Assembly (NCBI GenBank): GCA_002269645.1
Contig: NIVC01000068.1
Span: 558,001 to 622,000, forward strand
DNA: 64,000 nt
Direction of reading: 5' to 3'
DNA from: Macrostomum lignano
Lineage: Eukaryota
Part shown: positions 1-64,000 of the stretch, piece after piece
Layout of the letters: the number at the start of each line of letters is the position of its first letter
How positions within the stretch are numbered: the stretch's first letter is position 1
Position numbers and translations under genes: made by a program
The notes under the pieces: generated by a model
What the model saw: the letters and a program-made list of their open reading frames with translations, nothing else
Told to the model about the DNA's origin: nothing
The model's database searches: none

Positions 1-397
1 AATTATTCGTATATTGTATTGTGAAACGTATTTTTAATCACGTGACATTTTGGCGGTTGAATTTATCGATCGTGTAACAATTTACTGTTAAATATCAAAT
101 ATAAGCGCGGGTTGCCCTAAGTGGAGCTCGCACTTTTTTTCCGGCAAAAAGTCTTACCTGCCACGTGCTCGTGTTTCCTGTGTTAGTCTGTTGAGACACC
201 ACACTGCCAACACTTTGGCAGCAATGTCTCTGGCAGCAATTTTTCATAGACATTCATACCTCAATCTAGTCGGTAATTCCGATTCTAAACGTTTAGTCAA
301 TTATTTAGGCTCTGGATGGGGCTTAATATACTATATATTGGGTGGCACGCTGTAATTCTCCGGGAATCTTCATCCAAGTCTTGAGCAGGTGGGCGGA

Positions 398-1300
398 TAG
401 GACAGGCACTATAGGACAGGCACTATAGGACAGGAAATGCAGGACAGGCACTATAGGACAGGAAATGTAGGACAGGCACTATAGGACAGGCACTATAGGA
501 CAGGAAATGTAGAACAGGCACTATAGGACAGGAAATGTAGGACAGGCATTATAGGACAGGAAATGTAGGACAGGCATTATAGGACAGGAAATGTAGGACA
601 GGCATTATAGGACAGGAAATGTAGGACAGGCACTATAGGACAGAAAATGTAGGACAGGCACTATAGGACAGGAAATGTAGGACAGGCACTATAGGACAGG
701 AAATGTAGGACAGGCACTATAGGACAGGAAATGTAGGACAGGCACTATAGGACAGGCACTATAGGACAGGCACTATAGGACAGGCACTATAGGACAGGAA
801 ATGTAGAACAGGCACTATAGGACAGGCACTATAGGACAGGCACTATAGGACAGGAAATGTAGAACAGGCACTATAGGACAGGCACTATAGGACAGGCACT
901 ATAGGACAGGCACTATAGGACAGGCACTATAGGACAGGCACTATAGGACAGGAAATGTAGAACAGGCACTATAGGACAGGCACTATAGGACAGGCACTAT
1001 AGGACAGGAAATGTAGAACAGGCACTAAAGGACAGGCACTATGGGACAGGAAATGCAGGACAGGCACTATAGGACAGGAAATGTAGGACAGGCACTATAG
1101 GACAGGAAATGTAGGACAGGCACTATAGGACAGGCACTATGGGACAGGAAATACAGGACAGGCACTATGGGACAGGCACCATGGGACAGGAAATGTAGAA
1201 CAGGCACTATAGGACAGGCACTATGGGACAGGAAATGTAGGACAGGCACTATAGGACAGGCACTATAGGACAGGCACTATGGGACAGGCACTATGGGACA
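398..1300. repeat. Minisatellite of two alternating 14-bp units (AGGACAGGCACTAT / AGGACAGGAAATGT)
   Basis: About 60 directly visible tandem units; source of the spurious 1067..1249 ORF. Confidence 0.95.
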
Positions 1301-1464
1301 AAATTCTTCAAAAGCTTTTCTAAATCTGCAACAAGTTTCATTTCGGCACCAACCAAGAGCGCCATGTTTATTCCTCTGAACCCTCAGCACGTCCTCACTT
1401 TGCACTTCCTAGGAACAGCGCTCATGCAGGATGTACAGTGACCATGACTTTTCCTATGTGAAGG

Positions 1465-1530
1465 GGGTCAACCATGGAATTGAACTCAGGTACCCCCAGG
1501 GAGCGGGTATCAGACGCCTTACCTACGTAC
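1465..1530 (-). mobile_element. tRNA-like SINE head fragment
   Basis: Minus strand reads GTAGGTAAGGCGTCTGAT...GAGTTCAATTCC (A-box/B-box-like); no full cloverleaf. Confidence 0.3.
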
Positions 1531-2495
1531 TTACCTATGCACTAGATTTCATCATTCTCAGCCGTCACTTATGCTGACATGCATTTTCGAAATGTGTTTC
1601 ACTGATCAAACGCGTAACTACCAAAATATTCGAATCCAAAAGAGCTTTCACAAATCAATATTTCCAGCATTTTAAACATAGTACCTTTGAAAATAGCACT
1701 AGCTAGATAGATCTTATTTAGAAACTATATTGATATATGTATGCACCAATGCGGTAAAAAGATATAAATTAACTAGTTCCTCAACAACAGAGATGTAAAA
1801 TCAAAATAATCAGACAAAATCAGTGTAGTTCTACTCATTAAACAGTAGTCAGTATTGCTTTTGTCATGTGAAGTTAGAAAACTGTCATCCAAAGTTGAAA
1901 GCCTACAGAACAAAGGTACTTTGGGCCATAAATCATCATCAGTCGATGAAGTTTCGGTCTTATGTGAATATTGAGTTTGCGGCGTTGTGAAATCACCATC
2001 CTGCTGCACCATTCCTCTCTTCACTGCACTTTTTCAGACTGCCTCATCTTGTGGCTTCTGTCTCTTGATACCTCAACACCACCTTCAACCACAGCCTTCT
2101 GCACTTGTAACTTAATTCTTTTCACTTCCTTTTTCATCGAGTGGTTAGTCTTCGTCTTCTTCCAGAAAATGCCCAGCATCCTCCTATAGGTCTTCATCTT
2201 GAAGAAGCTCAGTGCCGCTTTTGATCTTCACGACCTCCATTGGCCAGGTCAACACACGCATAGAGACGAGTTTCCATGACTACCGATCCCATAATCAGCA
2301 ACATTTTATTTTTCATGTTGATGCTTTTTTGCTGCCCCCCCCCAGATGTTTCCTGACAAAAATCGATGACCATATGCCTGCGGCTTGTCCCTCAGTGTCC
2401 GGCCCAACCTGTCTTTGTACCATTGGACATTGTTTCAACTTTCAATGCAGCCGTTTTCTAACTTGGCGTGTGGCAAATGCTATTAGTTGATATTT

Positions 2496-4410
<1,915 letters not shown>

Positions 4411-4479
4411 CTGTAGATAAGCAGGGAAACGGGGATTTTGGAGGCTTGGTAGTAAAGTGTACGTTAAGGATAAGGTCTG

Positions 4480-5040
4480 TCAGGTTAGGCCAGGGATTGT
4501 ACATTGGGTTAGGGGTTAAGCCAGGGAGTGTACATTGGGGGTAGGGGTTAAGCCAGGGAGTGTACATTGGGGTTAGGCCAGGGAGTGTACATTGGGGGTA
4601 GGGGTTAGGCCAGGGAGTGTACATTGGGGGTAGGGTTAGGCCAGGGAGTATACATTGGGGGTAGGGGTTAGGCCAGGGAGTGTACATTGGGGTTAGGCCA
4701 GGGAGTGTACATTGGGGGTAGGGGTTAGGCCAGGGAGTGTACATTGGGGGTAGGGGTTAGGCCAGGGAGTGTACATCGGGGTTAGGGTATGAGAGGCTAG
4801 GGCAGAGTGTACATTTGGAATAGGGTTTGGCTAGTGAATGTACGCTCGTACATTTAGGGGTAGGGTGTTTGACGCTAGGCCAGGGAGTGTATATTGGGGA
4901 TAGGATTTGAGAGGCTAGGCCAGGGAGTGCACATTGAGGGGTAGGATTTGAGGCTAGGCCAGAGAGTGTACATCGGTGGTAGGGTTTGAGAGGCTAGGCC
5001 AGGAATTGCACATTTAAGGGTAGGGTTTGTGAGGCTTAGC
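4480..5040. repeat. G-rich minisatellite (GGCCAGGGAGTGTACATTGGGGGTAGGGGTTA), array 1
   Basis: Tandem units of about 26-40 bp ending about 60 nt upstream of the FAHD1 acceptor. Confidence 0.93.
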
Positions 5041-5914
5041 TAGAGGTAAAGTTTTCTAGCTATGATCCGGGGATGCACATAGGAGCAAAGCTTGTAATGC
5101 TTTGTGTAGTTGTAAATTTTCAACCGGTGAAGTTTCCAGTTCTTTTAAAAATCTGCACAGATGCCTTTAGTTGTGTTCATATAGTTAAAGTAAACTTCTG
5201 TCAAAGCTTTTTAATCTGTTTTAATGCACGCTAATTTCTACTAATATAAAAAATGAAAGACAATGAAGAAACACTTATAAACGCCAATTACAAAGACAAT
5301 AAATATCTAAAGTCTAGCTTTACATAACGTGTTTAGTAAATCAACATTAATCTGACCATTTAATTGAAAATACTAACAGATCCACATTAACGATTAACTA
5401 GCAAATTTTCCAATCAACTTTGACTAAGTGGTTATGGGATCACAATGATCGATTGATCAACAATCATTCAGGAACAAAATGGTTGACTTGGCGGCTTTTT
5501 CTTCGAATTGTTCGTCAATGGATATGGTGATTGGATTGGCAAGGCAATGCAAAATGAAAATTAAGTTATTTAAAGTATCGCGTTAGTTTGCTATGCATTA
5601 GCGATTATGTAGAAGCCAGATACACTTATAAGTCCAAGAAGAATGGTTAAGATTAAAGCCTAGCTAATAAGCTTAATAAAAAAACTGGAATTGAAAGGAG
5701 ATTGTCAACTCAGTTGCAGTTAATGCCAATTTAAATAATCAGTGTAGTAAGAGAGCTACATAGAGTCCGTAGCATAAACAGGAACAGTAATCGTTAGGCA
5801 CAAAAATAGATTTTGTTTTGCTAATCAAGAAAATATTTTTTATTCAATAAAATTTTTCTAGCATTATTGAGGCTTATATGTATTGCATATAACAATTATC
5901 TAATATTAAATATT

Positions 5915-6400
5915 GTGAGGCAGGGAGTGTACATTGGGGGTAGGGTTTTTGAGGCTAGGCCAAGGAGTGTACATTGGGGGTAGGGGTTAGGCCAGGGAGT
6001 GTACATTGGGGGTAGGGTTAGCGAGGCTAGGCCAGGGAGTGTACATTGGGGGTAGGGTTAGCGAGGCTAGGCCAGGGAGTGTACATTGGGGGGTAGGGTT
6101 TGTGAGGCTAGGCCAGGGAGTGTACATTGGGGGTAGGGTTTGTGAGGCTAGGCCAGGGAGTGTACATTGGGGGTAGGGTTTTGTGAGGCTATGCCAGGGA
6201 GTGTACATTGGGGGTAGGGGTTAGGCCTGGGAGTTTAAATTGGGGTTAGGGTTAGCGAGGCTATGCCAGGGAGTGTACATTGGGGGTAGGGGTTAGGCCT
6301 GGGAGTTTAAATTGGGGTTAGGGTTAGCGAGGCTAGGCCAGGGAGTGTACATTGGGGGTAGGGTTTGTGAGGCTATGAAGTGTACAGTGGGGTTAAGCCC
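5915..6400. repeat. Same G-rich minisatellite family, array 2
   Basis: Same core as 4480-5040, separated from it by about 880 bp of AT-rich DNA. Confidence 0.93.
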
Positions 6401-6604
6401 AGATTATACACCACAATAATTACACAAACTTAACCAAACAGAAAATTACCACCGGATGAATTATTGACTATAATAATTCAACATTGAAATCAGGTGGCTA
6501 GATATACATGTATGAATTTTGGACAAAATCGCCAGAAAATGGCCAACTTTAAGTACATTTGGAAGAGAGCGTTCTGCATTTCAAACGATTAATAAATTTA
6601 TAGA

Positions 6605-9600
6605 TCATCGCTTTTTCTTGGCCACGGTAGACGAAAACTGAGCCCTTAATCCGTTCAACTCGTCCTCTTTTCGTTCCAACTGCCTGTTGAGCTCGCCAAC
6701 GTGATCAGAGATGGCGGCCAGTTGCTCCTCATAATTCCGACGGGTTGTGTCCAGCTCTTCTCTGCACTGGAAGGCCGCGTCCTTCAAGCTGGCAGCTTCG
6801 TTCAGTGCCAGCACAAGTCGCTGATTGGCTGTCTTTGCTGACAGTTGCGCGTGCATCAGACGAGAGTCCAGCAGCTGCAGCGACGCCTCAGACTCGGTGC
6901 ACTTGGCTTCGAGAAAATTCGCTCGCAACTGAGCAACTGCTGATGACTGGTCACCGTCTGGGACTGCGGACGGGGGGGTCGACTGCTGCTGCTGCTGCGT
7001 CGGGGGAGGCGACGGAGACGACTGCTGCTGCTTGCCCAGTCTCGTAGACAATACCTGCATTACAGAAGTTAAGTAATGTTCTTTTGGTGATTTAAAAGAG
7101 ATTAGAAACAGGCTTAAACCCAGAAGCGGGCCGGATAGAGAGGCTTTGTGGGCCGGAGTTAGCCGACCACTGACCTAAAGCGGCGCATGCTTTTTAAAGG
7201 AACCCATGATGAAAACGGTCCAGGGTCGTTTCAAAGTCGTTGCAGGTAACACAGGTAAAATAGGAAAGAAGTGACTCTAGACCACTCTAAAACGACGAGA
7301 TGTCACGGTACAAGTCGCCTAAGAGCCAACTTGAGGCGTTTTATTGTCTGCGTCCCTGGGGGGCGTAGAATAGTATCTGAGGCGTGCTAGAGTCGCTGTA
7401 GAATCTCTGAGTTGCATCTGCGTCCTCTATTCTACTTGAGTCAGTAGAAAGTTAAGCGCTAACACAAAGACTCTTGGACGATTTTTTCGCGACTATTTAC
7501 GATTCTGCAACTCACGTGATGCGCTTGAGATTCAAAAGTCGCCTCGATCTCCGTCGCATTACAGCGTTTGAGTCGCTAGAGTGACTTAGTGAGCTGTTAG
7601 CAATGACTAGCGATTCTTGCCATGATAACGTTTTCAAGGGGTGGGGGTTCACGTGTCGGGAGATGCTGTTTAAACTGATGCTCAGGTTCGGGTTATGGGT
7701 TGAAGCCTAGTGGTTAGAGCGTCGGACTCGCGACGGAAAGGTCGGGGGTTCGATTCTCGACCCACTAGGTACAATCTTTGTCCTGAGCAAGACACTTAAC
7801 TCTGCATTGCTTCAGTTCACCCAGCTGTAAAATGGGTGCCAGCATTAGCTGGGTTAATTGAGGGTGTGTGGCGACCCCCCAGTCCTTGGACTGATCAGCC
7901 GTACGCAGCATTCAGATGCGCTCAGCTGAGCTGTCGGTTGCACATCTGCCGAGTAAGCAGGTGTACTCAATTATTATTTTTAGGTTATTACGGTTTAATG
8001 CTGGGGTTAGGATAATCGCTCCAACTGATAGAGCAAACCCACCTGAGCTTCGAGCATCCATCGTTCTCGATCTTTTTCAAGTTGGCTAATCCGAGCCTGC
8101 TGAGCTGCCAGCCGGGACTCCATCAGAGCCAGCTGATCTTGCCGACGCTGCAGCTCGTCGCGCAGGACGGCCAGCTCTGCCTTGGCCGCCTCAGCCGCCT
8201 CGGATGCCGCAGCAGCCGCCGCAGCCGAAGCGGCGGCATTAGCAATTGAAGGCGACGAAGGAGACGGCGAAGGCGACAACGAATTCACGTTGGCAGCGGC
8301 CGTTGGGCCGGTTGTTGAATCCGAAATAGCGGACGAGAGATTCACGGCGGCGAACATCAAACGAGAAGCGATTAACTCGCATTGCTCGCTTACCTGGAAT
8401 AGGAAAGGTATATCCAATGCAATGTGATTTGGTTATGCTAAGTTTTAATGCTCAAGCCAGGTTATCTATTTTGATTGTCAGCCGCACACCCCTGAAGGGG
8501 GGCTAACTGGCTAGTCTAAAATACTAAACTTTTAATGCTCAAGCCTACCAGGTTATCTATTTTGATTGTCAGTCGCAAACCCCCGAAAAGGAGCTAACTG
8601 GCTAGTCTAATACACTAAATTTTTAATGCTCAAGCCTACCAAGATCTCTATTTTGATTGTCAGCCGCAAACCCCCGAAAAGGGGCTAAGTGGCTAGGCTA
8701 ATACACTACATTTTTAATGCTCAAGCTTAACTTTGTCGACTATGCTACAAAGCACCCCGCCCCGAGGAGGGGCTAACTGGCTAGTCTAATATACTAAATT
8801 CGATTCAGACTGAGAACTGTTTAGTGCCCAAAAAGCAGGTCAAGAATTTCACCTGAGTATTAAGCAGATCAAGCTTGGTTACAAGAGTCGACGCGGCGGT
8901 CAGACACGCCTTATTACCCGCAGCGATATCATCGGAAACTCTGAGCGCCGATTCGGCGTTGACTTTTCTCTCGCAGGCGGTATACAGCTTTTTACATGCA
9001 CCGGCTAGTGCTGCAAATCGTTGGGTAATAGAATCGGCTAATTGACTTCTGGACTTGGCCTCCGCAGCAGTAGTCATCAGACTTGCTAAATTTCGCAGCG
9101 AATTCGGCAGCTCAATTGTCAAGCATTGACACAGTTCCGTATTTAAAGTCTGCAGCTCAGTTGACAAATGCTCGGCTGACACGGCGACCGAGAACGGTTC
9201 GGACAGTTCGGACAGACAGTCGGCCAGCTGAGGACACCGACGCAGCAGAGACAGCAGCTGGGCATCCGTGGCCAGTTCTGGCCTATCCGCAGGCAGCTCC
9301 CGGCACAGCGACCGGGCGGCGGCTACGCAAGCCCGCAGTCGGCGACTGGCTGACTCAGTCCAGCTGCCAGCCGCTCTCAACCGGGCCTCCAGGTGCAGGT
9401 GCAGGTCCACCAGCGACTTGAGCGCCCGCACCAGTGTGGGAGTCTGGCTAGACGTCCAGTCGTACCAACGACGGGCGACCTGCATTGGATTTTAGTGTGT
9501 CAAGAGTACTATAAGTAGTGTTTACAGAATTCCTTGAATTTACAAAACCATCCCTGCTCTTTCATGGGATAAAGGGAAGATAAGACTAGGGAATTTTATT

Positions 9601-10855
9601 TGGATTTAATGCACTGGAAGGAAACCGGACCGTTAAATACATGACCGCAAATAGAGCAGGCGATCACGAACCTGAGCCTCTTCCGAGTGCCTGAGCAGAC
9701 CTGACAGCAGCTCAGCATCTCGGCGCAGTCCAGCTGACTCAGCTCGAGCCTCAGCCAACTGAGACGTTGCCGTCTCCACGCGACCAGCTGCGGTAGCAAC
9801 TTGGGCGGCTAGGCGGTCCCGTTCCTCCACTGCCGACTGGCGAGCCTCGGTGGCTTCCGCCAGGGCGGCGTCTCGTTCCGCTCTGGCCGACGCCGCGGCC
9901 GTCTCGAGAGCCGACAACTGTTCAGCGTATCGAACTGCGGCAGTTTGAGCAGCTTCGTCTCTGGCCAGCAGGTCCTGGTGTAGGCGAGCGTTCTCTGCGA
10001 TCTTGCGCTGCAGTTCCTCTTCTAGGACGGAGGCGCCCCCAGATGTTTCTGCGGCAGCTGGGTTAGTGATTACAGATGAGCCTTGTAGAGTATTACAGAT
10101 GGGTCTGGTAGAGGATTACAGATGGATCTGGTAGAGGATTACAGATTGGATCTGGTAGAGTATTATAGATGGGTTTGGTAGAGTATTACAGATGGGTCTG
10201 GTAGAGTATTATAGATGGGTTTGGTAGAGTATTACAGATGGGTCTGGTAGAGTATTATAGATGGGTTTGGTAGAGTATTACAGATGGGTCTGGTAGAGTA
10301 TTACAGATGGGTCTGATAGAGTATTACAGATGGGTCTGATAGAGTATTACAGATGGGTCTGATAGAGTATTACAGATGAGTCTGGTAGAGTATTACAGAT
10401 GAGTCTGGTAGAGTATTACAGATTGTCGAGTATTGTACGCGTAAAATAGAATTTCAAATACTTTTATTACCCGCAGCCTTGACTTTGCCACTGCTGGGAC
10501 TGTGCTGATGAGGCTGGTGCTGCAGACGCCGCAACGACTCCAAGGATTCCTGCAACTGATCGACTCTGGACTGCAGCTGCCTATTCAACAAGTTCAGCGA
10601 GTCGGCTTCAACCTCGCGCTTTCTCAAAGTCTGCCTAGCCGTGTTCAACTCCTCGGTAAGCTGGCCTGTTCGTTTCTGCTCTTCAAGGACGCCATTCTTC
10701 AGCACAATAACCTGCTGTCTGGCTTTGCTGTACTCGGTTGCTAGGCGCTGGTAGCGCTCCTGCATTCCGCTGCCGCCGGGACTGGGACTGGCGCTGCCAC
10801 CGGGACTCAGGCCCGGTGTGCTGGACAGTTTCTGCTGCTGCTGCTGCTGACTCAT
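6605..10855 (-). CDS. PPP1R21: PPP1R21 (KLRAQ/CCDC128; FERRY complex subunit); exons 10855-10471, 10057-9672, 9479-8853, 8393-8043, 7054-6605; about 732 aa
   Basis: N-terminal RYQRLATEYSKARQQVIVLKNGVLEEQ (KLRAQ-domain-like), EEELQRKIAEN, RERWMLEAQ, C-terminal TTRRNYEEQLAAISDHVGELN; all GT-AG, phases 1,0,0,0 consistent. Confidence 0.88.
7210..7625. repeat. Dispersed GACTC/GAGTC-rich repeat, copy 2 (PPP1R21 intron 4)
   Basis: Similar to 2880-3115, same orientation. Confidence 0.75.
7702..7970 (+). mobile_element. tRNA-derived SINE (family 1)
   Basis: A-box TAGTGGTTAGAGC, B-box GGTTCGATTC, body GCAAGACACTTAACTCT...CAGCTGTAAAATGGG, 3' GCAGGTGTA then AT-rich tail; several copies in window. Confidence 0.88.
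8440..8800. repeat. About 87-bp tandem repeat, 3-4 copies (PPP1R21 intron 3)
   Basis: Recurring TTTTAATGCTCAAGC...ATCTATTTTGATTGTCAG...GCTAACTGGCTAGTCTAA. Confidence 0.85.
10075..10425. repeat. 23-bp minisatellite (GGTAGAGTATTACAGATGGGTCT), PPP1R21 intron 1
   Basis: About 15 tandem units filling nearly the whole intron. Confidence 0.93.
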
Positions 10856-11079
10856 GGTGCCGAGACTGACAACTCTATATTATCTAGTTGCTAAAGGCAC
10901 ACACACCTGTGCAGCTGGTCACCCTGACGCTTTCAATCTCTTTGCACTCTTGAACATTCAGAATGCTGGCTTCGATATATTTTATGATCCGACTGTTATT
11001 AAGCAGGATTCTGAAGTCATGAATTGGATGTTAATAAAAGTAGCTTTGATAGAATCCACCTCAAATTATCTATAGAATA

Positions 11080-11470
11080 TACCCTAAAAATATCTATAGC
11101 TAGAATCCACCTAAAAATAACTATAGAATCCGCCTAAAAATGTTCATATAATTTACCTCAAAATGACCATATAATCCACCTGAAAATCTCTATATACCTT
11201 ACCTCAAAATATCTATAGAATCCACCTAAAATGTCCATAGAATCCACCTCAAAACGTCCATAGAATCTACCAGAAAATTCCCATAGAATCAATCTCAAAA
11301 TGCCCATAGAACCCACCTCAAAATGACCATAGAATCTAGCTCAAAATCTTTCCAGAATCGACTTGAATATGCAGTAGAATCTACTCCAGAATCTCTCTAA
11401 AATCTGCCGTGGAATCTAATTTATATTCTGCTTGAATCTACCTCAGAATATTCGCTGAATCTACACTTGT
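11080..11470. repeat. Degenerate about 22-bp tandem repeat (ATAGAATCCACCTCAAAA)
   Basis: Visible decaying tandem units upstream of PPP1R21. Confidence 0.75.
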
Positions 11471-12314
11471 ACCTCTAGACTTTTAAAAGTTTAAAGAAGC
11501 AGACTGAAAAATGGACATAAAATGGAGACGTAATAAACACAGCGATATAAGGTATATTTAAAATTATATAGCAATAGTAGTGATGAACGGTAATAAAAAT
11601 TCAAAAATTTACTTTAAAATTTTTTAAAATGGTGTTTTAAAAAGAGAAAAATTCTTCAAGATGCTTCTAGTTTGCTTTAACTGTTAAATATAATAAGAGT
11701 CACTACAGCTTGCAGTAAAGTTAATTATAAATATTTGAATCAATAAAGTGCAGGTTGTACTTGCTTGAGGTAAAATACGGCCGCGTTATGAAAAGAACAA
11801 ACGAAAACAAATTTACTTATTTTTCAATGAATTAAAAATTAACAACTTGGTGAAACTACTCATTTTGAGTGCTCAGTAGTACAATTTAGCAAGCGAAAGG
11901 TGATATGACGAATTGGTTTATATAAAAAGCGACAAAAATTGCTGATATTAAAAGTTGTGTGCTTAAAAAAATCAAGATATTTTTATTTAGTTTAAACAAA
12001 CAGAAAAACTAATGTAATTAGGAGAAACAAACAGAAGAAGCAAAATCGCGCGCTCTATTTCAGGTGGAATTGTGTGGTGATAGATACTGTAATATCTAAA
12101 CTAATAGCTACTAACAGTAGGGTATATACTTTAGTAGAAATATATGCATCAAAAAAATATCATCAAGCGATAATTATTGTTAGATGTTAGCTTATAAAAA
12201 TGAAATTTAGAAGTTGGTAAAATATAAAGAATGTACAAAGCGCATTGCAGGGGCAATAAAAAACTGCGAGGACGTTTAAACAAAGCGGTTTAAATTAACT
12301 TTCCGCGGTTAAAG

Positions 12315-12570
12315 CTACCCACCTCGCGCTGCAGTGTACGCGATTTCTACCCCTGTCCCTCACCCACCTCACGCCGCAGTGTACGCGATTTCTACCCCTC
12401 TATCCCTCACCCACCTCACGCCGCAGTGTACGCGATTTCTACCCCTGTCCCTCACCCACCTCACGCCGCAGTGTACGCGATTTCTGCCCCTCTATCCCTC
12501 ACCCACCTCACGCCGCAGTGTACGCGATTTCTACCCCCAGTCGCTCAACCACCTCACGCTGCAGTATACC
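12315..12570. repeat. 45-bp minisatellite (CACCCACCTCACGCCGCAGTGTACGCGATTTCTACCCC...)
   Basis: About 5 tandem copies between APP and PPP1R21. Confidence 0.9.
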
Positions 12571-13010
12571 CCTCACTCCCTTCAATCAAGCTATCCTAAA
12601 CTGTAAAATAAAAACGCAAACCGCCGATATGGTCCATTTTAATTGATATTTGTAATAAAAGACGAAGAGATGAAATGATAACAAAAACAAGATCGTGACA
12701 CAAAAATGTCGCAAATTCTATAATCAATGGACCCAACTGCTTCGTTAAAATAAAATCAAAAGCTGATACACAGAAAAATATCGTTAAAACGATACGCAGA
12801 AAACAAAAAAGAAGCTGTTGTTATGCGGGCTCGAAAAAACCCCCAAGCTATAGCGACACAACAGCTAAACAGCGATGGAACAATAAAACATGAGTTAAAA
12901 TTAACACAGTAATAATAAAACGTTCAAAAAACACACGAGGAATCGTTTCTTATCGTCGTTTCTCTTCATCAACACAGACTCCTTTGTCTATTATCAATTA
13001 ATCCGTAGCG

Positions 13011-16000
13011 TTACTTCTCTTCATAGAACTTGTAGGTGGGATTCTCGTATCCGTTCATCTGCATGTTAGCCAGGTGCGGGTCGCCCAGACAGGCCTTCTC
13101 CGGGTGCACAGTTGGATAATTGTAAGGCGCATCGCAGCACATGGCAGTATTGCCGCACTGGGCTGCTGGTTTCTCTTCCTCATCAACCAGGGACAGCTTG
13201 TAGCCTTTGCCAGCGGGCGAGTTGGCGCCGTACACCATGCGGCAGATTCGTACAGTGACAAAGATCACTACTAGAGTGAGCAGGAAGGCCAGCACGCAGA
13301 AGATCACAACAAAGACTACGGATTTTTGAGAGTAGTCAGTCTCCGGCGAAGTGACGCCAGCTGATTTGACAGGCGGCAGGTGGAAGGAATCGTCATTGTC
13401 GTGACTGACGTGACCGCCTCGGTGCCTGTCTTTGATGCTGCTGGTGCTGGTGCCAGCGTCACGATGGGCCTGCGGCAGAAGCTCCTGATGGTGCTGTTGC
13501 TTGTGCCGGTGGTGGTGGTGCTGTTGCTTAGCCTTCTGTAGAATTCGAACGCTCTGCTCGTGGTACAGACGGAGCAGGTGGTCGAAGCGCTCGGCCAGTC
13601 TAGAATTGAGAATTCCAAGAATCCAACTGTTTGGTTCATTTAATTTGGTCCAACAAGCATCAATTTGGTCCATAGCGGCTCTACAGTTTCACCCCTAAAT
13701 TTTCATTTAGACATTTAGTCACAAGAAGTGGGAATGGAAGCAATGCTTTATTTGCAACTGCCGCGGAGAAGCAAGATTAGCCCCAGAATTGTGGACAATA
13801 TTCTAGACTGTGGAACGAACTACGAACGCTAAAGGCTTCTGATCGAAGCGGAGTTTTGACCATAGACAACAAGCAAAAAAGGACCTGCCAGCGAGGTCAG
13901 CAGGGCTTGGCCATAGACAACACTTTGCTAAGTAAAATCCTGTCCTGCCGGCGAGGTCAGCAGGGCTTGGCCATAGACAACACTTTGCTAAGTAAAATCC
14001 TGTCCTGCCGGCGAGGTCAGCAGGGCTTGGCCATAGACAACACTTTGCTAAGTAAAATCCTGTCCTGCCGGCGAGGTCAGCAGGACTTGGCCATAGACAA
14101 CACTTTGCTAAGCAAAATCCTGTCCTGCCGGCTAGGTCAGCAGGGCTTGGCCATAGACAACTTTGCTAAGCAAAACCCTGTCCTGCCGGCAAGGACAGCA
14201 GGGCTTGGCCATAGACAACACTTTGCTAAGCAAAATCCGGTCCTGCCGGCGAGGTCAGCAGGGCTTGGCCATAGACAACTTTGCTAAGCAAAACCCTGTC
14301 CTGCCGGCAAGGACAGCAGGGCTTGGCCATAGACAACACTTTGCTAAGCAAAATCCGGTCCTGCCGGCGAGGTCAGCAGGGGTCATTTACTGCGATGGTT
14401 CGGCGGCCGGCGGCTCCGAGGCTGGCGGGGCGGCCGCTGTGGTCACCATCGGAGACCCGGCAGTCCCGACGACCGTGGAAGCCTGCACGTCCGCTGGCAG
14501 CCGCTACACCAGCTCCTTTGAAGAGGAACTCCGCGCTCTGGTCCTAGCCCTCGACTACCTCCGCTCGCACCCCACGCGCCCTGCCATCATCTGCTCTGAC
14601 AGTCAGTCTCTTCTGCGCGCCCTTCAGCGTCCCTTCAGCCGCCTGGCCTCTTCCCTCCGCTTCCCGCACAACTGCCGCGCTCTCCTGTGGGTCCCGGGTC
14701 ATGTCGGCATTCCGGGCAATGAACTCGCGGACCGCGCTGCTAACTCCGCTGCCGCCAACGCCGATGAAGCACCGCGCCCCAGCATCAGTTTTCCCACTGC
14801 CGCCTCGGTGATCCGCCGCACTCTGGTTGACAAGCCGGTCACCCACGCGAGATCTCGTCTCACCTATGCCTCCGCTGACGCCGAAAAGGAACGTCGGCTT
14901 ATTACTAACCGCAAAGACGCTGTCCTTCTTGCCCGGCTGCGCTCCGGCCACTCCAGCCTCTTCGGAGCCTTCCGCGCCCTCATGGACCCCACGGTGGATC
15001 CGACGTGCCAAAGGTGCTTCCTCGAACCAGACACCCTTGAGCACTGGACAGCGTGCCCTGCTCTCGAGGCCGCCCGCCGTCGCTTCATTGGAGCTCCGCT
15101 CTCCCTCAGCAACTTGTCCGATTACCCTGATGGTTTGGTCGCGCTGGCCAGGTTCTGCATGGATCCTGGGCGCGTTTGGGCCAACTAACAACAACAACAA
15201 CAACAACAACAGGTCAGCAGGGCTTGGCTATATCAAAATCCGGTCCAAGCAAAATTTGTTATTGTGGAAATTCGCCTTAACCATACTACCTACTGAAAGT
15301 AATGTACCGGAGAAATCTTAATTAAAAAACGAGTAAAAAATGAAGCTTATATTTTATAACTGGAGCTCAGCTGGGCACGCACGCGCACAATTTTATTGCC
15401 TTTCATTTCTACCCCCCCCCCTAGCCATGGAGAGCCATAAATGCGAGCAGGCAATAAATGCGTATTACTGTAATACCTTGGCGGATAGGCAGAGCCGGCA
15501 GAATCCCCAGCAGCAGCATCAGAAGAAGCCTTCGCCTCAGCCAGAAGTTTATCAGCCTTTTTCAGCACGTTCTCATAGCGGGCAAGAATGCCGGACACAA
15601 CGGACAAGTCCACTAGGCGTCGCAGAGCAGCGTCGGCACCGGAGGTCGACAGATCGGTGCGCAGGTTGTCGGCGTGACGGCGCAGAGTGGCCAGGTGGGC
15701 GTGGCCGATGCGCGACGACAGGCGGTTGGCCCGGTTGGCCAGGCGGACAATCTGGAGGGGCGGGGGGAGGGTACCAGATCTAGAGCCGCTGTCTACCATT
15801 GAGTCTACCATCTTAATCTACACCTAATCTACCATCTCAACCTCACTAATCTACCATCTCAACCTCCCTAATCTACCATCTCAACCTCACTAATCTACCA
15901 TCTCAAACTCCCTAATCTACCATCTCAACCTCACTAATCTACCATCTCAACCTCACTAATCTACCATCTCAGCATCCCTAATCTACTATCTCAACCTCCC

Positions 16001-18667
16001 TAATCTACCATCTCAACCTCCCTAATCTACAATCTCAAACTCGCTAATCTACCATCTCAACCTCGCTAATCTACCATCTCAACCTCGCTAATCTACCATC
16101 TCAACCTCCCTAATCTACCATCTCAACCTCACTAATCTACCATCTAAAAGATAAGGGAAGGGGAATGGTGCTGAGATGCCAAGACTTGAGACAGTTTAGT
16201 GCCTTAGAAACGCCACTCTCAGCGTACGTGTACATGATTAACAGTAAGTCAAACCTCTTTAGTAATGAGAGCGGCTAGCCGAGCGAAATATCTCTTAGCC
16301 GATTTGGCATTCTTCTCAGAAATCGATTCAGCTAGCAATCGTTTCACGTGGTTCAGCTTGCCAACAAACAGCAGGTTGACCCGCTGCTGGTGCACCGAGT
16401 CGAGCTGATCGTGCTCGGCCTCCTCCTCGCGTTGCACAGACAGAAACGAGCGTCGGAACTGTTTCTCAACTTCGTCTAGGAGTCGCTGGGCGCTCTCCGG
16501 GTCGCGAGGCGACAGGCGAAGGATACGAGACTCGGCCTCCTGCAGCTCCTTGACCATGGCGCTCTCGCGAATCGCCTGCGAATTTTAAAAGAATTGACAT
16601 CGACATCAACTGAGATCGATCTGGATGACTTATGGATTCTGGATTTGTTTCTTCGTCTTGCCTGGCCTGCTTTGACCTTTCTGTTTTGACCCCTTTGACC
16701 TCCCTGTCTTGTCCCTTTTGACCTTCCTGTCTTGACCTCTTTGACCTCACTGTCTTGACCCCTTTGACCTCCTGTCTTGTCCCCTTTGACCTCACTGTCT
16801 TGACCCCTTTGACCTCTCTGTCTTGACCCCTTTGACCATTGACCTCCCTGTCTTGACCCCTTTGACCTCCCTATCTTGACCTCTTTGACCTCCTTGTCTT
16901 GTCCTCTCTAATCTCCCTGTCTTGACAGCTGATCTTTCTGATATTTGACCTTCCTGTCACGCAGTTTTCTCTTTGACCCACCTGATGATGCTGAAGGCCG
17001 CGTTTAGCGCCCAGGAATCGCTCGTGCTCGGAGTGTCCGGACTCGGTCGGCACGGTCAGGTAGCGCTGGTAGCGAGCTTCATCGGCGTCTTTGCCAAGGC
17101 CGAGCAGATCGGACGGCGACTGCAGTTCCATGGGCTTCGAATTTATGGCCGTGGCGGCGGCGTAGGCAGCCGCTTTGGCGTTGGCAATGCCCTTGTCGAT
17201 GGCTTTTTTCTCGGCAACTTTGCGCGGCGGATCCACCTTAGCCGGGCTGACCTCGATGACGGGCTGCCGGGGGTGGGGTGGGGTGCTTATTAGGGTAGGA
17301 AGGAGTGTACATTGGGGTAAGGAATTCTAGGCTAGCAGTGAGTGTACAGTGGGGTAAGGAATTCTAGGCTAGCAGTGAGTGTACATTGGGATAAGGAATT
17401 AACGGCTAGCAGTGAGTGTACATTGGGGTAAGGAATTAACGGCTAGCAGTGAGTGTACAGTGGGGTAAGGAATTCTAGGCTAGCAGTGAGTGTACAGTGG
17501 GGTAAGGAATTCTAGGCTAGCAGTGAGTGTACATTGGGGTAAGGAATTCTAGGCTAGCAGTGAGTGTACATTGGGGTAAGGAATTCTAGGCTAGCAGTGA
17601 GTGTACAGTGGGGTAAGGAATTCTAGGCTAGCAGTGAGTGTACATTGGGGTAAGGAATTCTAGGCTAGCAGTGAGTGTACAGTGGGGTAAGGAATTCTAG
17701 GCTAGCAGTGAGTGTACATTGGGGTAAGGAATTCTAGGCTAGCAGTGAGTGTACATTGGGGTAAGGAATTCTAGGCTAGCAGTGAGTGTACAGTGGGGTA
17801 AGGAATTCTAGGCTAGCAGTGAGTGTACATTGGGGTAAGGAATTCTAGGCTAGCAGTGAGTGTCATTGGGGTAAGGAATTCATAGATGCGAATCCAAGAA
17901 ACTCCGACAGCCGCTGTGTGTAGAGTTTTTGTACAAAATCTAAAAAAACAAACTCGTTTTGAGTCTAATTTTACCTCAGGGCAGCAGACAAACTCCACGG
18001 CGGCAAAGTAGCCAGCGCTCAGCATCCGATTGCAGGGTCGCAGCGGTGCGTACCGATCCAAATGCCATTTTCCAGGCAGCTTGATATTGGCGCAATAGTC
18101 CTTAGCAACTGTACGCCAATAGGCGTATTGCTGGCAGTTCTCGGTGTCGCTAGAGTTGTGCTTGAACTCGCAGCCGCGCGGAACCAGCAGCGAGGGGCTC
18201 TGGAACGGGCCGGACAGGCACTCGAACGGGCGGACATTCAGAATCGGACAGGGTTGGCCAGCCTTACGCCGATGCGAGTTGTCAAGCGGGCACCAGTTGG
18301 GGAATGCTTCGTGCTCCACAGCCGGCTCCACGTTCACGATCCGCTGACCAGGGTAGGCGCGCCGGCACAGATCACGGATGGCGTCAGCGTCGCTTTCCGA
18401 CGCCGGACAGCTGTTGGCGCCGGGGATCTGGCGCCATTCTCCGGCGCTCTCCGACCAGGCCAAGGCGGCGCGTCGGTGCCCGTCGGAGCAGGCGACGGCA
18501 ACTCGGCCGCGAAATCCGTCGGCGCTTGGCCCGCTTGTCGGCTGGGCTGTAGCGCCAGCAGTAGCCGCAACAGTGGTGGGCGATTTTGTTGGTGCCGTTT
18601 CCAGGGCAACCACCACATTGGCAATCATGAGAGTCAGTGACAGCAGCAGAGGCGCGCGATGAGCCAT
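13011..18667 (-). CDS. APP: Amyloid precursor protein-like (APP/Appl/APL-1 family); exons 18667-17975, 17263-16982, 16575-16255, 15751-15477, 13599-13011; about 719 aa
   Basis: Signal peptide; Cys-rich E1 (RPFECL, SLLVPRGCEF, VEFVCCP); helical E2 (HSEHERF, HQQRV); TM VVFVVIFCVLAFLLTLVVIFVTV; C-terminal GYENPTYKFYE; phases 0,0,0,2 consistent. Confidence 0.92.
13855..14381. repeat. About 60-bp minisatellite (GGCCATAGACAACACTTTGCTAAG...GGTCAGCAGGGCTT), APP intron 4
   Basis: About 9 tandem copies; last unit interrupted by a retrotransposon insertion. Confidence 0.93.
14382..15210 (+). mobile_element. 5'-truncated non-LTR retrotransposon (RNase H + C-terminal zinc knuckle, (AAC)8 tail)
   Basis: YCDGS, EEELRAL, CSDSQS, WVPGHVGIPGNELAD, CQRC...H...C; 12-bp TSD AGGTCAGCAGGG at 14370-14381 and 15211-15222. 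Confidence 0.92.
15810..16145. repeat. 21-bp minisatellite (CTAATCTACCATCTCAACCTC), APP intron 3
   Basis: About 16 tandem units. Confidence 0.93.
16670..16960. repeat. About 23-bp minisatellite (TTGACCCCTTTGACCTCCCTGTC), APP intron 2
   Basis: Tandem units visible. Confidence 0.88.
17300..17880. repeat. 36-bp minisatellite (GCTAGCAGTGAGTGTACATTGGGGTAAGGAATTCTAG-like), APP intron 1
   Basis: About 16 near-perfect copies; shares GAGTGTACATTGGGG with the 4.5 and 6 kb arrays. Confidence 0.95.
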
Positions 18668-18811
18668 GTTGCTTTTCTTGTTTGCTGAGTTTCTCAGAAG
18701 ATGGAGTCAAACTTTTAGACGAATAGGTAATCAATAAAACGGTGGCTGGCTTTTCTGCATAAATTAATTTTCGGATTTTTGTTGCTGAAAATTGCTTTAA
18801 AACTGACTTAC

Positions 18812-19870
18812 AGGAGACAGTGAGAGAGGGAGATGGGAGACGAGAGACAGTGAGAGAGGGAGATGGGAGAGGAGAGACAGTGAGAGAGGGAGATGGGAGA
18901 GGAAAGACAGTGAGAGGGAGAGATGAGAGAAGAGACAGTGAGAAAGGGAGATGGGAGAGGAGACAGTGAGAAAGGGAGATGGGAGAGGAGAGACAGTGAG
19001 AAAGGGAGATGGGAGACGAGAGACAGTGAGAGGGAGAGATGAGAGAAGAGACAGTGAGAAAGGGAGATGGGAGAGGAGAGACAGTGAGAAAGGGAGATGG
19101 GAGAGGAGAGACAGTGAGAAAGGGAGATGGGAGAGGAGACAGTGAGAAAGGGAGATGGGAGAGGAGAGACAGTGAGAAAGGGAGATGGGAGACGAGAGAC
19201 AGTGAGAGGGAGAGATGAGAGAAGAGACAGTGAGAAAGGGAGATGGGAGAGGAGAGACAGTGAGAAAGGGAGATGGGAGAGGAGAGACAGTGAGAAAGGG
19301 AGATGGGAGATGAGAGACAGTGAGAGGGAGAGATGAGAGAAGAGACAGTGAGAAAGGGAGATGGGAGAGGAGAGACAGTGAGAGAGGGAGATGGGAGAGG
19401 AGAGACAGTGAGAGAGGGAGATGGGAGACGAGAGACAGTGAGAGAGGGAGATGGGAGAAGAGACAGTGAGAAAGGGAGATGGGAGAGGAGAGACAGTGAG
19501 AAAGGGAGATGGGAGAGGAGAGACAGTGAGAAAGGGAGATGGGAGAGAAGAACAGTGATAGGGAGAGATAGTGAGAGAGGGAGATAGTGAGAAAGGGAGA
19601 TGGGACGGTGAGAGGGAGAGATGAGAGAAGAGACAGTGTGAGAGGGAGATGCGAGACAGTGAGAGGGGGAGATGGAAGGGGGCAGAGAGAGGGAGATGGG
19701 AGAAGAGAGACAGTGAGAGGGAGAGATGAGAGAAGAGACAATGAGAGAGTGAGATGGGAGAGGAGACACTGTGAGAGGGGAGATCAGAGAAAAGGAGAGG
19801 TGAGGCGAGGAGAGGAGACAGTGAGGGATATGAGGAGAGTGATAGAGTGAGATGAGACAGTAGCAGTAAG
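18812..19870. repeat. 28-bp purine-rich minisatellite (GAGACAGTGAGAAAGGGAGATGGGAGAG)
   Basis: About 35 units between FMO and APP; source of the S/L/P/H-rich ORFs. Confidence 0.95.
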
Positions 19871-20444
19871 ACTGAGAAACAAGATAGTATGAATAGGACG
19901 GACAAGAGTCAAGAGAAAAGTCTGAAGACTACTGTATGTCTTGCATGTAGGACTGTTGGGTGTACAATATAATTAAATTTGCTATTAACACAAATATTAT
20001 ATTCACTATATTATATTATTAAATGAATATATATTAAATTATATTCAATTTAAGACCATGAAAGAAAACAAAATAAAATAGACAATCTATTAATGATAAA
20101 TCTAATTGGATTTCTTAACAAATAGTTTAATTTAATCGTAGGATGCTGGCAGATTTCAATCATAATTTTAAAGCACCTATGAAACAATAATTAGATAACA
20201 AACTAATTAAAAGCTCTCAGGAACACACCGGACATTGAGCAAATTTGAAAACTATTATAATCAATAAATCATGTATTTATTATATGCTACATATCCCATA
20301 TACTAAAAATCTCTCTCTAAACTGCATGATAAGCGCATGTGTCAAAACTTTATGTCTTATGTATGAATTGATAAAATCGTTTCGGAAATCAAAGTGTAAG
20401 AATTTGACTTTTCATTGATGCGAAAATCTAGATCCCGAAATCTC

Positions 20445-20960
20445 ACCGTATGACAGAGCATCTCTGTTCATCTCACCCTAGATCTCATCCCATGAGACAG
20501 CATCTCCGTTCATTTCACCCTAGATCTCATCCGATGAGACAGCATCTCCGTTCATCCCACCCTAGATCTCACCCTATGAGACAGTATCTCTGTTCATCTC
20601 ACCATAGATCTCACCCCTGAGTCAGTATCTCCCTTCATGTCACCCTAGATCTCACCCCTGAGTCAGTATCTCCCTTCATCTCACCCTAGATCTCACCCCT
20701 ATGAAACAGTATCTCTGTTCATCTCAACCTTAAACTCACCGCATGAGACAGTATTCGAATATCTCCGTTCATCTCACCCTAGATCTCACCCTATGAGACA
20801 GTATTTCTGTTTATGTCAATCCAAATCTCACCCTATGAGACAGTATTTCTATTTATGTCAATCCAAATCTCACCCCATAAGACAGTATCTGTTAATCTCA
20901 ACCTAAAACTCACTGCATGAGACAGTATCTCAGCTCATCTCACCCTAAATCTCACCCCTG
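20445..20960. repeat. About 41-bp minisatellite (GAGACAGTATCTC...TTCATCTCACCCTAGATCTCACCC)
   Basis: About 12 diverged copies directly 3' of the FMO stop. Confidence 0.88.
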
Positions 20961-20991
20961 CTCAGCACTCTCAGCATCATTCAAGCAGCAG

Positions 20992-23900
20992 TCAACGCCA
21001 CAGCAGAGCAAGCACTGCCAGCAGCACTCCAGCAATCGCCACTAAACAGAGGATGCTGCCAAACGATCCATTAGCGCTAGGAGCCGGCGGCAGCGGCCTA
21101 GTAGCTAGCGGGGCTCGAACCCGGTCCCACACGTTGAGAATAGCCTCCCTGGCGCCCGGCCAAGCGTGCGGACCGTCCAGCCGATAGTGATAGGGCAGGC
21201 AGGGACCGAACCAAACACTGCTGGCTAATCGGGGATCGCTGAGCCACAGGCGCAGCATATTGGGTCTGGCGCCAAACTGTTCGTGAATTTCGTCCATGTA
21301 GGGAACCCAGTCCACCTGGAATGCGGGCAGTTATAATTGTTACTCAACATATCGGTGAGAAATCAGAGAATACGAATGGAATTCTTCAATATACACAACT
21401 GAGTTTTTACACTACATATCGGTGGCATTAAGGGTAGCTCGAGAAAGAAATGGCTTTTTTCAATGCATAAAGCCTTTTACGCTACATATCGGCGACATTA
21501 ACGGAAGCTCGAAGAGAAATGATTTTTCCAATGCATAAAGATTTATACGCTACATATCGGTGAGAAATTAATTTTATGAAGAACGGCTTTTTAATTTAAG
21601 AAAATTGTTACACTACATATCGGCAAAATTCGAAAAGAAGATGGATGAATTTATTCACTTTAGAAAGATTATTACCCTATATCAGCAAAATTTGAAGGAG
21701 TCAAAATATGAACTACTTTCTTTAATGCATAAAGATTTTTACGCTACATATCGGCCAAAGCCTAAGGTAACTTCTGTGCAGTGTCAATAATAAATAACAC
21801 CTATTTACCTGAATAGTATGCCTCGGACTTTTCACATATCGACTAGCCATAGCCGTTCGCTTAGCTTCCACATCCGCTAGCATAGCTTCGGCAGTTGGCA
21901 GCGGTGCCATGCCTTTGAACACCTGGACGGCCCATCTGGCCTGACCCTCAGAGATCGGGTGCAGAGCGCCAAGCGGTTGCACGTAGCCAATAAAAGCCAG
22001 GGTTGACCGTTCCAGTTTGGGCGGAAACACGTACTTGTACAGGTCCAGCCTGTTGTCAACTACCGAAATCACATCTTCCGGCAGGAATGGGAACGAGAAT
22101 TTGTAACCGGTGGCAACGATCACAACGTCCAGATTGTCCTCGACGGTGCCGTCAACGAATTCGCAGCCTGTGGCTGGAAAGTGCAAGTCAATTAGGTTGA
22201 GAAGTCGTGCTTTAATATTCGGGTAGCAGCCCCCCCCCCATTGGAGGATCTGAGAAGAACAGAAAGTTTTAGGCCTGAGATTTCTAACGAAAGACCTAAG
22301 AAGAAAAAACATTCGCTTATAAACTAGTAAGGCTACAAAGGCTACATAACTGATTACACCTGCCCTAATGGGCAGATGTGCAACCGACAGCTCAGCCGCA
22401 GCTATTTACGCGGCGCATCTGAAGGCTGCGTACGGCTGTTCAGTCCAAGGACTGGGGGGTCGCCACACACCCTCAATTACCCAGCTAATGCTGGCACCCA
22501 TTTTACAGCTGGGTGAACTGAAGCAATGCAGAGTTAAGTGTCTTGCTCAAGGGAAACAACTTGTTCCGGGTGGGTCGAAAATCGAACCCCGACCTTTCAG
22601 TTGTGGGTCCGACGCTCTAACCACTAGACTAGAACCCTCTCAGCAATTTTTAAACTAAAAAACTTTAAAGCTTTCAGAATCGTCTCAAACGCGTCTCAGA
22701 GTATCTAAAATGCATCTCAGAGTGTCTCAAATGCATCTCAGAGTGTCTCAGAATGCATCTCAGAGTGTCTCAAACGCATCTCAGAGTATCTAAAATGCAT
22801 CTCAGAGTGTCTCAAATGCATCTCAGAGTGACTCAAATGCATCTCAGAGTGTCTCAAATGCATCTCAGAGTGTCTCAAATGCATCTCAGAAGTATCTCAA
22901 AATGCATCTCAGAGTGTCTCAAATGCATCTCAGAGTGTCTCAAATGCATCCCAGAGTGTCTCAAATGCATCTCAGAGTGTCTCAAATGCATCTCAAAGTG
23001 TCTCAAATGCATCTCAGAAGTATCTCAAAATGCATCTCAGAGTGTCTCAAATGCATCCCAAAGTGTCTCAAATGCATCTCCGAAGTATCTCAAAATGCAT
23101 CTTAAAGTGTCTCAAATGCATCTCAGAGTGTCTCAAATGCATCTCAGAGTGTATCAAATGCATCTCAGAGTGTCTCACTTGTGTCTAAGCTACCCCAAAT
23201 ATATTTTATGAATACAAGCCATTTCACTAACCTGTGAACTGTTTAACATCGGTTTTCACTTTAACAGAGCCACAGATAATTCTATTTGGCAAATCGTCAT
23301 TAACCGTAGGATGCGCGGCCATAGGCTCGTGCTCGGGCTCCAGTGAGTACAGCCGGTGATCAATCACGTGATTAATATCGCTACGCATTTTGGCGTTAAC
23401 CAATGACTGCGGCAAAGAGTAGGCTAGTTTCATTAACCAGCGCCTGGTTATCACCAAGTCAATTGGCAAGCCATTGTCTAGGATTCGTTTGAATAGCCAG
23501 GTGCCTCGGCGAGTGCTTAACAACACCTGTTTGTACAGAGAGGATGTTGGTGCTATAGATACAATGCACTAACCAAACACCAGTGGGTAAGTATAAGGAG
23601 AGGGTCAGAGAGGGTGTCAGAGAGAGTGAGAAGGGGTTTCAGAGAGGGTGAGAAGAGGTCAGAGAGGGTGAGGGGGGTCAGAGGGTGAGGGGGTAAGTGG
23701 GTGGGAGAGGGGGCCAGTGAGGCTGAGAGAGGGTCAGAGAGGGTCAGAGAGGGGTCAGAGGGTGAGTGGGTAAGTGGGTGGGAGAGGGGGCCAGTGAGGC
23801 TGAGAGAGGGTCAGAGAGGGTGAGAGGGGGTCAGAGGGTGAGGGGGTAAGAGGGTGGGAGAGGGGGCCAGTGAGGTTGAGAGAGGGTCAGAGAGGGTGAG

Positions 23901-26075
23901 AGGGGGGCAGCGGGTGAGAGGGGGTCAGACAGGGTCAGAGAGGGTCAGAGAGGGTGAGAGGGGGTCAGAGAGGGTGAGAGGGGGGCAAAGGGTGAGAGAG
24001 GGTCAGAGAGGGTGAGAGGGGGGCAGCGGGTGAGAGGGGGTCAGACAGGGTGAGAGAGGGTCAGAGAGGGTGAGAGGGGGTCAGAGAGGGGGCAGCAAGG
24101 GTGACAGTTTCAGAGGTCATATGGGGTGAGAAATGCTCAGAGGTGATCACTAATAATTATACTGCAATAGACATTCAGTGATGGCTAGTAATACAAGTTG
24201 CTGTATAAAACGCTACTAACTGCAGACAAAAATGCACTTATAGTACAGTTATAAAAAGTGAGCGTATCCAAGATACCCGACAGCAATACATGAAGCATAT
24301 GCAGAGACGGAAAATTTCTTGAAAAAAAGTGGAAAGAAAAGCTAACCTAACGCTGCTCTGTCAAGAAAACAAAAAGACAGACAGACAGACACTCGCAAAG
24401 AAATTGCACAGCGTCAGGAAACAGTTTTCTAACTAAAAGCAAAAAAAGCATATAATTTGAGCTGGGGCACAGATGCTGTTAAAAAAGTAATGAAGTGTTC
24501 TTAACCATAAGTGGAGCGAGCACGGAGAGTGTATATGAGTACTGCAGACAATGCACAAGCCTATATGTATATATAGAGAGTGTCAGACCACCAATTTAGG
24601 TGACCACACTTGAAAAAAAGCATGACAAAGCTTTAGTTGAATGGTGGAAACAGAACTTTTTAAAAATAAGCTTTATAATTCAGGCTGGTTTTAATGTGAA
24701 CGCAAAAACAAAATCTCTTATTACAGTGCATATTAAATCTTTAGGATAGCGTTTAGGTAGGGTTTAGGATACGGTTGAAGGTGTTAAGGTGAGTTTAGGA
24801 ATTTGGGTTTAGGATAGGATTAAGGTGACGGTTTAGGGTAGGGTTTAGGTAGGGTTTAGGATAGGATTAAGGTGACGGTTTAGGATAGAGTTTAGGGTAG
24901 GGTTTAGGATAGGATTTAGGGTAGGGTTTAGGATAGGATTTAGGGTAGGATTTTGGTGACGGTTTAGGATAGGGTTTAGGGTAGGGTTTAGGATAGCATT
25001 TAGGGTAGGGTTTAGGATAAGATTTAGGGTAGGGTTTAGGATAAGATTTAGGGTAGGGTTTAGGATAAGATTTAGGGTAGGGTTTAGGATAAGATTTAGG
25101 GTAGGGTTTAGGATAGGATTTAGGGTAGGGTTTAGGATAAGATTTAGGGTAGGGTTTAGGATAGGATTTAGGATAGGATTTAGGTGATGGTTTAGGATAG
25201 GGTTTAGAATAGGGTTCAGAGTAGGGTTTAAGGTAGGGTTTAGGTTGGGTTTAGAATATGGTTACGTCAAGCAGTAAAGTTGCAGCAGCCGATCGTTGTA
25301 AAGCATATAAATAGCATATAAATACATGCGTGTGTCTACTAATGAACAAACTAAATGCTATTTTTCTAGCTATTAACCTATATATTTCTGTAAAACCAGC
25401 CTTCAATAATTTTCTAAGAAACCGAACCAAAATTCAACCTACCTGAGAGGCCACCCGACTCAACTCGACAGCCAGATCGCCGCCCGAATTGCCAATCCCA
25501 ACAATGAGCACGCGCTTGCCTTTGAAATTGTCACCTGTGCAGTCGCGATAACTGTGCGGATGAAACACCTGGCCTTGGAAGTTCGTATCTAATCCAGCGA
25601 AGCTGGCCACGTGAGGGTTGGCATGGTGACCGACACACACTAGCACAGCGCCAAATGTCTCGGTGCGACTTACACCAGACTGATCGTCTTTCACTGTGAC
25701 AGTCCACTGTCCGGTAGAGTTGAAATCTGAGCATTTCTCCACCTTCTCAATAGTGTGACGGAACTGAATGTACTGCCTCAGATTGAACTTGTCAGCATAG
25801 TCTCTCAGGTACTGCTGCACCTGACTGTTGTGCATGAAGTTCGGATAAGACTGGCTGGGTGGAAAATCACTGATAGCCATCATCTCCTTGCTAGTGTTGA
25901 TCACAGTTGACCGCATCACGCATGCCTGTCCATCGTCTTCTTCTCGAAATCGCCACAAACCGCCAATATCGTTGGTGCGCTCGAAACAGACTGGCTGAAA
26001 TTGCTCGGCCTCTTCTAAGCAGGCTTTGATGCTGACTAGGCCGCTGACACCTGCGCCTATGATGCAGACCCGCAT
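20992..26075 (-). CDS. FMO: Flavin-containing monooxygenase (FMO5-like, C-terminal membrane anchor); exons 26075-25443, 23526-23232, 22173-21809, 21315-20992; about 538 aa
   Basis: FAD motif GAGVSG, GGLW, INTSKEMM, FxGxxxHxxxY fingerprint, NADP motif GIGNSG, VATGY, hydrophobic C-terminus; phases 0,1,0 consistent. Confidence 0.94.
21340..21760. repeat. Degenerate repeat with recurring (C)GCTACATATCGG motif, FMO intron 3
   Basis: At least 5 copies of CTACATATCGG at irregular spacing. Confidence 0.65.
22349..22632 (-). mobile_element. tRNA-derived SINE family 1
   Basis: Reverse-complement match to 7702-7970. Confidence 0.88.
22680..23180. repeat. About 21-bp minisatellite (AAATGCATCTCAGAGTGTCTC), FMO intron 2
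   Basis: About 24 tandem units. Confidence 0.94.
23600..24100. repeat. G/A-rich degenerate minisatellite (AGAGGGTGAGAGGGGGTCAG), FMO intron 1
   Basis: Tandem units visible. Confidence 0.88.
24745..25260. repeat. 24-bp telomere-like minisatellite (TTAGGGTAGGGTTTAGGATAAGAT), FMO intron 1
   Basis: About 20 units, most containing TTAGGG. Confidence 0.92.
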
Positions 26076-26184
26076 GGCTCAGGCTGGGGCAGAATAATTA
26101 ACATATAAATAACTTGAGTTAAGTCATGACTTCACCCGATGTTTCTCATGTGATGCTTGGCCTACCAACGACAGATTCTAACCT

Positions 26185-26900
26185 GTGAGCATTGGCTTCT
26201 CAGAAATTCCCCATAACGAGTATTGGCATCTCAGAAATTCTTCTCATGAGTATTGGCATCTCAGAAATTCTTCTCATGAGTATTGGCTTCTCAGAAATTC
26301 TTCTCATGAGTATTGGCTTCTCAGAAATTCCCGATAATGAGTATTGGCATCTCAGAGATTCTTCTCATGAGTATTGGCCTCTCAGACATTCCCCATAATG
26401 AGTATTAGCTTCTCAGAGATTCCCCTCATGAGTATTGGCATCTCAGAGATTCTTCTCATGAGTATTGGCATCTCAGAAATTCTTCTCATGAGTATTGGCT
26501 TCTCAGAAATTCCCCATAAAGAGTATTGGAATCTCAGAGATTCCCCATAATGAGTATTGGCTTCTCAGAAATTCTTCTCGTGAGTATTGGCATCTCAGAA
26601 ATTCTCCTCATGAGTATTGGCTTCTCAGAAATTCCCCATAAAGAGTATTGGAATCTCAGAGATTCTTCTCATGAGTATTGGCATCTCAGAAATTCTCCTC
26701 ATGAGTATTGGCATCTTAGAAATTCTTCTCATGAGTATTGGCAACTCAGAAATTCCCCTCATAAGAAATGGCCTTTTAAAAATTCCCCTCATGAGCGTTG
26801 GCATCTCAGAAATCCCCCATAATGAGCATTGGCCTCTCAGAAATTAACCTCATGAGTATTTGCTTCTCAGAAATTCCCCTCATGGGAATTGGCTTCTTCT
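26185..26900. repeat. About 30-bp minisatellite (ATGAGTATTGGCATCTCAGAAATTCTTCTC)
   Basis: About 23 units upstream of the FMO ATG. Confidence 0.94.
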
Positions 26901-27049
26901 AGAATCACACCATTTGCTAATTCTCGAGAGTCTTAAGCCCTTAGTTTATAAACTAGCTAGATATAAGTCAATAATTACTTTAATGTCATCACCTTTTAAA
27001 GTATTTATAGCTTATATTTACCATTAACTGACCTATGATAAGAAAACTA

Positions 27050-27228
27050 TCATACTTGGGCGCAACCTAGGGATTCACCCGGCTGTTTCTATTGGCAACA
27101 CACACATTTAAGTCGCTATTGGACGGAATAGTAGTCACGTGACTGCTCTCAGCCAATAGCGACTTACTCGTACATGTGTGTGTTGCCAATAGAAACGGCG
27201 AGTGATTCCCAAGGTTGCGCATGTATGA
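27050..27228. promoter_or_regulatory. About 180-bp imperfect palindrome with central E-box (AGTCACGTGACT) and two CCAAT boxes per arm
   Basis: Arms 27060-27122 and 27153-27220 are reverse complements; centre 27133-27144; regulatory role is inference. Confidence 0.55.
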
Positions 27229-28545
27229 AAACTATTAAACTGCAGAATAGCCTAGAGACCCGCAGCCGAATTTTTTAAGAGCTACAGGTACATACAGTTG
27301 ATATTTAAATCTGCGCAGTTCTTTCATCAAACTTATTTTCATTTTCCTTTCTAATTAATTTACGTACAAGTTGAAGCAGAGCTGAAGGGAAGCTGGCATT
27401 TGTCATTCATCAGGAAGTGTAGCACAAATCATCAGGATTCCCGACCAACAATGCACTTCAGCAGTCCTCTGGTGAAGCAGAAACCTCTACTACTAATAAT
27501 ACCGCACACTAAATTGGATTTTTATGCAAAACTCTGCAAGTAATTATTTCTATGCAAATATTTATACACTTACAGAGACGGACAGACTAAGGTCGGTGTT
27601 ATTCAAGGCGATTGTGGGGGGGGGGGTTGAGGCGATTCTGATCAGTTTCAGATGATTCTTCGAATTTTTTGATGCAAATCTGCGAATTTTGAGGCGATTC
27701 AGAAAAGTTTAGATGATTCTGGGGAGTTTGAGGCGATTCTAGGGCGTTTAGAGGGATTTGTACTAATGTTATAAAATATATATAGTACATATTATAGCAC
27801 AGTTAATTCTGTATGTCAAAAGAAAAACCTTTATAGTTATCTTTAGTTTGCAAAGAACTACATGGAAGCACAAATAAATCTAAAAAAATAGTAACCCTAG
27901 AAATATATATCCATATGCTAAAAATGGTTAAATATACTGAAATTAAATTAGCATTTATATGAAGTAGACAAAAAAGTGACAATATTAGCATAGCATATAA
28001 GTTCTAACTAAGTAGTTAATAGATAGGAAAGGAAAGCAAGCCTATTGCATTTAAGTGCATCTAGATAATTCAATATTTTTAGTATAGTTTTCTTAAAGCC
28101 ACTTTAGATATTTTGACACTTTAAGGTATCTTTAAGACATAGGTATATAAAAAGTAAGCAGGATTCTGATCATTAATTTTAATTTTAATTAAAAGTTAAT
28201 TTTAGTATTAAAGCATTTATACTAGTTGTTACTAATTAATTGTTCTTTATTATTCATTAATTTATAACAAATTATTTTGACTATCAGTTTATTATCATAG
28301 ATTTAAGTTGTGCTAAGGGCAAAACAACAAGTATCAAAATAATATAAAATCAAACTTACAAATAAGCACGAATAAAATATTCTAAATTCTAAAATTTTAA
28401 GCTTTTATAAAATAAGCAAGAGTCTATAAGTTTGTAAAATTGGTATTAAGTACACAACAATAACAATGTTACTACTGCTATGCATGCTAAAATTGGATTA
28501 GAAAATTATATATATTAGGCCTAATTATCTATAAATATAATATAA

Positions 28546-28546
<1 letters not shown>

Positions 28547-28595
<49 letters not shown>
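28547..28595. repeat. (CA)n microsatellite
   Basis: About 24 perfect units. Confidence 0.97.
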
Positions 28596-28597
<2 letters not shown>

Positions 28598-28864
28598 TAG
28601 AGTTTTGATTTTTATAGGTAGAGATTATTTAGTATCTAATATAATGTACCATTTTGCTAGGGGTCAAATTATATTAAATTTTTAAGCTTTTTGAGATTCA
28701 ATATTTTTGACAATACAATATAAGATTTGATCAAGACTGAGCTTTTGGAGTTTCTTAATTTTGATTTGTATCTTTACTAAAATAAGCAAGTTTTTGGCAT
28801 TAATTTTTATTAAACCTTAAAAATAAATTTTCCTTGTTATTAGAATGATATGCAAGATATGAAC

Positions 28865-29965
28865 ATATAAGAGCCACCATGTCAAACAAAAAAGAGCCAC
28901 CATGTCAAACATAGAGCCACCATGCCAAACATAAAAGAGCCACCATGTCAAACATAAAAGAGCTACCATGTCAAACATAAAAGAGCCACCATGTCAGACA
29001 TAAGAGAGCCATCATGTCAAACATAAAAAGTGATCATGTCAAACATATACGTGACTCCATGTCAAACATCAAAGAGCCACCATGTCAGACATAAAAGAGC
29101 CGTCATGTCAAACATAAAAAGCCATCATGTCAAACATATACGTGACTCCATGTCAAACATAAAAGAGCCATCATGTCAAACATAAAAGAGCCACCATGTC
29201 GAACATAAGAGCCACCATGTCGAACATAGAAGAGCCACCATGTCAAACATTAAAGAGCCACCATGTCGAACATTAAAGAGCCACCATGTCAAACATAAAA
29301 CAGCCACCATTTCGAAAATTAAAGAGCTGCCATGTCAAACATTAAAGAGCCACCTTGTCAAATATTAAAGAGCCACCATTTCAAACCTAAAAGAGGCACC
29401 ATATCGAACATTAAAGAGCCACCATGTCGAACATACAAGAGCCACCATGTCAAACATAAAAGAGCCACCATGTCAAACATAAAAGAGCCACCATGTCAAA
29501 CATTAAAGAGCCACCATGTCAAACAAAATAGAGCCAACATGAAGAACATTAAAGAGCCACCATGTCGACCATTAAAAGAGCCACCATGTCGAACATACAA
29601 GAGCCACCATGTCAAACATAAAAGAGCCACCATGTCAAACATAGAAGAGCCACCATGTCAAACATTAAAGAGCCACCATTTCAAACATTAAAGAGCCACC
29701 TTGTCAAACATTAAAGAGCCACCATTTCAAACCTAGAAGAGCCACCATGTCGAACATAAAAGAGCCACCATGTAGAATATAAAAGAGCCACCATGTAGAA
29801 CATAAAAGAGAAACCATGTCAACCCGAAAAGAGCCACTATGCCTAACATAAAAGAGCCATGTCTAACATAAAAGAGCCACCATGTCAAACATGGAAGAGC
29901 CACCATGTCAAACATAAAAGAGTCACCATGTCCAACATAGAAGAGCCACCATGTCAAACATTAAA
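28865..29965. repeat. 23-bp minisatellite (ATAAAAGAGCCACCATGTCAAAC)
   Basis: About 47 diverged units. Confidence 0.95.
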
Positions 29966-30054
29966 GATATACTATTTTAAATGTAAAGGTATAAAGCGCC
30001 ATGCCAATATAAAGGAGCCACTATAAAGCTAAGGAAATTGTTGCACTAGCTACT

Positions 30055-31125
30055 TATTGTCTGGTGGATGCTTGCTATCTGAGGGATGCCTGCTATTTGG
30101 GGGATGCTTGCTATTTGGGGATGCTTGCTATTTGGGGGATGCTTGCTATCTGAGGGAGGCTTGCTATCTTGGGGATGCTTGCTATCTGGGGGATGCTTGC
30201 TATCTGGGGGATGCTTGCTATCTGGGTGATGCTTGCTATCTGGAGGATGCTTGCTATTTGGGGGATGCTTGCTATCTGGGGAATGCTTGCTATCTGGGTG
30301 ATGCTTGCTATCTGGAGGATGCTTGCTATTTGGGGGATGCTTGCTATCTGGGGGATGCTTGCTATCTGGGTGATGCTTGCTATCTGGAGGATGCTTGCTA
30401 TTTGGGGGATGCTTGCTATCTGGGGGTGCCTGCTATCTGGGGGATGCTTGCTATCTGGGGGATGCTTGCTATCTGGAGGATGCTTGCTATTTGGGGGATG
30501 CTTGCTATCTGGGGGATGTTTGCTATCTGGGGGATGCTTGCTATCTGGGGGATGCTTGCTATCTGGGCGATGCTTGCAATCTGGGGGATGCTTGCTATCT
30601 GGGGGATGCTTGCTATCTGGGGGATGCTTGCTATCTGGAGGATGCTTGCTATCTGGGGGATGTTTGCTATCTGGGGGTGCTTGCTATCGGGGGGTGCTTG
30701 CTATCTGGGGGTGCTTGCTATCTGGTGGTGCCTGCTATCTGGGGGTGCTTGCTATCTGGGGTGCTTGCTATCTGGGGGTGCCTGCTATCTGGGGGTGCCT
30801 GCTATCTGGGGGTGCTTGCTATCTGGGGGTGCTTGCTATCTGGGGGATGCTTTCTATCTAGAGGATGCTTGCTATTTGGGGGATGCTTGCTATCTGGGGA
30901 ATGCTTGCTATCTGGGTGATGCTTGCTATCTGGAGGATGCTTGCTATTTGGGGGATGCTTGCTATCTGGGGGATGCTTGCTATCTGGGTGATGCTTGCTA
31001 TCTGGAGGATGCTTGCTATTTGGGGGATGCTTGCTATCTGGGGGTGCTTGCTATCTGGGGGTGCTGCTATCTGGGGGTGCTTTCTTTCTGGGGGTGCTTG
31101 CTATCTGGGAGGAGGGGGGATGCTT
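30055..31125. repeat. 18-bp minisatellite (GATGCTTGCTATCTGGGG)
   Basis: About 60 units; source of the GDACYL/GMLAIW ORFs. Confidence 0.96.
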
Positions 31126-31155
31126 GCTGTCTTGGGATGTTTTCTTTTTGCATTG

Positions 31156-31941
31156 GGCTCATTCCATATAAGATGGACATATTTGGAAAATAGAAAAAAG
31201 TCAATATTTTTGCTTGCCATTGCCTAATTAGCCTATTTTTTTACCAAATGTTTATATTGTGCAATATATACAATCTAAGAATAAAGGAATGGTAAAATGT
31301 TGGATTAGTATGTTATCAATTGGCAAAAAGTCATTTTTGTAAAAATTTGGACATTTTTCGAAGCAAAAGATATCATTAAGATTTTGTACCTTTTAAAAAC
31401 AAAAAGAAAGCTTTTGAAGGTTGAAACAAACTATAGATAAAAGTATAGTACTTGCATCATCAGATAAAAGCATTGGTGACCAAATAATCTATTATATTTT
31501 TAATGTATTAGTACCTCAAAGTTACTGAATTGACAGAAAAAAATATGTTACGACCATAATGTTACGACCATAAGGCTGCCTTTTCTTTTGTATCTTTGTT
31601 GCCTTTTGAGTTTATATATTCTAATAAAAGAGTATGATTTCTAAAGATGTTCTTAGTCAAATTTTAAAAATGTATTGCAAAATATCAAAAATGAAAAATG
31701 TTATAAGACTTTTACCTTTTAGTTTCTATATGTCAAAAATCTTGTCGTTACGACCATAAGTGTCATTTAAGGTTTAATAGCATCTATACTAATGATGATA
31801 TCTATATGAAACTCTATAAATATATTCTAGACAAAATAATCTTTCATTTAAAATATTGGTTTAGTATATTCTATTATTAGATTTCATTTCATAAGTAAAA
31901 ATAACCTGTCATGTTACGACCATGCTTATATGGAATGAGCC
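31156..31941. mobile_element. Non-autonomous TIR element (MITE), 17-bp TIR GGCTCATTCCATATAAG, 4-bp TSD ATTG
   Basis: TIRs at 31156-31172 and 31925-31941; ATTG at 31152-31155 and 31942-31945; internal GTTACGACCAT repeats. Confidence 0.8.
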
Positions 31942-32049
31942 ATTGCGCTTCATTTGAGCAGTTTTTCTGTTGTCTTTGTGAAGACTCTATTTGGCGGTTT
32001 TTTTTACTTGTAGAGAACAGAAGTTCTATCTAGATGTCCCCCATCGGGG

Positions 32050-33055
32050 GGCAAAGATTGCTAGTATCTCAGCTAAATGTATACCAGTATATGCCAAAAA
32101 CAAAAAATTTCCCTAAAATATATGCCAAAAATTCCTTCTAAAAAAGGTCATTCGGTTTTCACAAGTAGAGTTTCCTAAGATTAGAAAGACTTTTGTACAA
32201 AAAGTCTTTTTAAAATATTACAAATATTTTTATTTTAAACAAACTTAAATTAAACCTATAGAAATAATAATGCAAAATCTACATTTTTAGCAATAAATTT
32301 ATAATAATTAATTTTTTTATTGTTAATTTTAAAGAAGCAAAAAATTTATCACTGACTTACAAGACTATAAAAATTTCCCTTTATTTTACATAAAAGTGTT
32401 CATTTGAATTATAATTTTCATGCACAGCATAAATTTATTTACTAAAATAGTATGCGAAAAAACTGACATGAATTTGTGTGTTGAAATTTGTATGCCAAAA
32501 ACATTTACATGAGTTTATACACAAAATTTGTATGCTAACTTTCAAAGAGGTCATTTGTGCACCAGAATTTTCTGGCATATATGTAACCTTCCAGAGTCTG
32601 GGAAAATTCTAATATATGAATGACCCCTTTCAGAGTTGGAGTACAAATTTTGGCATACAAATTTATACAATGCAATTTTTGACATACAAATTCATGTTAA
32701 TTTTTTTATATACAAATTTTGGCCAAGCATGAAAATTGTAATATAAATTAACATTTTAATGTAAATTATAAAAAAATTAGCATAGTCTATAAAGTTAGTG
32801 ATAACTGGTTTTCTTTTTTTAAAATTAACAAGAAATAAAATTAGTAAAAAGTATTGCTAAAAATATAAATTTTGTACATCATTAATTTTATATACAAAAC
32901 CTTTCTTAGAAGACTTAACTCATGAAAACCAAATGCTTTTAAGAGAAATTTTTAGCATACATTTTAGCTAGGAATTTTTTGTTTTTTAACATAGGCCTAT
33001 ACTGGCGATTGGCATCAATTGGTATACATTTAGCTAAGATAGGATTCTTGTTCTA
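32050..33055. mobile_element. About 1-kb foldback element (long diverged inverted repeat)
   Basis: AGCTAAATGTATACCA (32071) vs TGGTATACATTTAGCT (33020); arms align by eye up to a loop at about 32573-32601. Confidence 0.75.
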
Positions 33056-33125
33056 GTTAGCACTAATACACAATTGAGACCCTGGTATAGGATATCAAAG
33101 AACAACGATTTAATGATATAGTCAT

Positions 33126-33824
33126 ACCATACTCAGGAAGGTGGCCTGCACGCAGGAATTTTCCCGCGTGCACAAGCCATGCTAAAATTTTGGCGTGCAA
33201 AGTTGGCGTGCAAATAGGGGTCTCAAGCCACGCCTAAATTTTTAGCGTACAAGTTTTTTACTTGGTGTGTAACCTTGGTGTGCAATTACAAACTGACAGT
33301 ATATTAACAAGTCAGATATAGATGTATACAGCTATATATATACAATATATAAAGTTAAACGTGAACAATTGAATTTGAATATTGATTAAACCAACTAGTT
33401 GAGGCTACAGCCTAGCCTACAGCCAGGCCTACACTCTACAGCCTACATTAAAATTAAAATATCCAATAACTTTTAAACGCTCTTATTTTGTGACTCCTGT
33501 AGACTTTTAATTTATTTGTTTCTTGAAATGTAAAGAAAAAGTTTTTGATACTCACTATGTTCTTTGTAGCGAATTTCCTTTTTTTATATAAACTTTGTTT
33601 AACGTAAGACGTAAATAGAAAATTTATTTAAAAATAGTATCTAATACGGTTAATATTCAAGTCACACGTACATGAGGCGTACATCATTTTTGATATTCAA
33701 GATTTTTGGCGTGCAACAGAAACGTCATGTTAAGGGTTTTAAAAAATTGGTATACATTGGCGTGCACCAAGGATTTTTCTATAAATTGATTCCCGCATGC
33801 ACTTGCCACCTTCCTGACTATGGT
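33126..33824. mobile_element. MITE with about 35-bp TIR (ACCATA[C/G]TCAGGAAGGTGGC) and AGTCAT TSD
   Basis: TIRs at both ends; AGTCAT at 33120-33125 and 33825-33830; subterminal TTGGCGTGCA repeats. Confidence 0.8.
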
Positions 33825-35209
33825 AGTCATTTAGATGTTAATTCTTTAATTAAAGATTTGCCCTAATGATAGTAACAGAATAACAGTGACCATATCTCTT
33901 AATATTGACTTTACTATAATTATAGATCTGCAGGCATTGCATATAAAATATTTGAGCTTTTTGTATTCATATTTTTTCAAATATTATCATAAAGAATATA
34001 TGTAGTCATATAGAGCCTAGAAGATTAAAAAAAAAATTTTACTTTTAAAAAAGAACTAGGCCTACCATAAATTATAAATACCATATTAGATTCCAGAACT
34101 ACCCCACTTGAAAATAAGAATGATGTCAGTGGGCAGGGTTTTTTTCGCCAGAGACAAGGTGCAAAATCGCACCCTCACGCCTCACCCTCCCCTCCCTATG
34201 CTCACTTTCTGGGTACAATTACAAGGCTCAGAGTACAATTTCTCTTTTTTCTTATTTAAAGGCAGTGCAAATAAGGCTTCAACGGAAAAATAGGTTATGA
34301 GACCGCACCTAAACTGCACCCACTTTTTTAATTTCAAGGTGCAATTTTAAAATTTAGGGTGTATACGCACACTGCGCACAAAAAATAAACCCAGTCAGTG
34401 ACTCAGTGGGAATGTTTTAGCAACGAAATTTTTCAGAACACGAAATAATATGTTTAAAAAATATTATTTTTTTACTTCCATCGAATAAATTTTAAAAAAT
34501 TTAGCAAACGCAAGCTAAGATAATACTCCTGACTTGCAGTAAAAAAACGCTTCCTCTCAAGAAAAATAAACATAATTGACAAAATCATATCTTAACAAGT
34601 TCTATTTTTTAATTTATTTATTAAAGTAAATGTTTTATTTAGTTAACTTTTCTTTAAAAAATCGTTTTAGAAAGAAGTAAAAAAGCGTTTTGCTAGCCAA
34701 AACAAATTTCCTTACTTTTATTTTGTTTTACTACCAAATTACCCAACTGTTAAGAAGCAGTTAAAGTTCTTTTGTGCCCTCAGTTCTTGTAACAAAATAA
34801 TCAGAACACTAGGTTCGGAATCTCGTGAAATCTATAGTTTCTGGTCAGAGTTTTTTAATCAGAATATGCCACTAAAATCTGAGTAATTCCGAGTATATGT
34901 TTTCAAAAAGGGCCTGTCGTCAACAAGCTTATAAATTGGAGCCCGAGTAACCTATATGTACACAAATAAAACGTCATTCGGCTCACAGAGTCACAGTGAC
35001 ACTAGGAAGCAGGGTTTGGCAAAAACGCGACGAATATTAGACTTGTAAATGAATATTATGTAAACTTAAGCTCATAAATGAGTCCCTTATTACCCCCCTT
35101 GCTTGTTCTCCCCTATCCCAAGTCCAATTTTTGTCGATGTACATATGTATTTAGTATAGGAGACTCATTATTTCTCGAGCAATATAAAAAGTTAAAAAAA
35201 AAATATTTC

Positions 35210-35570
35210 CCTCTCAGCCGATCCGGCAGGGCGGACAGTCCGCACGGTGCGGAATGCGCCCCAGGCAAGAGCCCTGCGCCGTGTGCCATGTACATGTAGT
35301 TCGTGATGCTTGGCACCAGACCGCCGAGCTAGCTAGAGTACGTAGACGAACTCTTTGCAGCGAGGCAGCAATGCCGCGCCTGCCAGTTTGTGCAGCGGCA
35401 GTTTATCGACTCCGCTGGGAGGTCCGTCGGTACGGTCTCAGCAGCACCATTGTCTTTTTGGTGTTCACGGACAGTCCAATCACAGCGGCCGCCGCCGTCA
35501 GCCGGTCTAGAAGGCGTTGAGCTCTTTCAGCTGAGCCAGACAGCAGCGCAAGAATGGAGAGTCGCTAATT
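35210..35570 (-). mobile_element. Degenerate non-LTR (RTE-like) reverse transcriptase fragment
   Basis: Minus-strand frames give LLSGSAERAQRLLDRLTAAAAVIGLSVNTKKTMVL, LPRCKEFVY and RRALAWGAFR, with stops and frameshifts. Confidence 0.65.
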
Positions 35571-36649
35571 ATCGGGGTGTTGCCTGCTTGTTCTGAGACA
35601 GAGCTCAATTGATCGAATCCGTTAGAGTCGTCTGGCAGGCCAGTGCGCAGTGCAGGCTACAGTGCAGGATCAGTACGAACTGAAATGGAGCTAGCATCTT
35701 TTTGCAGGACATTGCAATCTAGTTTGCAGAACACTGCAATCTCCCGCCAGTATATTTTCATAGAAATCCCCCGCGGGCAGAATTTGAAAGCGGGTGAACG
35801 ATGCCGTGGCTGGCAATTAAATTGCATACATGTATTTTGCAGTGGCTTTCATGCAACATTTAACATGTAAGTAGAACATTCAAGTTAAAGCCTTAACCAT
35901 CGTACACGTATAGCATGTGAGATCTCAGAGCAGAGCTGTTGCGACAGCTTCTACTCTACCAGTTGGTTTTGACAGAAAATTTACCAGAAAGTCAGCATTA
36001 AGGGGGATCATGCAGGTTCGCAAACTTACTCTGGTCGAGGCGGGAAAATGCAGTTTTTTTGTTTTCCATTTTCCATTGACAGTGGTTAATTATCGAATGC
36101 TCCGCAGTTCAGACTTTGACCTACGAGTACTTTTTCACCATTAGGCCCCTAATTGCACCAGATTCTATAGCCAAAACGATAGCTAATGCTAGACGATCAA
36201 CCCTAATGGACATAAAGACTTGTTTATCCATCAAGTGGCTTCCGTTAGGTGGGGAAACTCACCCAATACGAGCCACATGCCAAACCTTTCCTCCTAGCAA
36301 CTGCATGCTTCCCCAGTTTTTGCGCCTCCTCCACTGCATGCCAAAATGCATCAATTTAAAGAAAGCATGGAACTCGTGGAAAGCATTTTTCCACGAATCA
36401 ACAAGAGGTTTGCGTCCATTGTTGGAGTCTGTCAAACATCGCAACCAAGGACTACTTAAGTGACATAATATTCTACTGTAGTGATCCTTAACTCACAGAG
36501 GAGACAAACCCAGAGTCCTTTTGCTTTAATGTCCAGTTTGTCTCATCAAGCGACTTCGTCTCAATCTAAATGGATACGAAAGCAATACGAGTATGTGAAA
36601 TGCAACATAAAACTGCCACCCCCCAGAAAAACTACTGGGAAACTGAGAA

Positions 36650-36985
36650 TCAAGAGACAGGGGCGCCAACCAAGAGACAGGGGCGCCAACCAAGAGACAG
36701 GGGCGCGCCAACCAAGAGACAGGGGCGCGCCAACCAAGAGACAGGGGCGCGCCAACCAAGAGACAGGGGCGCGCCAACCAAGAGACAGGGGCGCGCCAAC
36801 CAAGAGACAGGGGCGCGCCAACCAAGAGACAGGGGCGCGCCAACCAAGAGACAGGGGCGCGCCAACCAAGAGACAGGGGCGCGCGAACCAAGAGACAGGG
36901 GCGCGCCAACCAAGAGACAGGGGCGCCAACTGAGAGACAGGGGCGCCAACCAAGAGACAGGGGCGCCAACCAAGAGACAGGGGTG
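36650..36985. repeat. 22-bp minisatellite (CCAACCAAGAGACAGGGGCGCG)
   Basis: About 15 units. Confidence 0.95.
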
Positions 36986-37469
36986 CCCGCTAAGAGACCA
37001 AACACACGTATTGGGCCCCTTAAGGTTGCGACCCCTTCAATTAAAATTCCTGTGCGAACATACGTATGCAGCCCAGTTTACCAGCCTATTAAAGTTGTTT
37101 TTTTGTCTTGTAGCACATACGTGTAATTTATAGTGTTTACATGTCATGCACATGCAGGATGTTTCAATGCAAGGTTATTTTATCGATGTACAGCCACATT
37201 GCTACCTATGAGATGCATGCAGATACCAGTGAGAGAAAGTGATCGGTAGAGGGACTGAGCCGCCATTGGCAGTGCTAATAGCAGCCAATGAGGAATTCTT
37301 GCGTTATAAAATCAAGCAAATCCATATAACTAAAGGTGTTAAAACTTTAATAGCATTGGAAGATACCCAAACACCTCTAATTTATTCAAACTGGCTTGAC
37401 TAAAAAACTTTTCGTAACTGCGTTACGCAAGACCAAAATTATAGGTAATTGGGTAATTGCCTGCTCTAA

Positions 37470-38222
37470 ATGCAAGACCCACCGCCATATCATATTCTTA
37501 TTCGGGCAGTTTTGATTTTTCTCTGCTCACTGCTGCCAGTCCTGGCTCAGTGCCCCGCTCCCTTCTACATCGAGGCCGCCAGGTGCATATTCGTGAACCC
37601 ATCCCAGAGCTTCACCTGGTGCGAGGCCAATCGGCAGTGCTCATCGATCGGAGGCGAGCTCATCAACTCGTACGGCTCTCTGAAGCTGCTGCCCAACATG
37701 TCGAGTTTTCAAACTGGCAATAAAATCTGGCTCGGAGTGACCGACATGGCGGATGAGAGAAGCACCAGCAGGGAGGGCTGGCAGACGGTGTTCGGCAGAG
37801 GCCAGCTGCCTCTCGATGACTCTCTGTGGGTCAACGGTGACCCAAACAATAAAGACGGTAAACAGGACTGCGTAGGCACCTTTGATAGCTCCACTAATGT
37901 CGTCGACCTCTCCTGCTCTGACAAACTTGGATTCGCGTGCGAGTTCGCTGCAGCTGCTCCGATTCCGGCCCAACTCAGCCAGTGGAGGCGAACTCCGTTC
38001 AAGCGGTCCAGCTACAATCCCAGCTCTGAGTACTGCTTCACTGACCTGACCAACATCGACAGCGCTATCGAGTGCGTTGCCATGGCGATGAGATCGAAGG
38101 ACAGCCAGCACGTGCTGTTCAATAAGAAGCAAAAGAAATGCCGCCTGCTGCACTTCACCGACGCTCAGGTGGAGGAGGCGATCGAGGTGAGCGCCGACTG
38201 GGTGAAGTTCGGCCTGACCTGA
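37470..38222 (+). CDS. Secreted C-type lectin domain protein with C-terminal PAN/apple-like segment, paralogue 1 (intronless, 250 aa)
   Basis: Signal peptide ending PVLA-QCP; C-type lectin pattern FTWCEANRQC...IWLGV...DPNN...DC...C...FACE. Confidence 0.85.
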   Translation: MQDPPPYHILIRAVLIFLCSLLPVLAQCPAPFYIEAARCIFVNPSQSFTWCEANRQCSSIGGELINSYGSLKLLPNMSSFQTGNKIWLGVTDMADERSTSREGWQTVFGRGQLPLDDSLWVNGDPNNKDGKQDCVGTFDSSTNVVDLSCSDKLGFACEFAAAAPIPAQLSQWRRTPFKRSSYNPSSEYCFTDLTNIDSAIECVAMAMRSKDSQHVLFNKKQKKCRLLHFTDAQVEEAIEVSADWVKFGLT

Positions 38223-38959
38223 GAGGCGAGGATGCTTGGAGCTGCTGGATCTGACCGAAGAGCCGACTGTGCAATCGCAATAAAAGCACCATGAGAACAG
38301 ACTGAGAACAGACTTAACAGCTGGTTCGATCGTTTCAACTTTGGTCTGAATATGAAGAAGCATTGTGGAATTGTTTTTTACCTGTCTTTGTTGTGGTTTT
38401 TTTTGTTCCATTTCCAAATGGGGAAATCTCTTTGTATTCTAATATTAAACTGTGCAATAAACTTCAACCAGCTATGAAAAATTATAACTTTTCGTTTCAA
38501 TTTTAGACAGTTTGCTTGAAAAGTTTGTCACCCTGATGGAATCAAAAGAAAAAAAAACTATCGAAATTTGAACTTGCATTCCTAAATTGTTGTTAATCTG
38601 GTTGCAGTTATTTTAAACAAAATCAAAACAGACACGAGCTGTGAGGTTAAAGCGTCAGACGATCACTGTGGGTACTGCGTGAAAGAGCAAAAGAGTTTTT
38701 GCCACCGGCCCTGATGCCGACTTGATCCGCCATCAACATTCTGACGGTTCAAAAGCGGCGCATTTCACTGAACTTTGTGGGGGACACTGTGGACGAGAGC
38801 AGGAATTGGTTGTGGGCTGCACGTGAGCTCTTCCCCGACATGGTTTACTACGTCGCCATTCAATCTCGCTGCAGCAAGACAGTTGACGAACGGGAAAGCG
38901 CTGGGTCCGATTGGAATGACCACTTGTAGGGCCAGGGAGTTGACGAAACGTGTGCTGCT

Positions 38960-39260
38960 CGGTGAGAAGTCACCGAACGAATGGGACCACAGCTCAAATT
39001 GTCGCTTTTTCTAAGAAGCCGGGCACAACAAAGGGAATCGAGGCATCTTCCTTAAGTCCTGCGCTGCGAAGCTGTTTAACCGATGCTGTTTATTGCGTTT
39101 GCAGCCGGTGCTGAGCAGAACGGCTTCAGGCCACATCGCGGCGCACTGGCGCACATCCTCTTTACCAAGTCATCAGGAACGCGCGGATGCACTATTTCAA
39201 GAAGGAATTCGACTCGATTGTCAGAGCTGTCGAGGGGCTGGATTTCGTCATCATGGATGT
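38960..39260 (+). mobile_element. Degenerate RTE-like reverse transcriptase fragment
   Basis: NRGIFLKSCAAKLFNRCCLLRLQP and AEQNGFRPHRGALAHIL resemble non-LTR RT motifs; frameshifted. Confidence 0.75.
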
Positions 39261-39282
39261 CTCAACAACTGAGAGCCGATTT

Positions 39283-39497
39283 TGATTACACCTGCCCAGC
39301 CATTGCGCGGCTCATATGAAGGCTGCGTACGGCTGTTCAATCCAGGGACTGGGGGTCGCCACCCACACCCTTAATTACCCCAGCTAATGCTCGCACCCAT
39401 TTTACAGCTGGGTGAACTGAAGCAATGCAGAGTTAAGTGCTCAAGGACACAAATTCGAGAATCGAAACCACGACATTTGAGCTCTAACCACTAGGCT
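39283..39497 (-). mobile_element. tRNA-derived SINE family 1 (internally deleted)
   Basis: Match to 22349-22632. Confidence 0.82.
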
Positions 39498-39664
39498 GCA
39501 AACCATTTCTAAAAACTTCTAGCTCTGTTCTACTACTACAAGTTCTGGTCTTCTACTCAACACATAACAGGAAAACTTCAAGTGTAATCACCGACGAAGA
39601 CAAATTAATTGTATCTGTTCCTCTCTTGTAATAAACCTGTATATCGCGTTCCCCCATTTCAATT

Positions 39665-39900
39665 AGAGGCTCAAAATTCTTAGGTCCGAGTGCGCTTCTT
39701 TAGGCTACGAGTTATTCCACGTGTAAGTTCTGAGTGGAATAGCATTGGGAAAGTTACCCCTAGTCTTTGCTGCGTACGTAGGCCGACTGTATCAGTCTAA
39801 AAAAGGATCTATTTAAGCAGTACAGACTACTTAAAGCACTGCATCACTTTTAGCGTCTGTTTTTAGGCGAATGCTTTATGCTTTATGGGAAAAGCGAATG
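39665..39900. repeat. Dispersed repeat, copy 1 (copy 2 at 47830-48210)
   Basis: Shared GAGTTATTCCACGTGTAA...GCATTGGGAAAGTTACCCCTAGTCTTTGCTGCGTA...GCTTTATGGGAAAAGCGAAT. Confidence 0.85.
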
Positions 39901-40199
39901 TCTGACCGTTTACGTTGGCGCCCCGCTCCTTTTCAGGGCCTCTATTGGCGCCCAGCTGGCACCGAGGCACCCACCGTATCAATTGCGAATTTCAGCTCAA
40001 ATCAAATTAACGACCTGACGTACTTGAAGTAATTAAATCCAATTCAAGCCATTTTTGAGTATAAACAAAAAGGACCTGCATCCTGTGTCCCACCAACGCT
40101 CAGTTGGAGGAGGAACCAAGGCTGCGTTAAGTTCGAAGCCAGAAATATTCCCATAGAAGCAGTTTTGAATTGATGTTACTTATTTTAAGGGGCTCCACG

Positions 40200-40430
40200 T
40201 CATTAGCAGTGGTGCCATATCATTAGCAGTGGTGCCATATCATTAGCGGGGTTGCCATATCATTAGCAGTGGTGTCATATCATTAGCGGGGTTGCCATAT
40301 CATTAGCGGGGTTGCCATATCATTAGCGGGGTTGCCATATCATTAGCGGGGTTGCCATATCATTAGCAGTGGTGCCATATCATTAGCGGGGTTGCCATAT
40401 CATTAGCAGTGGTGCCATATCATTAGCGAG
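40200..40430. repeat. 20-bp minisatellite (CATTAGCGGGGTTGCCATAT)
   Basis: About 11 units. Confidence 0.95.
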
Positions 40431-40689
40431 GTATCCCACTAGAAAAACAAATCTGTGAATTTATTTAGATATACGAGTGGGAAAGCTAGCTTTCTATATG
40501 AAGGATTCAGAAACTTGCAGCGTTTTGAATATCGGAAGTCAAAAAGTCGATAGCATCAGCGCAGAAGTGTAGCGTCAGTGTAACTATCAAGAATTTCTTG
40601 AGACAATTTGTTTTAAAAGGCAGGGCTTACCAGAAATCAAAAGCTAACGCCCCAGGAGCTAAAGCCTTTGAATAAGACAGTCCGCATCT

Positions 40690-40870
40690 TCCTACACAGT
40701 TACATGGATTGGGCCTCTATATAAATAAAGCAGGGAATTTCAACTGACCGATGTGGCAGAGGCTTCGGTGCCTCGCAACAGCATTTTACCGTTTCGGCGT
40801 TCCGGATGTAGTCCAATTGGATTCAGACAGTTGCTTAGTCAAATAGGCCAAGAAAAGTAAATATTTGAAG
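40690..40870. repeat. Unidentified diverged dispersed sequence (related copy at 46540-46720)
   Basis: Shared GGCGTTCCGGATGTAGTC and CAGACAGTTGCTTAGTCAAATAGGC. Confidence 0.75.
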
Positions 40871-41881
40871 CACAGGCTCATTACTACTGTGTCTAGAAAT
40901 TTACTTTCAAAAATCGAAATGGTTTGCACATTGAAGCTGTCTAGAAGAGCTTTCTCAATCCCTAAGTGGGGATTTCCAACATGCAAGACAGGAATTTGTC
41001 GGAGGCGAGCTAACGTTAGCTAGTGAGCGACAGTGGTCCTGCTACTTCAGTAAATATTCTGCAGCAACCGATGATGTCATGGCATGGATTTAAGCGAAAA
41101 TTCGCCATTAGGTGAGTCAACTTGCTTGCAGTTTTGTCTTTTTTTATTTGCTTGTTTGTTCATATTTGACAGACAGCGGGGATGCAGTGATGGGGATGGA
41201 TACGTTTTCAGTTTTTAGTTGGCTCCGTTGCAGGCTCAAACAGACGAGATAATATCGATTTCTATTTTTGATTTCTAAGAGCTACCAACTCGCTTTAAAA
41301 TTCCAGCAATTTTAATGGAGAAGAGCCTTCAATCCTTCAGCTTTGCATGCGTGAGTGAGCCGGCTGCATCAAAGGCAATTGAAGCTTTCAACGTCGGAAA
41401 TGGACTTCAATAATTTCACCATTTACTCCTAGACACATGTAAATACCGACAAACCATTCTTAGTAGAATATGTGGATTACACAGCTGAATTTTACCATCA
41501 GGACTAGGCCTCTCATCTCTCAAAGCGAAGTCGCTAAAGCATTGTCTCCAAAGCAGTATCTGTATCGCCCTACGCTCGTACCTGCAAAGCGATGTCTGCA
41601 AGATGTCTGCAAAGCGGGATGTCTGCAAAGTGGGATGTCTGCAAAGCAACGCAGACAATTAGAACAGGTGGAAGGGCAACCTCGCTCAAATGAAGAATTA
41701 GTCAGTAAAGTCAATCACAATAATACGGCGAACGTACTTAGTGTACACGATATGACAACACGCTTCACGTTCACTATGCTTTGAAAAATCATTGCTGCCG
41801 AATGGTTTAGCCAACAAGTGAATGCAGTTAATCATAGTTTTTACCATAGACGTTAAAATACTTTAAATATAAAAGTATATA

Positions 41882-42019
41882 ATCTCTGCCGTTTATTCAT
41901 TTATCTGTGGCCGTCTGAACGACTGCTGAGAACTTGTTTCTCGGCCGAGGCGCAGCAGAGGCCTGATAAACGAGTTTCAAGTCGTTCTGGCCATAGAAAA
42001 ATGAATAAACGGCAGAGAT
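41882..42019. mobile_element. Small hairpin/MITE with 31-bp near-perfect TIR
   Basis: ATCTCTGCCGTTTATTCATTTATCTGTGGCC vs reverse complement of GGCCATAGAAAAATGAATAAACGGCAGAGAT. Confidence 0.75.
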
Positions 42020-42583
42020 AGTATTTTTCCACAACTTGGCTCGGTCTTGTGGAAAAAAGAACTATAGCTCAACAGTCTATGGTTCTGATCGTCAGTTCCA
42101 AATAAATCGTTTCTTCGTCCGGGACAGATAAATCGTTTCTTCGTCCTGGACAAATAAATGCTTCAACACTAGACCATAGACTTATTTGACCGGGACAAGT
42201 GGGGGACAAATGATTAATTCGCCGGCTCTCCAGTGAATCCAGGAAGCGTCCAATTAAAAATTACTTGATTTTTATTACTCATTTATTTTAAACAATAAAA
42301 ATACCGGAGTGGAATTCCATCAACTTTTACAGCGAGTCGATACACTGCACAGGCAACTTCAGTGTACAAGTAAGGATGATACACGCTTGTAATCAATATT
42401 TTGCCCATTGGATGGAAAGCGAGGGTAGCTCTGATTGGTTGGCCTCCCAGTCGCTAATGAGAATATTTTGGGTCGAAAATCTAGCGAATATAAACGTTAA
42501 AAAAACTCAAATAATTTAGCACCATGAAAAACACCGATTTCAAACTCGATAACCGAGACGAGACTAACTGCAATCGCACCCGA

Positions 42584-43339
42584 ATGCAACGGTCAGTCGC
42601 AGTGCGAACATTTATTCACATTATTTTGATTTTGCTCTGCTCACTGCTGCCAGTGCTGGCTCAGTGCCCCGCTCCGTTTAACCTGGAGGCCGCCAGGTGC
42701 ATATTCGTGAACCCATCCCAGAGCTTCACCTGGTGCGAGGCCAATCGGCAGTGCTCATCGATCGGAGGCGAGCTCATCAACTCGTACGGCTCGCTGCAGC
42801 TGCTGCCCAGCATGCCGAGTTTTCAAACTGGCAATAAAATCTGGCTCGGAGTGACCGACATGGCGGATGAGAGAAGCACCAGCAGGGAGGGCTGGCAGAC
42901 GGTGTTCGGCAAAGACCAGCTGCCTCTGAATGCCTCTCTGTGGGGCAGCATTAACCCAAACAACTTAGGCGGTAAGCAGGACTGCGTTTGTACATACACA
43001 AATAATAGCGAACTCGCCGACTTCTTTTGCTCTCACAAACTTGGATTCGCGTGCGAGTTCGCTGCAGCTGCTCCGATTGCGGCTCAACTCAACGGCCAGT
43101 GGAGGCGAACTCCGTTCAAGCGGTCCAGCTACAATCCCAGCTCTGAGTACTGCTTCACTGACCTGACCAACATCGACAGCGCTATCGAGTGCGTTGCCAT
43201 GGCGATGAGATCGAAGGACAGCCAGCACGTGCTGTTCAATAAGAAACAAAAGAAATGCCGCCTGCTGCACTTCACCGACGCTCAGGTGGAGGAGGCGATC
43301 GAGACGAGCGCCGACTGGGTGAAGTTCCGCCTGACCTGA
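42584..43339 (+). CDS. Secreted C-type lectin domain protein, paralogue 2 (intronless, 251 aa from Met at 42584)
   Basis: Near-identical to 37470-38222 outside the ligand loop; Met 42584 lies the same 18 codons before the conserved Cys as in paralogue 1. Confidence 0.85.
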   Translation: MQRSVAVRTFIHIILILLCSLLPVLAQCPAPFNLEAARCIFVNPSQSFTWCEANRQCSSIGGELINSYGSLQLLPSMPSFQTGNKIWLGVTDMADERSTSREGWQTVFGKDQLPLNASLWGSINPNNLGGKQDCVCTYTNNSELADFFCSHKLGFACEFAAAAPIAAQLNGQWRRTPFKRSSYNPSSEYCFTDLTNIDSAIECVAMAMRSKDSQHVLFNKKQKKCRLLHFTDAQVEEAIETSADWVKFRLT

Positions 43340-44019
43340 GAGGCGAGGAGGCTTGGAGCTGCTGGATCTGACCGCTGAACTGGAGATGGTCAAAGAGCAA
43401 ATCAATACGATAGCTCGCGAATTGGTTGAGATACTGGTTAATTCTATTTTATCCCAAAAATTATAAAAGGCCTAAAATGCATTGGTTTGCGACTGGTCTT
43501 GACTAGTCAGTAACCAGTTTTAAACCCCTCTCCTCTGCCCTGTCTTGTGTCGCTTTGCGAACGTTCCTTAAAAATGGACTTTCTTTTCGGTTTCTTATTC
43601 TTAAATATGATTTTTCTCTCTCTGATTTTCAGTTTTTTCTGCTGGTTCTCCATGACGAACTGCCACTGTGCAATCGCATGAGAATCACCTCGATACTCTG
43701 AGAACTGATACTCATACACTTGTTTACCTTGTTTTCTTTTCAACTGGGCTACTGAAAATATGAAAATCTTTCATTATCTTAGAAAAATTATTTACAATTA
43801 GTCAAATTATTTTTTCTTCTTCTGGACATTATGTAAAAGCACATAGTTTGTGATCGAATTTTTCGAATACAATTAAATGTGAGTTGACGCACAAGAGCTA
43901 AATATTATACAACTATCCAGAGCATTCAAATATTATGCTGGCTCTCGTTTTTATTTCGAAGAATTCAAATTTGCGTCCAAAGTGAAACGAATTATTCAAT
44001 CCAAATTCAAATTATTCAA

Positions 44020-44240
44020 AAAACTGCCAGAAGGTCGGGTTTTTCCATAGGCGCCAGTGAATTCAATACACCCCTGTGCAATCAGCACTGTGCTCATTGC
44101 TCGGGCTTGCCAAGCCTCCAAGTTTCACCAGCACGTCGAAAAAATGTGTCTGCATCAACTCGGACTTCGTTGGTCACTGGCCTTCACCCAGGCGGAGCTT
44201 CTCGACCTTCATGAGGTGGCACCAAATGACCATGGTCACA
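44020..44240. repeat. Unidentified diverged dispersed sequence (related copy at 47260-47480)
   Basis: Shared CTGCCAGAAGGTCGG, TTTCACCAGCACGTCGA, GACTTCGTTGGTCACTGGCCTT. Confidence 0.78.
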
Positions 44241-44439
44241 CTGTTGCAATTTTCTCCAGTTTTGCTGATCATCCATCCTCAGCTGGTCACTCAAACACTC
44301 TTTCATCGCCCCGACGACATCGGCAGCTTCAACAAGTGGCCCGGAGATACATAGAACACCCAGCCCTGTTGCAAATTTCTTAGATAAGCCTTATCCTAAC
44401 CACTGTGCTTGTCCCCTCGTGCTAAGGACCCTGGTGTTA

Positions 44440-46435
44440 AAGCCCCTGGTGTAAGCCCCTGTCGCTAAAGACCCGGGTGCTAAAGACCAGGGTGCTAAAC
44501 CCCCTGGTGTTAAAGCCCCTGGTGCTAAAGCCCCTGGTGCTAAAGCCCCTGGTGCTAAAGACCCTGGTGCTAAAGACCAGGGTGCTAAACCCCCTGGTGT
44601 TAAAGCCCCTGGTGCTAAAGCCCCTGGTGCTAAAGCCCCTGGTGCTAAAGACCCTGGTGCTAAAGACCCTGGTGCTAAAGACCCTGGTGCTAAAGACCCT
44701 GCTGCTAAAGACCCTGCTGCTAAAGACCCTGGTGCTAAAGACCCGGGTGCTAAAGACCCGGGTACTAAAGACCCTGGTGCTAAAGCCCCGGGTGCTAAAG
44801 ACCCTGGTGCTAAAGCCCCTGGTGCTAAAGACCCTGCTGCTAAAGACCCTGCTGCTAAAGACCCTGCTGCTAAAGACCCTGATGCTAAAGACCCTGGTGC
44901 TAAAGACCCGGGTGCTAAAGACCCGGGTGCTAAAGACCCGGATGCTAAAGACCCGGGTGCTAAAGACCCTGGTGCTAAAGACCCTGCTGCTAAAGACCCT
45001 GGTGCTAAAGACCCTGGTGCTAAAGACCCGGGTGCTAAAGCCCCTGGTGCTAAAGACCCGGGTGCTAAAGCCCCTGGTGCTAAAGACCCTGGTGCTAAAG
45101 ACCCTGCTGCTAAAGACCCTGGTGCTAAAGACCCTGCTGCTAAAGACCCTGGTGCTAAAGACCCTGCTGCTAAAGACCCGGGTGCTAAAGACCCGGGTGC
45201 TAAAGCCCCTGGTGCTAAAGCCCTTGGTGCTAAAGACCCTGGTGCTAAAGCCCCGGGTGCTAAAGACCCGGGTGCTAAAGACCCGGATGCTAAAGCCCCG
45301 GGCGCTAAAGCCCCGGGCGCTAAAGACCCTTGTGCTAAAGACCCTGCTGCTAAAGACCCTGCTGCTAAAGACCCTGGTGCTAAAGACCCTGCTGCTAAAG
45401 ACCCTGCTGCTAAAGACCCTGCTGCTAAAGACCCGGGTGCTAAAGCCCCGGGTGCTAAAGCCCCGGGTGCTAAAGACCCGGGTGCTAAAGACCCGGATGC
45501 TAAAGCCCCGGGCGCTAAAGACCCTGGTGCTAAAGACCCTGATGCTAAAGACCCAGGTGCTAAAGACCCAGGTGCTAAAGACCCAGGTGCTAAAGACCCA
45601 GGTGCTAAAGACCCAGGTGCTAAAGACCCAGGTGCTAAAGACCCTGGTGCTAAAGACCCTGATGCTAAAGACCCTGATGCTAAAGACCCAGGTGCTAAAG
45701 ACCCAGGTGCTAAAGACCCTGGTGCTAAAGACCCAGGTGCTAAAGACCCTGGTGCTAAAGACCCAGGTGCTAAAGACCCTGGTGCTACCCTGGTGCTAAA
45801 AACCCAGGTGCTAAAGACCCTGATGCTAAAGACCCTGATGCTAAAGACCCTGATGCTAAAGACCCAGGTGCTAAAGACCCAGGTGCTAAAGACCAAGGTG
45901 CTAAAGACCCTGGTGCTAAAGACCCGGGTGCTAAAGACCCGGGTGCTAAAGACCCGGGTGCTAAAGACCCGGGTGCTAAAGACCCGGGTGCTAAAGACCC
46001 GGGTGCTAAAGACCCGGGTGCTAAAGACCCGGGTGCTAAAGACCCGGGTGCTAAAGACCCTGGTGCTAAAGACCCGGGTGCTAAAGACCCGGGTGCTAAA
46101 GACCCGGGTGCTAAAGACCCGGGTGCTAAAGACCCGGGTGCTAAAGACCCGGGTGCTAAAGACCCTGATGCTAAAGACCCTGATGCTAAAGACCCTGATG
46201 CTAAAGACCCAGGTGCTAAAGACCAAGGTGCTAAAGACCCTGCTGCTAAAGACCCGGGTGCTAAAGACCCGGGTGCTAAAGACCCGGGTGCTAAAGACCC
46301 GGGTGCTAAAGACCCGGGTGCTAAAGACCCGGATGCTAAAGCCCCGGTGCTAAAGACCCTGGTGCTAAAGACCCGGGTGCTAAAGACCCGGATGCTAAAG
46401 ACCCTGGTGCTAAAGACCCTGCTGCTAAAGACCCT
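44440..46435. repeat. 2-kb 15-bp minisatellite (GGTGCTAAAGACCC[T/G/A])
   Basis: About 130 units; generates the long GSLAP/VLKT ORFs. Confidence 0.97.
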
Positions 46436-47829
46436 AGAGCTACGAGCGTAAAAGTCCCTGGTGCCAAGACCTTGCCCCTGACGCAATCAACTGCGCCTAC
46501 CCGCTGTGGGTTAGGGATTACCCGGCACCATCAACGTACACAGTTACAAGGATTGAGCCTCTATATCAACGATGCAGGGAATATTCAACTGGCCGATGAC
46601 GCATTGCTTTCAAAGCCTCGAAGCGGCGTTTAACCATTTTGGCGTTCCGGATGTAGTCGAATTGCATCCTGTTCCAGACAGTTGCTTAGTCAAATAGGCA
46701 AAGACAAGCAAATATTTGATCCACTGTCTCCGCAATTGCTGAGCGCAGCTTGCATTGGTGTCGTTTTTCAGCGTAAAACATTCTTTTTATGACTAACATC
46801 AGCTTTATCAAAATGAAAGCACAGGCTTATTGTGGACGTAGCTAGAAATTCCAAATCAAGGATTGAAAACAGGCCTTCAACATCAAAACTATTTATGTAT
46901 AATTCTGTTCAGAAAAGAAAACTCTCACTCCGCTGGGATTTCAAGTATGCATGCTTAGTGCAAGCTCAAAGAGGCAAGAGAATACCGGCTCTGTTTCTGA
47001 TTGCAACCAACTCGTTTAAAAACCCAAGCCATCTTAATTGAGAGGAGCCTTTAACAGTAGGAATACCAAGCCATCTTTCCGCCTGTCGAGCTATCTCGTA
47101 CTCGTACTTAGGGGGGGGGGATCCTGACAATGTTTTTGCTACGCCAGAAAGGAGCAACGCAGGCACACGAAATTCAAGAACACGGGCCAACTTTTGTTGC
47201 GCACCTTCTCAAACAAGAATCAAGTCGCCAGTCCCCCAGACCGTCGAGATATTCGACGATTCTGCCAGAAGGTCGGATTTTTCCCATAAGCGCCAGTGTA
47301 TTCAGAACACCCCTGTGCGCCAATCAGCACTGCGCCTCGGTGCAGCCTTGCCAAGTCTCCAAATTTCACCAGCACGTCGATCACATGTGTCTGCATCAGC
47401 TCTGACTTCGTTGGTCACTGGCCTTTACCCCGGCGGAGCTTCTGGACCTTCAACAGGTGGCACCAGGTGACTATGAACATCCTGATGCGAGTTTCTCTAG
47501 TTTCGCTGATCAAGTCTCGACAGTGGGCAACCACAACTGCTGGACATCATCAACTAGTCTCTCAAGCATTCAAGCATCACTCCGACCGAATGCTTGGAAA
47601 GTTGTATGAATAGTTTAATATCAAATATGCATATTTATTCTTGAATAACAACGTGTAAAACAATGTCAAATCAAAGATACTAAAAGAGACAAAAATATAA
47701 AACTGGTTTCACTTTCTCATCGCTCGTTGGCATTCTAGCTCGTATCTATAAAGCTCTACATCCTAATTCTTTCAAGAGGGTTCCAGACAGTGCTACGAGC
47801 GTATGCCCAAGGTTAAATATGATATTTAA

Positions 47830-48210
47830 GTTCAAAATTCTTATTTTGTTCGAGTGCGCATCTTTAGGCTACGGGCTGCGAGTTATTCCACGTGTAACTT
47901 TTGAGTTGAATGGCATTGGGAAAGTTACCCCTAGTCTTTGCTGCGTAGGCCGACTGTATCAGTCTAAAATTAAGGATCTCTTTGCTGCGTAGGCCGACTG
48001 TATCAGTCTAAAATTAAGGATCTCTTTGCTGCGTAGGCCGACTGTATCAGTCTAAAATTAAGGATCTCTTTGCTGCGTAGGCCGACTGTATCAGTCTAAA
48101 ATTAAGGATCTCTTTAAGCAGTACATACTACTTAAAGCACTGTGTCTACATGAATCACTTTTTGCCTCTGTTTTATGACGAATGCTGTATGCTTTATGGG
48201 AAAAGCGAAT
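47830..48210. repeat. Dispersed repeat copy 2 with an internal 49-bp triplication
   Basis: Match to 39665-39900; TTTGCTGCGTAGGCCGACTGTATCAGTCTAAAATTAAGGATCTC repeated three times. Confidence 0.85.
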
Positions 48211-48211
48211 T

Positions 48212-48305
48212 GGCGACCCGCACCCAGCACAATAGCTGCGGCTGAGCTGTCGGTTGCACATCTGGCCCAATTGGGACAGGTGTAATAAATTAAATTATTA
48301 TTATA
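48212..48305 (+). mobile_element. SINE family 1, 3' fragment
   Basis: GCTGAGCTGTCGGTTGCACATCTG...CAGGTGTAAT plus AT-rich tail. Confidence 0.7.
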
Positions 48306-48729
48306 TATTATGCCAAGGCTTTTTGAAAAGTTAACTTATTAGTTCAAAATCCTGAAAGTCGCACAGTAAGTCAAACTACTCACCAGGTAAAACAGCATCG
48401 AATGAAAAAGATTCGTACAGAATTTATTTTACGGATTTTATGTCAAAACAGAGATTTTCCGTTGCTTTTAGCTAAGAGGCGATACATAAAAAAGAAAAAG
48501 TTGTTTGTTCCTAGCGATAAAATTCGACCTAATGCATTGTACTGTCACGGATAGGCCAGTACGGTTCAGTATAATCCATAATGCTATAGCCGTCCAGTCG
48601 CCGATTCTTTCTCTTAACACTGTAGTAGTAGTAGAAACATCGATGCATTCGCTAGCCAGCTAAAAATTTGAGCTTTAATTATCGATGAGGAAAACCGACG
48701 GGAAAGATACTCGAATACGTTTATGAGAA

Positions 48730-48771
<42 letters not shown>

Positions 48772-48902
48772 TCAAAGATGAAACCGCAACCAATCCGCGC
48801 TTTTGGTTTGCGATTTCTGAGAGCCTGAATTATGAATTTGTTTTACTATATAAAAACACAGACAACCATCAACACTATCATGCCAAATTTCAGGCCTCAA
48901 AA

Positions 48903-51900
48903 ATGAAGGGGAAGGCACATCAAGCACATCAGCCAACTGCACCGATCCATGCCTTGAAGCAGTTCTGCCAGTACACTACGGCGCACGGCCTTGGTCGGTT
49001 CCGTTCGCAGAGCAGCGCCTATGGTCGCGTCATTTGGTTGGCCTTTCTAATTGGCACCTACAGCGGTTTTGCTTATCACATGTACACCCTATTCGACAGG
49101 TTCTTCAGCCTGCCGCTGCTTACCACCCTGACCACGTCGCTGGCCTATCGCTTCCCGGATGTGTACATCTGTCCAAACGACGCTTTGTCAATTAGCAAGC
49201 TCACGGACAGCTCAGCAGCACCGGAACTCAACTCCCTGCTCAACTGCGATACCAACTGCAAGTTGAACTTTCTGGTATTCGACATTGCCAACGCGGATCC
49301 AAGCACAGGGTGGAAGCGACCGCGGCTTGGCCAGCCAGCCCTGGCCCTGTCGGACACTCTGGCCGCCATTGAGACCGGACTCACGCACGAGTTTCGCTTC
49401 ATCATGCAGAAAGAAGGTTAGTTAAGGTACTTTGTTGACGTGTAAATGTTAAAATGAATCTCTGAAGATACACTTCGAGAACAAAAAATATACGATTCTT
49501 TACCGCACCCAGCCATGTCTAAGAAATTCGAGTGCAGCGTCCTTCTACTAAGGTTGTCCCTGGGTCGCGGGCTCCTGAAGAATAATACTTAGCTAGCTAT
49601 TTTCGAAGGGCCCTCGGCAGTAGTTTCAACGCGCTGATGGATGCTGTAAACCATATTTTATTCTACATTCAGAAACCTTGCAATGTCCTTGGGCACATGG
49701 TCCACAGTTCTGGGGCTGGTCTTGCGCCTCCTCCACAGTTGCAAATGAGGCTATGGGCCAAATTGAGGCTTGTTGGACCAAATTAAATGCTGCTGTGTCA
49801 GCCTTGCTACCATAGACAAAAGCTACGTGACATTGGCGAACGTATCTTGGATTAAATTCAGTGCGCATAAGCCCAAATGGACTGAAAAAGATATATTTAC
49901 ATTACTGCTACAGTCTATTGTCCGGTAGATTTCTGAGATTAAAACTTAATGTTCATCTTACATAATACGTTTTTATTTCAAGTTAAAAAAATGAAGTTAG
50001 TGACAAGAAAAAAACAAGAAAAAATTGTGTTTAAATGCCTTTGTTAAAAACGAAACACCTTAAAACGCTAGGTGAAATTCTTAAACTTGGTTTCAATGAT
50101 GTTTTAAATGAGGAAAATGATGCAACTAGCTCGTAGAACCCATTTTAGAATAGCATAAGAACTAAAATAATTGAACCTAAATAATGTCCGGAATGAAACG
50201 AAATTAAACGAACATAACGACATCATGACATTCCGCCCTGTACAGTTACCTCATGTACCAACTCCATCGACCGTGGCTGCTTGCCCAACGATCTATTCAA
50301 CCTTGGTTGGATTTGATTTAATAAAGTTTGTGCCCGTCGAAGGCTACAAGCGTATATGTTTAGTCAAGACGAGTGCGTTGAAAGGTCAGACTGGACCCAT
50401 AGAATCTTGTCGTAAAATAACATTTTCACATACTGATCGGTCGAACTTGCGGCTAGAAATAGTATAGCATTTTTCAAGCTATTTGAGCCTAGGAGCAAGC
50501 AATTTAATCCTTAGTGGAAAATCAAGCTATTGAAGACATGTTTTTCATTGTCTATGGCCCGAAAGGGGGTCTATGGAGCAACCAATTTGAGAATCTGGGC
50601 GCGAAATTAATCCTTTTCACAGTGCTCGTATATCTTTCACGAATAACTTCACTGAAATAACGTCTGCAAATAGATGGCATATCAAAAAACGATTGACATT
50701 AGCACTTTGATTTCATAGAAACCAATCAAAACAGGCCCGTGATTTCATAGCGACGCCTGATAGAATACACAGTTTTTCTCTTTACGTCCAGCCATCGCGA
50801 AATGTGCTCAGCACTATCACCTCTCTCGATGGCAGCGACAATCAGGTCGAACTTTTCGTTGCTTATCTTGCGATAGGGTTCTTGCCCTGCAGGATTCTTC
50901 TCATCCACTGCATCTTGGGCTGTAGCAGAACTTTGTCACTGCTTTTCTCGCTAAATTCTTCGTCTGCCATATCCATGTTTGTCTAATGAAATCTGTTGTT
51001 TTCTATGGTCTAAGGCTTGCACAACTACGGAAAGGATTAAAAGCGCCCAGGTTCTCAAATTGGTTGCTCCACAGACCCCCCTTTGGGCCATAGACGATGA
51101 AAAGCAAGTCTAAAATAGCTTGATTTTCCCACCAAGGCTCAATTGGCGTGAAAAATGCTATACTAGATTAACCATTTTAAATGCGTGCATAAATTTTCGG
51201 CTGTAGTGTAACAGAATTAGCATGCTTCCATGGGTTGACCTATTCTAGCCGGGAGAAAAGCACCACAAATTAAGTGGCACAGCAGCACTCTAAATATTGT
51301 TAAATTTCCGCCACTGGAGGGTCCCACGAGAATCAATAATTATTATTAATAGCCGGCCTATTTTGTTTCCTGGCTAGATAATAAAGTTACATAATAGTAG
51401 ATGGACAGCTTGAGTTCAGTTTTTTTAGCTCACGCAAGGCAGCCAAAAACGCTGCTGAGCAAACAGAGGCCAGAGGCAAATAAAAGGGCGAGGGTGACGA
51501 CCCCAGCCAGTCCACCATTCCAATGCACTTAGAGCCAAACCAACGCCGTAACTTCTAAAGCGGTCCTTGATCCCAACAACAGCTGTGTTTTCTGAACCAA
51601 TTTTGTTAAGATTTGCTTTATTGTTTGGGTTTCCTCATAGAGAGACTTGTTCTTAGAAAAAGAAGATAGGAGATAGGCCTGCTAGTCGTTGGTCGGTCGC
51701 ATTTCAAAAAAAAATAGCTTGATGAACTTGTGAGTGCACTTCGGACAAAACACTTGCTAACCTTCTTTGGAATACAGAAGTCCAGCATTTGGGATATTGT
51801 TAAGCTCTCCTTGGCAGCAACAACCGGTCTCCATTGAGTTGTCCATATACATGTAGTGACTCTGCATGCATTTCCTTAGTAGAAAAATTGCGTTCTCAAA

Positions 51901-54900
51901 CAGTTGATTTAAGGTTGATTGATAACCAATCGATTGGTTCTCTCTCATTGAATTAATACAATTAAATTGCACAGCTTCGTCCAGATCTATGGGTCAGAAC
52001 TGCCGCTTCACGGCTACCGGCGAGGAGTACTCTGGCAGCGTGGACGCAGCCGCCGTGTACTCTGATAGCTTCCTGACCGCGCCTGTCGATCGCACGCAAC
52101 AGCCTGATAACCAATCGACCTCGGATTTCGTGGCATCATTTCTGAATCGGCCAAGATGCCTGGCCTGGAGCGAGGCGGCTCGAAGGCTTGAACAAGTCCA
52201 AGGCCAGTTTCAGTCGTCTGCCCGACTGCTGGCGGAACGCATCCGGGCTTTGAACCTGTCGAATGAAGACAGACGATGTCGGAAACCCCCCGGACTGTCT
52301 CTGCAGAGCCTGCGTGATCTCGGAGTTGCTACGTGTAAGTTGCAGCTGGCAGACTCATGGTGTTGCGGATCTGTTGAATGTCGCTTATAGATTTTTGCAG
52401 TTACGTTTGTTTAGTACATGTAGGTTGGTTTTAGACACTGAGAGCAAGGGGTTCCATGTGTTCTCATATGACCTCCGAGCAACCAGGCTCCCGTACTTCT
52501 GAACTCTTATAGTAATACTAGGAACATTTCTTAAGCAGATACATAGAACCTTAGAGAATCGTTCACACTGACATCAACTGAGTCATGAATCATAGGTCGT
52601 ACCATTAATGTATATAAAAGAAATATATGTACAAGCCGTGTGATTTTGCAAAATCAGGGATAAATGGCCAGATATGCAACCGACAGCTCAGCCGCAGCTA
52701 TTGCGCGTCGCATCTGAAGGCTGCGTACGGCTGTTCAGTCCAAGGACTGGGGGGTCGCCACACACACAGCCTCAATTACCCCAGCTAATGCTGGCACCTA
52801 TTTTACAACTGGGTGAACTGAAGCAATACAGAGTTAATTGTGTCTTACTCAAGGACACAAATTGTTCCTAGTGGGTCGAGAAACTAAGCCCCGACCTTTC
52901 AGTCAATTGAGTCCGACGCTATAACCCCTCTAGGTCTCATTATGCTGTTGACAAACGTTAACTATAGTTACCTTTACGAGGTAATGATTATACTGAAAAG
53001 CGATCTTTGTTTTAATTTACAAATCGAAATTACAAGAAAATACAGAACTTATTTTGAATGCTTCGTTCGCTTATCCGTTTATCAGGAAGTCTTTCTTTAA
53101 CATATTTTAACGACAGACTCTGCTAGAAAGTACATCGGGTGCTTCTCGAAAAAATTTGCACTGAGCCGATTCCACCAAATGATGGACTGTTTTGATCAGC
53201 CAGCGAGATTTCTGTCACCGGAATTGTGCCAAAAGTGCTGCTATCGGAGAAACTTTACCCACATGGCGCTCGATCAGCAAATCTGTCTGTGTAGCTCGCT
53301 ATCTGATGCCGAAGATGATTATCAGCTGCTCAAACCGGTGCGAAATTCTAAGCCGGAGAAGTGCTCAACTTTTTGCGGTGGCGGCAACGGACCTGGCGTC
53401 TACTGCGGTGGTGGAGACAATTTCACCAGCGTTTACCGGATTCGCGAGTCGGGTGAGTCGCTTCCATATGCTTGGAATTTTAGAAACATTTTCGAAAACC
53501 CCTGTTAGTCACTTCCGCTAGCTCACAGCTGACGAGCTACACTAATTCGAAAATAAAATTTACACCTGTTCCAATCGAGCCAGATGTGCAACCGACAGCT
53601 CAGCCGCAGTTATTGCCCGGCGCATCTGAAGGCTGCGTACGGCTGTTCAGTCCAAGGACTGGGGGCCGCCACACACCCTCAATTACCCCAGCTAATGCTG
53701 GAACCCGTTTCACAGCTGGGTGAAGTGAAGCAATGCAGAGTTAAATTCCTTTCTCAAGGACACAAATTGTTCCGAGTGGGTCAAGAATCGAACCCCCAAC
53801 CTTTCAGTCGTGAGTCCGATACTCTAACCACTGGACTATAACCCCCCTCCCCCCCAATTAGATAATATTATACATGTATATCCAATAAATATTATTGCGA
53901 AAATATCACATTATAATTTAAAAAAGAAAACTAATAATCTAAAAAACGAAAACTGATCTATCTGCACATGCATGCCGTGACAACTACAGTATAGCAGAAC
54001 TCTACACCTGTTAATTGTTCAAATTTCAAGGGTTTGACCTAATGTCAAACTGCTAGCTTGCGATCCCCTATTTCTTCAGCTTGGAATCCGGTGTTTATTC
54101 CGCTCCGACCGGAAGCTGTTACATTTTTTGATGGCCCTTTCTGCTTCTACGACAGTGCACATGGACTCATGGCGGCTGCTAGCTGCAACATCCCCTACTG
54201 TGGTGAGTATGCTGAGTCTTCGGCCATGGGCTGCTCCAATCCAAAATTTTTATCAAATATTTGTTTTCAGAATGGATAGTCGTGTAGTGTAGATGTAGGG
54301 GCGCCGTATCCCTGTGCTCTGATATGCCAGCGGCCCAGGCTCGATTCCAAGTGCAGTTGCATTAATTTTCGGGCTAAATTGGAATTTCGGCTTGGCTCTG
54401 CTCATGGAATTAGCGCCCTTGAGGGCCAACCCCCAAGGCACAGTGAAGTGTACATGCCTAACGATAAATAAAGTTAGGGCCGCTGTACACTCCTGTGTGA
54501 GTGTGTGCCTGCGCGTATGACTGCAGACGTATCCGCGCGCTTGTACCCTTAGTACACTTACTACAATGTACCCAATCCTTACTCAGGCATACCAACAAAG
54601 TACGACTGCAGCATTAGCAGCAGTTTGGCTGGTACAAGAGCCGCCAAATCAGAGATCGACCACTTCAGCCATTACACTGGAGCGGCGAACCGAACCATGA
54701 CGGCAAGGCGCTGCCTAACCTGGGCTGATGTCAAGACAAATCTGGAATCCGGAGTCTGGAAAATCCTTGCCAACAATGCAGGGGGTCACGAATCGGCGCC
54801 TTGGTTCCGGCACGACCTGCCGTTTAGCAGTGAGTCCAGTGCATGCGGCTAGTGGGTGAGCAAGAAGGACGACTTCAGAAAAAAGACAAAGAAATTTGTT

Positions 54901-57900
54901 GCTTTTAAAAACTGCTTTTTTTCATGGGTTTTTGCAAAGCTTACTTTGTAATTGACTTTAGTGATTGTATAGTATGAGTTTGCACATATTCGGCTCACTT
55001 TTTATTTCGACCTGCTTATCGGGGGGAGGCCGTAGCCTGGCGGTCTAGCACGGCGCTCTGATGTGGCAGTGGTCCGGGCTTGACCCCAAGTACAGTCACG
55101 TTAATTTGGGGCTAAATTGGAACCTCGGCTTGGCTCTGCTCGTGCAATTAACGCACTTGAGGACCAACCCGGAACAGGAAAGTGTACATAGTAACTGATT
55201 ACACCTGCCCCATCTCACATCTGAAGGCTGCTTACGGCTGTTCAGTCCAAGGACTGGGGGTTCGCCACACTCACCCTCAATTACCCCAGCTATGCTGGCA
55301 CCCATTTTACAGCTGGGTGAACTGAAGCAATGCAGAGTGTCTTGCTCAAGGACACAATTTTTCCGAGTGGATCGAGAATCGAACCCCCGACCTTTCAGTC
55401 GTGAGTCCGACGCTCTAACCAATAGGCTACAGCGTTCCGGGCTTGACCCCAAATGTACTTTGTGTCCTTGACCCCCCGTGTACATGCCTAACGATAAATA
55501 AAGTTAGTGTCGCTGTACACTTCCGTGTGAGTGTGTGCCTGTGTGTATGACTGCAGACGTATATGCGCGCTTGTGTGCCTGCTCAGGGGAGTCGGTAGAA
55601 TGGGCGGGCAGTTGGCTGACAATGTTGCTTAAAGTGCGCCAGGGTGCAACATAGCCTTTTGCCTCTAATAAGAAATGCAATGTTTCACGCTACAGTAGTA
55701 TATTTTTCGTTGGGATTAGTTTTCATTATTTACCCATCAGCTTTATTAATCAGTCTAGCTATTTGATATAGTTTAATTGCTAAAATCTACATTTCTAAGA
55801 AATTATGTTTCCCGTTGAAAGGGAAAGAGCTCTGATTCAACTGTTGTTGTTGCCGACCCAGCTTGGTAACTGGTCGTTGGATCACCATGCAGGAGCCGAC
55901 TGGCTGCAACACGGCACAACTAGAAGCCACCTTTCCACTCGCTAGACAGATTCCAGTGCCAATACTTGACTCAGCTGCAGGGGGCTTCGTGCGTCTGGAA
56001 ACAGCGAGGAGGCGTTGCCGCACACTTTGCTAACCTCTGGCGACCACGGGCAGCTAGTGCTGCGGTGTCGCGCAGGGAGTTCCGGTGGTGCCGGTGTCTG
56101 CAGCGCGGTCCCCCTCCGGAGAGTCCAGAAGGTGGATGGTCGCTTGCCCGGTAGCCCTTAGGGTAGCGGACGAGCTGGCAGAGATTCTCGGGCCTGAAAA
56201 CGTCGGAGAGGTCCGGGTTTGGGCCGAGGTAGGTGAGCCTGTCCTGAGTAAACAGATGAAGGCATTCCCAGATGAAGTGCTCCGCATTCTCGACACCGGA
56301 GAGGCAGAATGGGCATTCCTCACTGCCGATCTCACTGACGATGCCTGGCAAAACAGCCATTACCGAGAGGGCCATGGTCACCGACCTGATGTCCCTGCAG
56401 TTGAGTCCAAGCAGGGGGCGGCCGACCTTACGCGCTACTTTTGAAATTCCAGCATTGGCGGCCAGCAGAGCTGGAGGTGCCTAACGAGTGCTTGAGACTG
56501 GTCCCAGAGGCCTACTGGACGTGGCGAACTTTAATACGGCTTCATGGAAATGATCGGCGTGAACGTTATTCGATGCTACCGGTTATCATTTTAAAACTCT
56601 TTAAAAACTGTAAACATACTGTAGATCAATAATGTTTTTGCACAGTTGTTCTCTTAGCAGTGTGGCCGTTTGTGTCCTCGCACTTCTCTGCTATGCAATG
56701 CATTAGCTATACAAGGGCTGAGAACACTTCTTATCACGGCTTCATCGGACATTCGCTTCGCGTCTTTAAATTAGAAATTTCCTAGCCAGTTATTTCTGAT
56801 CCCTATGGAGGATTTTCTTATCTGTTTTTTTAGGCAGAATAAATAAATGTAGCCATTAAGTCTTTTCGTGTTTCCCAATATGGCTGAATATAGCGAATAT
56901 ACTCGAATTGGATATTGTAAACCTTCAAGCGGAAGCTCTTGTAGGTTTCGTTCAGAAAACTTCCGTTCAGAATTCAATCAGATGGCCTCGCGTTTTTTAT
57001 TCCTGATGCTCTTTGGAATTAAAAAAATGGAATCTCCTTTCTTGTTTTTCAGTCAGAACATACCGAGTGCTCAACGTGCACATCGACATGCCCGACTTTG
57101 AGACGAGCAGCCAGCACAGCTTCTGTCGCTCTGTCATGGTTGTGATTGAAACTCTCTACACCCTGAGTAATGGCAGTCAGGTATTCCGGTGAGTTGCAAT
57201 TTGAACCAGGCCTTCTGGTCCTTTACTGTAACTAGACTTTAATTTTCCTGATTCCCGAATCCCTTGCAGCCGAGAGCCATTCCTCAGTTCAAGCAGGCCC
57301 GGCTGTTTCACACAAAAACATGGATATTTAGCCTTCGAGGAGTGCGAGATCGACAACTGCTGTAAGATTTTGTCTCTGAACAATATTTGACTGTTTCTAA
57401 TGGGAGTCATTATCACGCATTAGGCACCTGAGCACACCCACAAGAAGGATACAAGAAGCATACTAAAATGTTGAGTTCAGTATCTTAGAGACTTAGACGC
57501 TATTTTTTGAGAAAGTGATAGAACTTTTCATGAATTAAATAAAAAGCTACTTAATAAAACTAAGAACGATGCATGTACTGTAGAGACTACTCACGAAATT
57601 GAGTTCAGTAGTTGATTTTGATGTAACCGCCCTTGTCGCCCTCCGCTCCGTTGAGAAACGAACGCATGACCAGAGGGGGCAATGACCGTAGGCTGCCTAT
57701 GACCGGGCAATGACCTGACGGACCTCCAGCACCAGACTGTCCCGCCCACATGATTGATAGCTTTGGTAGCGCTTTCGTGACCAGAGGGCCAAGGACCCAC
57801 ATGGACCCCACCTGTAGCCAAGGTGCAATAGTTGGTCACTCGGTCAGAGCATGACCGAGTGGCTGCCACCACTCTAAGTGACCTGGCGCACCTGGATCTC

Positions 57901-60900
57901 ACTACCAGACCTCTCGAGGCTAGAGCCCCGCCTGGATTGGTTACCAGGGGATTTAGGCTAACAGGGGAGACACATGCAGCCGAGTACAGGGACTCTGCCT
58001 GGGGCATGATCGGGAACTCTGGGCTCAATCTGGAGGATTTCTCAGCAGGGGATCCTTTGTGGCTGTGAGCGAGGCTGACTTGCGGCTTTGATTACTAAGA
58101 GTAGTGTGAGGCGAACATGTACTGTCTATAGTTTAGATTGCTCAGGGCGAAGGGACGCGTCAGCATGGGGTTGCAACATTCCTACTGCCATTCTGTGCCA
58201 AGACTCGCTAATCCCCTCTACTGCACGCACACACGGCCCCGCAGCACGCACTCACAGGCGAGCTTTGCACGGGGAGAGGCCATTAGCTTACCCAAACTTC
58301 CTTATGCTTAGCCACCCAGGGAGAAGGCTTAGCAAGCCATGAGTGAAATGATGGTGAAAGTGTGAATAATGAGGAGTTTAGTAATGGTTAATAATTAGGC
58401 CCTTAGGCAAAATAATCAGGCAATTAGGCGACTTCACTATTGAATAAATACAGCAAATAATACGGTATCACAATTGGCTCAGCTCTCTAATCAAGCAATG
58501 GAAAATAGGCAAACCCCGGATAAGCAAGGCAATTAGAGCACAAATTAGTAACAGGAACTTACCGGCAGCTGCACAGAGAGAGAGAGAGAGAGAGAGAGAC
58601 GGAGTGACCGTGGGCGGCTGTTGGCTGCAGTCAGGCAGACTGTGAAGCGGCGATGCGCTGAAGCGGTGAGGCGCGGATGTAGTTCAGGCGATGCTGAAGA
58701 TGCTGTGCGGTACCAGACCGCGGACCGGCAGGTGAGCTCACTTGGGGAGCTGAGGTAACTTGGCGGTAACAGACCGCGGACCGGCAGAGGTTCGTCCTAT
58801 AGACGAATGGGTCAGATCAGTGTCTGACAGCAAGTCCAAAGAAGGACGAGGAGACGAAGATGTTGAGGATTCTCATGCCGAAAACCGCTTCCTTAAATAG
58901 CCTTCCCAGCCGCCGCTCCAAGATCGTTTCCATGACTCACTCTCTCTGATTGGCTGCCGGCAGAATGACGTCATAATGAGTCATGATGAGAAGCATGAGA
59001 ACGGCATAGCAACATGAGAAATGGGAAAATTGCGCAATCTGGGAGGAGGGGTGGGGGATAATTGGCGCAGCGGGAAGTCGCGAAAGTGTTGCACATGCAA
59101 ACATTGAGAACAATGGGGCTGGGGTCGAGAACAAAGGAAATAGAAATCGAGGATAATTGGGGAGAATCGAGAACAATAGAAAAGTAAACATTGGAGAAAA
59201 GGTGCTAATGGGGTGCGAAAACAAGAACAAAAGAAAGAGAAAATCCTGGAAAATGTGATAATTGGGTGCGAAAGGAGAACAAAAGAATCAAAAACGAGAA
59301 CAATAGAAGCGGAGGTGAGGTGGGTGCCGCATGAGAAATTTGGGGAGGAGAACAATGGCATGAGAAAATGTTGCGCAAGAGGGGGTGGTGTGAGTCATCG
59401 ATGAGTCATCGAGAGGAAAGAGGGGTCACAAGACTTGCGTCACCGTTTGGGAGTTTCAGTAGGAATGGGGTGACGGTGAGCGCACAAAGTACTGTCAGTA
59501 GATGCCAAAAGAAGGAGGGACAGCGCAGGAAAACAGTGCAAAAAGAGAAAAAAGATGGGAAGCGGGAAAAGTGCAAGATAGATAGGGTAAAGCGCATGAG
59601 AAATAGGGTAGCGGGTGAGGTACAGAGAGAGGTAGGGGCTCTGGAAAGGCATGTGTGGCGGCGCGGGAGACGGAGCCGAGGCAGCAAGGGGATGCAGCAG
59701 AGCGGGAGTCAGCAGGCCTGGTCAAAGACCTGGCCCAGTCTCGACGGCTCTGCTCAGGAGGTGCACGGAGATCGGAGGTACTTTTGAAAAATGTCCCCTA
59801 CCGTATCCCGCGACCAGAGCGTGGTTACATCAATTTTCGCAAAGTTTTTTACATTGGCTTTTATGGCCACATAAGTGGTTAATGAGTGCGTATATATGAT
59901 CTTTGGCTGTAGCTCATAGACGTTCAGTGCAAGTCTGGGAGTGCAATAAGCACTATGTTTGCTTTTTTGGCATTCTATGCCAGATTATTAAAATTTACTA
60001 CTCTTTTACTTACATAACAGCATTTTTTAAATTAAAACTCAGCGGATAATTATAGCCTGCTTTGTTATTACAACTTATTACTATTTTTTTAATAGTCCGG
60101 ATATCCAGATTGTGCTTCTGAGCAATCTAAATCTACAATCTCATGTCCAGATCACGCGGTGCCGAGTGTCACAGCCTCGCTGCGGGACTCTCTCGGAACT
60201 GCACTGCTGTCCAGGCAGTTCAGCAGCGGACTCGCCACCTCGCTGTCCAAATGCGTCTTTGGCGATCGCGCATGCGACAGGAGCCACTTCATGACCATGG
60301 TTCATCCAGAGTTGGGCCTGTGCCACAAGTTCAACTACGAAGCGTTTGCTAGCACAGGCAGTGGCACCTTGGCCAAGCTGTCAATCAAATACTTCTCGGA
60401 CAAGATGGACTCGTTCGGTCATTCGTACGAGAACTCCAGCAAGCTGGCTTACGCTGTACGCGACACTCGGCACAGGTCGGAGTCGCAGAGCGCTCTAAAA
60501 GTAGGTGCTGGACTTGCTTTGCAGTATATCTGTCGTATGTAGATAAGACCACTTTCCAGGTCTCTCTTAGTGTTTTATCTGACTGTTGACAGGAGTTCTT
60601 TATCTGACAAAAGTCATAAGTAGCAGTATGAGCAGCAGCAAGGTCCACGGGCCTCATGTGACCCGCAAAGCCTCTCTATCGGGTCTTTTGAAACTTCACA
60701 ATAGCAATCCGGCCCGCTCAAGGTTTGTGTCTCTTCTCAGCTCTCTTCTTTCTAATCTAAAAGCTTCTCTTTTCTCTCCTCTCCTCTCCTCTCCTCTCCT
60801 CTCCTCTCCTCTCCTCTCCTCTCCTCTCCTCTCCTCTCCTCTCCTCTCCTCTCCTCTCCTCTTCTCTTCTCTTCTCTTCTCTTCTCTTCTCTTCTCTCCT

Positions 60901-63215
60901 CTCCTCTCCTCTCCTCTCCTCTCCTCTCCTCTCCCTTCCTCTCCTCTCCTCTCCTCTTCTCTTCTCTTCTCTTCTCTTCTCTTCTCTTCTCTTCTCTTCT
61001 CTTCTCTTCTCTCCTCTACTCTCCTCTCCTCTCCTCTCCTCTCCTCTCCTCTCCTCTCCTCTCCTCTCCTCTCCTCTCCTCTCCTCTCCTCTCCTCTCCT
61101 CTCCTCTCTCTTCTCTTCTCTCTCCTCTTCTCTTCTCTTCTCTTCTTCTCTTCTCTTCTCTTCTCTTCTCTTCTCTCTCTCTCTCTCTCTCCTCTCCTCT
61201 CCTCTCCTCTCCTCTCCTCTTCTCTTCTCTTCTCTTCTCTTCTCTTCTCTTTCTCTTCTCTTCTCTTCTCTTCTCTTCTCTTCTCTTCTCTCTCTCTCTT
61301 CTCTTCTCTTCTCTTCTCTTCTCTTCTCTTCTCTTCTCTTCTCTCCTCTCCTCTCCTCTCCTCCCTTCTCCTCTCTATTCTCCTTTCTTATCCTCTTGAT
61401 ACTTTCTACCGCTTTGAAGATTTACTCCGGTTATATTTTATTTTGTTGCTATCTGACAATACAGTTGTAGTCTTATATGAACTCGAATATGATTTTATAA
61501 CGAATTACGAATTACTCGTAAAACCTTTCAAGGTTATTGTGGTTCCACCTGGAGCATATCCCTGGACAAAAGAGGCCGTTCCTGTGTACCCTGGACAGCA
61601 CGTTGAACTAAAGCTAAGATTCGATAAGAGCACTCGCTACTCGAAATCGCCTTATCAGCCATGCACTCAAACAAGAAGCAGTGTGACATATCGACTGGAG
61701 TCTTGGAGTAACAACTACTCAGTGTATGTGTTCAAGTAGGCTCAATCCTTTGTTTAGTTGTGCTGCAACATGGGTTCTAGAATTGGTATATAAAGAAATT
61801 TTAATGGTCCCTGTTATTTACTCGTATGCAAGAGAGGTAGATGGACACGACATAGATACACGTCGTCACTGACACTGAATGTGACTTCTTCGAGCCCGTA
61901 TCAAATCCGAAACTGCTGCAAAACGCAGGGATTGTTTTAACCCTTCTATGGGTTTTTAGATGCTTAAGTAGTCCCTGGTGTAAGGTAATTCTATACTATA
62001 GTATCCCTCATTTCTGTCCTGTTGTCGGGAGAGTACGGGAATGGCTGATGGACTGCGTGGGCCGGATAGAAGCCACACGAAGTTAAGGAATATTAAGCTA
62101 GTGTTCGGGCCTGAGGACGGGGCTCTATTTGGAGGAGGGACACATTAGACCGCCAGCCAATCGCAGGGCGAACGAGGGGCGCACTGGGACCGCAGCCAGC
62201 CAAAACCGGCTGGCCCATACAGACAGTGGGGTGGGTGCAGTTGGGGGTCTGACGCAGACAGAATGGGGGGGGGGTTGACGCAAGCACGCGGGCCGGAGGG
62301 GTAGGAGTGCAGTGCCGGGCACACTTGACCGAGAGTCAGAGATTGCTTATCGGTGCAAATGTACCCGAACACAACACAATATAAACAGAATGGTTATCTT
62401 CAAGAAACGAAAAAACAAAAATAATTTCAGACTTTATCCTGAACTGCCAGTCACCTTCGGCGAAATTAACTGGAGAAAAAAGATTACCATACTCGGTGAT
62501 TTATTAAAAAGGATTAGCGACGCGAAGTAAGTGTGTAGCTTAACTTTTAGATTAAAAAGTCTATATTAAAGCAAATAATAACTCTTGAAAAAAAATTGCA
62601 GGGGCCCAATGCAAAGCACCCTTCACTTTCCAATGGCAAGCCGCAGTGACTGCATAAACGACTTTATAGTGAAGAAATTCATCGAGCACTGCGGATGCCT
62701 TCCTTCCGGTCTACCTGTGCAATTGAAACACTTTGACAATCACACGTACTGTTTCAATTTGACTCACTCGCAGCAGCTGTTGGCAATCGAGTCCTGCTAC
62801 CAAGCCCAAGTGGCAAGCATGCCGCAGTACGAGACAGAGGCGCATCGATCCTGCTTGCCCCAGTGCGAGACCCAGCGTTATTCAATTCGGCAATCCTCGC
62901 ATCCGTGGCCTAATTTGCGCCGGGAGACTGCCGTAAAGTTTCTCAAGGTTCTGGCGGAGTTGCACGGCTACCCGGATGAGATGCGATCCACATGGGGCGA
63001 GTCGGCGCTCTACTTCATGTACGAACGGGCCGCTCAGTTGGTTGACCAGAAAAGCTCAGAAAAGTCGGCAGAAGATTGGATTAATTTCTCTCGCCAACTG
63101 GAAGCTTTGCAAGACCAACTGGCCATGGTTAGCGTGCAGGGCAGGCAACCGTTTGGTGAAGAAACTTTCGAGGAAGAGGCCTATCCAACCAAGAACTTGC
63201 TGGCGGATGTTGGAG
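48903..63215 (+). CDS. DEG/ENaC (amiloride-sensitive sodium channel family) subunit, 3'-partial; core exons 48903-49416, 60109-60534, 61465-61723, 62641-63215; probably also the six kringle/WSC exons at 51975-57361
   Basis: YTTAHG gating motif, TM1, FPDVYICP, SKCVFGDRAC...LGLCHKFN, YPW...PGQH...PYQPC, CINDFIVKKFIEHCGC, CLPQC, pre-TM2 LLADVGG followed by a phase-1 donor; TM2 exon not found in window. Confidence 0.88.
50462..51163 (-). mobile_element. Internally deleted IS630/Tc1/mariner-type DNA transposon
   Basis: About 150-bp TIRs starting GTATAGCATTTTTCA, TA TSD on both sides, internal HTH remnant (ISNEKFDLIVAAIERGDSAEHISRWLDVKRKTVYSIRRRY). Confidence 0.82.
51975..52334 (+). CDS. Exon encoding the N-terminal part of kringle 1 (Cys1-3)
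   Basis: CRFTATGEEYSG...RCLAWS...RCRKP; acceptor TTGCACAG, donor GTAAGT, phase 1-1. Confidence 0.8.
52668..52935 (-). mobile_element. tRNA-derived SINE family 1
   Basis: Match to other copies. Confidence 0.85.
53117..53452 (+). CDS. Exon encoding a WSC domain
   Basis: YIGCF...LSPELCQKCC...MAL...ICLC...KCSTFCGG...YCGG...SVYRI; 8 canonical Cys; phase 1-1, donor GTGAGT. Confidence 0.87.
53568..53838 (-). mobile_element. tRNA-derived SINE family 1
   Basis: Match to other copies. Confidence 0.85.
54080..54202 (+). CDS. Exon encoding the C-terminal part of kringle 1 (Cys4-6)
   Basis: DGPFCFY...SCNIPYC; acceptor TTTCTTCAG, donor GTGAGT, phase 1-1. Confidence 0.8.
54290..54545 (+). mobile_element. 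Second dispersed element family (tRNA-like head), copy 1
   Basis: Shares GGCTAAATTGGAA..TCGGCTTGGCTCTGCTC and GTGTACATGCCTAACGATAAATAAAGTTAG with 55020-55570. Confidence 0.7.
54587..57361 (+). CDS. Kringle 2 over three exons: 54587-54829, 57053-57188, 57270-57361
   Basis: YDC...YTGAANRTMTARRCLTW / HSFCRS / RPGCFT...EECEIDNC; six Cys; phases 1-1, 1-2, 2-1; donors GTGAGT, GTGAGT, GTAAGA. Confidence 0.78.
55020..55570 (+). mobile_element. Second dispersed element family, copy 2, interrupted by a minus-strand SINE family 1 copy (about 55192-55430)
   Basis: Head GCCGTAGCCTGGCGGTCTAG...GGGCTTGACCCC; 3' half resumes after the SINE. Confidence 0.72.
55842..56530 (-). mobile_element. Degenerate 3' end of a non-LTR retrotransposon with (CAA)n tail
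   Basis: GNGCFARH (shifted frame), CPFCLSGVENAEHFIWEC zinc knuckle, tail at 55842-55852. Confidence 0.7.
57619..59832 (-). mobile_element. LTR-like element (probable solo LTR), termini TGATGTAACC...GGTTACATCA
   Basis: 10-bp inverted TG..CA ends; ATTT at 57615-57618 and 59833-59836 as 4-bp TSD; no pol seen. Confidence 0.55.
58890..58985 (-). promoter_or_regulatory. Pol II promoter-like cluster within the LTR-like element
   Basis: Minus strand order: TGACTCA, TGACGTCA, CCAAT, TGAGTCA, then TATTTAAG. Confidence 0.45.
60760..61375. repeat. (CTCCT/CTCTT)n polypyrimidine pentamer tract in a channel intron
   Basis: Directly visible; source of the SSPLL ORF. Confidence 0.96.
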
Positions 63216-64000
63216 GTTTGCAGTTTCTTCCTTCTGATTTGTTTATGCATGCAATTGACGCCGTTTAATTCACATTCCATGGTTAGAATGTCCGAGGACT
63301 TTTTAACGATGAACTTCTATGATGGGTAAAAATGAATCGGTGGTGTGGGGATAGAGCCCCCACTGAGGGTGTTGAGGCGAAGCCCCCACATCCCCCACAT
63401 GTTAACTATAGACTATTAACAGTAGAAAGACCACTCTATTTTTCCCCATGGGGAAAGACCATGGGGTGTATTACAAATACACACAACCAATTTCACCATA
63501 GCTCGCAAACCGAATAACCGATTTTCGTAAAAGTCCTCTATTTGAATCAAAATTTCCCCCTCTTTCTAACGAATTAACTTTCAAAGTCATCCGACGTCAG
63601 CATCGTCGAGATATTCAACGATTCTTGTCGAAGACACTGGTGGCAAGGACAACCAACACTACACTGTATAAACCTTTATGGTGAATCCATATTGGCTCAA
63701 TAATCTGGGTCCATCTGTCGGAGAGGCCTTTCTTCTCAGCATCCCAGGAACTAGGGTCCCCTTCATCACCGTCTGGAGCATCGGCGGCGACCGTCAGGAC
63801 CTTCAACAAAAGCACCCGATCGGCATCGCAGAGACGGCTGCGTTCCCAAAACTGAAATGGAAGAATCCTCTTCTGCATGCAGCATTCAGTCAGTAGACAT
63901 AATCGGTGAATGAAATGGACGACGGCGACCCTCTAGGTTGACCTGTAGACATACAAGCGACCTTCGGGACCTTCAACGGAGTGCCACCACGCGGCCCCAA

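What the first reader, a model, noticed from the sequence alone, without database searches (positions are those of the whole stretch)
48903..63215. DEG/ENaC channel with a 430-aa kringle-WSC-kringle insert in its extracellular finger region
Seen: channel exon 1 ends at a phase-1 donor (49416). Six downstream exons (51975-52334, 53117-53452, 54080-54202, 54587-54829, 57053-57188, 57270-57361) have good GT-AG sites and phases 1-1, 1-1, 1-1, 1-1, 1-2, 2-1. They total 1290 nt with no stop and join in frame to the phase-1 acceptor of the next channel exon (60109). The block has no signal peptide exon or stop of its own that I could find. Knowledge: the stretch between the post-TM1 FPxVxIC motif and the CxFxxxxC motif is the hypervariable finger domain that carries ligand, peptide and protease control in ENaC, ASIC, FaNaC and degenerins; kringle plus WSC is the Kremen ectodomain pairing. 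Inference: an exon-shuffled channel gated or tethered by extracellular protein or glycan. I know of no described DEG/ENaC with this architecture.
Basis: partly seen in the sequence, partly recalled or inferred. Interest (0 to 1): 0.95.

Follow-up and report, generated by a model that had tools for sequence, protein, structure and literature searches.

The report
Sodium channel with built-in kringle/WSC module
This flatworm-type gene encodes a DEG/ENaC sodium-channel subunit whose outer "finger" carries a large cysteine-rich binding module (a kringle with a WSC domain nested inside it, then a second kringle); the design is real and shared by a small gene family in Macrostomum lignano, but nobody has studied what it does.

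Summary
The six exons have AG/GT sites, total 1290 nt, contain no stop, and join channel exon 1 to the next channel exon in frame. A profile built only from Macrostomum lignano proteins hits exactly these six exons, in order (E 3e-20 to 1e-4). The joined protein aligns end to end, through both junctions, with at least five divergent M. lignano paralogues (E to 1e-119). Those GenBank models come from transcripts. All 11 intron phases match an M. lignano paralogue, and all 22 family-conserved cysteines are kept.

The domain reading needs refinement. The order is kringle-1 N-half, WSC, kringle-1 C-half, kringle-2, so the WSC sits inside kringle 1. The window's own domains fall below Pfam cut-offs. 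Profile-profile comparison (97%) and predicted folds (yeast Wsc1, Kremen) support them.

The architecture is not unique to this locus. UniProt already auto-names the M. lignano members "WSC/Kringle domain-containing protein". I found no paper describing it.

The function is untested. A ligand- or matrix-binding module coupled to gating is inference. There is no RNA evidence for the window's own, unidentified species. This is a new variant of a known channel family. Interest 0.7.

The parts
48903..49416 (+). Channel exon 1. It holds the start codon, the HG motif (YTTAHGLGRF), TM1, FPDVYICP and the first part of the finger. It ends in phase 1.
   Evidence: Pfam ASC E 1.1e-14. Family HMM E 4.5e-53. 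Donor AAG|gttagt.
51975..52334 (+). Insert exon A: N-half of kringle 1 (Cys1-Cys3; CRFTATGEEYSG...CLAWSEAAR...RCRKPPGLSL). Phase 1-1.
   Evidence: M. lignano-only HMM E 2.6e-20. Splice sites. Kringle profile-profile 97.3% when joined to exon C.
53117..53452 (+). Insert exon B: complete WSC domain (10 family-conserved Cys). Phase 1-1. It lies between Cys3 and Cys4 of kringle 1.
   Evidence: HMM E 2.4e-15. AF2 model of this exon (pLDDT 72, pTM 0.70) matches yeast Wsc1 7pz2 (TM 0.63-0.72) and the Kremen WSC. No Pfam hit on the window sequence itself.
54080..54202 (+). Insert exon C: C-half of kringle 1 (GPFCFY...SCNIPYC; Cys4-Cys6). 123 nt, phase 1-1.
   Evidence: HMM E 6.7e-11. The exon is the same 123-nt length in M. 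lignano L001 and L003.
54587..54829 (+). Insert exon D: first part of kringle 2 (DC...YTG...CLTW). Phase 1-1.
   Evidence: HMM E 6.5e-9. Pfam Kringle profile 7-30, E 0.018.
57053..57188 (+). Insert exon E: middle of kringle 2 (IDMPDF...SFCRS; Cys3). Phase 1-2.
   Evidence: HMM E 4e-7. Same phases as M. lignano.
57270..57361 (+). Insert exon F: end of kringle 2 (PGCF...ECEIDNC; Cys4-Cys6). Phase 2-1.
   Evidence: HMM E 1.1e-4. Pfam Kringle profile 49-79, E 1.8e-4 when joined to exons D and E. hhalign of kringle 2 against kringles 97.1%.
60109..60500 (+). Channel exon with CVFGDRAC...GLCHKFN, ending in phase 0.
   Evidence: Family HMM E 2.2e-33. Both acceptors are in phase. Family spacing.
61533..61735 (+). 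Channel exon (VIVVPPGAYPW...). 203 nt, phase 0-2.
   Evidence: Family HMM E 1.8e-18. Phase matches the 206-nt exon of L003.
62431..62526 (+). Small channel exon (LYPELPVTFGEINWRKKITILGDLLKRISDA). 96 nt, phase 2-2.
   Evidence: Same 96-nt length and phase as in L003. Sites cag|A and AA|gtaagt. Similar to P0019 residues 739-771. Weakest exon call.
62602..63215 (+). Large channel exon up to the pre-TM2 LLADVGG. 614 nt, phase 2-1. The TM2 exon lies beyond the window.
   Evidence: Pfam ASC E 7.6e-12. Family HMM E 1.3e-66. Same 614-nt length as in L003.

Best explanation
The locus is a single protein-coding gene for a subunit of a DEG/ENaC (amiloride-sensitive-type) cation channel. It belongs to a subfamily so far seen only in the flatworm Macrostomum lignano and in this window's unidentified species. 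The insert sits about 80 residues after the post-TM1 FPxVxxC motif and about 35-50 residues before the CxFxxxxC motif, that is, in the first finger segment of the extracellular domain. Six phase-compatible exons splice in a module of about 430 aa with 22 conserved cysteines. The module is a kringle whose Cys3-Cys4 loop holds a complete WSC domain, followed by a second kringle with long loops. Shown here: the exons, their frame, their homology, the conserved gene structure, and transcript-based models of paralogues. Inferred: three such modules crown the trimer. They act as a built-in binding unit for an extracellular protein or glycan, either a soluble ligand or matrix/glycocalyx. Occupancy or tension would then be passed through the finger to the gate, as other finger insertions do in ENaC, ASIC, FaNaC and degenerins. 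My estimates: the architecture is real, about 0.9. The insert is present in the main isoform, about 0.7. The insert controls gating through binding or tethering, about 0.4.
For: Splice sites, phases and open frame. The joined protein aligns as single HSPs over residues 16-718, across both junctions, with P0019, P0005, P0006, P0003, P0023 and P0002 at 31-33% identity, E 1e-100 to 1e-119. tblastn of the M. lignano proteins recovers every exon in order. The M. lignano-only HMM hits exactly the six exons. Intron phases 1,1,1,1,1,2,1,0,2,2,1 are identical to the exact GT-AG mapping of P0019 on L003 and of P0002 on L001, and the 123-, 96- and 614-nt exon lengths are identical. In M. lignano the introns flanking the block are only about 520 bp, and at least five loci on different contigs share the layout. 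GenBank BOX15 models are ORFs of RNA-seq-assembled transcripts (PMC5730564). All 22 family-conserved cysteines are kept in the window. WSC evidence: Pfam 39-43 bits in paralogues, PDB sequence hit to 7pz2, and fold matches to Wsc1 and Kremen. Kringle evidence: hhalign 97.3% and 97.1% with all six Cys aligned, and phmmer hits to true multi-kringle proteins. Position in the finger: P0005 residues 10-97 align to FaNaC 7yvb 66-155, and residues 580-613 to 207-240.
Against: There is no RNA evidence from the window's own species, which is not represented in the protein database. The M. lignano transcripts are short-read assemblies. Some M. lignano gene predictions lack part of the insert (P0001, P0004, P0008), so isoforms without some exons may exist. 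The window's kringle and WSC do not reach Pfam cut-offs, and a two-sequence profile found nothing in the PDB by sequence. The nested kringle topology rests on sequence profiles because I could not inspect model coordinates. The TM2 and GxS filter exon is outside the window. No functional data exist for any member.
Confidence: 0.85

Rival explanations
1. Nested gene: the kringle/WSC exons belong to an independent gene for a secreted protein lying in a long intron of the channel gene. The joined models would then be annotation or assembly fusions.
For: The block lies in a 10.7-kb gap between channel exons on the same strand. Skipping it keeps the frame, since both flanks are phase 1. M. lignano has polycistronic, trans-spliced precursors (PMC5730564).
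Against: Exon A has no signal peptide and no conserved start codon, and the block has no stop of its own. Frame continuity across both junctions is conserved in the window and in at least five M. lignano loci, which differ by about 70% in sequence. The flanking introns in M. lignano are only about 520 bp. The TBONE pipeline, which cuts transcripts at trans-splice and poly(A) sites, left these models whole. No stand-alone relative of the block was found among 1.84 billion representatives.
Confidence: 0.03
2. Cassette exons: the main channel isoform skips all or part of the insert, and the kringle/WSC-bearing form is a minor or tissue-specific splice variant.
For: Exons A, B, C, D and the pair E+F are all phase 1-1 and so can be skipped individually. 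P0001 lacks E+F, P0004 lacks the end of kringle 2, and P0008 lacks the kringle-1 C-half.
Against: Those three are genome-based predictions from an older assembly. The transcript-derived full-length models P0005, P0019 and P0023 carry the whole insert. Skipping exon C or B alone would break a disulfide-bonded domain. All 22 Cys are conserved.
Confidence: 0.1
3. Decaying copy: the window's gene is a pseudogene, or its insert is a degenerating relic. This would explain why Pfam does not recognise its WSC and kringles.
For: Sub-threshold or absent Pfam hits on the window sequence. Long loops relative to M. lignano. TE-like repeats in the introns.
Against: There is no stop or frameshift in 3.07-3.11 kb of spliced CDS. 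All splice sites are canonical. All 22 conserved Cys are retained. The window's exon B folds as a WSC. Its divergence from the M. lignano paralogues equals the divergence among those paralogues.
Confidence: 0.04

Closest known systems
DEG/ENaC channels; nearest solved relatives are FMRFamide-gated FaNaC (7yvb, 8on7), ASIC5 and ENaC
   Same: HG motif, TM1, FPxVxxC, CxFxxxxC, and a cysteine-rich extracellular domain. Pfam ASC 108.6 bits. The finger is the usual site of lineage-specific regulatory additions (general knowledge).
   Different: A 370-430 aa kringle[WSC]-kringle module in the first finger segment. FaNaC has only about 50 residues at that place.
Kremen1/2 ectodomain (kringle-WSC-CUB; PDB 5fws/5fwt/5fwu/5fwv)
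   Same: It is the other animal protein known to pair a kringle with a WSC. Foldseek of the insert model hits Kremen at E 5e-5 to 3e-4 over about 170 columns, and the window's WSC exon matches the Kremen WSC with TMq 0.62-0.64.
   Different: There is no CUB domain. The WSC is inserted inside the kringle rather than following it. A second kringle is present. The module is part of a channel subunit, not a single-pass Dkk/LRP6 co-receptor. Sequence identity is about 15%.
Yeast Wsc1 cell-wall mechanosensor cysteine-rich (WSC) domain (7pz2)
   Same: It is the best structural match of the WSC part: TMt 0.79, rmsd 2.3-2.4 A, 31% identity for P0005, and TM 0.63-0.72 for the window exon. There is also a direct sequence hit, E 2e-6.
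   Different: Fungal single-pass sensor. No kringle and no channel.
Other finger-region additions: the ENaC GRIP domain with inhibitory tracts, the MEC-4/degenerin extracellular regulatory and Cys-rich domains, and FaNaC finger insertions
   Same: Lineage-specific sequence in the finger that controls gating through proteolysis, tethering/mechanics or peptide binding (general knowledge; ENaC protease review PMC9540061).
   Different: Unrelated folds. None is a recognisable mobile extracellular domain acquired as phase 1-1 exons.

Membership tests
DEG/ENaC (Pfam ASC, PF00858) | Significant match to the ASC profile across the protein | tested here: met
   108.6 bits against a cut-off of 23.6, in 3 stretches, for the joined window protein. 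Exon-wise hits.
DEG/ENaC (Pfam ASC, PF00858) | N-terminal HG motif, TM1, post-TM1 FPxVxxC and CxFxxxxC motifs | tested here: met
   YTTAHGLGRF, a hydrophobic TM1 (VIWLAFLIGTYSGFAY), FPDVYICP and CVFGDRAC are read directly in the translation.
DEG/ENaC (Pfam ASC, PF00858) | TM2 with the GxS selectivity filter | not testable with these tools
   The exon lies beyond position 64000. The window ends after ...NLLADVGG. Paralogue P0005 has GGALGLWSGISVLTVCELIE.
DEG/ENaC (Pfam ASC, PF00858) | Forms a trimeric cation channel | not testable with these tools
   Needs expression and electrophysiology or a structure.
WSC domain (PF01822) | Profile match above the Pfam gathering score | tested here: not met
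   No hit for the window exon, even at E 10. The feature is met in paralogues P0005, P0006, P0007, P0019 and P0023 (39-43 bits against 27.8), which align colinearly with the window exon.
WSC domain (PF01822) | WSC (PAN/apple-like) fold with conserved cysteine framework | tested here: met
   AF2 model of window 53119-53451 (pLDDT 72). The only hits with E below 0.01 are WSC-containing structures: Wsc1, Kremen and Fusarium glyoxal oxidase. 10 conserved Cys.
Kringle (PF00051) | Profile match above the Pfam gathering score | tested here: not met
   14.8-22.2 bits against a cut-off of 34.3. Hits cover only parts of kringle 2.
Kringle (PF00051) | Six-cysteine kringle pattern with the G-x-x-Y-x-G, C-x-x-W, C-R-x-P and P-x-C-F/Y signatures, homologous to true kringles | tested here: met
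   hhalign against 17 true kringles. Kringle 1 (WSC excised) scores 97.3%, E 1.8e-11, profile 1-84 of 84. Kringle 2 scores 97.1%, E 5.6e-11. phmmer hits to multi-kringle proteins.
Kringle (PF00051) | 1-6, 2-4, 3-5 disulfide topology and kringle fold | tested here: inconclusive
   The AF2 model of the insert has pLDDT 72, but coordinates could not be inspected. Foldseek listed no isolated kringle among the hits below E 0.001.
Kremen | Kringle, then WSC, then CUB, in a single-pass membrane protein | tested here: not met
   No CUB hit. The WSC is nested inside the kringle. The host protein is a two-TM channel. This is resemblance only.

The most novel reading that the evidence does not exclude
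A class of ion channel in which a Kremen-like kringle/WSC receptor module, itself a domain nested within a domain, is built into the gating finger of each DEG/ENaC subunit. Binding of an extracellular protein or glycan, or a pull from matrix or glycocalyx, would then open or tune the pore directly. The family's spread into many divergent paralogues would reflect diversified ligand or tether specificity.
Probability: 0.35. Interest if true: 0.85.

Novelty: new variant of a known kind. Interest (0 to 1): 0.7.

Why it matters
How DEG/ENaC channels are gated by mechanical force or by macromolecular ligands is a long-standing question. The proposed extracellular tethers of the nematode touch channel are separate proteins and are hard to study. 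A channel with a recognisable binding module covalently built into its finger would be a natural one-polypeptide test case. One can delete, swap or load the module and record the result. It is also a clean example of exon shuffling into a channel's extracellular domain: phase 1-1 modules, with a WSC exon dropped into a kringle intron. M. lignano is transgenic- and RNAi-tractable, so the paralogues there can be localised and knocked down.

Tried and rejected
(1) A word-indexed homologue search with the 429-aa block found nothing. This was a sensitivity limit, not absence, because the exhaustive HMMER search later found the family.
Aligning separate exon fragments with MAFFT misaligned them, so I abandoned that route.
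(3) A PDB sequence search with a two-sequence profile of the insert gave no hit at E 10.
(4) An exact look-up of a window C-type lectin ORF to identify the source genome found nothing on record.
(5) The FMO exon search gave a best hit of only 58% identity and none from M. lignano. The window is therefore not from the annotated M. lignano genome. I dropped the idea that it is simply an unannotated M. lignano paralogue, though the species remains unknown.
(6) Exact spliced mapping of P0005 on L002 failed. The cause was a 6.7-kb element interrupting an exon, not a different gene structure. The duplicate locus L003 mapped exactly.
(7) Literature searches for ENaC/degenerin with kringle or WSC, for Macrostomum DEG/ENaC, and for the Mlig gene identifiers found no description. 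The FaNaC paper that tested M. lignano channels used other genes.
(8) A canonical lysine-binding kringle is not expected. The NPDGD-type acidic motif after Cys3 is replaced by PPGLPL (reading; not tested further).
Full report
OBSERVATION. They total 1290 nt and are open in the frame set by a phase-1 entry. Channel exon 1 (48903-49416, 514 nt) starts at an ATG, ends in phase 1 at AAG|gttagt, and carries YTTAHGLGRF, a TM1 and FPDVYICP. Position 60109 is an AG acceptor in the right phase. Pfam finds the ASC family in exon 1 (E 1e-14) and in the downstream channel exons.

On the window's own insert, Pfam gives only sub-threshold Kringle signals (14.8-22.2 bits, cut-off 34.3) and no WSC hit. On its own sequence, the domain names were therefore a reading of cysteine patterns, not a database match.

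RELATIVES. A word-indexed search with the block alone found nothing. The channel part found two Macrostomum lignano proteins, P0001 and P0002. Both carry a homologous cysteine-rich block at the same place.

An exhaustive HMMER search of 1.84 billion representatives with the P0002 block found further family members, P0003-P0009 and P0018. It also found true multi-kringle proteins that match residues 202-273 of the block. All family members are from M. lignano. They fall into at least eight clusters. These include full-length GenBank proteins PAA82974.1 and PAA59863.1 (1052 aa, from Met to TM2 and the C-terminus) and the partial PAA47210.1 (1091 aa). UniProt names them automatically as 'WSC domain-containing protein', 'Kringle domain-containing protein' or 'Amiloride-sensitive cation channel 5'.

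The window's joined protein aligns as one HSP from residue 16 to 718, through both junctions. It matches P0019, P0005, P0006, P0003, P0023 and P0002 at 31-33% identity, with E from 1e-100 to 1e-119. tblastn of these proteins on the window recovers each exon in order and nothing else. An HMM built from M. lignano inserts alone hits exactly the six exons among 1944 window ORFs. The profile coordinates are colinear (3-102, 95-198, 191-234, 226-288, 292-332, 337-374), and E runs from 2.6e-20 to 1.1e-4.

GENE STRUCTURE. I mapped P0002 exactly onto its locus L001 and P0019 onto L003, with only GT-AG introns. The insert is encoded by six exons with phases 1-1, 1-1, 1-1, 1-1, 1-2 and 2-1, as in the window.

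Guided by this, I completed the window model:
- 48903-49416
- 51975-52334
- 53117-53452
- 54080-54202
- 54587-54829
- 57053-57188
- 57270-57361
- 60109 or 60151 to 60500
- 61533-61735
- 62431-62526
- 62602-63215

This gives 3067-3109 nt with no stop. The end phases are 1,1,1,1,1,2,1,0,2,2,1, identical to L003 after that gene's one extra N-terminal intron. Three exon lengths are identical (123, 96 and 614 nt). The TM2 exon lies beyond the window.

In M. lignano the introns flanking the block are only about 520 bp.

The in-phase acceptor at 60151 gives C-Y-HAVPSVTA, the family spacing. The acceptor at 60109 adds 14 residues with two extra cysteines. I cannot decide between them without RNA.

RNA EVIDENCE. 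It is indirect. The GenBank annotation of assembly Mlig_3_7 (BOX15 locus tags) consists of TransDecoder ORFs of transcripts assembled from RNA-seq (StringTie, TACO and a de novo assembly). Those transcripts were cut at experimentally mapped trans-splice and poly(A) sites (PMC5730564). P0002, P0005, P0019, P0006 and P0023 are such models. Their precomputed Pfam order is ASC, WSC, ASC.

No transcript data exist here for the window's species. That species is not M. lignano as annotated. A window FMO exon finds nothing above 58% identity, and a lectin ORF has no exact record.

WHAT THE INSERT IS. The family alignment shows the following order:
- Kringle-1 N-half: C-R-x-T-x-x-G-E-E-Y-x-G ... C-x-x-W-N/S-x-A-A-R ... 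R-C-R-x-P-P-G-L-P-L
- A WSC-like stretch: G-C ... E-x-C-x-x-C-C ... C-x-C ... C ... C-G ... V-x-x-I-R
- Kringle-1 C-half: G-P-Y/F-C-F ... C-N-I/V-P-x-C
- Kringle 2: D-C ... Y-T-G ... C-x-x-W ... T-P-D ... N-F-C-R ... P-x-C ... C-x-I-x-x-C

With the WSC stretch excised, the first unit matches a profile of 17 true kringles over its whole length, with all six cysteines aligned (97.3%, E 1.8e-11). The second unit also matches (97.1%, E 5.6e-11). The WSC therefore sits inside kringle 1, between Cys3 and Cys4. It is encoded by its own phase 1-1 exon between the two kringle half-exons. That is what insertion of a shuffled exon into a kringle intron would leave.

WSC support comes from three sources. 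Pfam scores 39-43 bits in five paralogues. There is a direct sequence hit to yeast Wsc1, 7pz2. Predicted structure agrees as well. The P0005 insert model (pLDDT 72, pTM 0.67) matches Wsc1 (TMt 0.79) and then the four Kremen entries. A model of the window's own exon B (pLDDT 72, pTM 0.70) matches Wsc1, Kremen and a WSC-bearing glyoxal oxidase, and nothing else below E 0.01.

All 22 family-conserved cysteines (6 + 10 + 6) are present in the window. The window copy is as far from each M. lignano paralogue (28-32% in the insert, 41-47% in exon 1) as those paralogues are from one another. It is therefore another deep branch of an old family, not a decaying copy.

POSITION. P0005 residues 10-97 align to FaNaC 7yvb residues 66-155, and residues 580-613 to 207-240. 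FaNaC has about 50 residues between these anchors. P0005 has about 480, of which 386 are the insert. From general knowledge of DEG/ENaC structures, that interval is the first finger segment.

MECHANISM. Shown: one gene, a channel subunit, and a conserved kringle[WSC]-kringle module in the finger. Inferred: the module is a binding unit for an extracellular protein or glycan, and its state is passed to the gate.

Three arguments support this. First, the finger is where ENaC (proteolysis), ASIC (protons, toxins), FaNaC (peptide) and degenerins are regulated. Second, WSC domains serve in a yeast wall-stress sensor and in the Dkk-binding face of Kremen, and kringles are protein-binding modules. Third, the family has radiated into many paralogues whose insert loops vary while the scaffold is fixed.

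A canonical lysine-binding site is unlikely, because PPGLPL replaces the acidic motif after Cys3. I put about 0.4 on a gating role. Within that, I cannot separate a soluble-ligand receptor from a matrix tether.

RIVALS.
- A nested independent gene is very unlikely. There is no signal peptide, start or stop. Frame continuity is conserved across about 70% sequence divergence and many loci. The flanking introns in M. lignano are tiny. No stand-alone relative was found.
- Partial or complete exon skipping remains possible. Every unit is phase-symmetric, and three older gene predictions lack some insert exons.
- Pseudogenisation is not supported.

NOVELTY. The architecture is already in sequence databases for M. 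lignano under automatic names. It is confined to one species there, and no paper in the searched library describes it. A study that expressed M. lignano DEG/ENaCs used other genes. I rate it a new variant of a known kind, with interest 0.7.

Noticed in passing
L002 about 6062-12784 (M. lignano contig NIVC01000440.1, gene BOX15_Mlig007204g1): The exon equivalent to window exon E is split by about 6.7 kb. The ends of the inserted sequence are inverted repeats (AACTACGTATCGCGCC ... GGCGCGATACGTAGTT), flanked by a duplicated GTAC. It looks like a DNA transposon inside a coding exon that the transcript-based annotation treats as a non-GT-AG intron. The near-identical duplicate locus L003 is uninterrupted.
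   Followed up: partly
window 60109 and 60151: Two in-phase AG acceptors lie 42 nt apart for the first channel exon after the insert. 60151 reproduces the family spacing. 60109 adds 14 residues bounded by two cysteines (CASEQSKSTISC). They may be alternative 3' splice sites.
   Followed up: partly
P0001, P0004, P0008 (M. lignano UniProt predictions): These models lack parts of the insert: the end of kringle 2 in P0001 and P0004, and the kringle-1 C-half in P0008. This is either exon skipping permitted by the phase 1-1 design, or gene-prediction gaps in the older assembly.
   Followed up: no
window 52667-52753, 53579-53665, 55174-55260; 54448-54544 and 55478-55574; 50516-51129: The introns of the insert block hold interspersed short repeats (87-97 nt cores, 64-95% identical). 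They also hold an element with 87-nt inverted termini 440 nt apart, which sits next to a helix-turn-helix-like ORF on the minus strand at 50726-50908. These are probable transposon relics that explain why the introns are longer than in M. lignano.
   Followed up: partly
whole window, e.g. 397-1300, 3226-3775, 18814-19784, 28862-29967, 30060-31109, 44414-46435, 60774-61375: Minisatellite density is extraordinary: about 25 arrays with periods of 4-134 nt, including 135 copies of a 15-mer just upstream of the channel gene and a (CTCTC)n tract inside one of its introns. M. lignano is reported to have 15% simple and tandem repeats (PMC5730564), so this fits a related genome.
   Followed up: partly
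window 37470-38222 (+) and 42524-43339 (+): Two single-exon paralogous ORFs (250 and 271 aa) have a signal-peptide-like start and a C-type lectin domain (Pfam Lectin_C, E 1e-7). They form a tandem duplicate pair about 5 kb apart. No exact record exists in the protein collection.
   Followed up: partly
window 13014-18706 (-): Exons of an amyloid-precursor-protein-like gene: APP_N, APP_Cu_bd and the APP C-terminal motif. An RNase H / reverse-transcriptase-like fragment lies on the opposite strand at 14157-15185, inside it.
   Followed up: no
window 21725-26078 (-), 2499-4479 (-), 6608-10879 (-): Other genes: a flavin monooxygenase (best database identity only 58%, so the source species is absent from the protein collection), a fumarylacetoacetate-hydrolase-domain gene, and a long coiled-coil gene with no Pfam hit.
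   Followed up: partly

What the first reader, a model, noticed from the sequence alone, without database searches (positions are those of the whole stretch)
51975..54202. WSC domain inserted inside a kringle domain
Seen: kringle Cys1-3 (codons at 52001, 52157, 52277; motifs YSG, CLAW, CRKP) lie in one exon. Cys4-6 (54142, 54184, 54199; GPFCFY, CNIPYC) lie two exons later, and the complete WSC exon sits between them. Knowledge: kringle disulfides pair 1-6, 2-4 and 3-5, so all three would bridge across the WSC domain; in Kremen the two domains are in tandem, not nested. Inference: a domain-within-domain insertion that displays WSC on the kringle C3-C4 loop. Profile searches would probably miss this kringle.
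Basis: partly seen in the sequence, partly recalled or inferred. Interest (0 to 1): 0.78.

Follow-up and report, generated by a model that had tools for sequence, protein, structure and literature searches.

The report
WSC domain nested in kringle-like domain
A flatworm sodium-channel gene carries, in its outer "finger" region, a very divergent kringle-like domain interrupted by a complete sugar-binding WSC domain, an arrangement that standard annotation does not detect.

Summary
Exons A (51975-52334), B (53117-53452) and C (54080-54202) have canonical splice sites, are all phase 1-1, and read through in frame.

These exons lie inside a DEG/ENaC (ASC) channel gene, between the TM1 exon (48903-49416) and the next channel exon (60151-). 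A second, uninterrupted kringle-like domain follows in exons D-F.

The same layout occurs in at least six Macrostomum lignano paralogs, whose annotation is RNA-seq based. One paralog has identical exon phases.

Pfam finds neither Kringle nor WSC in the window's exons. Other tests do support the reading:
- Exon B scores as WSC against a purpose-built WSC HMM, and the paralogs pass Pfam's WSC cut-off at that position.
- The exon C block is clearly homologous to kringle C-halves.
- With WSC removed, the family profile aligns end to end with a kringle profile (91%, P=1e-6).
- Both halves always carry exactly three Cys.

The kringle fold and the cross-domain disulfides could not be confirmed: AlphaFold models are confident, but Foldseek recovers only WSC.

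Verdict: a real nested architecture, kringle-derived rather than canonical. It is a new variant of a known kind. Its function is inferred only.

The parts
48903..49416 (+). DEG/ENaC (ASC) exon 1: start ATG, 'FCQYTTAHGLGRF', TM1 and 'FPDVYICP'. It ends in phase 1 at donor GTTAGT.
   Evidence: tblastn matches to P0001, P0002 and P0005 at 42-52% identity. Pfam ASC E=1.7e-35 for the spliced model.
51975..52334 (+). Exon A, phase 1-1: the N part of the first kringle-like domain (KL1N). It carries Cys1 (52001), Cys2 (52157, CLAW) and Cys3 (52277, CRKP).
   Evidence: hhalign of the family KL1N against a kringle profile: 39%, P=3e-4, columns 2-57. Against KL2: P=1.3e-4. Three Cys in all six family members.
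53117..53452 (+). Exon B, phase 1-1: a complete but divergent WSC domain with 10 Cys (8 canonical plus 2 specific to this family).
   Evidence: No Pfam hit for the window copy. A WSC HMM built from unrelated WSC domains gives 19.9 bits, p=3e-8, 0/3000 shuffles. The homologous block in paralogs passes Pfam WSC (P0002 41.1 bits, P0005 39.1 bits). The AF2 model of the paralog matches Wsc1 7PZ2 and Kremen1.
54080..54202 (+). Exon C, phase 1-1: the C part of the first kringle-like domain (KL1C). It carries Cys4 (54142, GPFCFY), Cys5 (54184) and Cys6 (54199, CNIPYC).
   Evidence: The equivalent block in P0002 aligns with junctions of true tandem kringles ('GPWCF..W.YCDVPFC'). hhalign 82%, P=1e-5, kringle columns 52-78. 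The paralog exon is also 123 nt.
54587..54829 (+). Exon D, phase 1-1: the N part of the second kringle-like domain (KL2), with Cys1, 'HYTG' and 'RRCLTW'.
   Evidence: Third-best kringle-HMM hit among the 1429 six-frame ORFs of the window (9.9 bits).
57053..57188 (+). Exon E, phase 1-2: the middle of KL2 ('MPDFET..HSFCRS', Cys3).
57270..57361 (+). Exon F, phase 2-1: the C part of KL2 ('RPGCF...FEECEIDNC', Cys4-6).
   Evidence: Best kringle-HMM hit in the whole window (14.7 bits). Pfam Kringle E=1.8e-4 for KL2, below the cut-off. hhalign of KL2 against the kringle profile: 95.6%, P=1e-8.
60151..60500 (+). The next DEG/ENaC exon, entered in phase 1 ('YHAVPSVTASLRD...CVFGDRACDRSHF...GLCHKFN'). This resumes the channel ectodomain.
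   Evidence: Aligned to FaNaC 207-240 through the paralog P0005.
61527..61718 (+). A further DEG/ENaC exon. Borders are approximate, taken from tblastn.
62609..63217 (+). A further DEG/ENaC exon, ending '...LLADVGG' just before TM2. Borders are approximate. No TM2 exon was matched inside the window.

Best explanation
The three exons are part of one gene, a flatworm (Macrostomum-type) DEG/ENaC sodium channel.

Between TM1/beta1 and the rest of the ectodomain, where other family members have the small, variable finger domain, six phase-compatible exons encode a Cys-rich cassette of about 430 aa. The cassette begins with a strongly derived kringle-like domain whose Cys3-Cys4 loop is interrupted by a complete WSC domain, encoded by one symmetric 1-1 exon. 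A second, uninterrupted kringle-like domain follows.

Shown here:
- the gene structure;
- the nesting in the primary structure;
- its presence in transcript-based paralog proteins;
- the WSC identity;
- kringle ancestry of the C-half and, more weakly, of the N-half.

Inferred:
- The two halves, with 3 Cys each, close around WSC through the kringle disulfides. WSC can sit in a loop because its first and last strands are adjacent.
- The arrangement arose when a 1-1 WSC exon was shuffled into an intron of an already expanded C3-C4 loop.
- The cassette is a ligand-, glycan- or matrix-binding appendage that couples an extracellular partner to channel gating.
For: Gene model:
- Eight exons with canonical AG/GT borders and matching phases give a 718-aa read-through.
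- Pfam ASC E=1.7e-35 on the spliced model.

Paralogs:
- Six M. lignano proteins, including the full-length P0005 (1052 aa), show the same order: KL1N, WSC, KL1C, KL2.
- The P0005 locus has the same 1-1 exons, including a 123-nt KL1C exon.
- The M. lignano annotation is RNA-seq based (PMC5730564).

WSC:
- Pfam scores above the cut-off in paralogs.
- The window's exon B scores 19.9 bits against a purpose-built WSC HMM.
- Foldseek matches the paralog model to Wsc1 7PZ2 (E=1.5e-5, TM 0.76-0.78) and to Kremen1.

Kringle:
- The KL1C plus KL2N stretch hits true multi-kringle proteins (E about 3e-9 to 5e-54).
- hhalign of WSC-excised KL1 against the kringle profile gives 91%, P=1.1e-6, columns 2-78. 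The WSC control gives 0.1%.
- KL1 aligns colinearly with KL2, P=8e-6.
- Cys counts are 3 in KL1N, 3 in KL1C and 6 in KL2 in every member, and 10 in WSC in four of six members, 11 in the other two.

Structure:
- The AF2 model of KL1N-WSC-KL1C is compact and confident (pLDDT 79.5, pTM 0.70).
- In Kremen1, WSC strands beta1 and beta5 are adjacent (PMC5014086).
Against: - Pfam finds no Kringle and no WSC in the window exons. Pfam Kringle on WSC-excised paralog modules reaches at most 14.4 bits against a cut-off of 34.3.
- KL1N alone is only weakly kringle-like (39%). AF2 predicts it to hold two confident helices that are not found in kringles.
- Foldseek gives no significant kringle match for either model.
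- The intron in the C3-C4 loop of KL2 is phase 2, while the introns flanking WSC in KL1 are phase 1. The simple 'same intron' shuffling story therefore needs an extra step.
- There is no transcript evidence for this particular locus. Its protein is absent from the 15-billion-protein collection.
Confidence: 0.72

Rival explanations
1. Only the C-half is kringle-derived. Exon A would encode an unrelated, partly helical Cys-containing module, making the cassette 'novel module, then WSC, then kringle remnant' rather than a split kringle.
For: - KL1N alone against the kringle profile gives only 39%, P=3e-4.
- AF2 predicts helices at 56-65 and 70-76 with pLDDT about 94.
- Pfam matches only the C-terminal 20-25 residues.
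- Foldseek's sole kringle match is 18 residues at E=1.6.
Against: - KL1N matches the correct part of both the kringle profile (columns 2-57) and KL2 (C2 and C3 in register, P=1.3e-4), while the WSC control gives P=0.43.
- The C..G..Y.G, C..W and CR.P motifs occur in kringle order.
- KL2, which aligns to canonical kringles at all six Cys, is also predicted to have a helix right after C2-W.
- An odd Cys number (3) is conserved in both halves.
Confidence: 0.17
2. The WSC exon is an optional cassette. Because B is a 1-1 exon, skipping it would leave a contiguous kringle-like domain with a 42-residue C3-C4 loop, and that form could be the main product at this locus.
For: - All exons of the cassette are symmetric or phase-compatible.
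- KL2 has a 34-residue C3-C4 loop without any insert.
- One M. lignano entry, P0053, lacks the KL1C block, which suggests exon skipping or variable gene models.
Against: - All five paralog proteins spanning the region include WSC between the halves.
- WSC is well conserved, with its 10-Cys pattern kept in four of six members and 11 Cys in the other two.
Confidence: 0.1
3. The window copy is an unexpressed or decaying paralog, so the nested layout here is a relic rather than a working protein.
For: - Its protein is not in the searched collections.
- Its WSC and KL1 are more divergent than those of the paralogs, with no Pfam WSC hit and extra insertions in KL1N.
- SINE-like copies sit in three of its introns.
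Against: - There are no stops or frameshifts in the eight modelled exons (718 codons) or in the two further exon matches, and the eight modelled exons have canonical splice sites.
- Every conserved Cys is retained.
Confidence: 0.12
4. A, B and C belong to a separate gene nested in an intron of the channel gene, or the resemblance is chance.
For: The exons lie 2.5 kb after the nearest upstream channel exon and about 6 kb before the nearest downstream one.
Against: - The phases match on both sides.
- Paralog proteins carry the channel N-part, the cassette and the channel C-part in one ORF.
- Shuffle tests were 0/3000.
Confidence: 0.02

Closest known systems
Kremen1/2 ectodomain (Kringle-WSC-CUB)
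   Same: It pairs a kringle with a WSC domain in one extracellular unit. In Kremen1 the two pack tightly and together form a ligand (Dkk) interface (PMC5014086). Foldseek matches the paralog model to Kremen1 at E about 1e-4.
   Different: - Kremen has a complete kringle followed by WSC, in tandem. Here WSC lies between Cys3 and Cys4 of the kringle-like module.
- There is no CUB domain.
- The host is an ion channel, not a type I receptor.
- The kringle here is far below Pfam's cut-off.
Canonical kringles (plasminogen, apolipoprotein(a), invertebrate multi-kringle proteins such as Darwinula stevensoni P0058, P0062 and P0066)
   Same: - Six Cys in the same order.
- The motifs G..Y.G, C..W, CR.P, GP(W/Y/F)C(F/Y) and C.(I/V)P.C.
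- Significant phmmer and hhalign similarity.
   Different: - All loops are expanded: about 150 aa without WSC against about 80 aa.
- Predicted helices follow C2-W.
- The NPD motif and both conserved Trp of the C-half are lost, by inspection.
- A whole domain is inserted.
- The fold was not recovered by Foldseek.
DEG/ENaC channels with elaborated finger regions (ENaC, FaNaC, ASIC)
   Same: - Pfam ASC is clearly met.
- The nearest solved relatives are FaNaC, ASIC5 and ENaC.
- The cassette sits between the stretches that align to FaNaC 66-155 and 207-240. From my own knowledge of ASIC1 topology, that is the finger position.
   Different: The finger-position segment is about 480 aa in P0005 against about 50 in FaNaC, and it is built from shuffled extracellular modules. 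I found no paper describing kringle or WSC in a DEG/ENaC channel.
Nested (inserted) domains in general
   Same: One domain is encoded inside a loop of another, and the parent domain is continuous in space but not in sequence.
   Different: To my knowledge no kringle has been described as a host and no WSC as a guest. Here the parent would have to be closed by all three of its disulfides across the guest.

Membership tests
Kringle (PF00051) | Score at or above Pfam's gathering cut-off (34.3 bits) | tested here: not met
   The window's A+C, A, C and A+B+C give no hit at E<=10. WSC-excised paralog modules reach at most 14.4 bits.
Kringle (PF00051) | Six conserved Cys in kringle order with the flanking motifs (C..G..Y.G, C..W, CR.P, P.C, C.(I/V)P.C) | tested here: met
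   Present in the window and in all five paralogs spanning the region. Cys counts are 3+3 in every member.
Kringle (PF00051) | Detectable homology to bona fide kringles over the whole domain | tested here: met
   hhalign of the WSC-excised family profile against 13 Pfam-validated kringles gives 91%, P=1.1e-6, columns 2-78, with a control at 0.1%. The C-half plus the next N-half hits multi-kringle proteins. The N-half alone is weak (39%).
Kringle (PF00051) | Triple-loop fold with disulfides 1-6, 2-4 and 3-5 | tested here: inconclusive
   The AF2 model of the paralog is compact (pTM 0.70).
WSC (PF01822) | Score at or above Pfam's gathering cut-off (27.8 bits) | tested here: inconclusive
   The window's exon B gives no Pfam hit. 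The homologous block passes in P0002 (41.1 bits), P0005 (39.1 bits) and P0009 (43 bits). Exon B scores 19.9 bits against a purpose-built WSC HMM, 0/3000 shuffles.
WSC (PF01822) | Eight-Cys pattern and PAN-like beta-sheet/helix fold | tested here: met
   The pattern is aligned with 24 unrelated WSC domains. The AF2 model of the paralog matches Wsc1 7PZ2 (E=1.5e-5, TM 0.76-0.78), Kremen1 and a WSC-bearing glyoxal oxidase. phmmer matches 7pz2 at E=2e-6.
DEG/ENaC (PF00858, ASC) | Pfam ASC above the cut-off, with the N-terminal HG motif, TM1 and the Cys-rich ectodomain | tested here: met
   The window's spliced model gives E=1.7e-35, 123 bits. Paralogs give 76-131 bits. TM2 lies outside the modelled part of the window.
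Kremen | Tandem KR-WSC-CUB ectodomain on a single-pass receptor | tested here: not met
   There is no CUB hit, WSC is nested rather than tandem, and the host is an ASC channel.

The most novel reading that the evidence does not exclude
A kringle fold is physically closed by its three disulfides around an entire WSC domain, making it the first kringle to act as a host for a nested domain. This composite, together with a second kringle-like domain, replaces the finger of a DEG/ENaC channel and tethers it to an extracellular glycan or matrix partner that gates or tunes the channel. A small Macrostomum-specific channel subfamily has this design.
Probability: 0.3. Interest if true: 0.72.

Novelty: new variant of a known kind. 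Interest (0 to 1): 0.55.

Why it matters
- It is a clean natural example of exon shuffling placing one disulfide-rich module inside another. It shows that domain annotation misses the host domain entirely: these proteins are named only 'WSC domain-containing protein'.
- For channel biology, it adds an unexpected modular ectodomain (kringle-like, WSC, kringle-like) at the finger position. In other DEG/ENaC channels, from my own knowledge, that region governs activation by ligands and proteases.
- This gives a testable lead for matrix- or glycan-coupled gating in a tractable flatworm model.
- If the disulfide closure were confirmed, it would also interest protein engineers as a loop-tolerant kringle scaffold.

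Tried and rejected
- Pfam on A, B, C, A+C and A+B+C gave nothing relevant.
- phmmer of A+C and of B against PDB sequences found no kringle or WSC.
- The word-indexed homology search with A+B+C found nothing at E<=10.
I therefore used substrings of the M. lignano paralogs as proxies.
- Adding kringle N-halves to the AF2 alignment was dropped because MAFFT aligned them onto WSC.
- Foldseek on the KL1N-WSC-KL1C model recovered only WSC and Kremen.
- Foldseek on the KL2 model gave only insignificant RNA-polymerase fragments and no kringle.
- Hits P0011 and P0044 from the exhaustive search look like low-complexity proteins with incoherent Pfam hits and were ignored.
- Literature searches for kringle or WSC in DEG/ENaC channels found nothing on this architecture.
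- 'Separate nested gene' and 'chance Cys pattern' were considered and rejected.
- I ran no further search on pinning down the species.
Full report
**1. The observation**

The window is eukaryotic, with introns and SINE-like repeats.
- Exon A (51975-52334) carries TGC at 52001, TGC at 52157 and TGT at 52277, with the motifs GEEYSG, CLAW and CRKP.
- Exon B (53117-53452) carries a WSC-like Cys pattern: YIGCF...C..CC...FTHMAL...C.C...C...C...CGGG...VYRI.
- Exon C (54080-54202) carries TGC at 54142, TGC at 54184 and TGT at 54199, with GPFCFY and CNIPYC.
- Every border is a canonical AG or GT. All three exons are phase 1-1, and the A+B+C splice gives a 272-aa open frame.

**2.

The exons lie inside a DEG/ENaC (ASC) gene.
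- Exon 1 (ATG at 48903, ending at 49416) encodes 'FCQYTTAHGLGRF', TM1 and 'FPDVYICP'. It ends in phase 1.
- The channel resumes at 60151, also in phase 1, and continues at about 61.5 kb and 62.6-63.2 kb.
- Three more exons lie between C and the channel: D (54587-54829), E (57053-57188) and F (57270-57361). They encode a second, uninterrupted kringle-like domain, KL2.
- The eight-exon model reads through 718 codons without a stop.
- The spliced product, extended with two further ASC exon matches, scores Pfam ASC at E=1.7e-35.

**3. Relatives**

- The A+B+C product has no match in the word-indexed search.
- The channel exons hit two Macrostomum lignano proteins at 40-46% identity. Both show the same order: KL1N, WSC, KL1C, KL2.
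- An exhaustive HMMER search with the cassette of P0002 found complete or partial copies only in M. lignano: P0001, P0005-7, P0009, P0014, P0053 and P0097. Sources name them 'WSC domain-containing protein' or leave them as hypothetical.
- P0005 (1052 aa) is full length. It has TM1, the cassette, the rest of the ectodomain and TM2.
- Exact spliced mapping of P0005 onto its locus shows the same exon plan: KL1N 303 nt, WSC 300 nt, KL1C 123 nt and KL2-N 195 nt, all phase 1-1.
- The M. lignano annotation was built from RNA-seq (PMC5730564). In paralogs, therefore, the two halves and WSC are in one transcript.
- The window shares a SINE-like repeat with that M. lignano contig. It most likely comes from Macrostomum.
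- Its own protein is not in the collections searched.

**4. Is exon B a WSC domain?**

- Pfam does not report it.
- The homologous block passes Pfam's WSC cut-off in P0002, P0005 and P0009.
- Exon B scores 19.9 bits (p=3e-8) against an HMM built from 24 unrelated WSC domains. None of 3000 shuffles reached that score.
- The AF2 model of the P0005 segment matches the Wsc1 sensor domain (7PZ2; E=1.5e-5, TM 0.76-0.78), Kremen1 and a WSC-bearing glyoxal oxidase.

It is a WSC domain, though a divergent one.

**5. Are A and C together a kringle?**

Pfam Kringle finds nothing in the window's A+C, and it gives at most 14.4 bits on WSC-excised paralog modules against a cut-off of 34.3 bits.
All 13 were then validated by Pfam as Kringle.
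- Its HMM scores the window's A+C at 10.4 bits in three colinear pieces (HMM positions 3-15, 21-45 and 58-78). Paralogs score 11.6-14.5 bits, WSC controls score about 0, and none of 3000 shuffles reached the observed values.
- Profile-profile comparison of the six-member family:

| Query | Prob | P | Kringle columns |
|---|---|---|---|
| KL1 with WSC excised | 91% | 1.1e-6 | 2-78 |
| C-half alone | 82% | 1e-5 | 52-78 |
| N-half alone | 39% | 3e-4 | 2-57 |
| KL2 | 95.6% | 1e-8 | 2-78 |
| WSC control | 0.1% | 0.43 | n/a |

- Independently, the stretch 'KL1C, linker, KL2N' of P0002 hits genuine multi-kringle proteins in the exhaustive search. These include a 31-kringle protein at E=5e-54 and Darwinula proteins at E about 3-8e-9. 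The alignment runs exactly as a kringle C-half followed by the next N-half.
- KL1 without WSC aligns colinearly with KL2, with C2 to C6 in register (P=8e-6). Each half matches the right part of KL2.
- KL1N and KL1C each have exactly three Cys in all six members, KL2 has six, and WSC has 10 in four of six members and 11 in the other two. An odd, conserved Cys count in each half is what inter-half disulfides predict.

**6. Fold**

- The KL1N-WSC-KL1C model of P0005 is confident and compact (pLDDT 79.5, pTM 0.70). It has the expected beta-hairpin in KL1C.
- It also has two high-confidence helices after C2-W, which canonical kringles lack. The first 50 residues are modelled poorly.
- Foldseek recovers WSC and Kremen. 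For kringles it finds only an 18-residue match to the neurotrypsin kringle at E=1.6.
- The KL2 model (pLDDT 80.9, pTM 0.73) also has a helix after C2-W and a long hairpin in the C3-C4 loop. Foldseek finds no kringle match for it.
- Model coordinates are not exposed, so the predicted disulfides could not be measured.
- The modules are therefore kringle-derived by sequence. A kringle fold is unproven.
- The nesting is geometrically plausible. In Kremen1, WSC is a beta1-beta5-beta3-beta4-beta2 sheet, so its first and last strands are adjacent. The Kremen1 kringle disulfides pair 1-6, 2-4 and 3-5 (PMC5014086).

**7. How it probably arose and works**

- All cassette exons are phase-compatible, and WSC is a single symmetric 1-1 exon flanked by phase-1 introns. 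This fits insertion of a shuffled WSC exon into an intron of an already enlarged C3-C4 loop. KL2's loop is 34 residues without any insert.
- One caveat: the KL2 intron in that loop is phase 2, not phase 1.
- Through P0005, the cassette lies between the segments that align to FaNaC residues 66-155 and 207-240. From my own knowledge of ASIC1 topology, that is the finger-domain position.
- The classical lysine-pocket residues of kringles are not conserved: NPD is replaced, and both conserved Trp of the C-half are lost (inspection). The kringle-like parts are therefore more likely scaffold than lysine binders. WSC is the likelier binding surface.
- My best guess, as inference only, is an extracellular glycan-, matrix- or protein-binding appendage that modulates gating.

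**8. Novelty**

- These proteins are already in public databases, but only as uncharacterised WSC-containing proteins.
- I found no description of a kringle or WSC in DEG/ENaC channels, or of a kringle hosting another domain.
- Domain insertion as such is well known.
- I rate this a new variant of a known kind, of moderate interest.

Noticed in passing
window 54587-54829, 57053-57188, 57270-57361: A second, uninterrupted kringle-like domain (KL2) directly follows the split one. All six Cys align with canonical kringles. Pfam Kringle gives E=1.8e-4, below the cut-off, and hhalign gives 95.6%. Its C3-C4 loop is expanded to about 34 residues. In the paralog model this loop is predicted to form a long beta-hairpin.
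   Followed up: yes
window 48903-63217 (+): The host gene is a DEG/ENaC (ASC) channel. The whole Cys-rich cassette sits at the finger-domain position. No TM2 exon was matched before the window ends.
   Followed up: yes
window 52667-52933, 53579-53838, 55174-55429; L001 1462-1644: Copies of one SINE-like repeat with a tRNA-like end lie in three introns of the gene. Related copies elsewhere in the window also match the M. lignano contig NIVC01000440.1 at 70-88% identity.
   Followed up: partly
window, whole (e.g. 397-1300, 28862-29967, 30060-31109, 44414-46435, 60774-61375): The density of minisatellite arrays is very high: 46 TRF rows with score >=200. One array has 135 copies of a 15-nt unit and reads as long open frames in several phases.
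   Followed up: no
P0053 (M. lignano, UniRef A0A1I8HMR1): This paralog entry lacks the KL1C block and the Cys1 part of KL1N, so WSC runs straight into KL2. It is either an exon-skipped isoform or a faulty gene model.
   Followed up: no
window 53117-53452 and paralog WSC blocks: The family's WSC has two Cys beyond the canonical eight: 'F..TC' and the middle Cys of 'CxxCC'. Both are conserved across members, which suggests a fifth disulfide inside WSC.
   Followed up: partly
window 2499-4479 (-), 6600-10900 (-), 14157-15185 (+): Other coding-looking stretches were seen: exons resembling a fumarylacetoacetate-hydrolase-domain protein, a long coiled-coil protein, and an RNase H/reverse-transcriptase-like remnant next to a 60-nt tandem array.
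   Followed up: no
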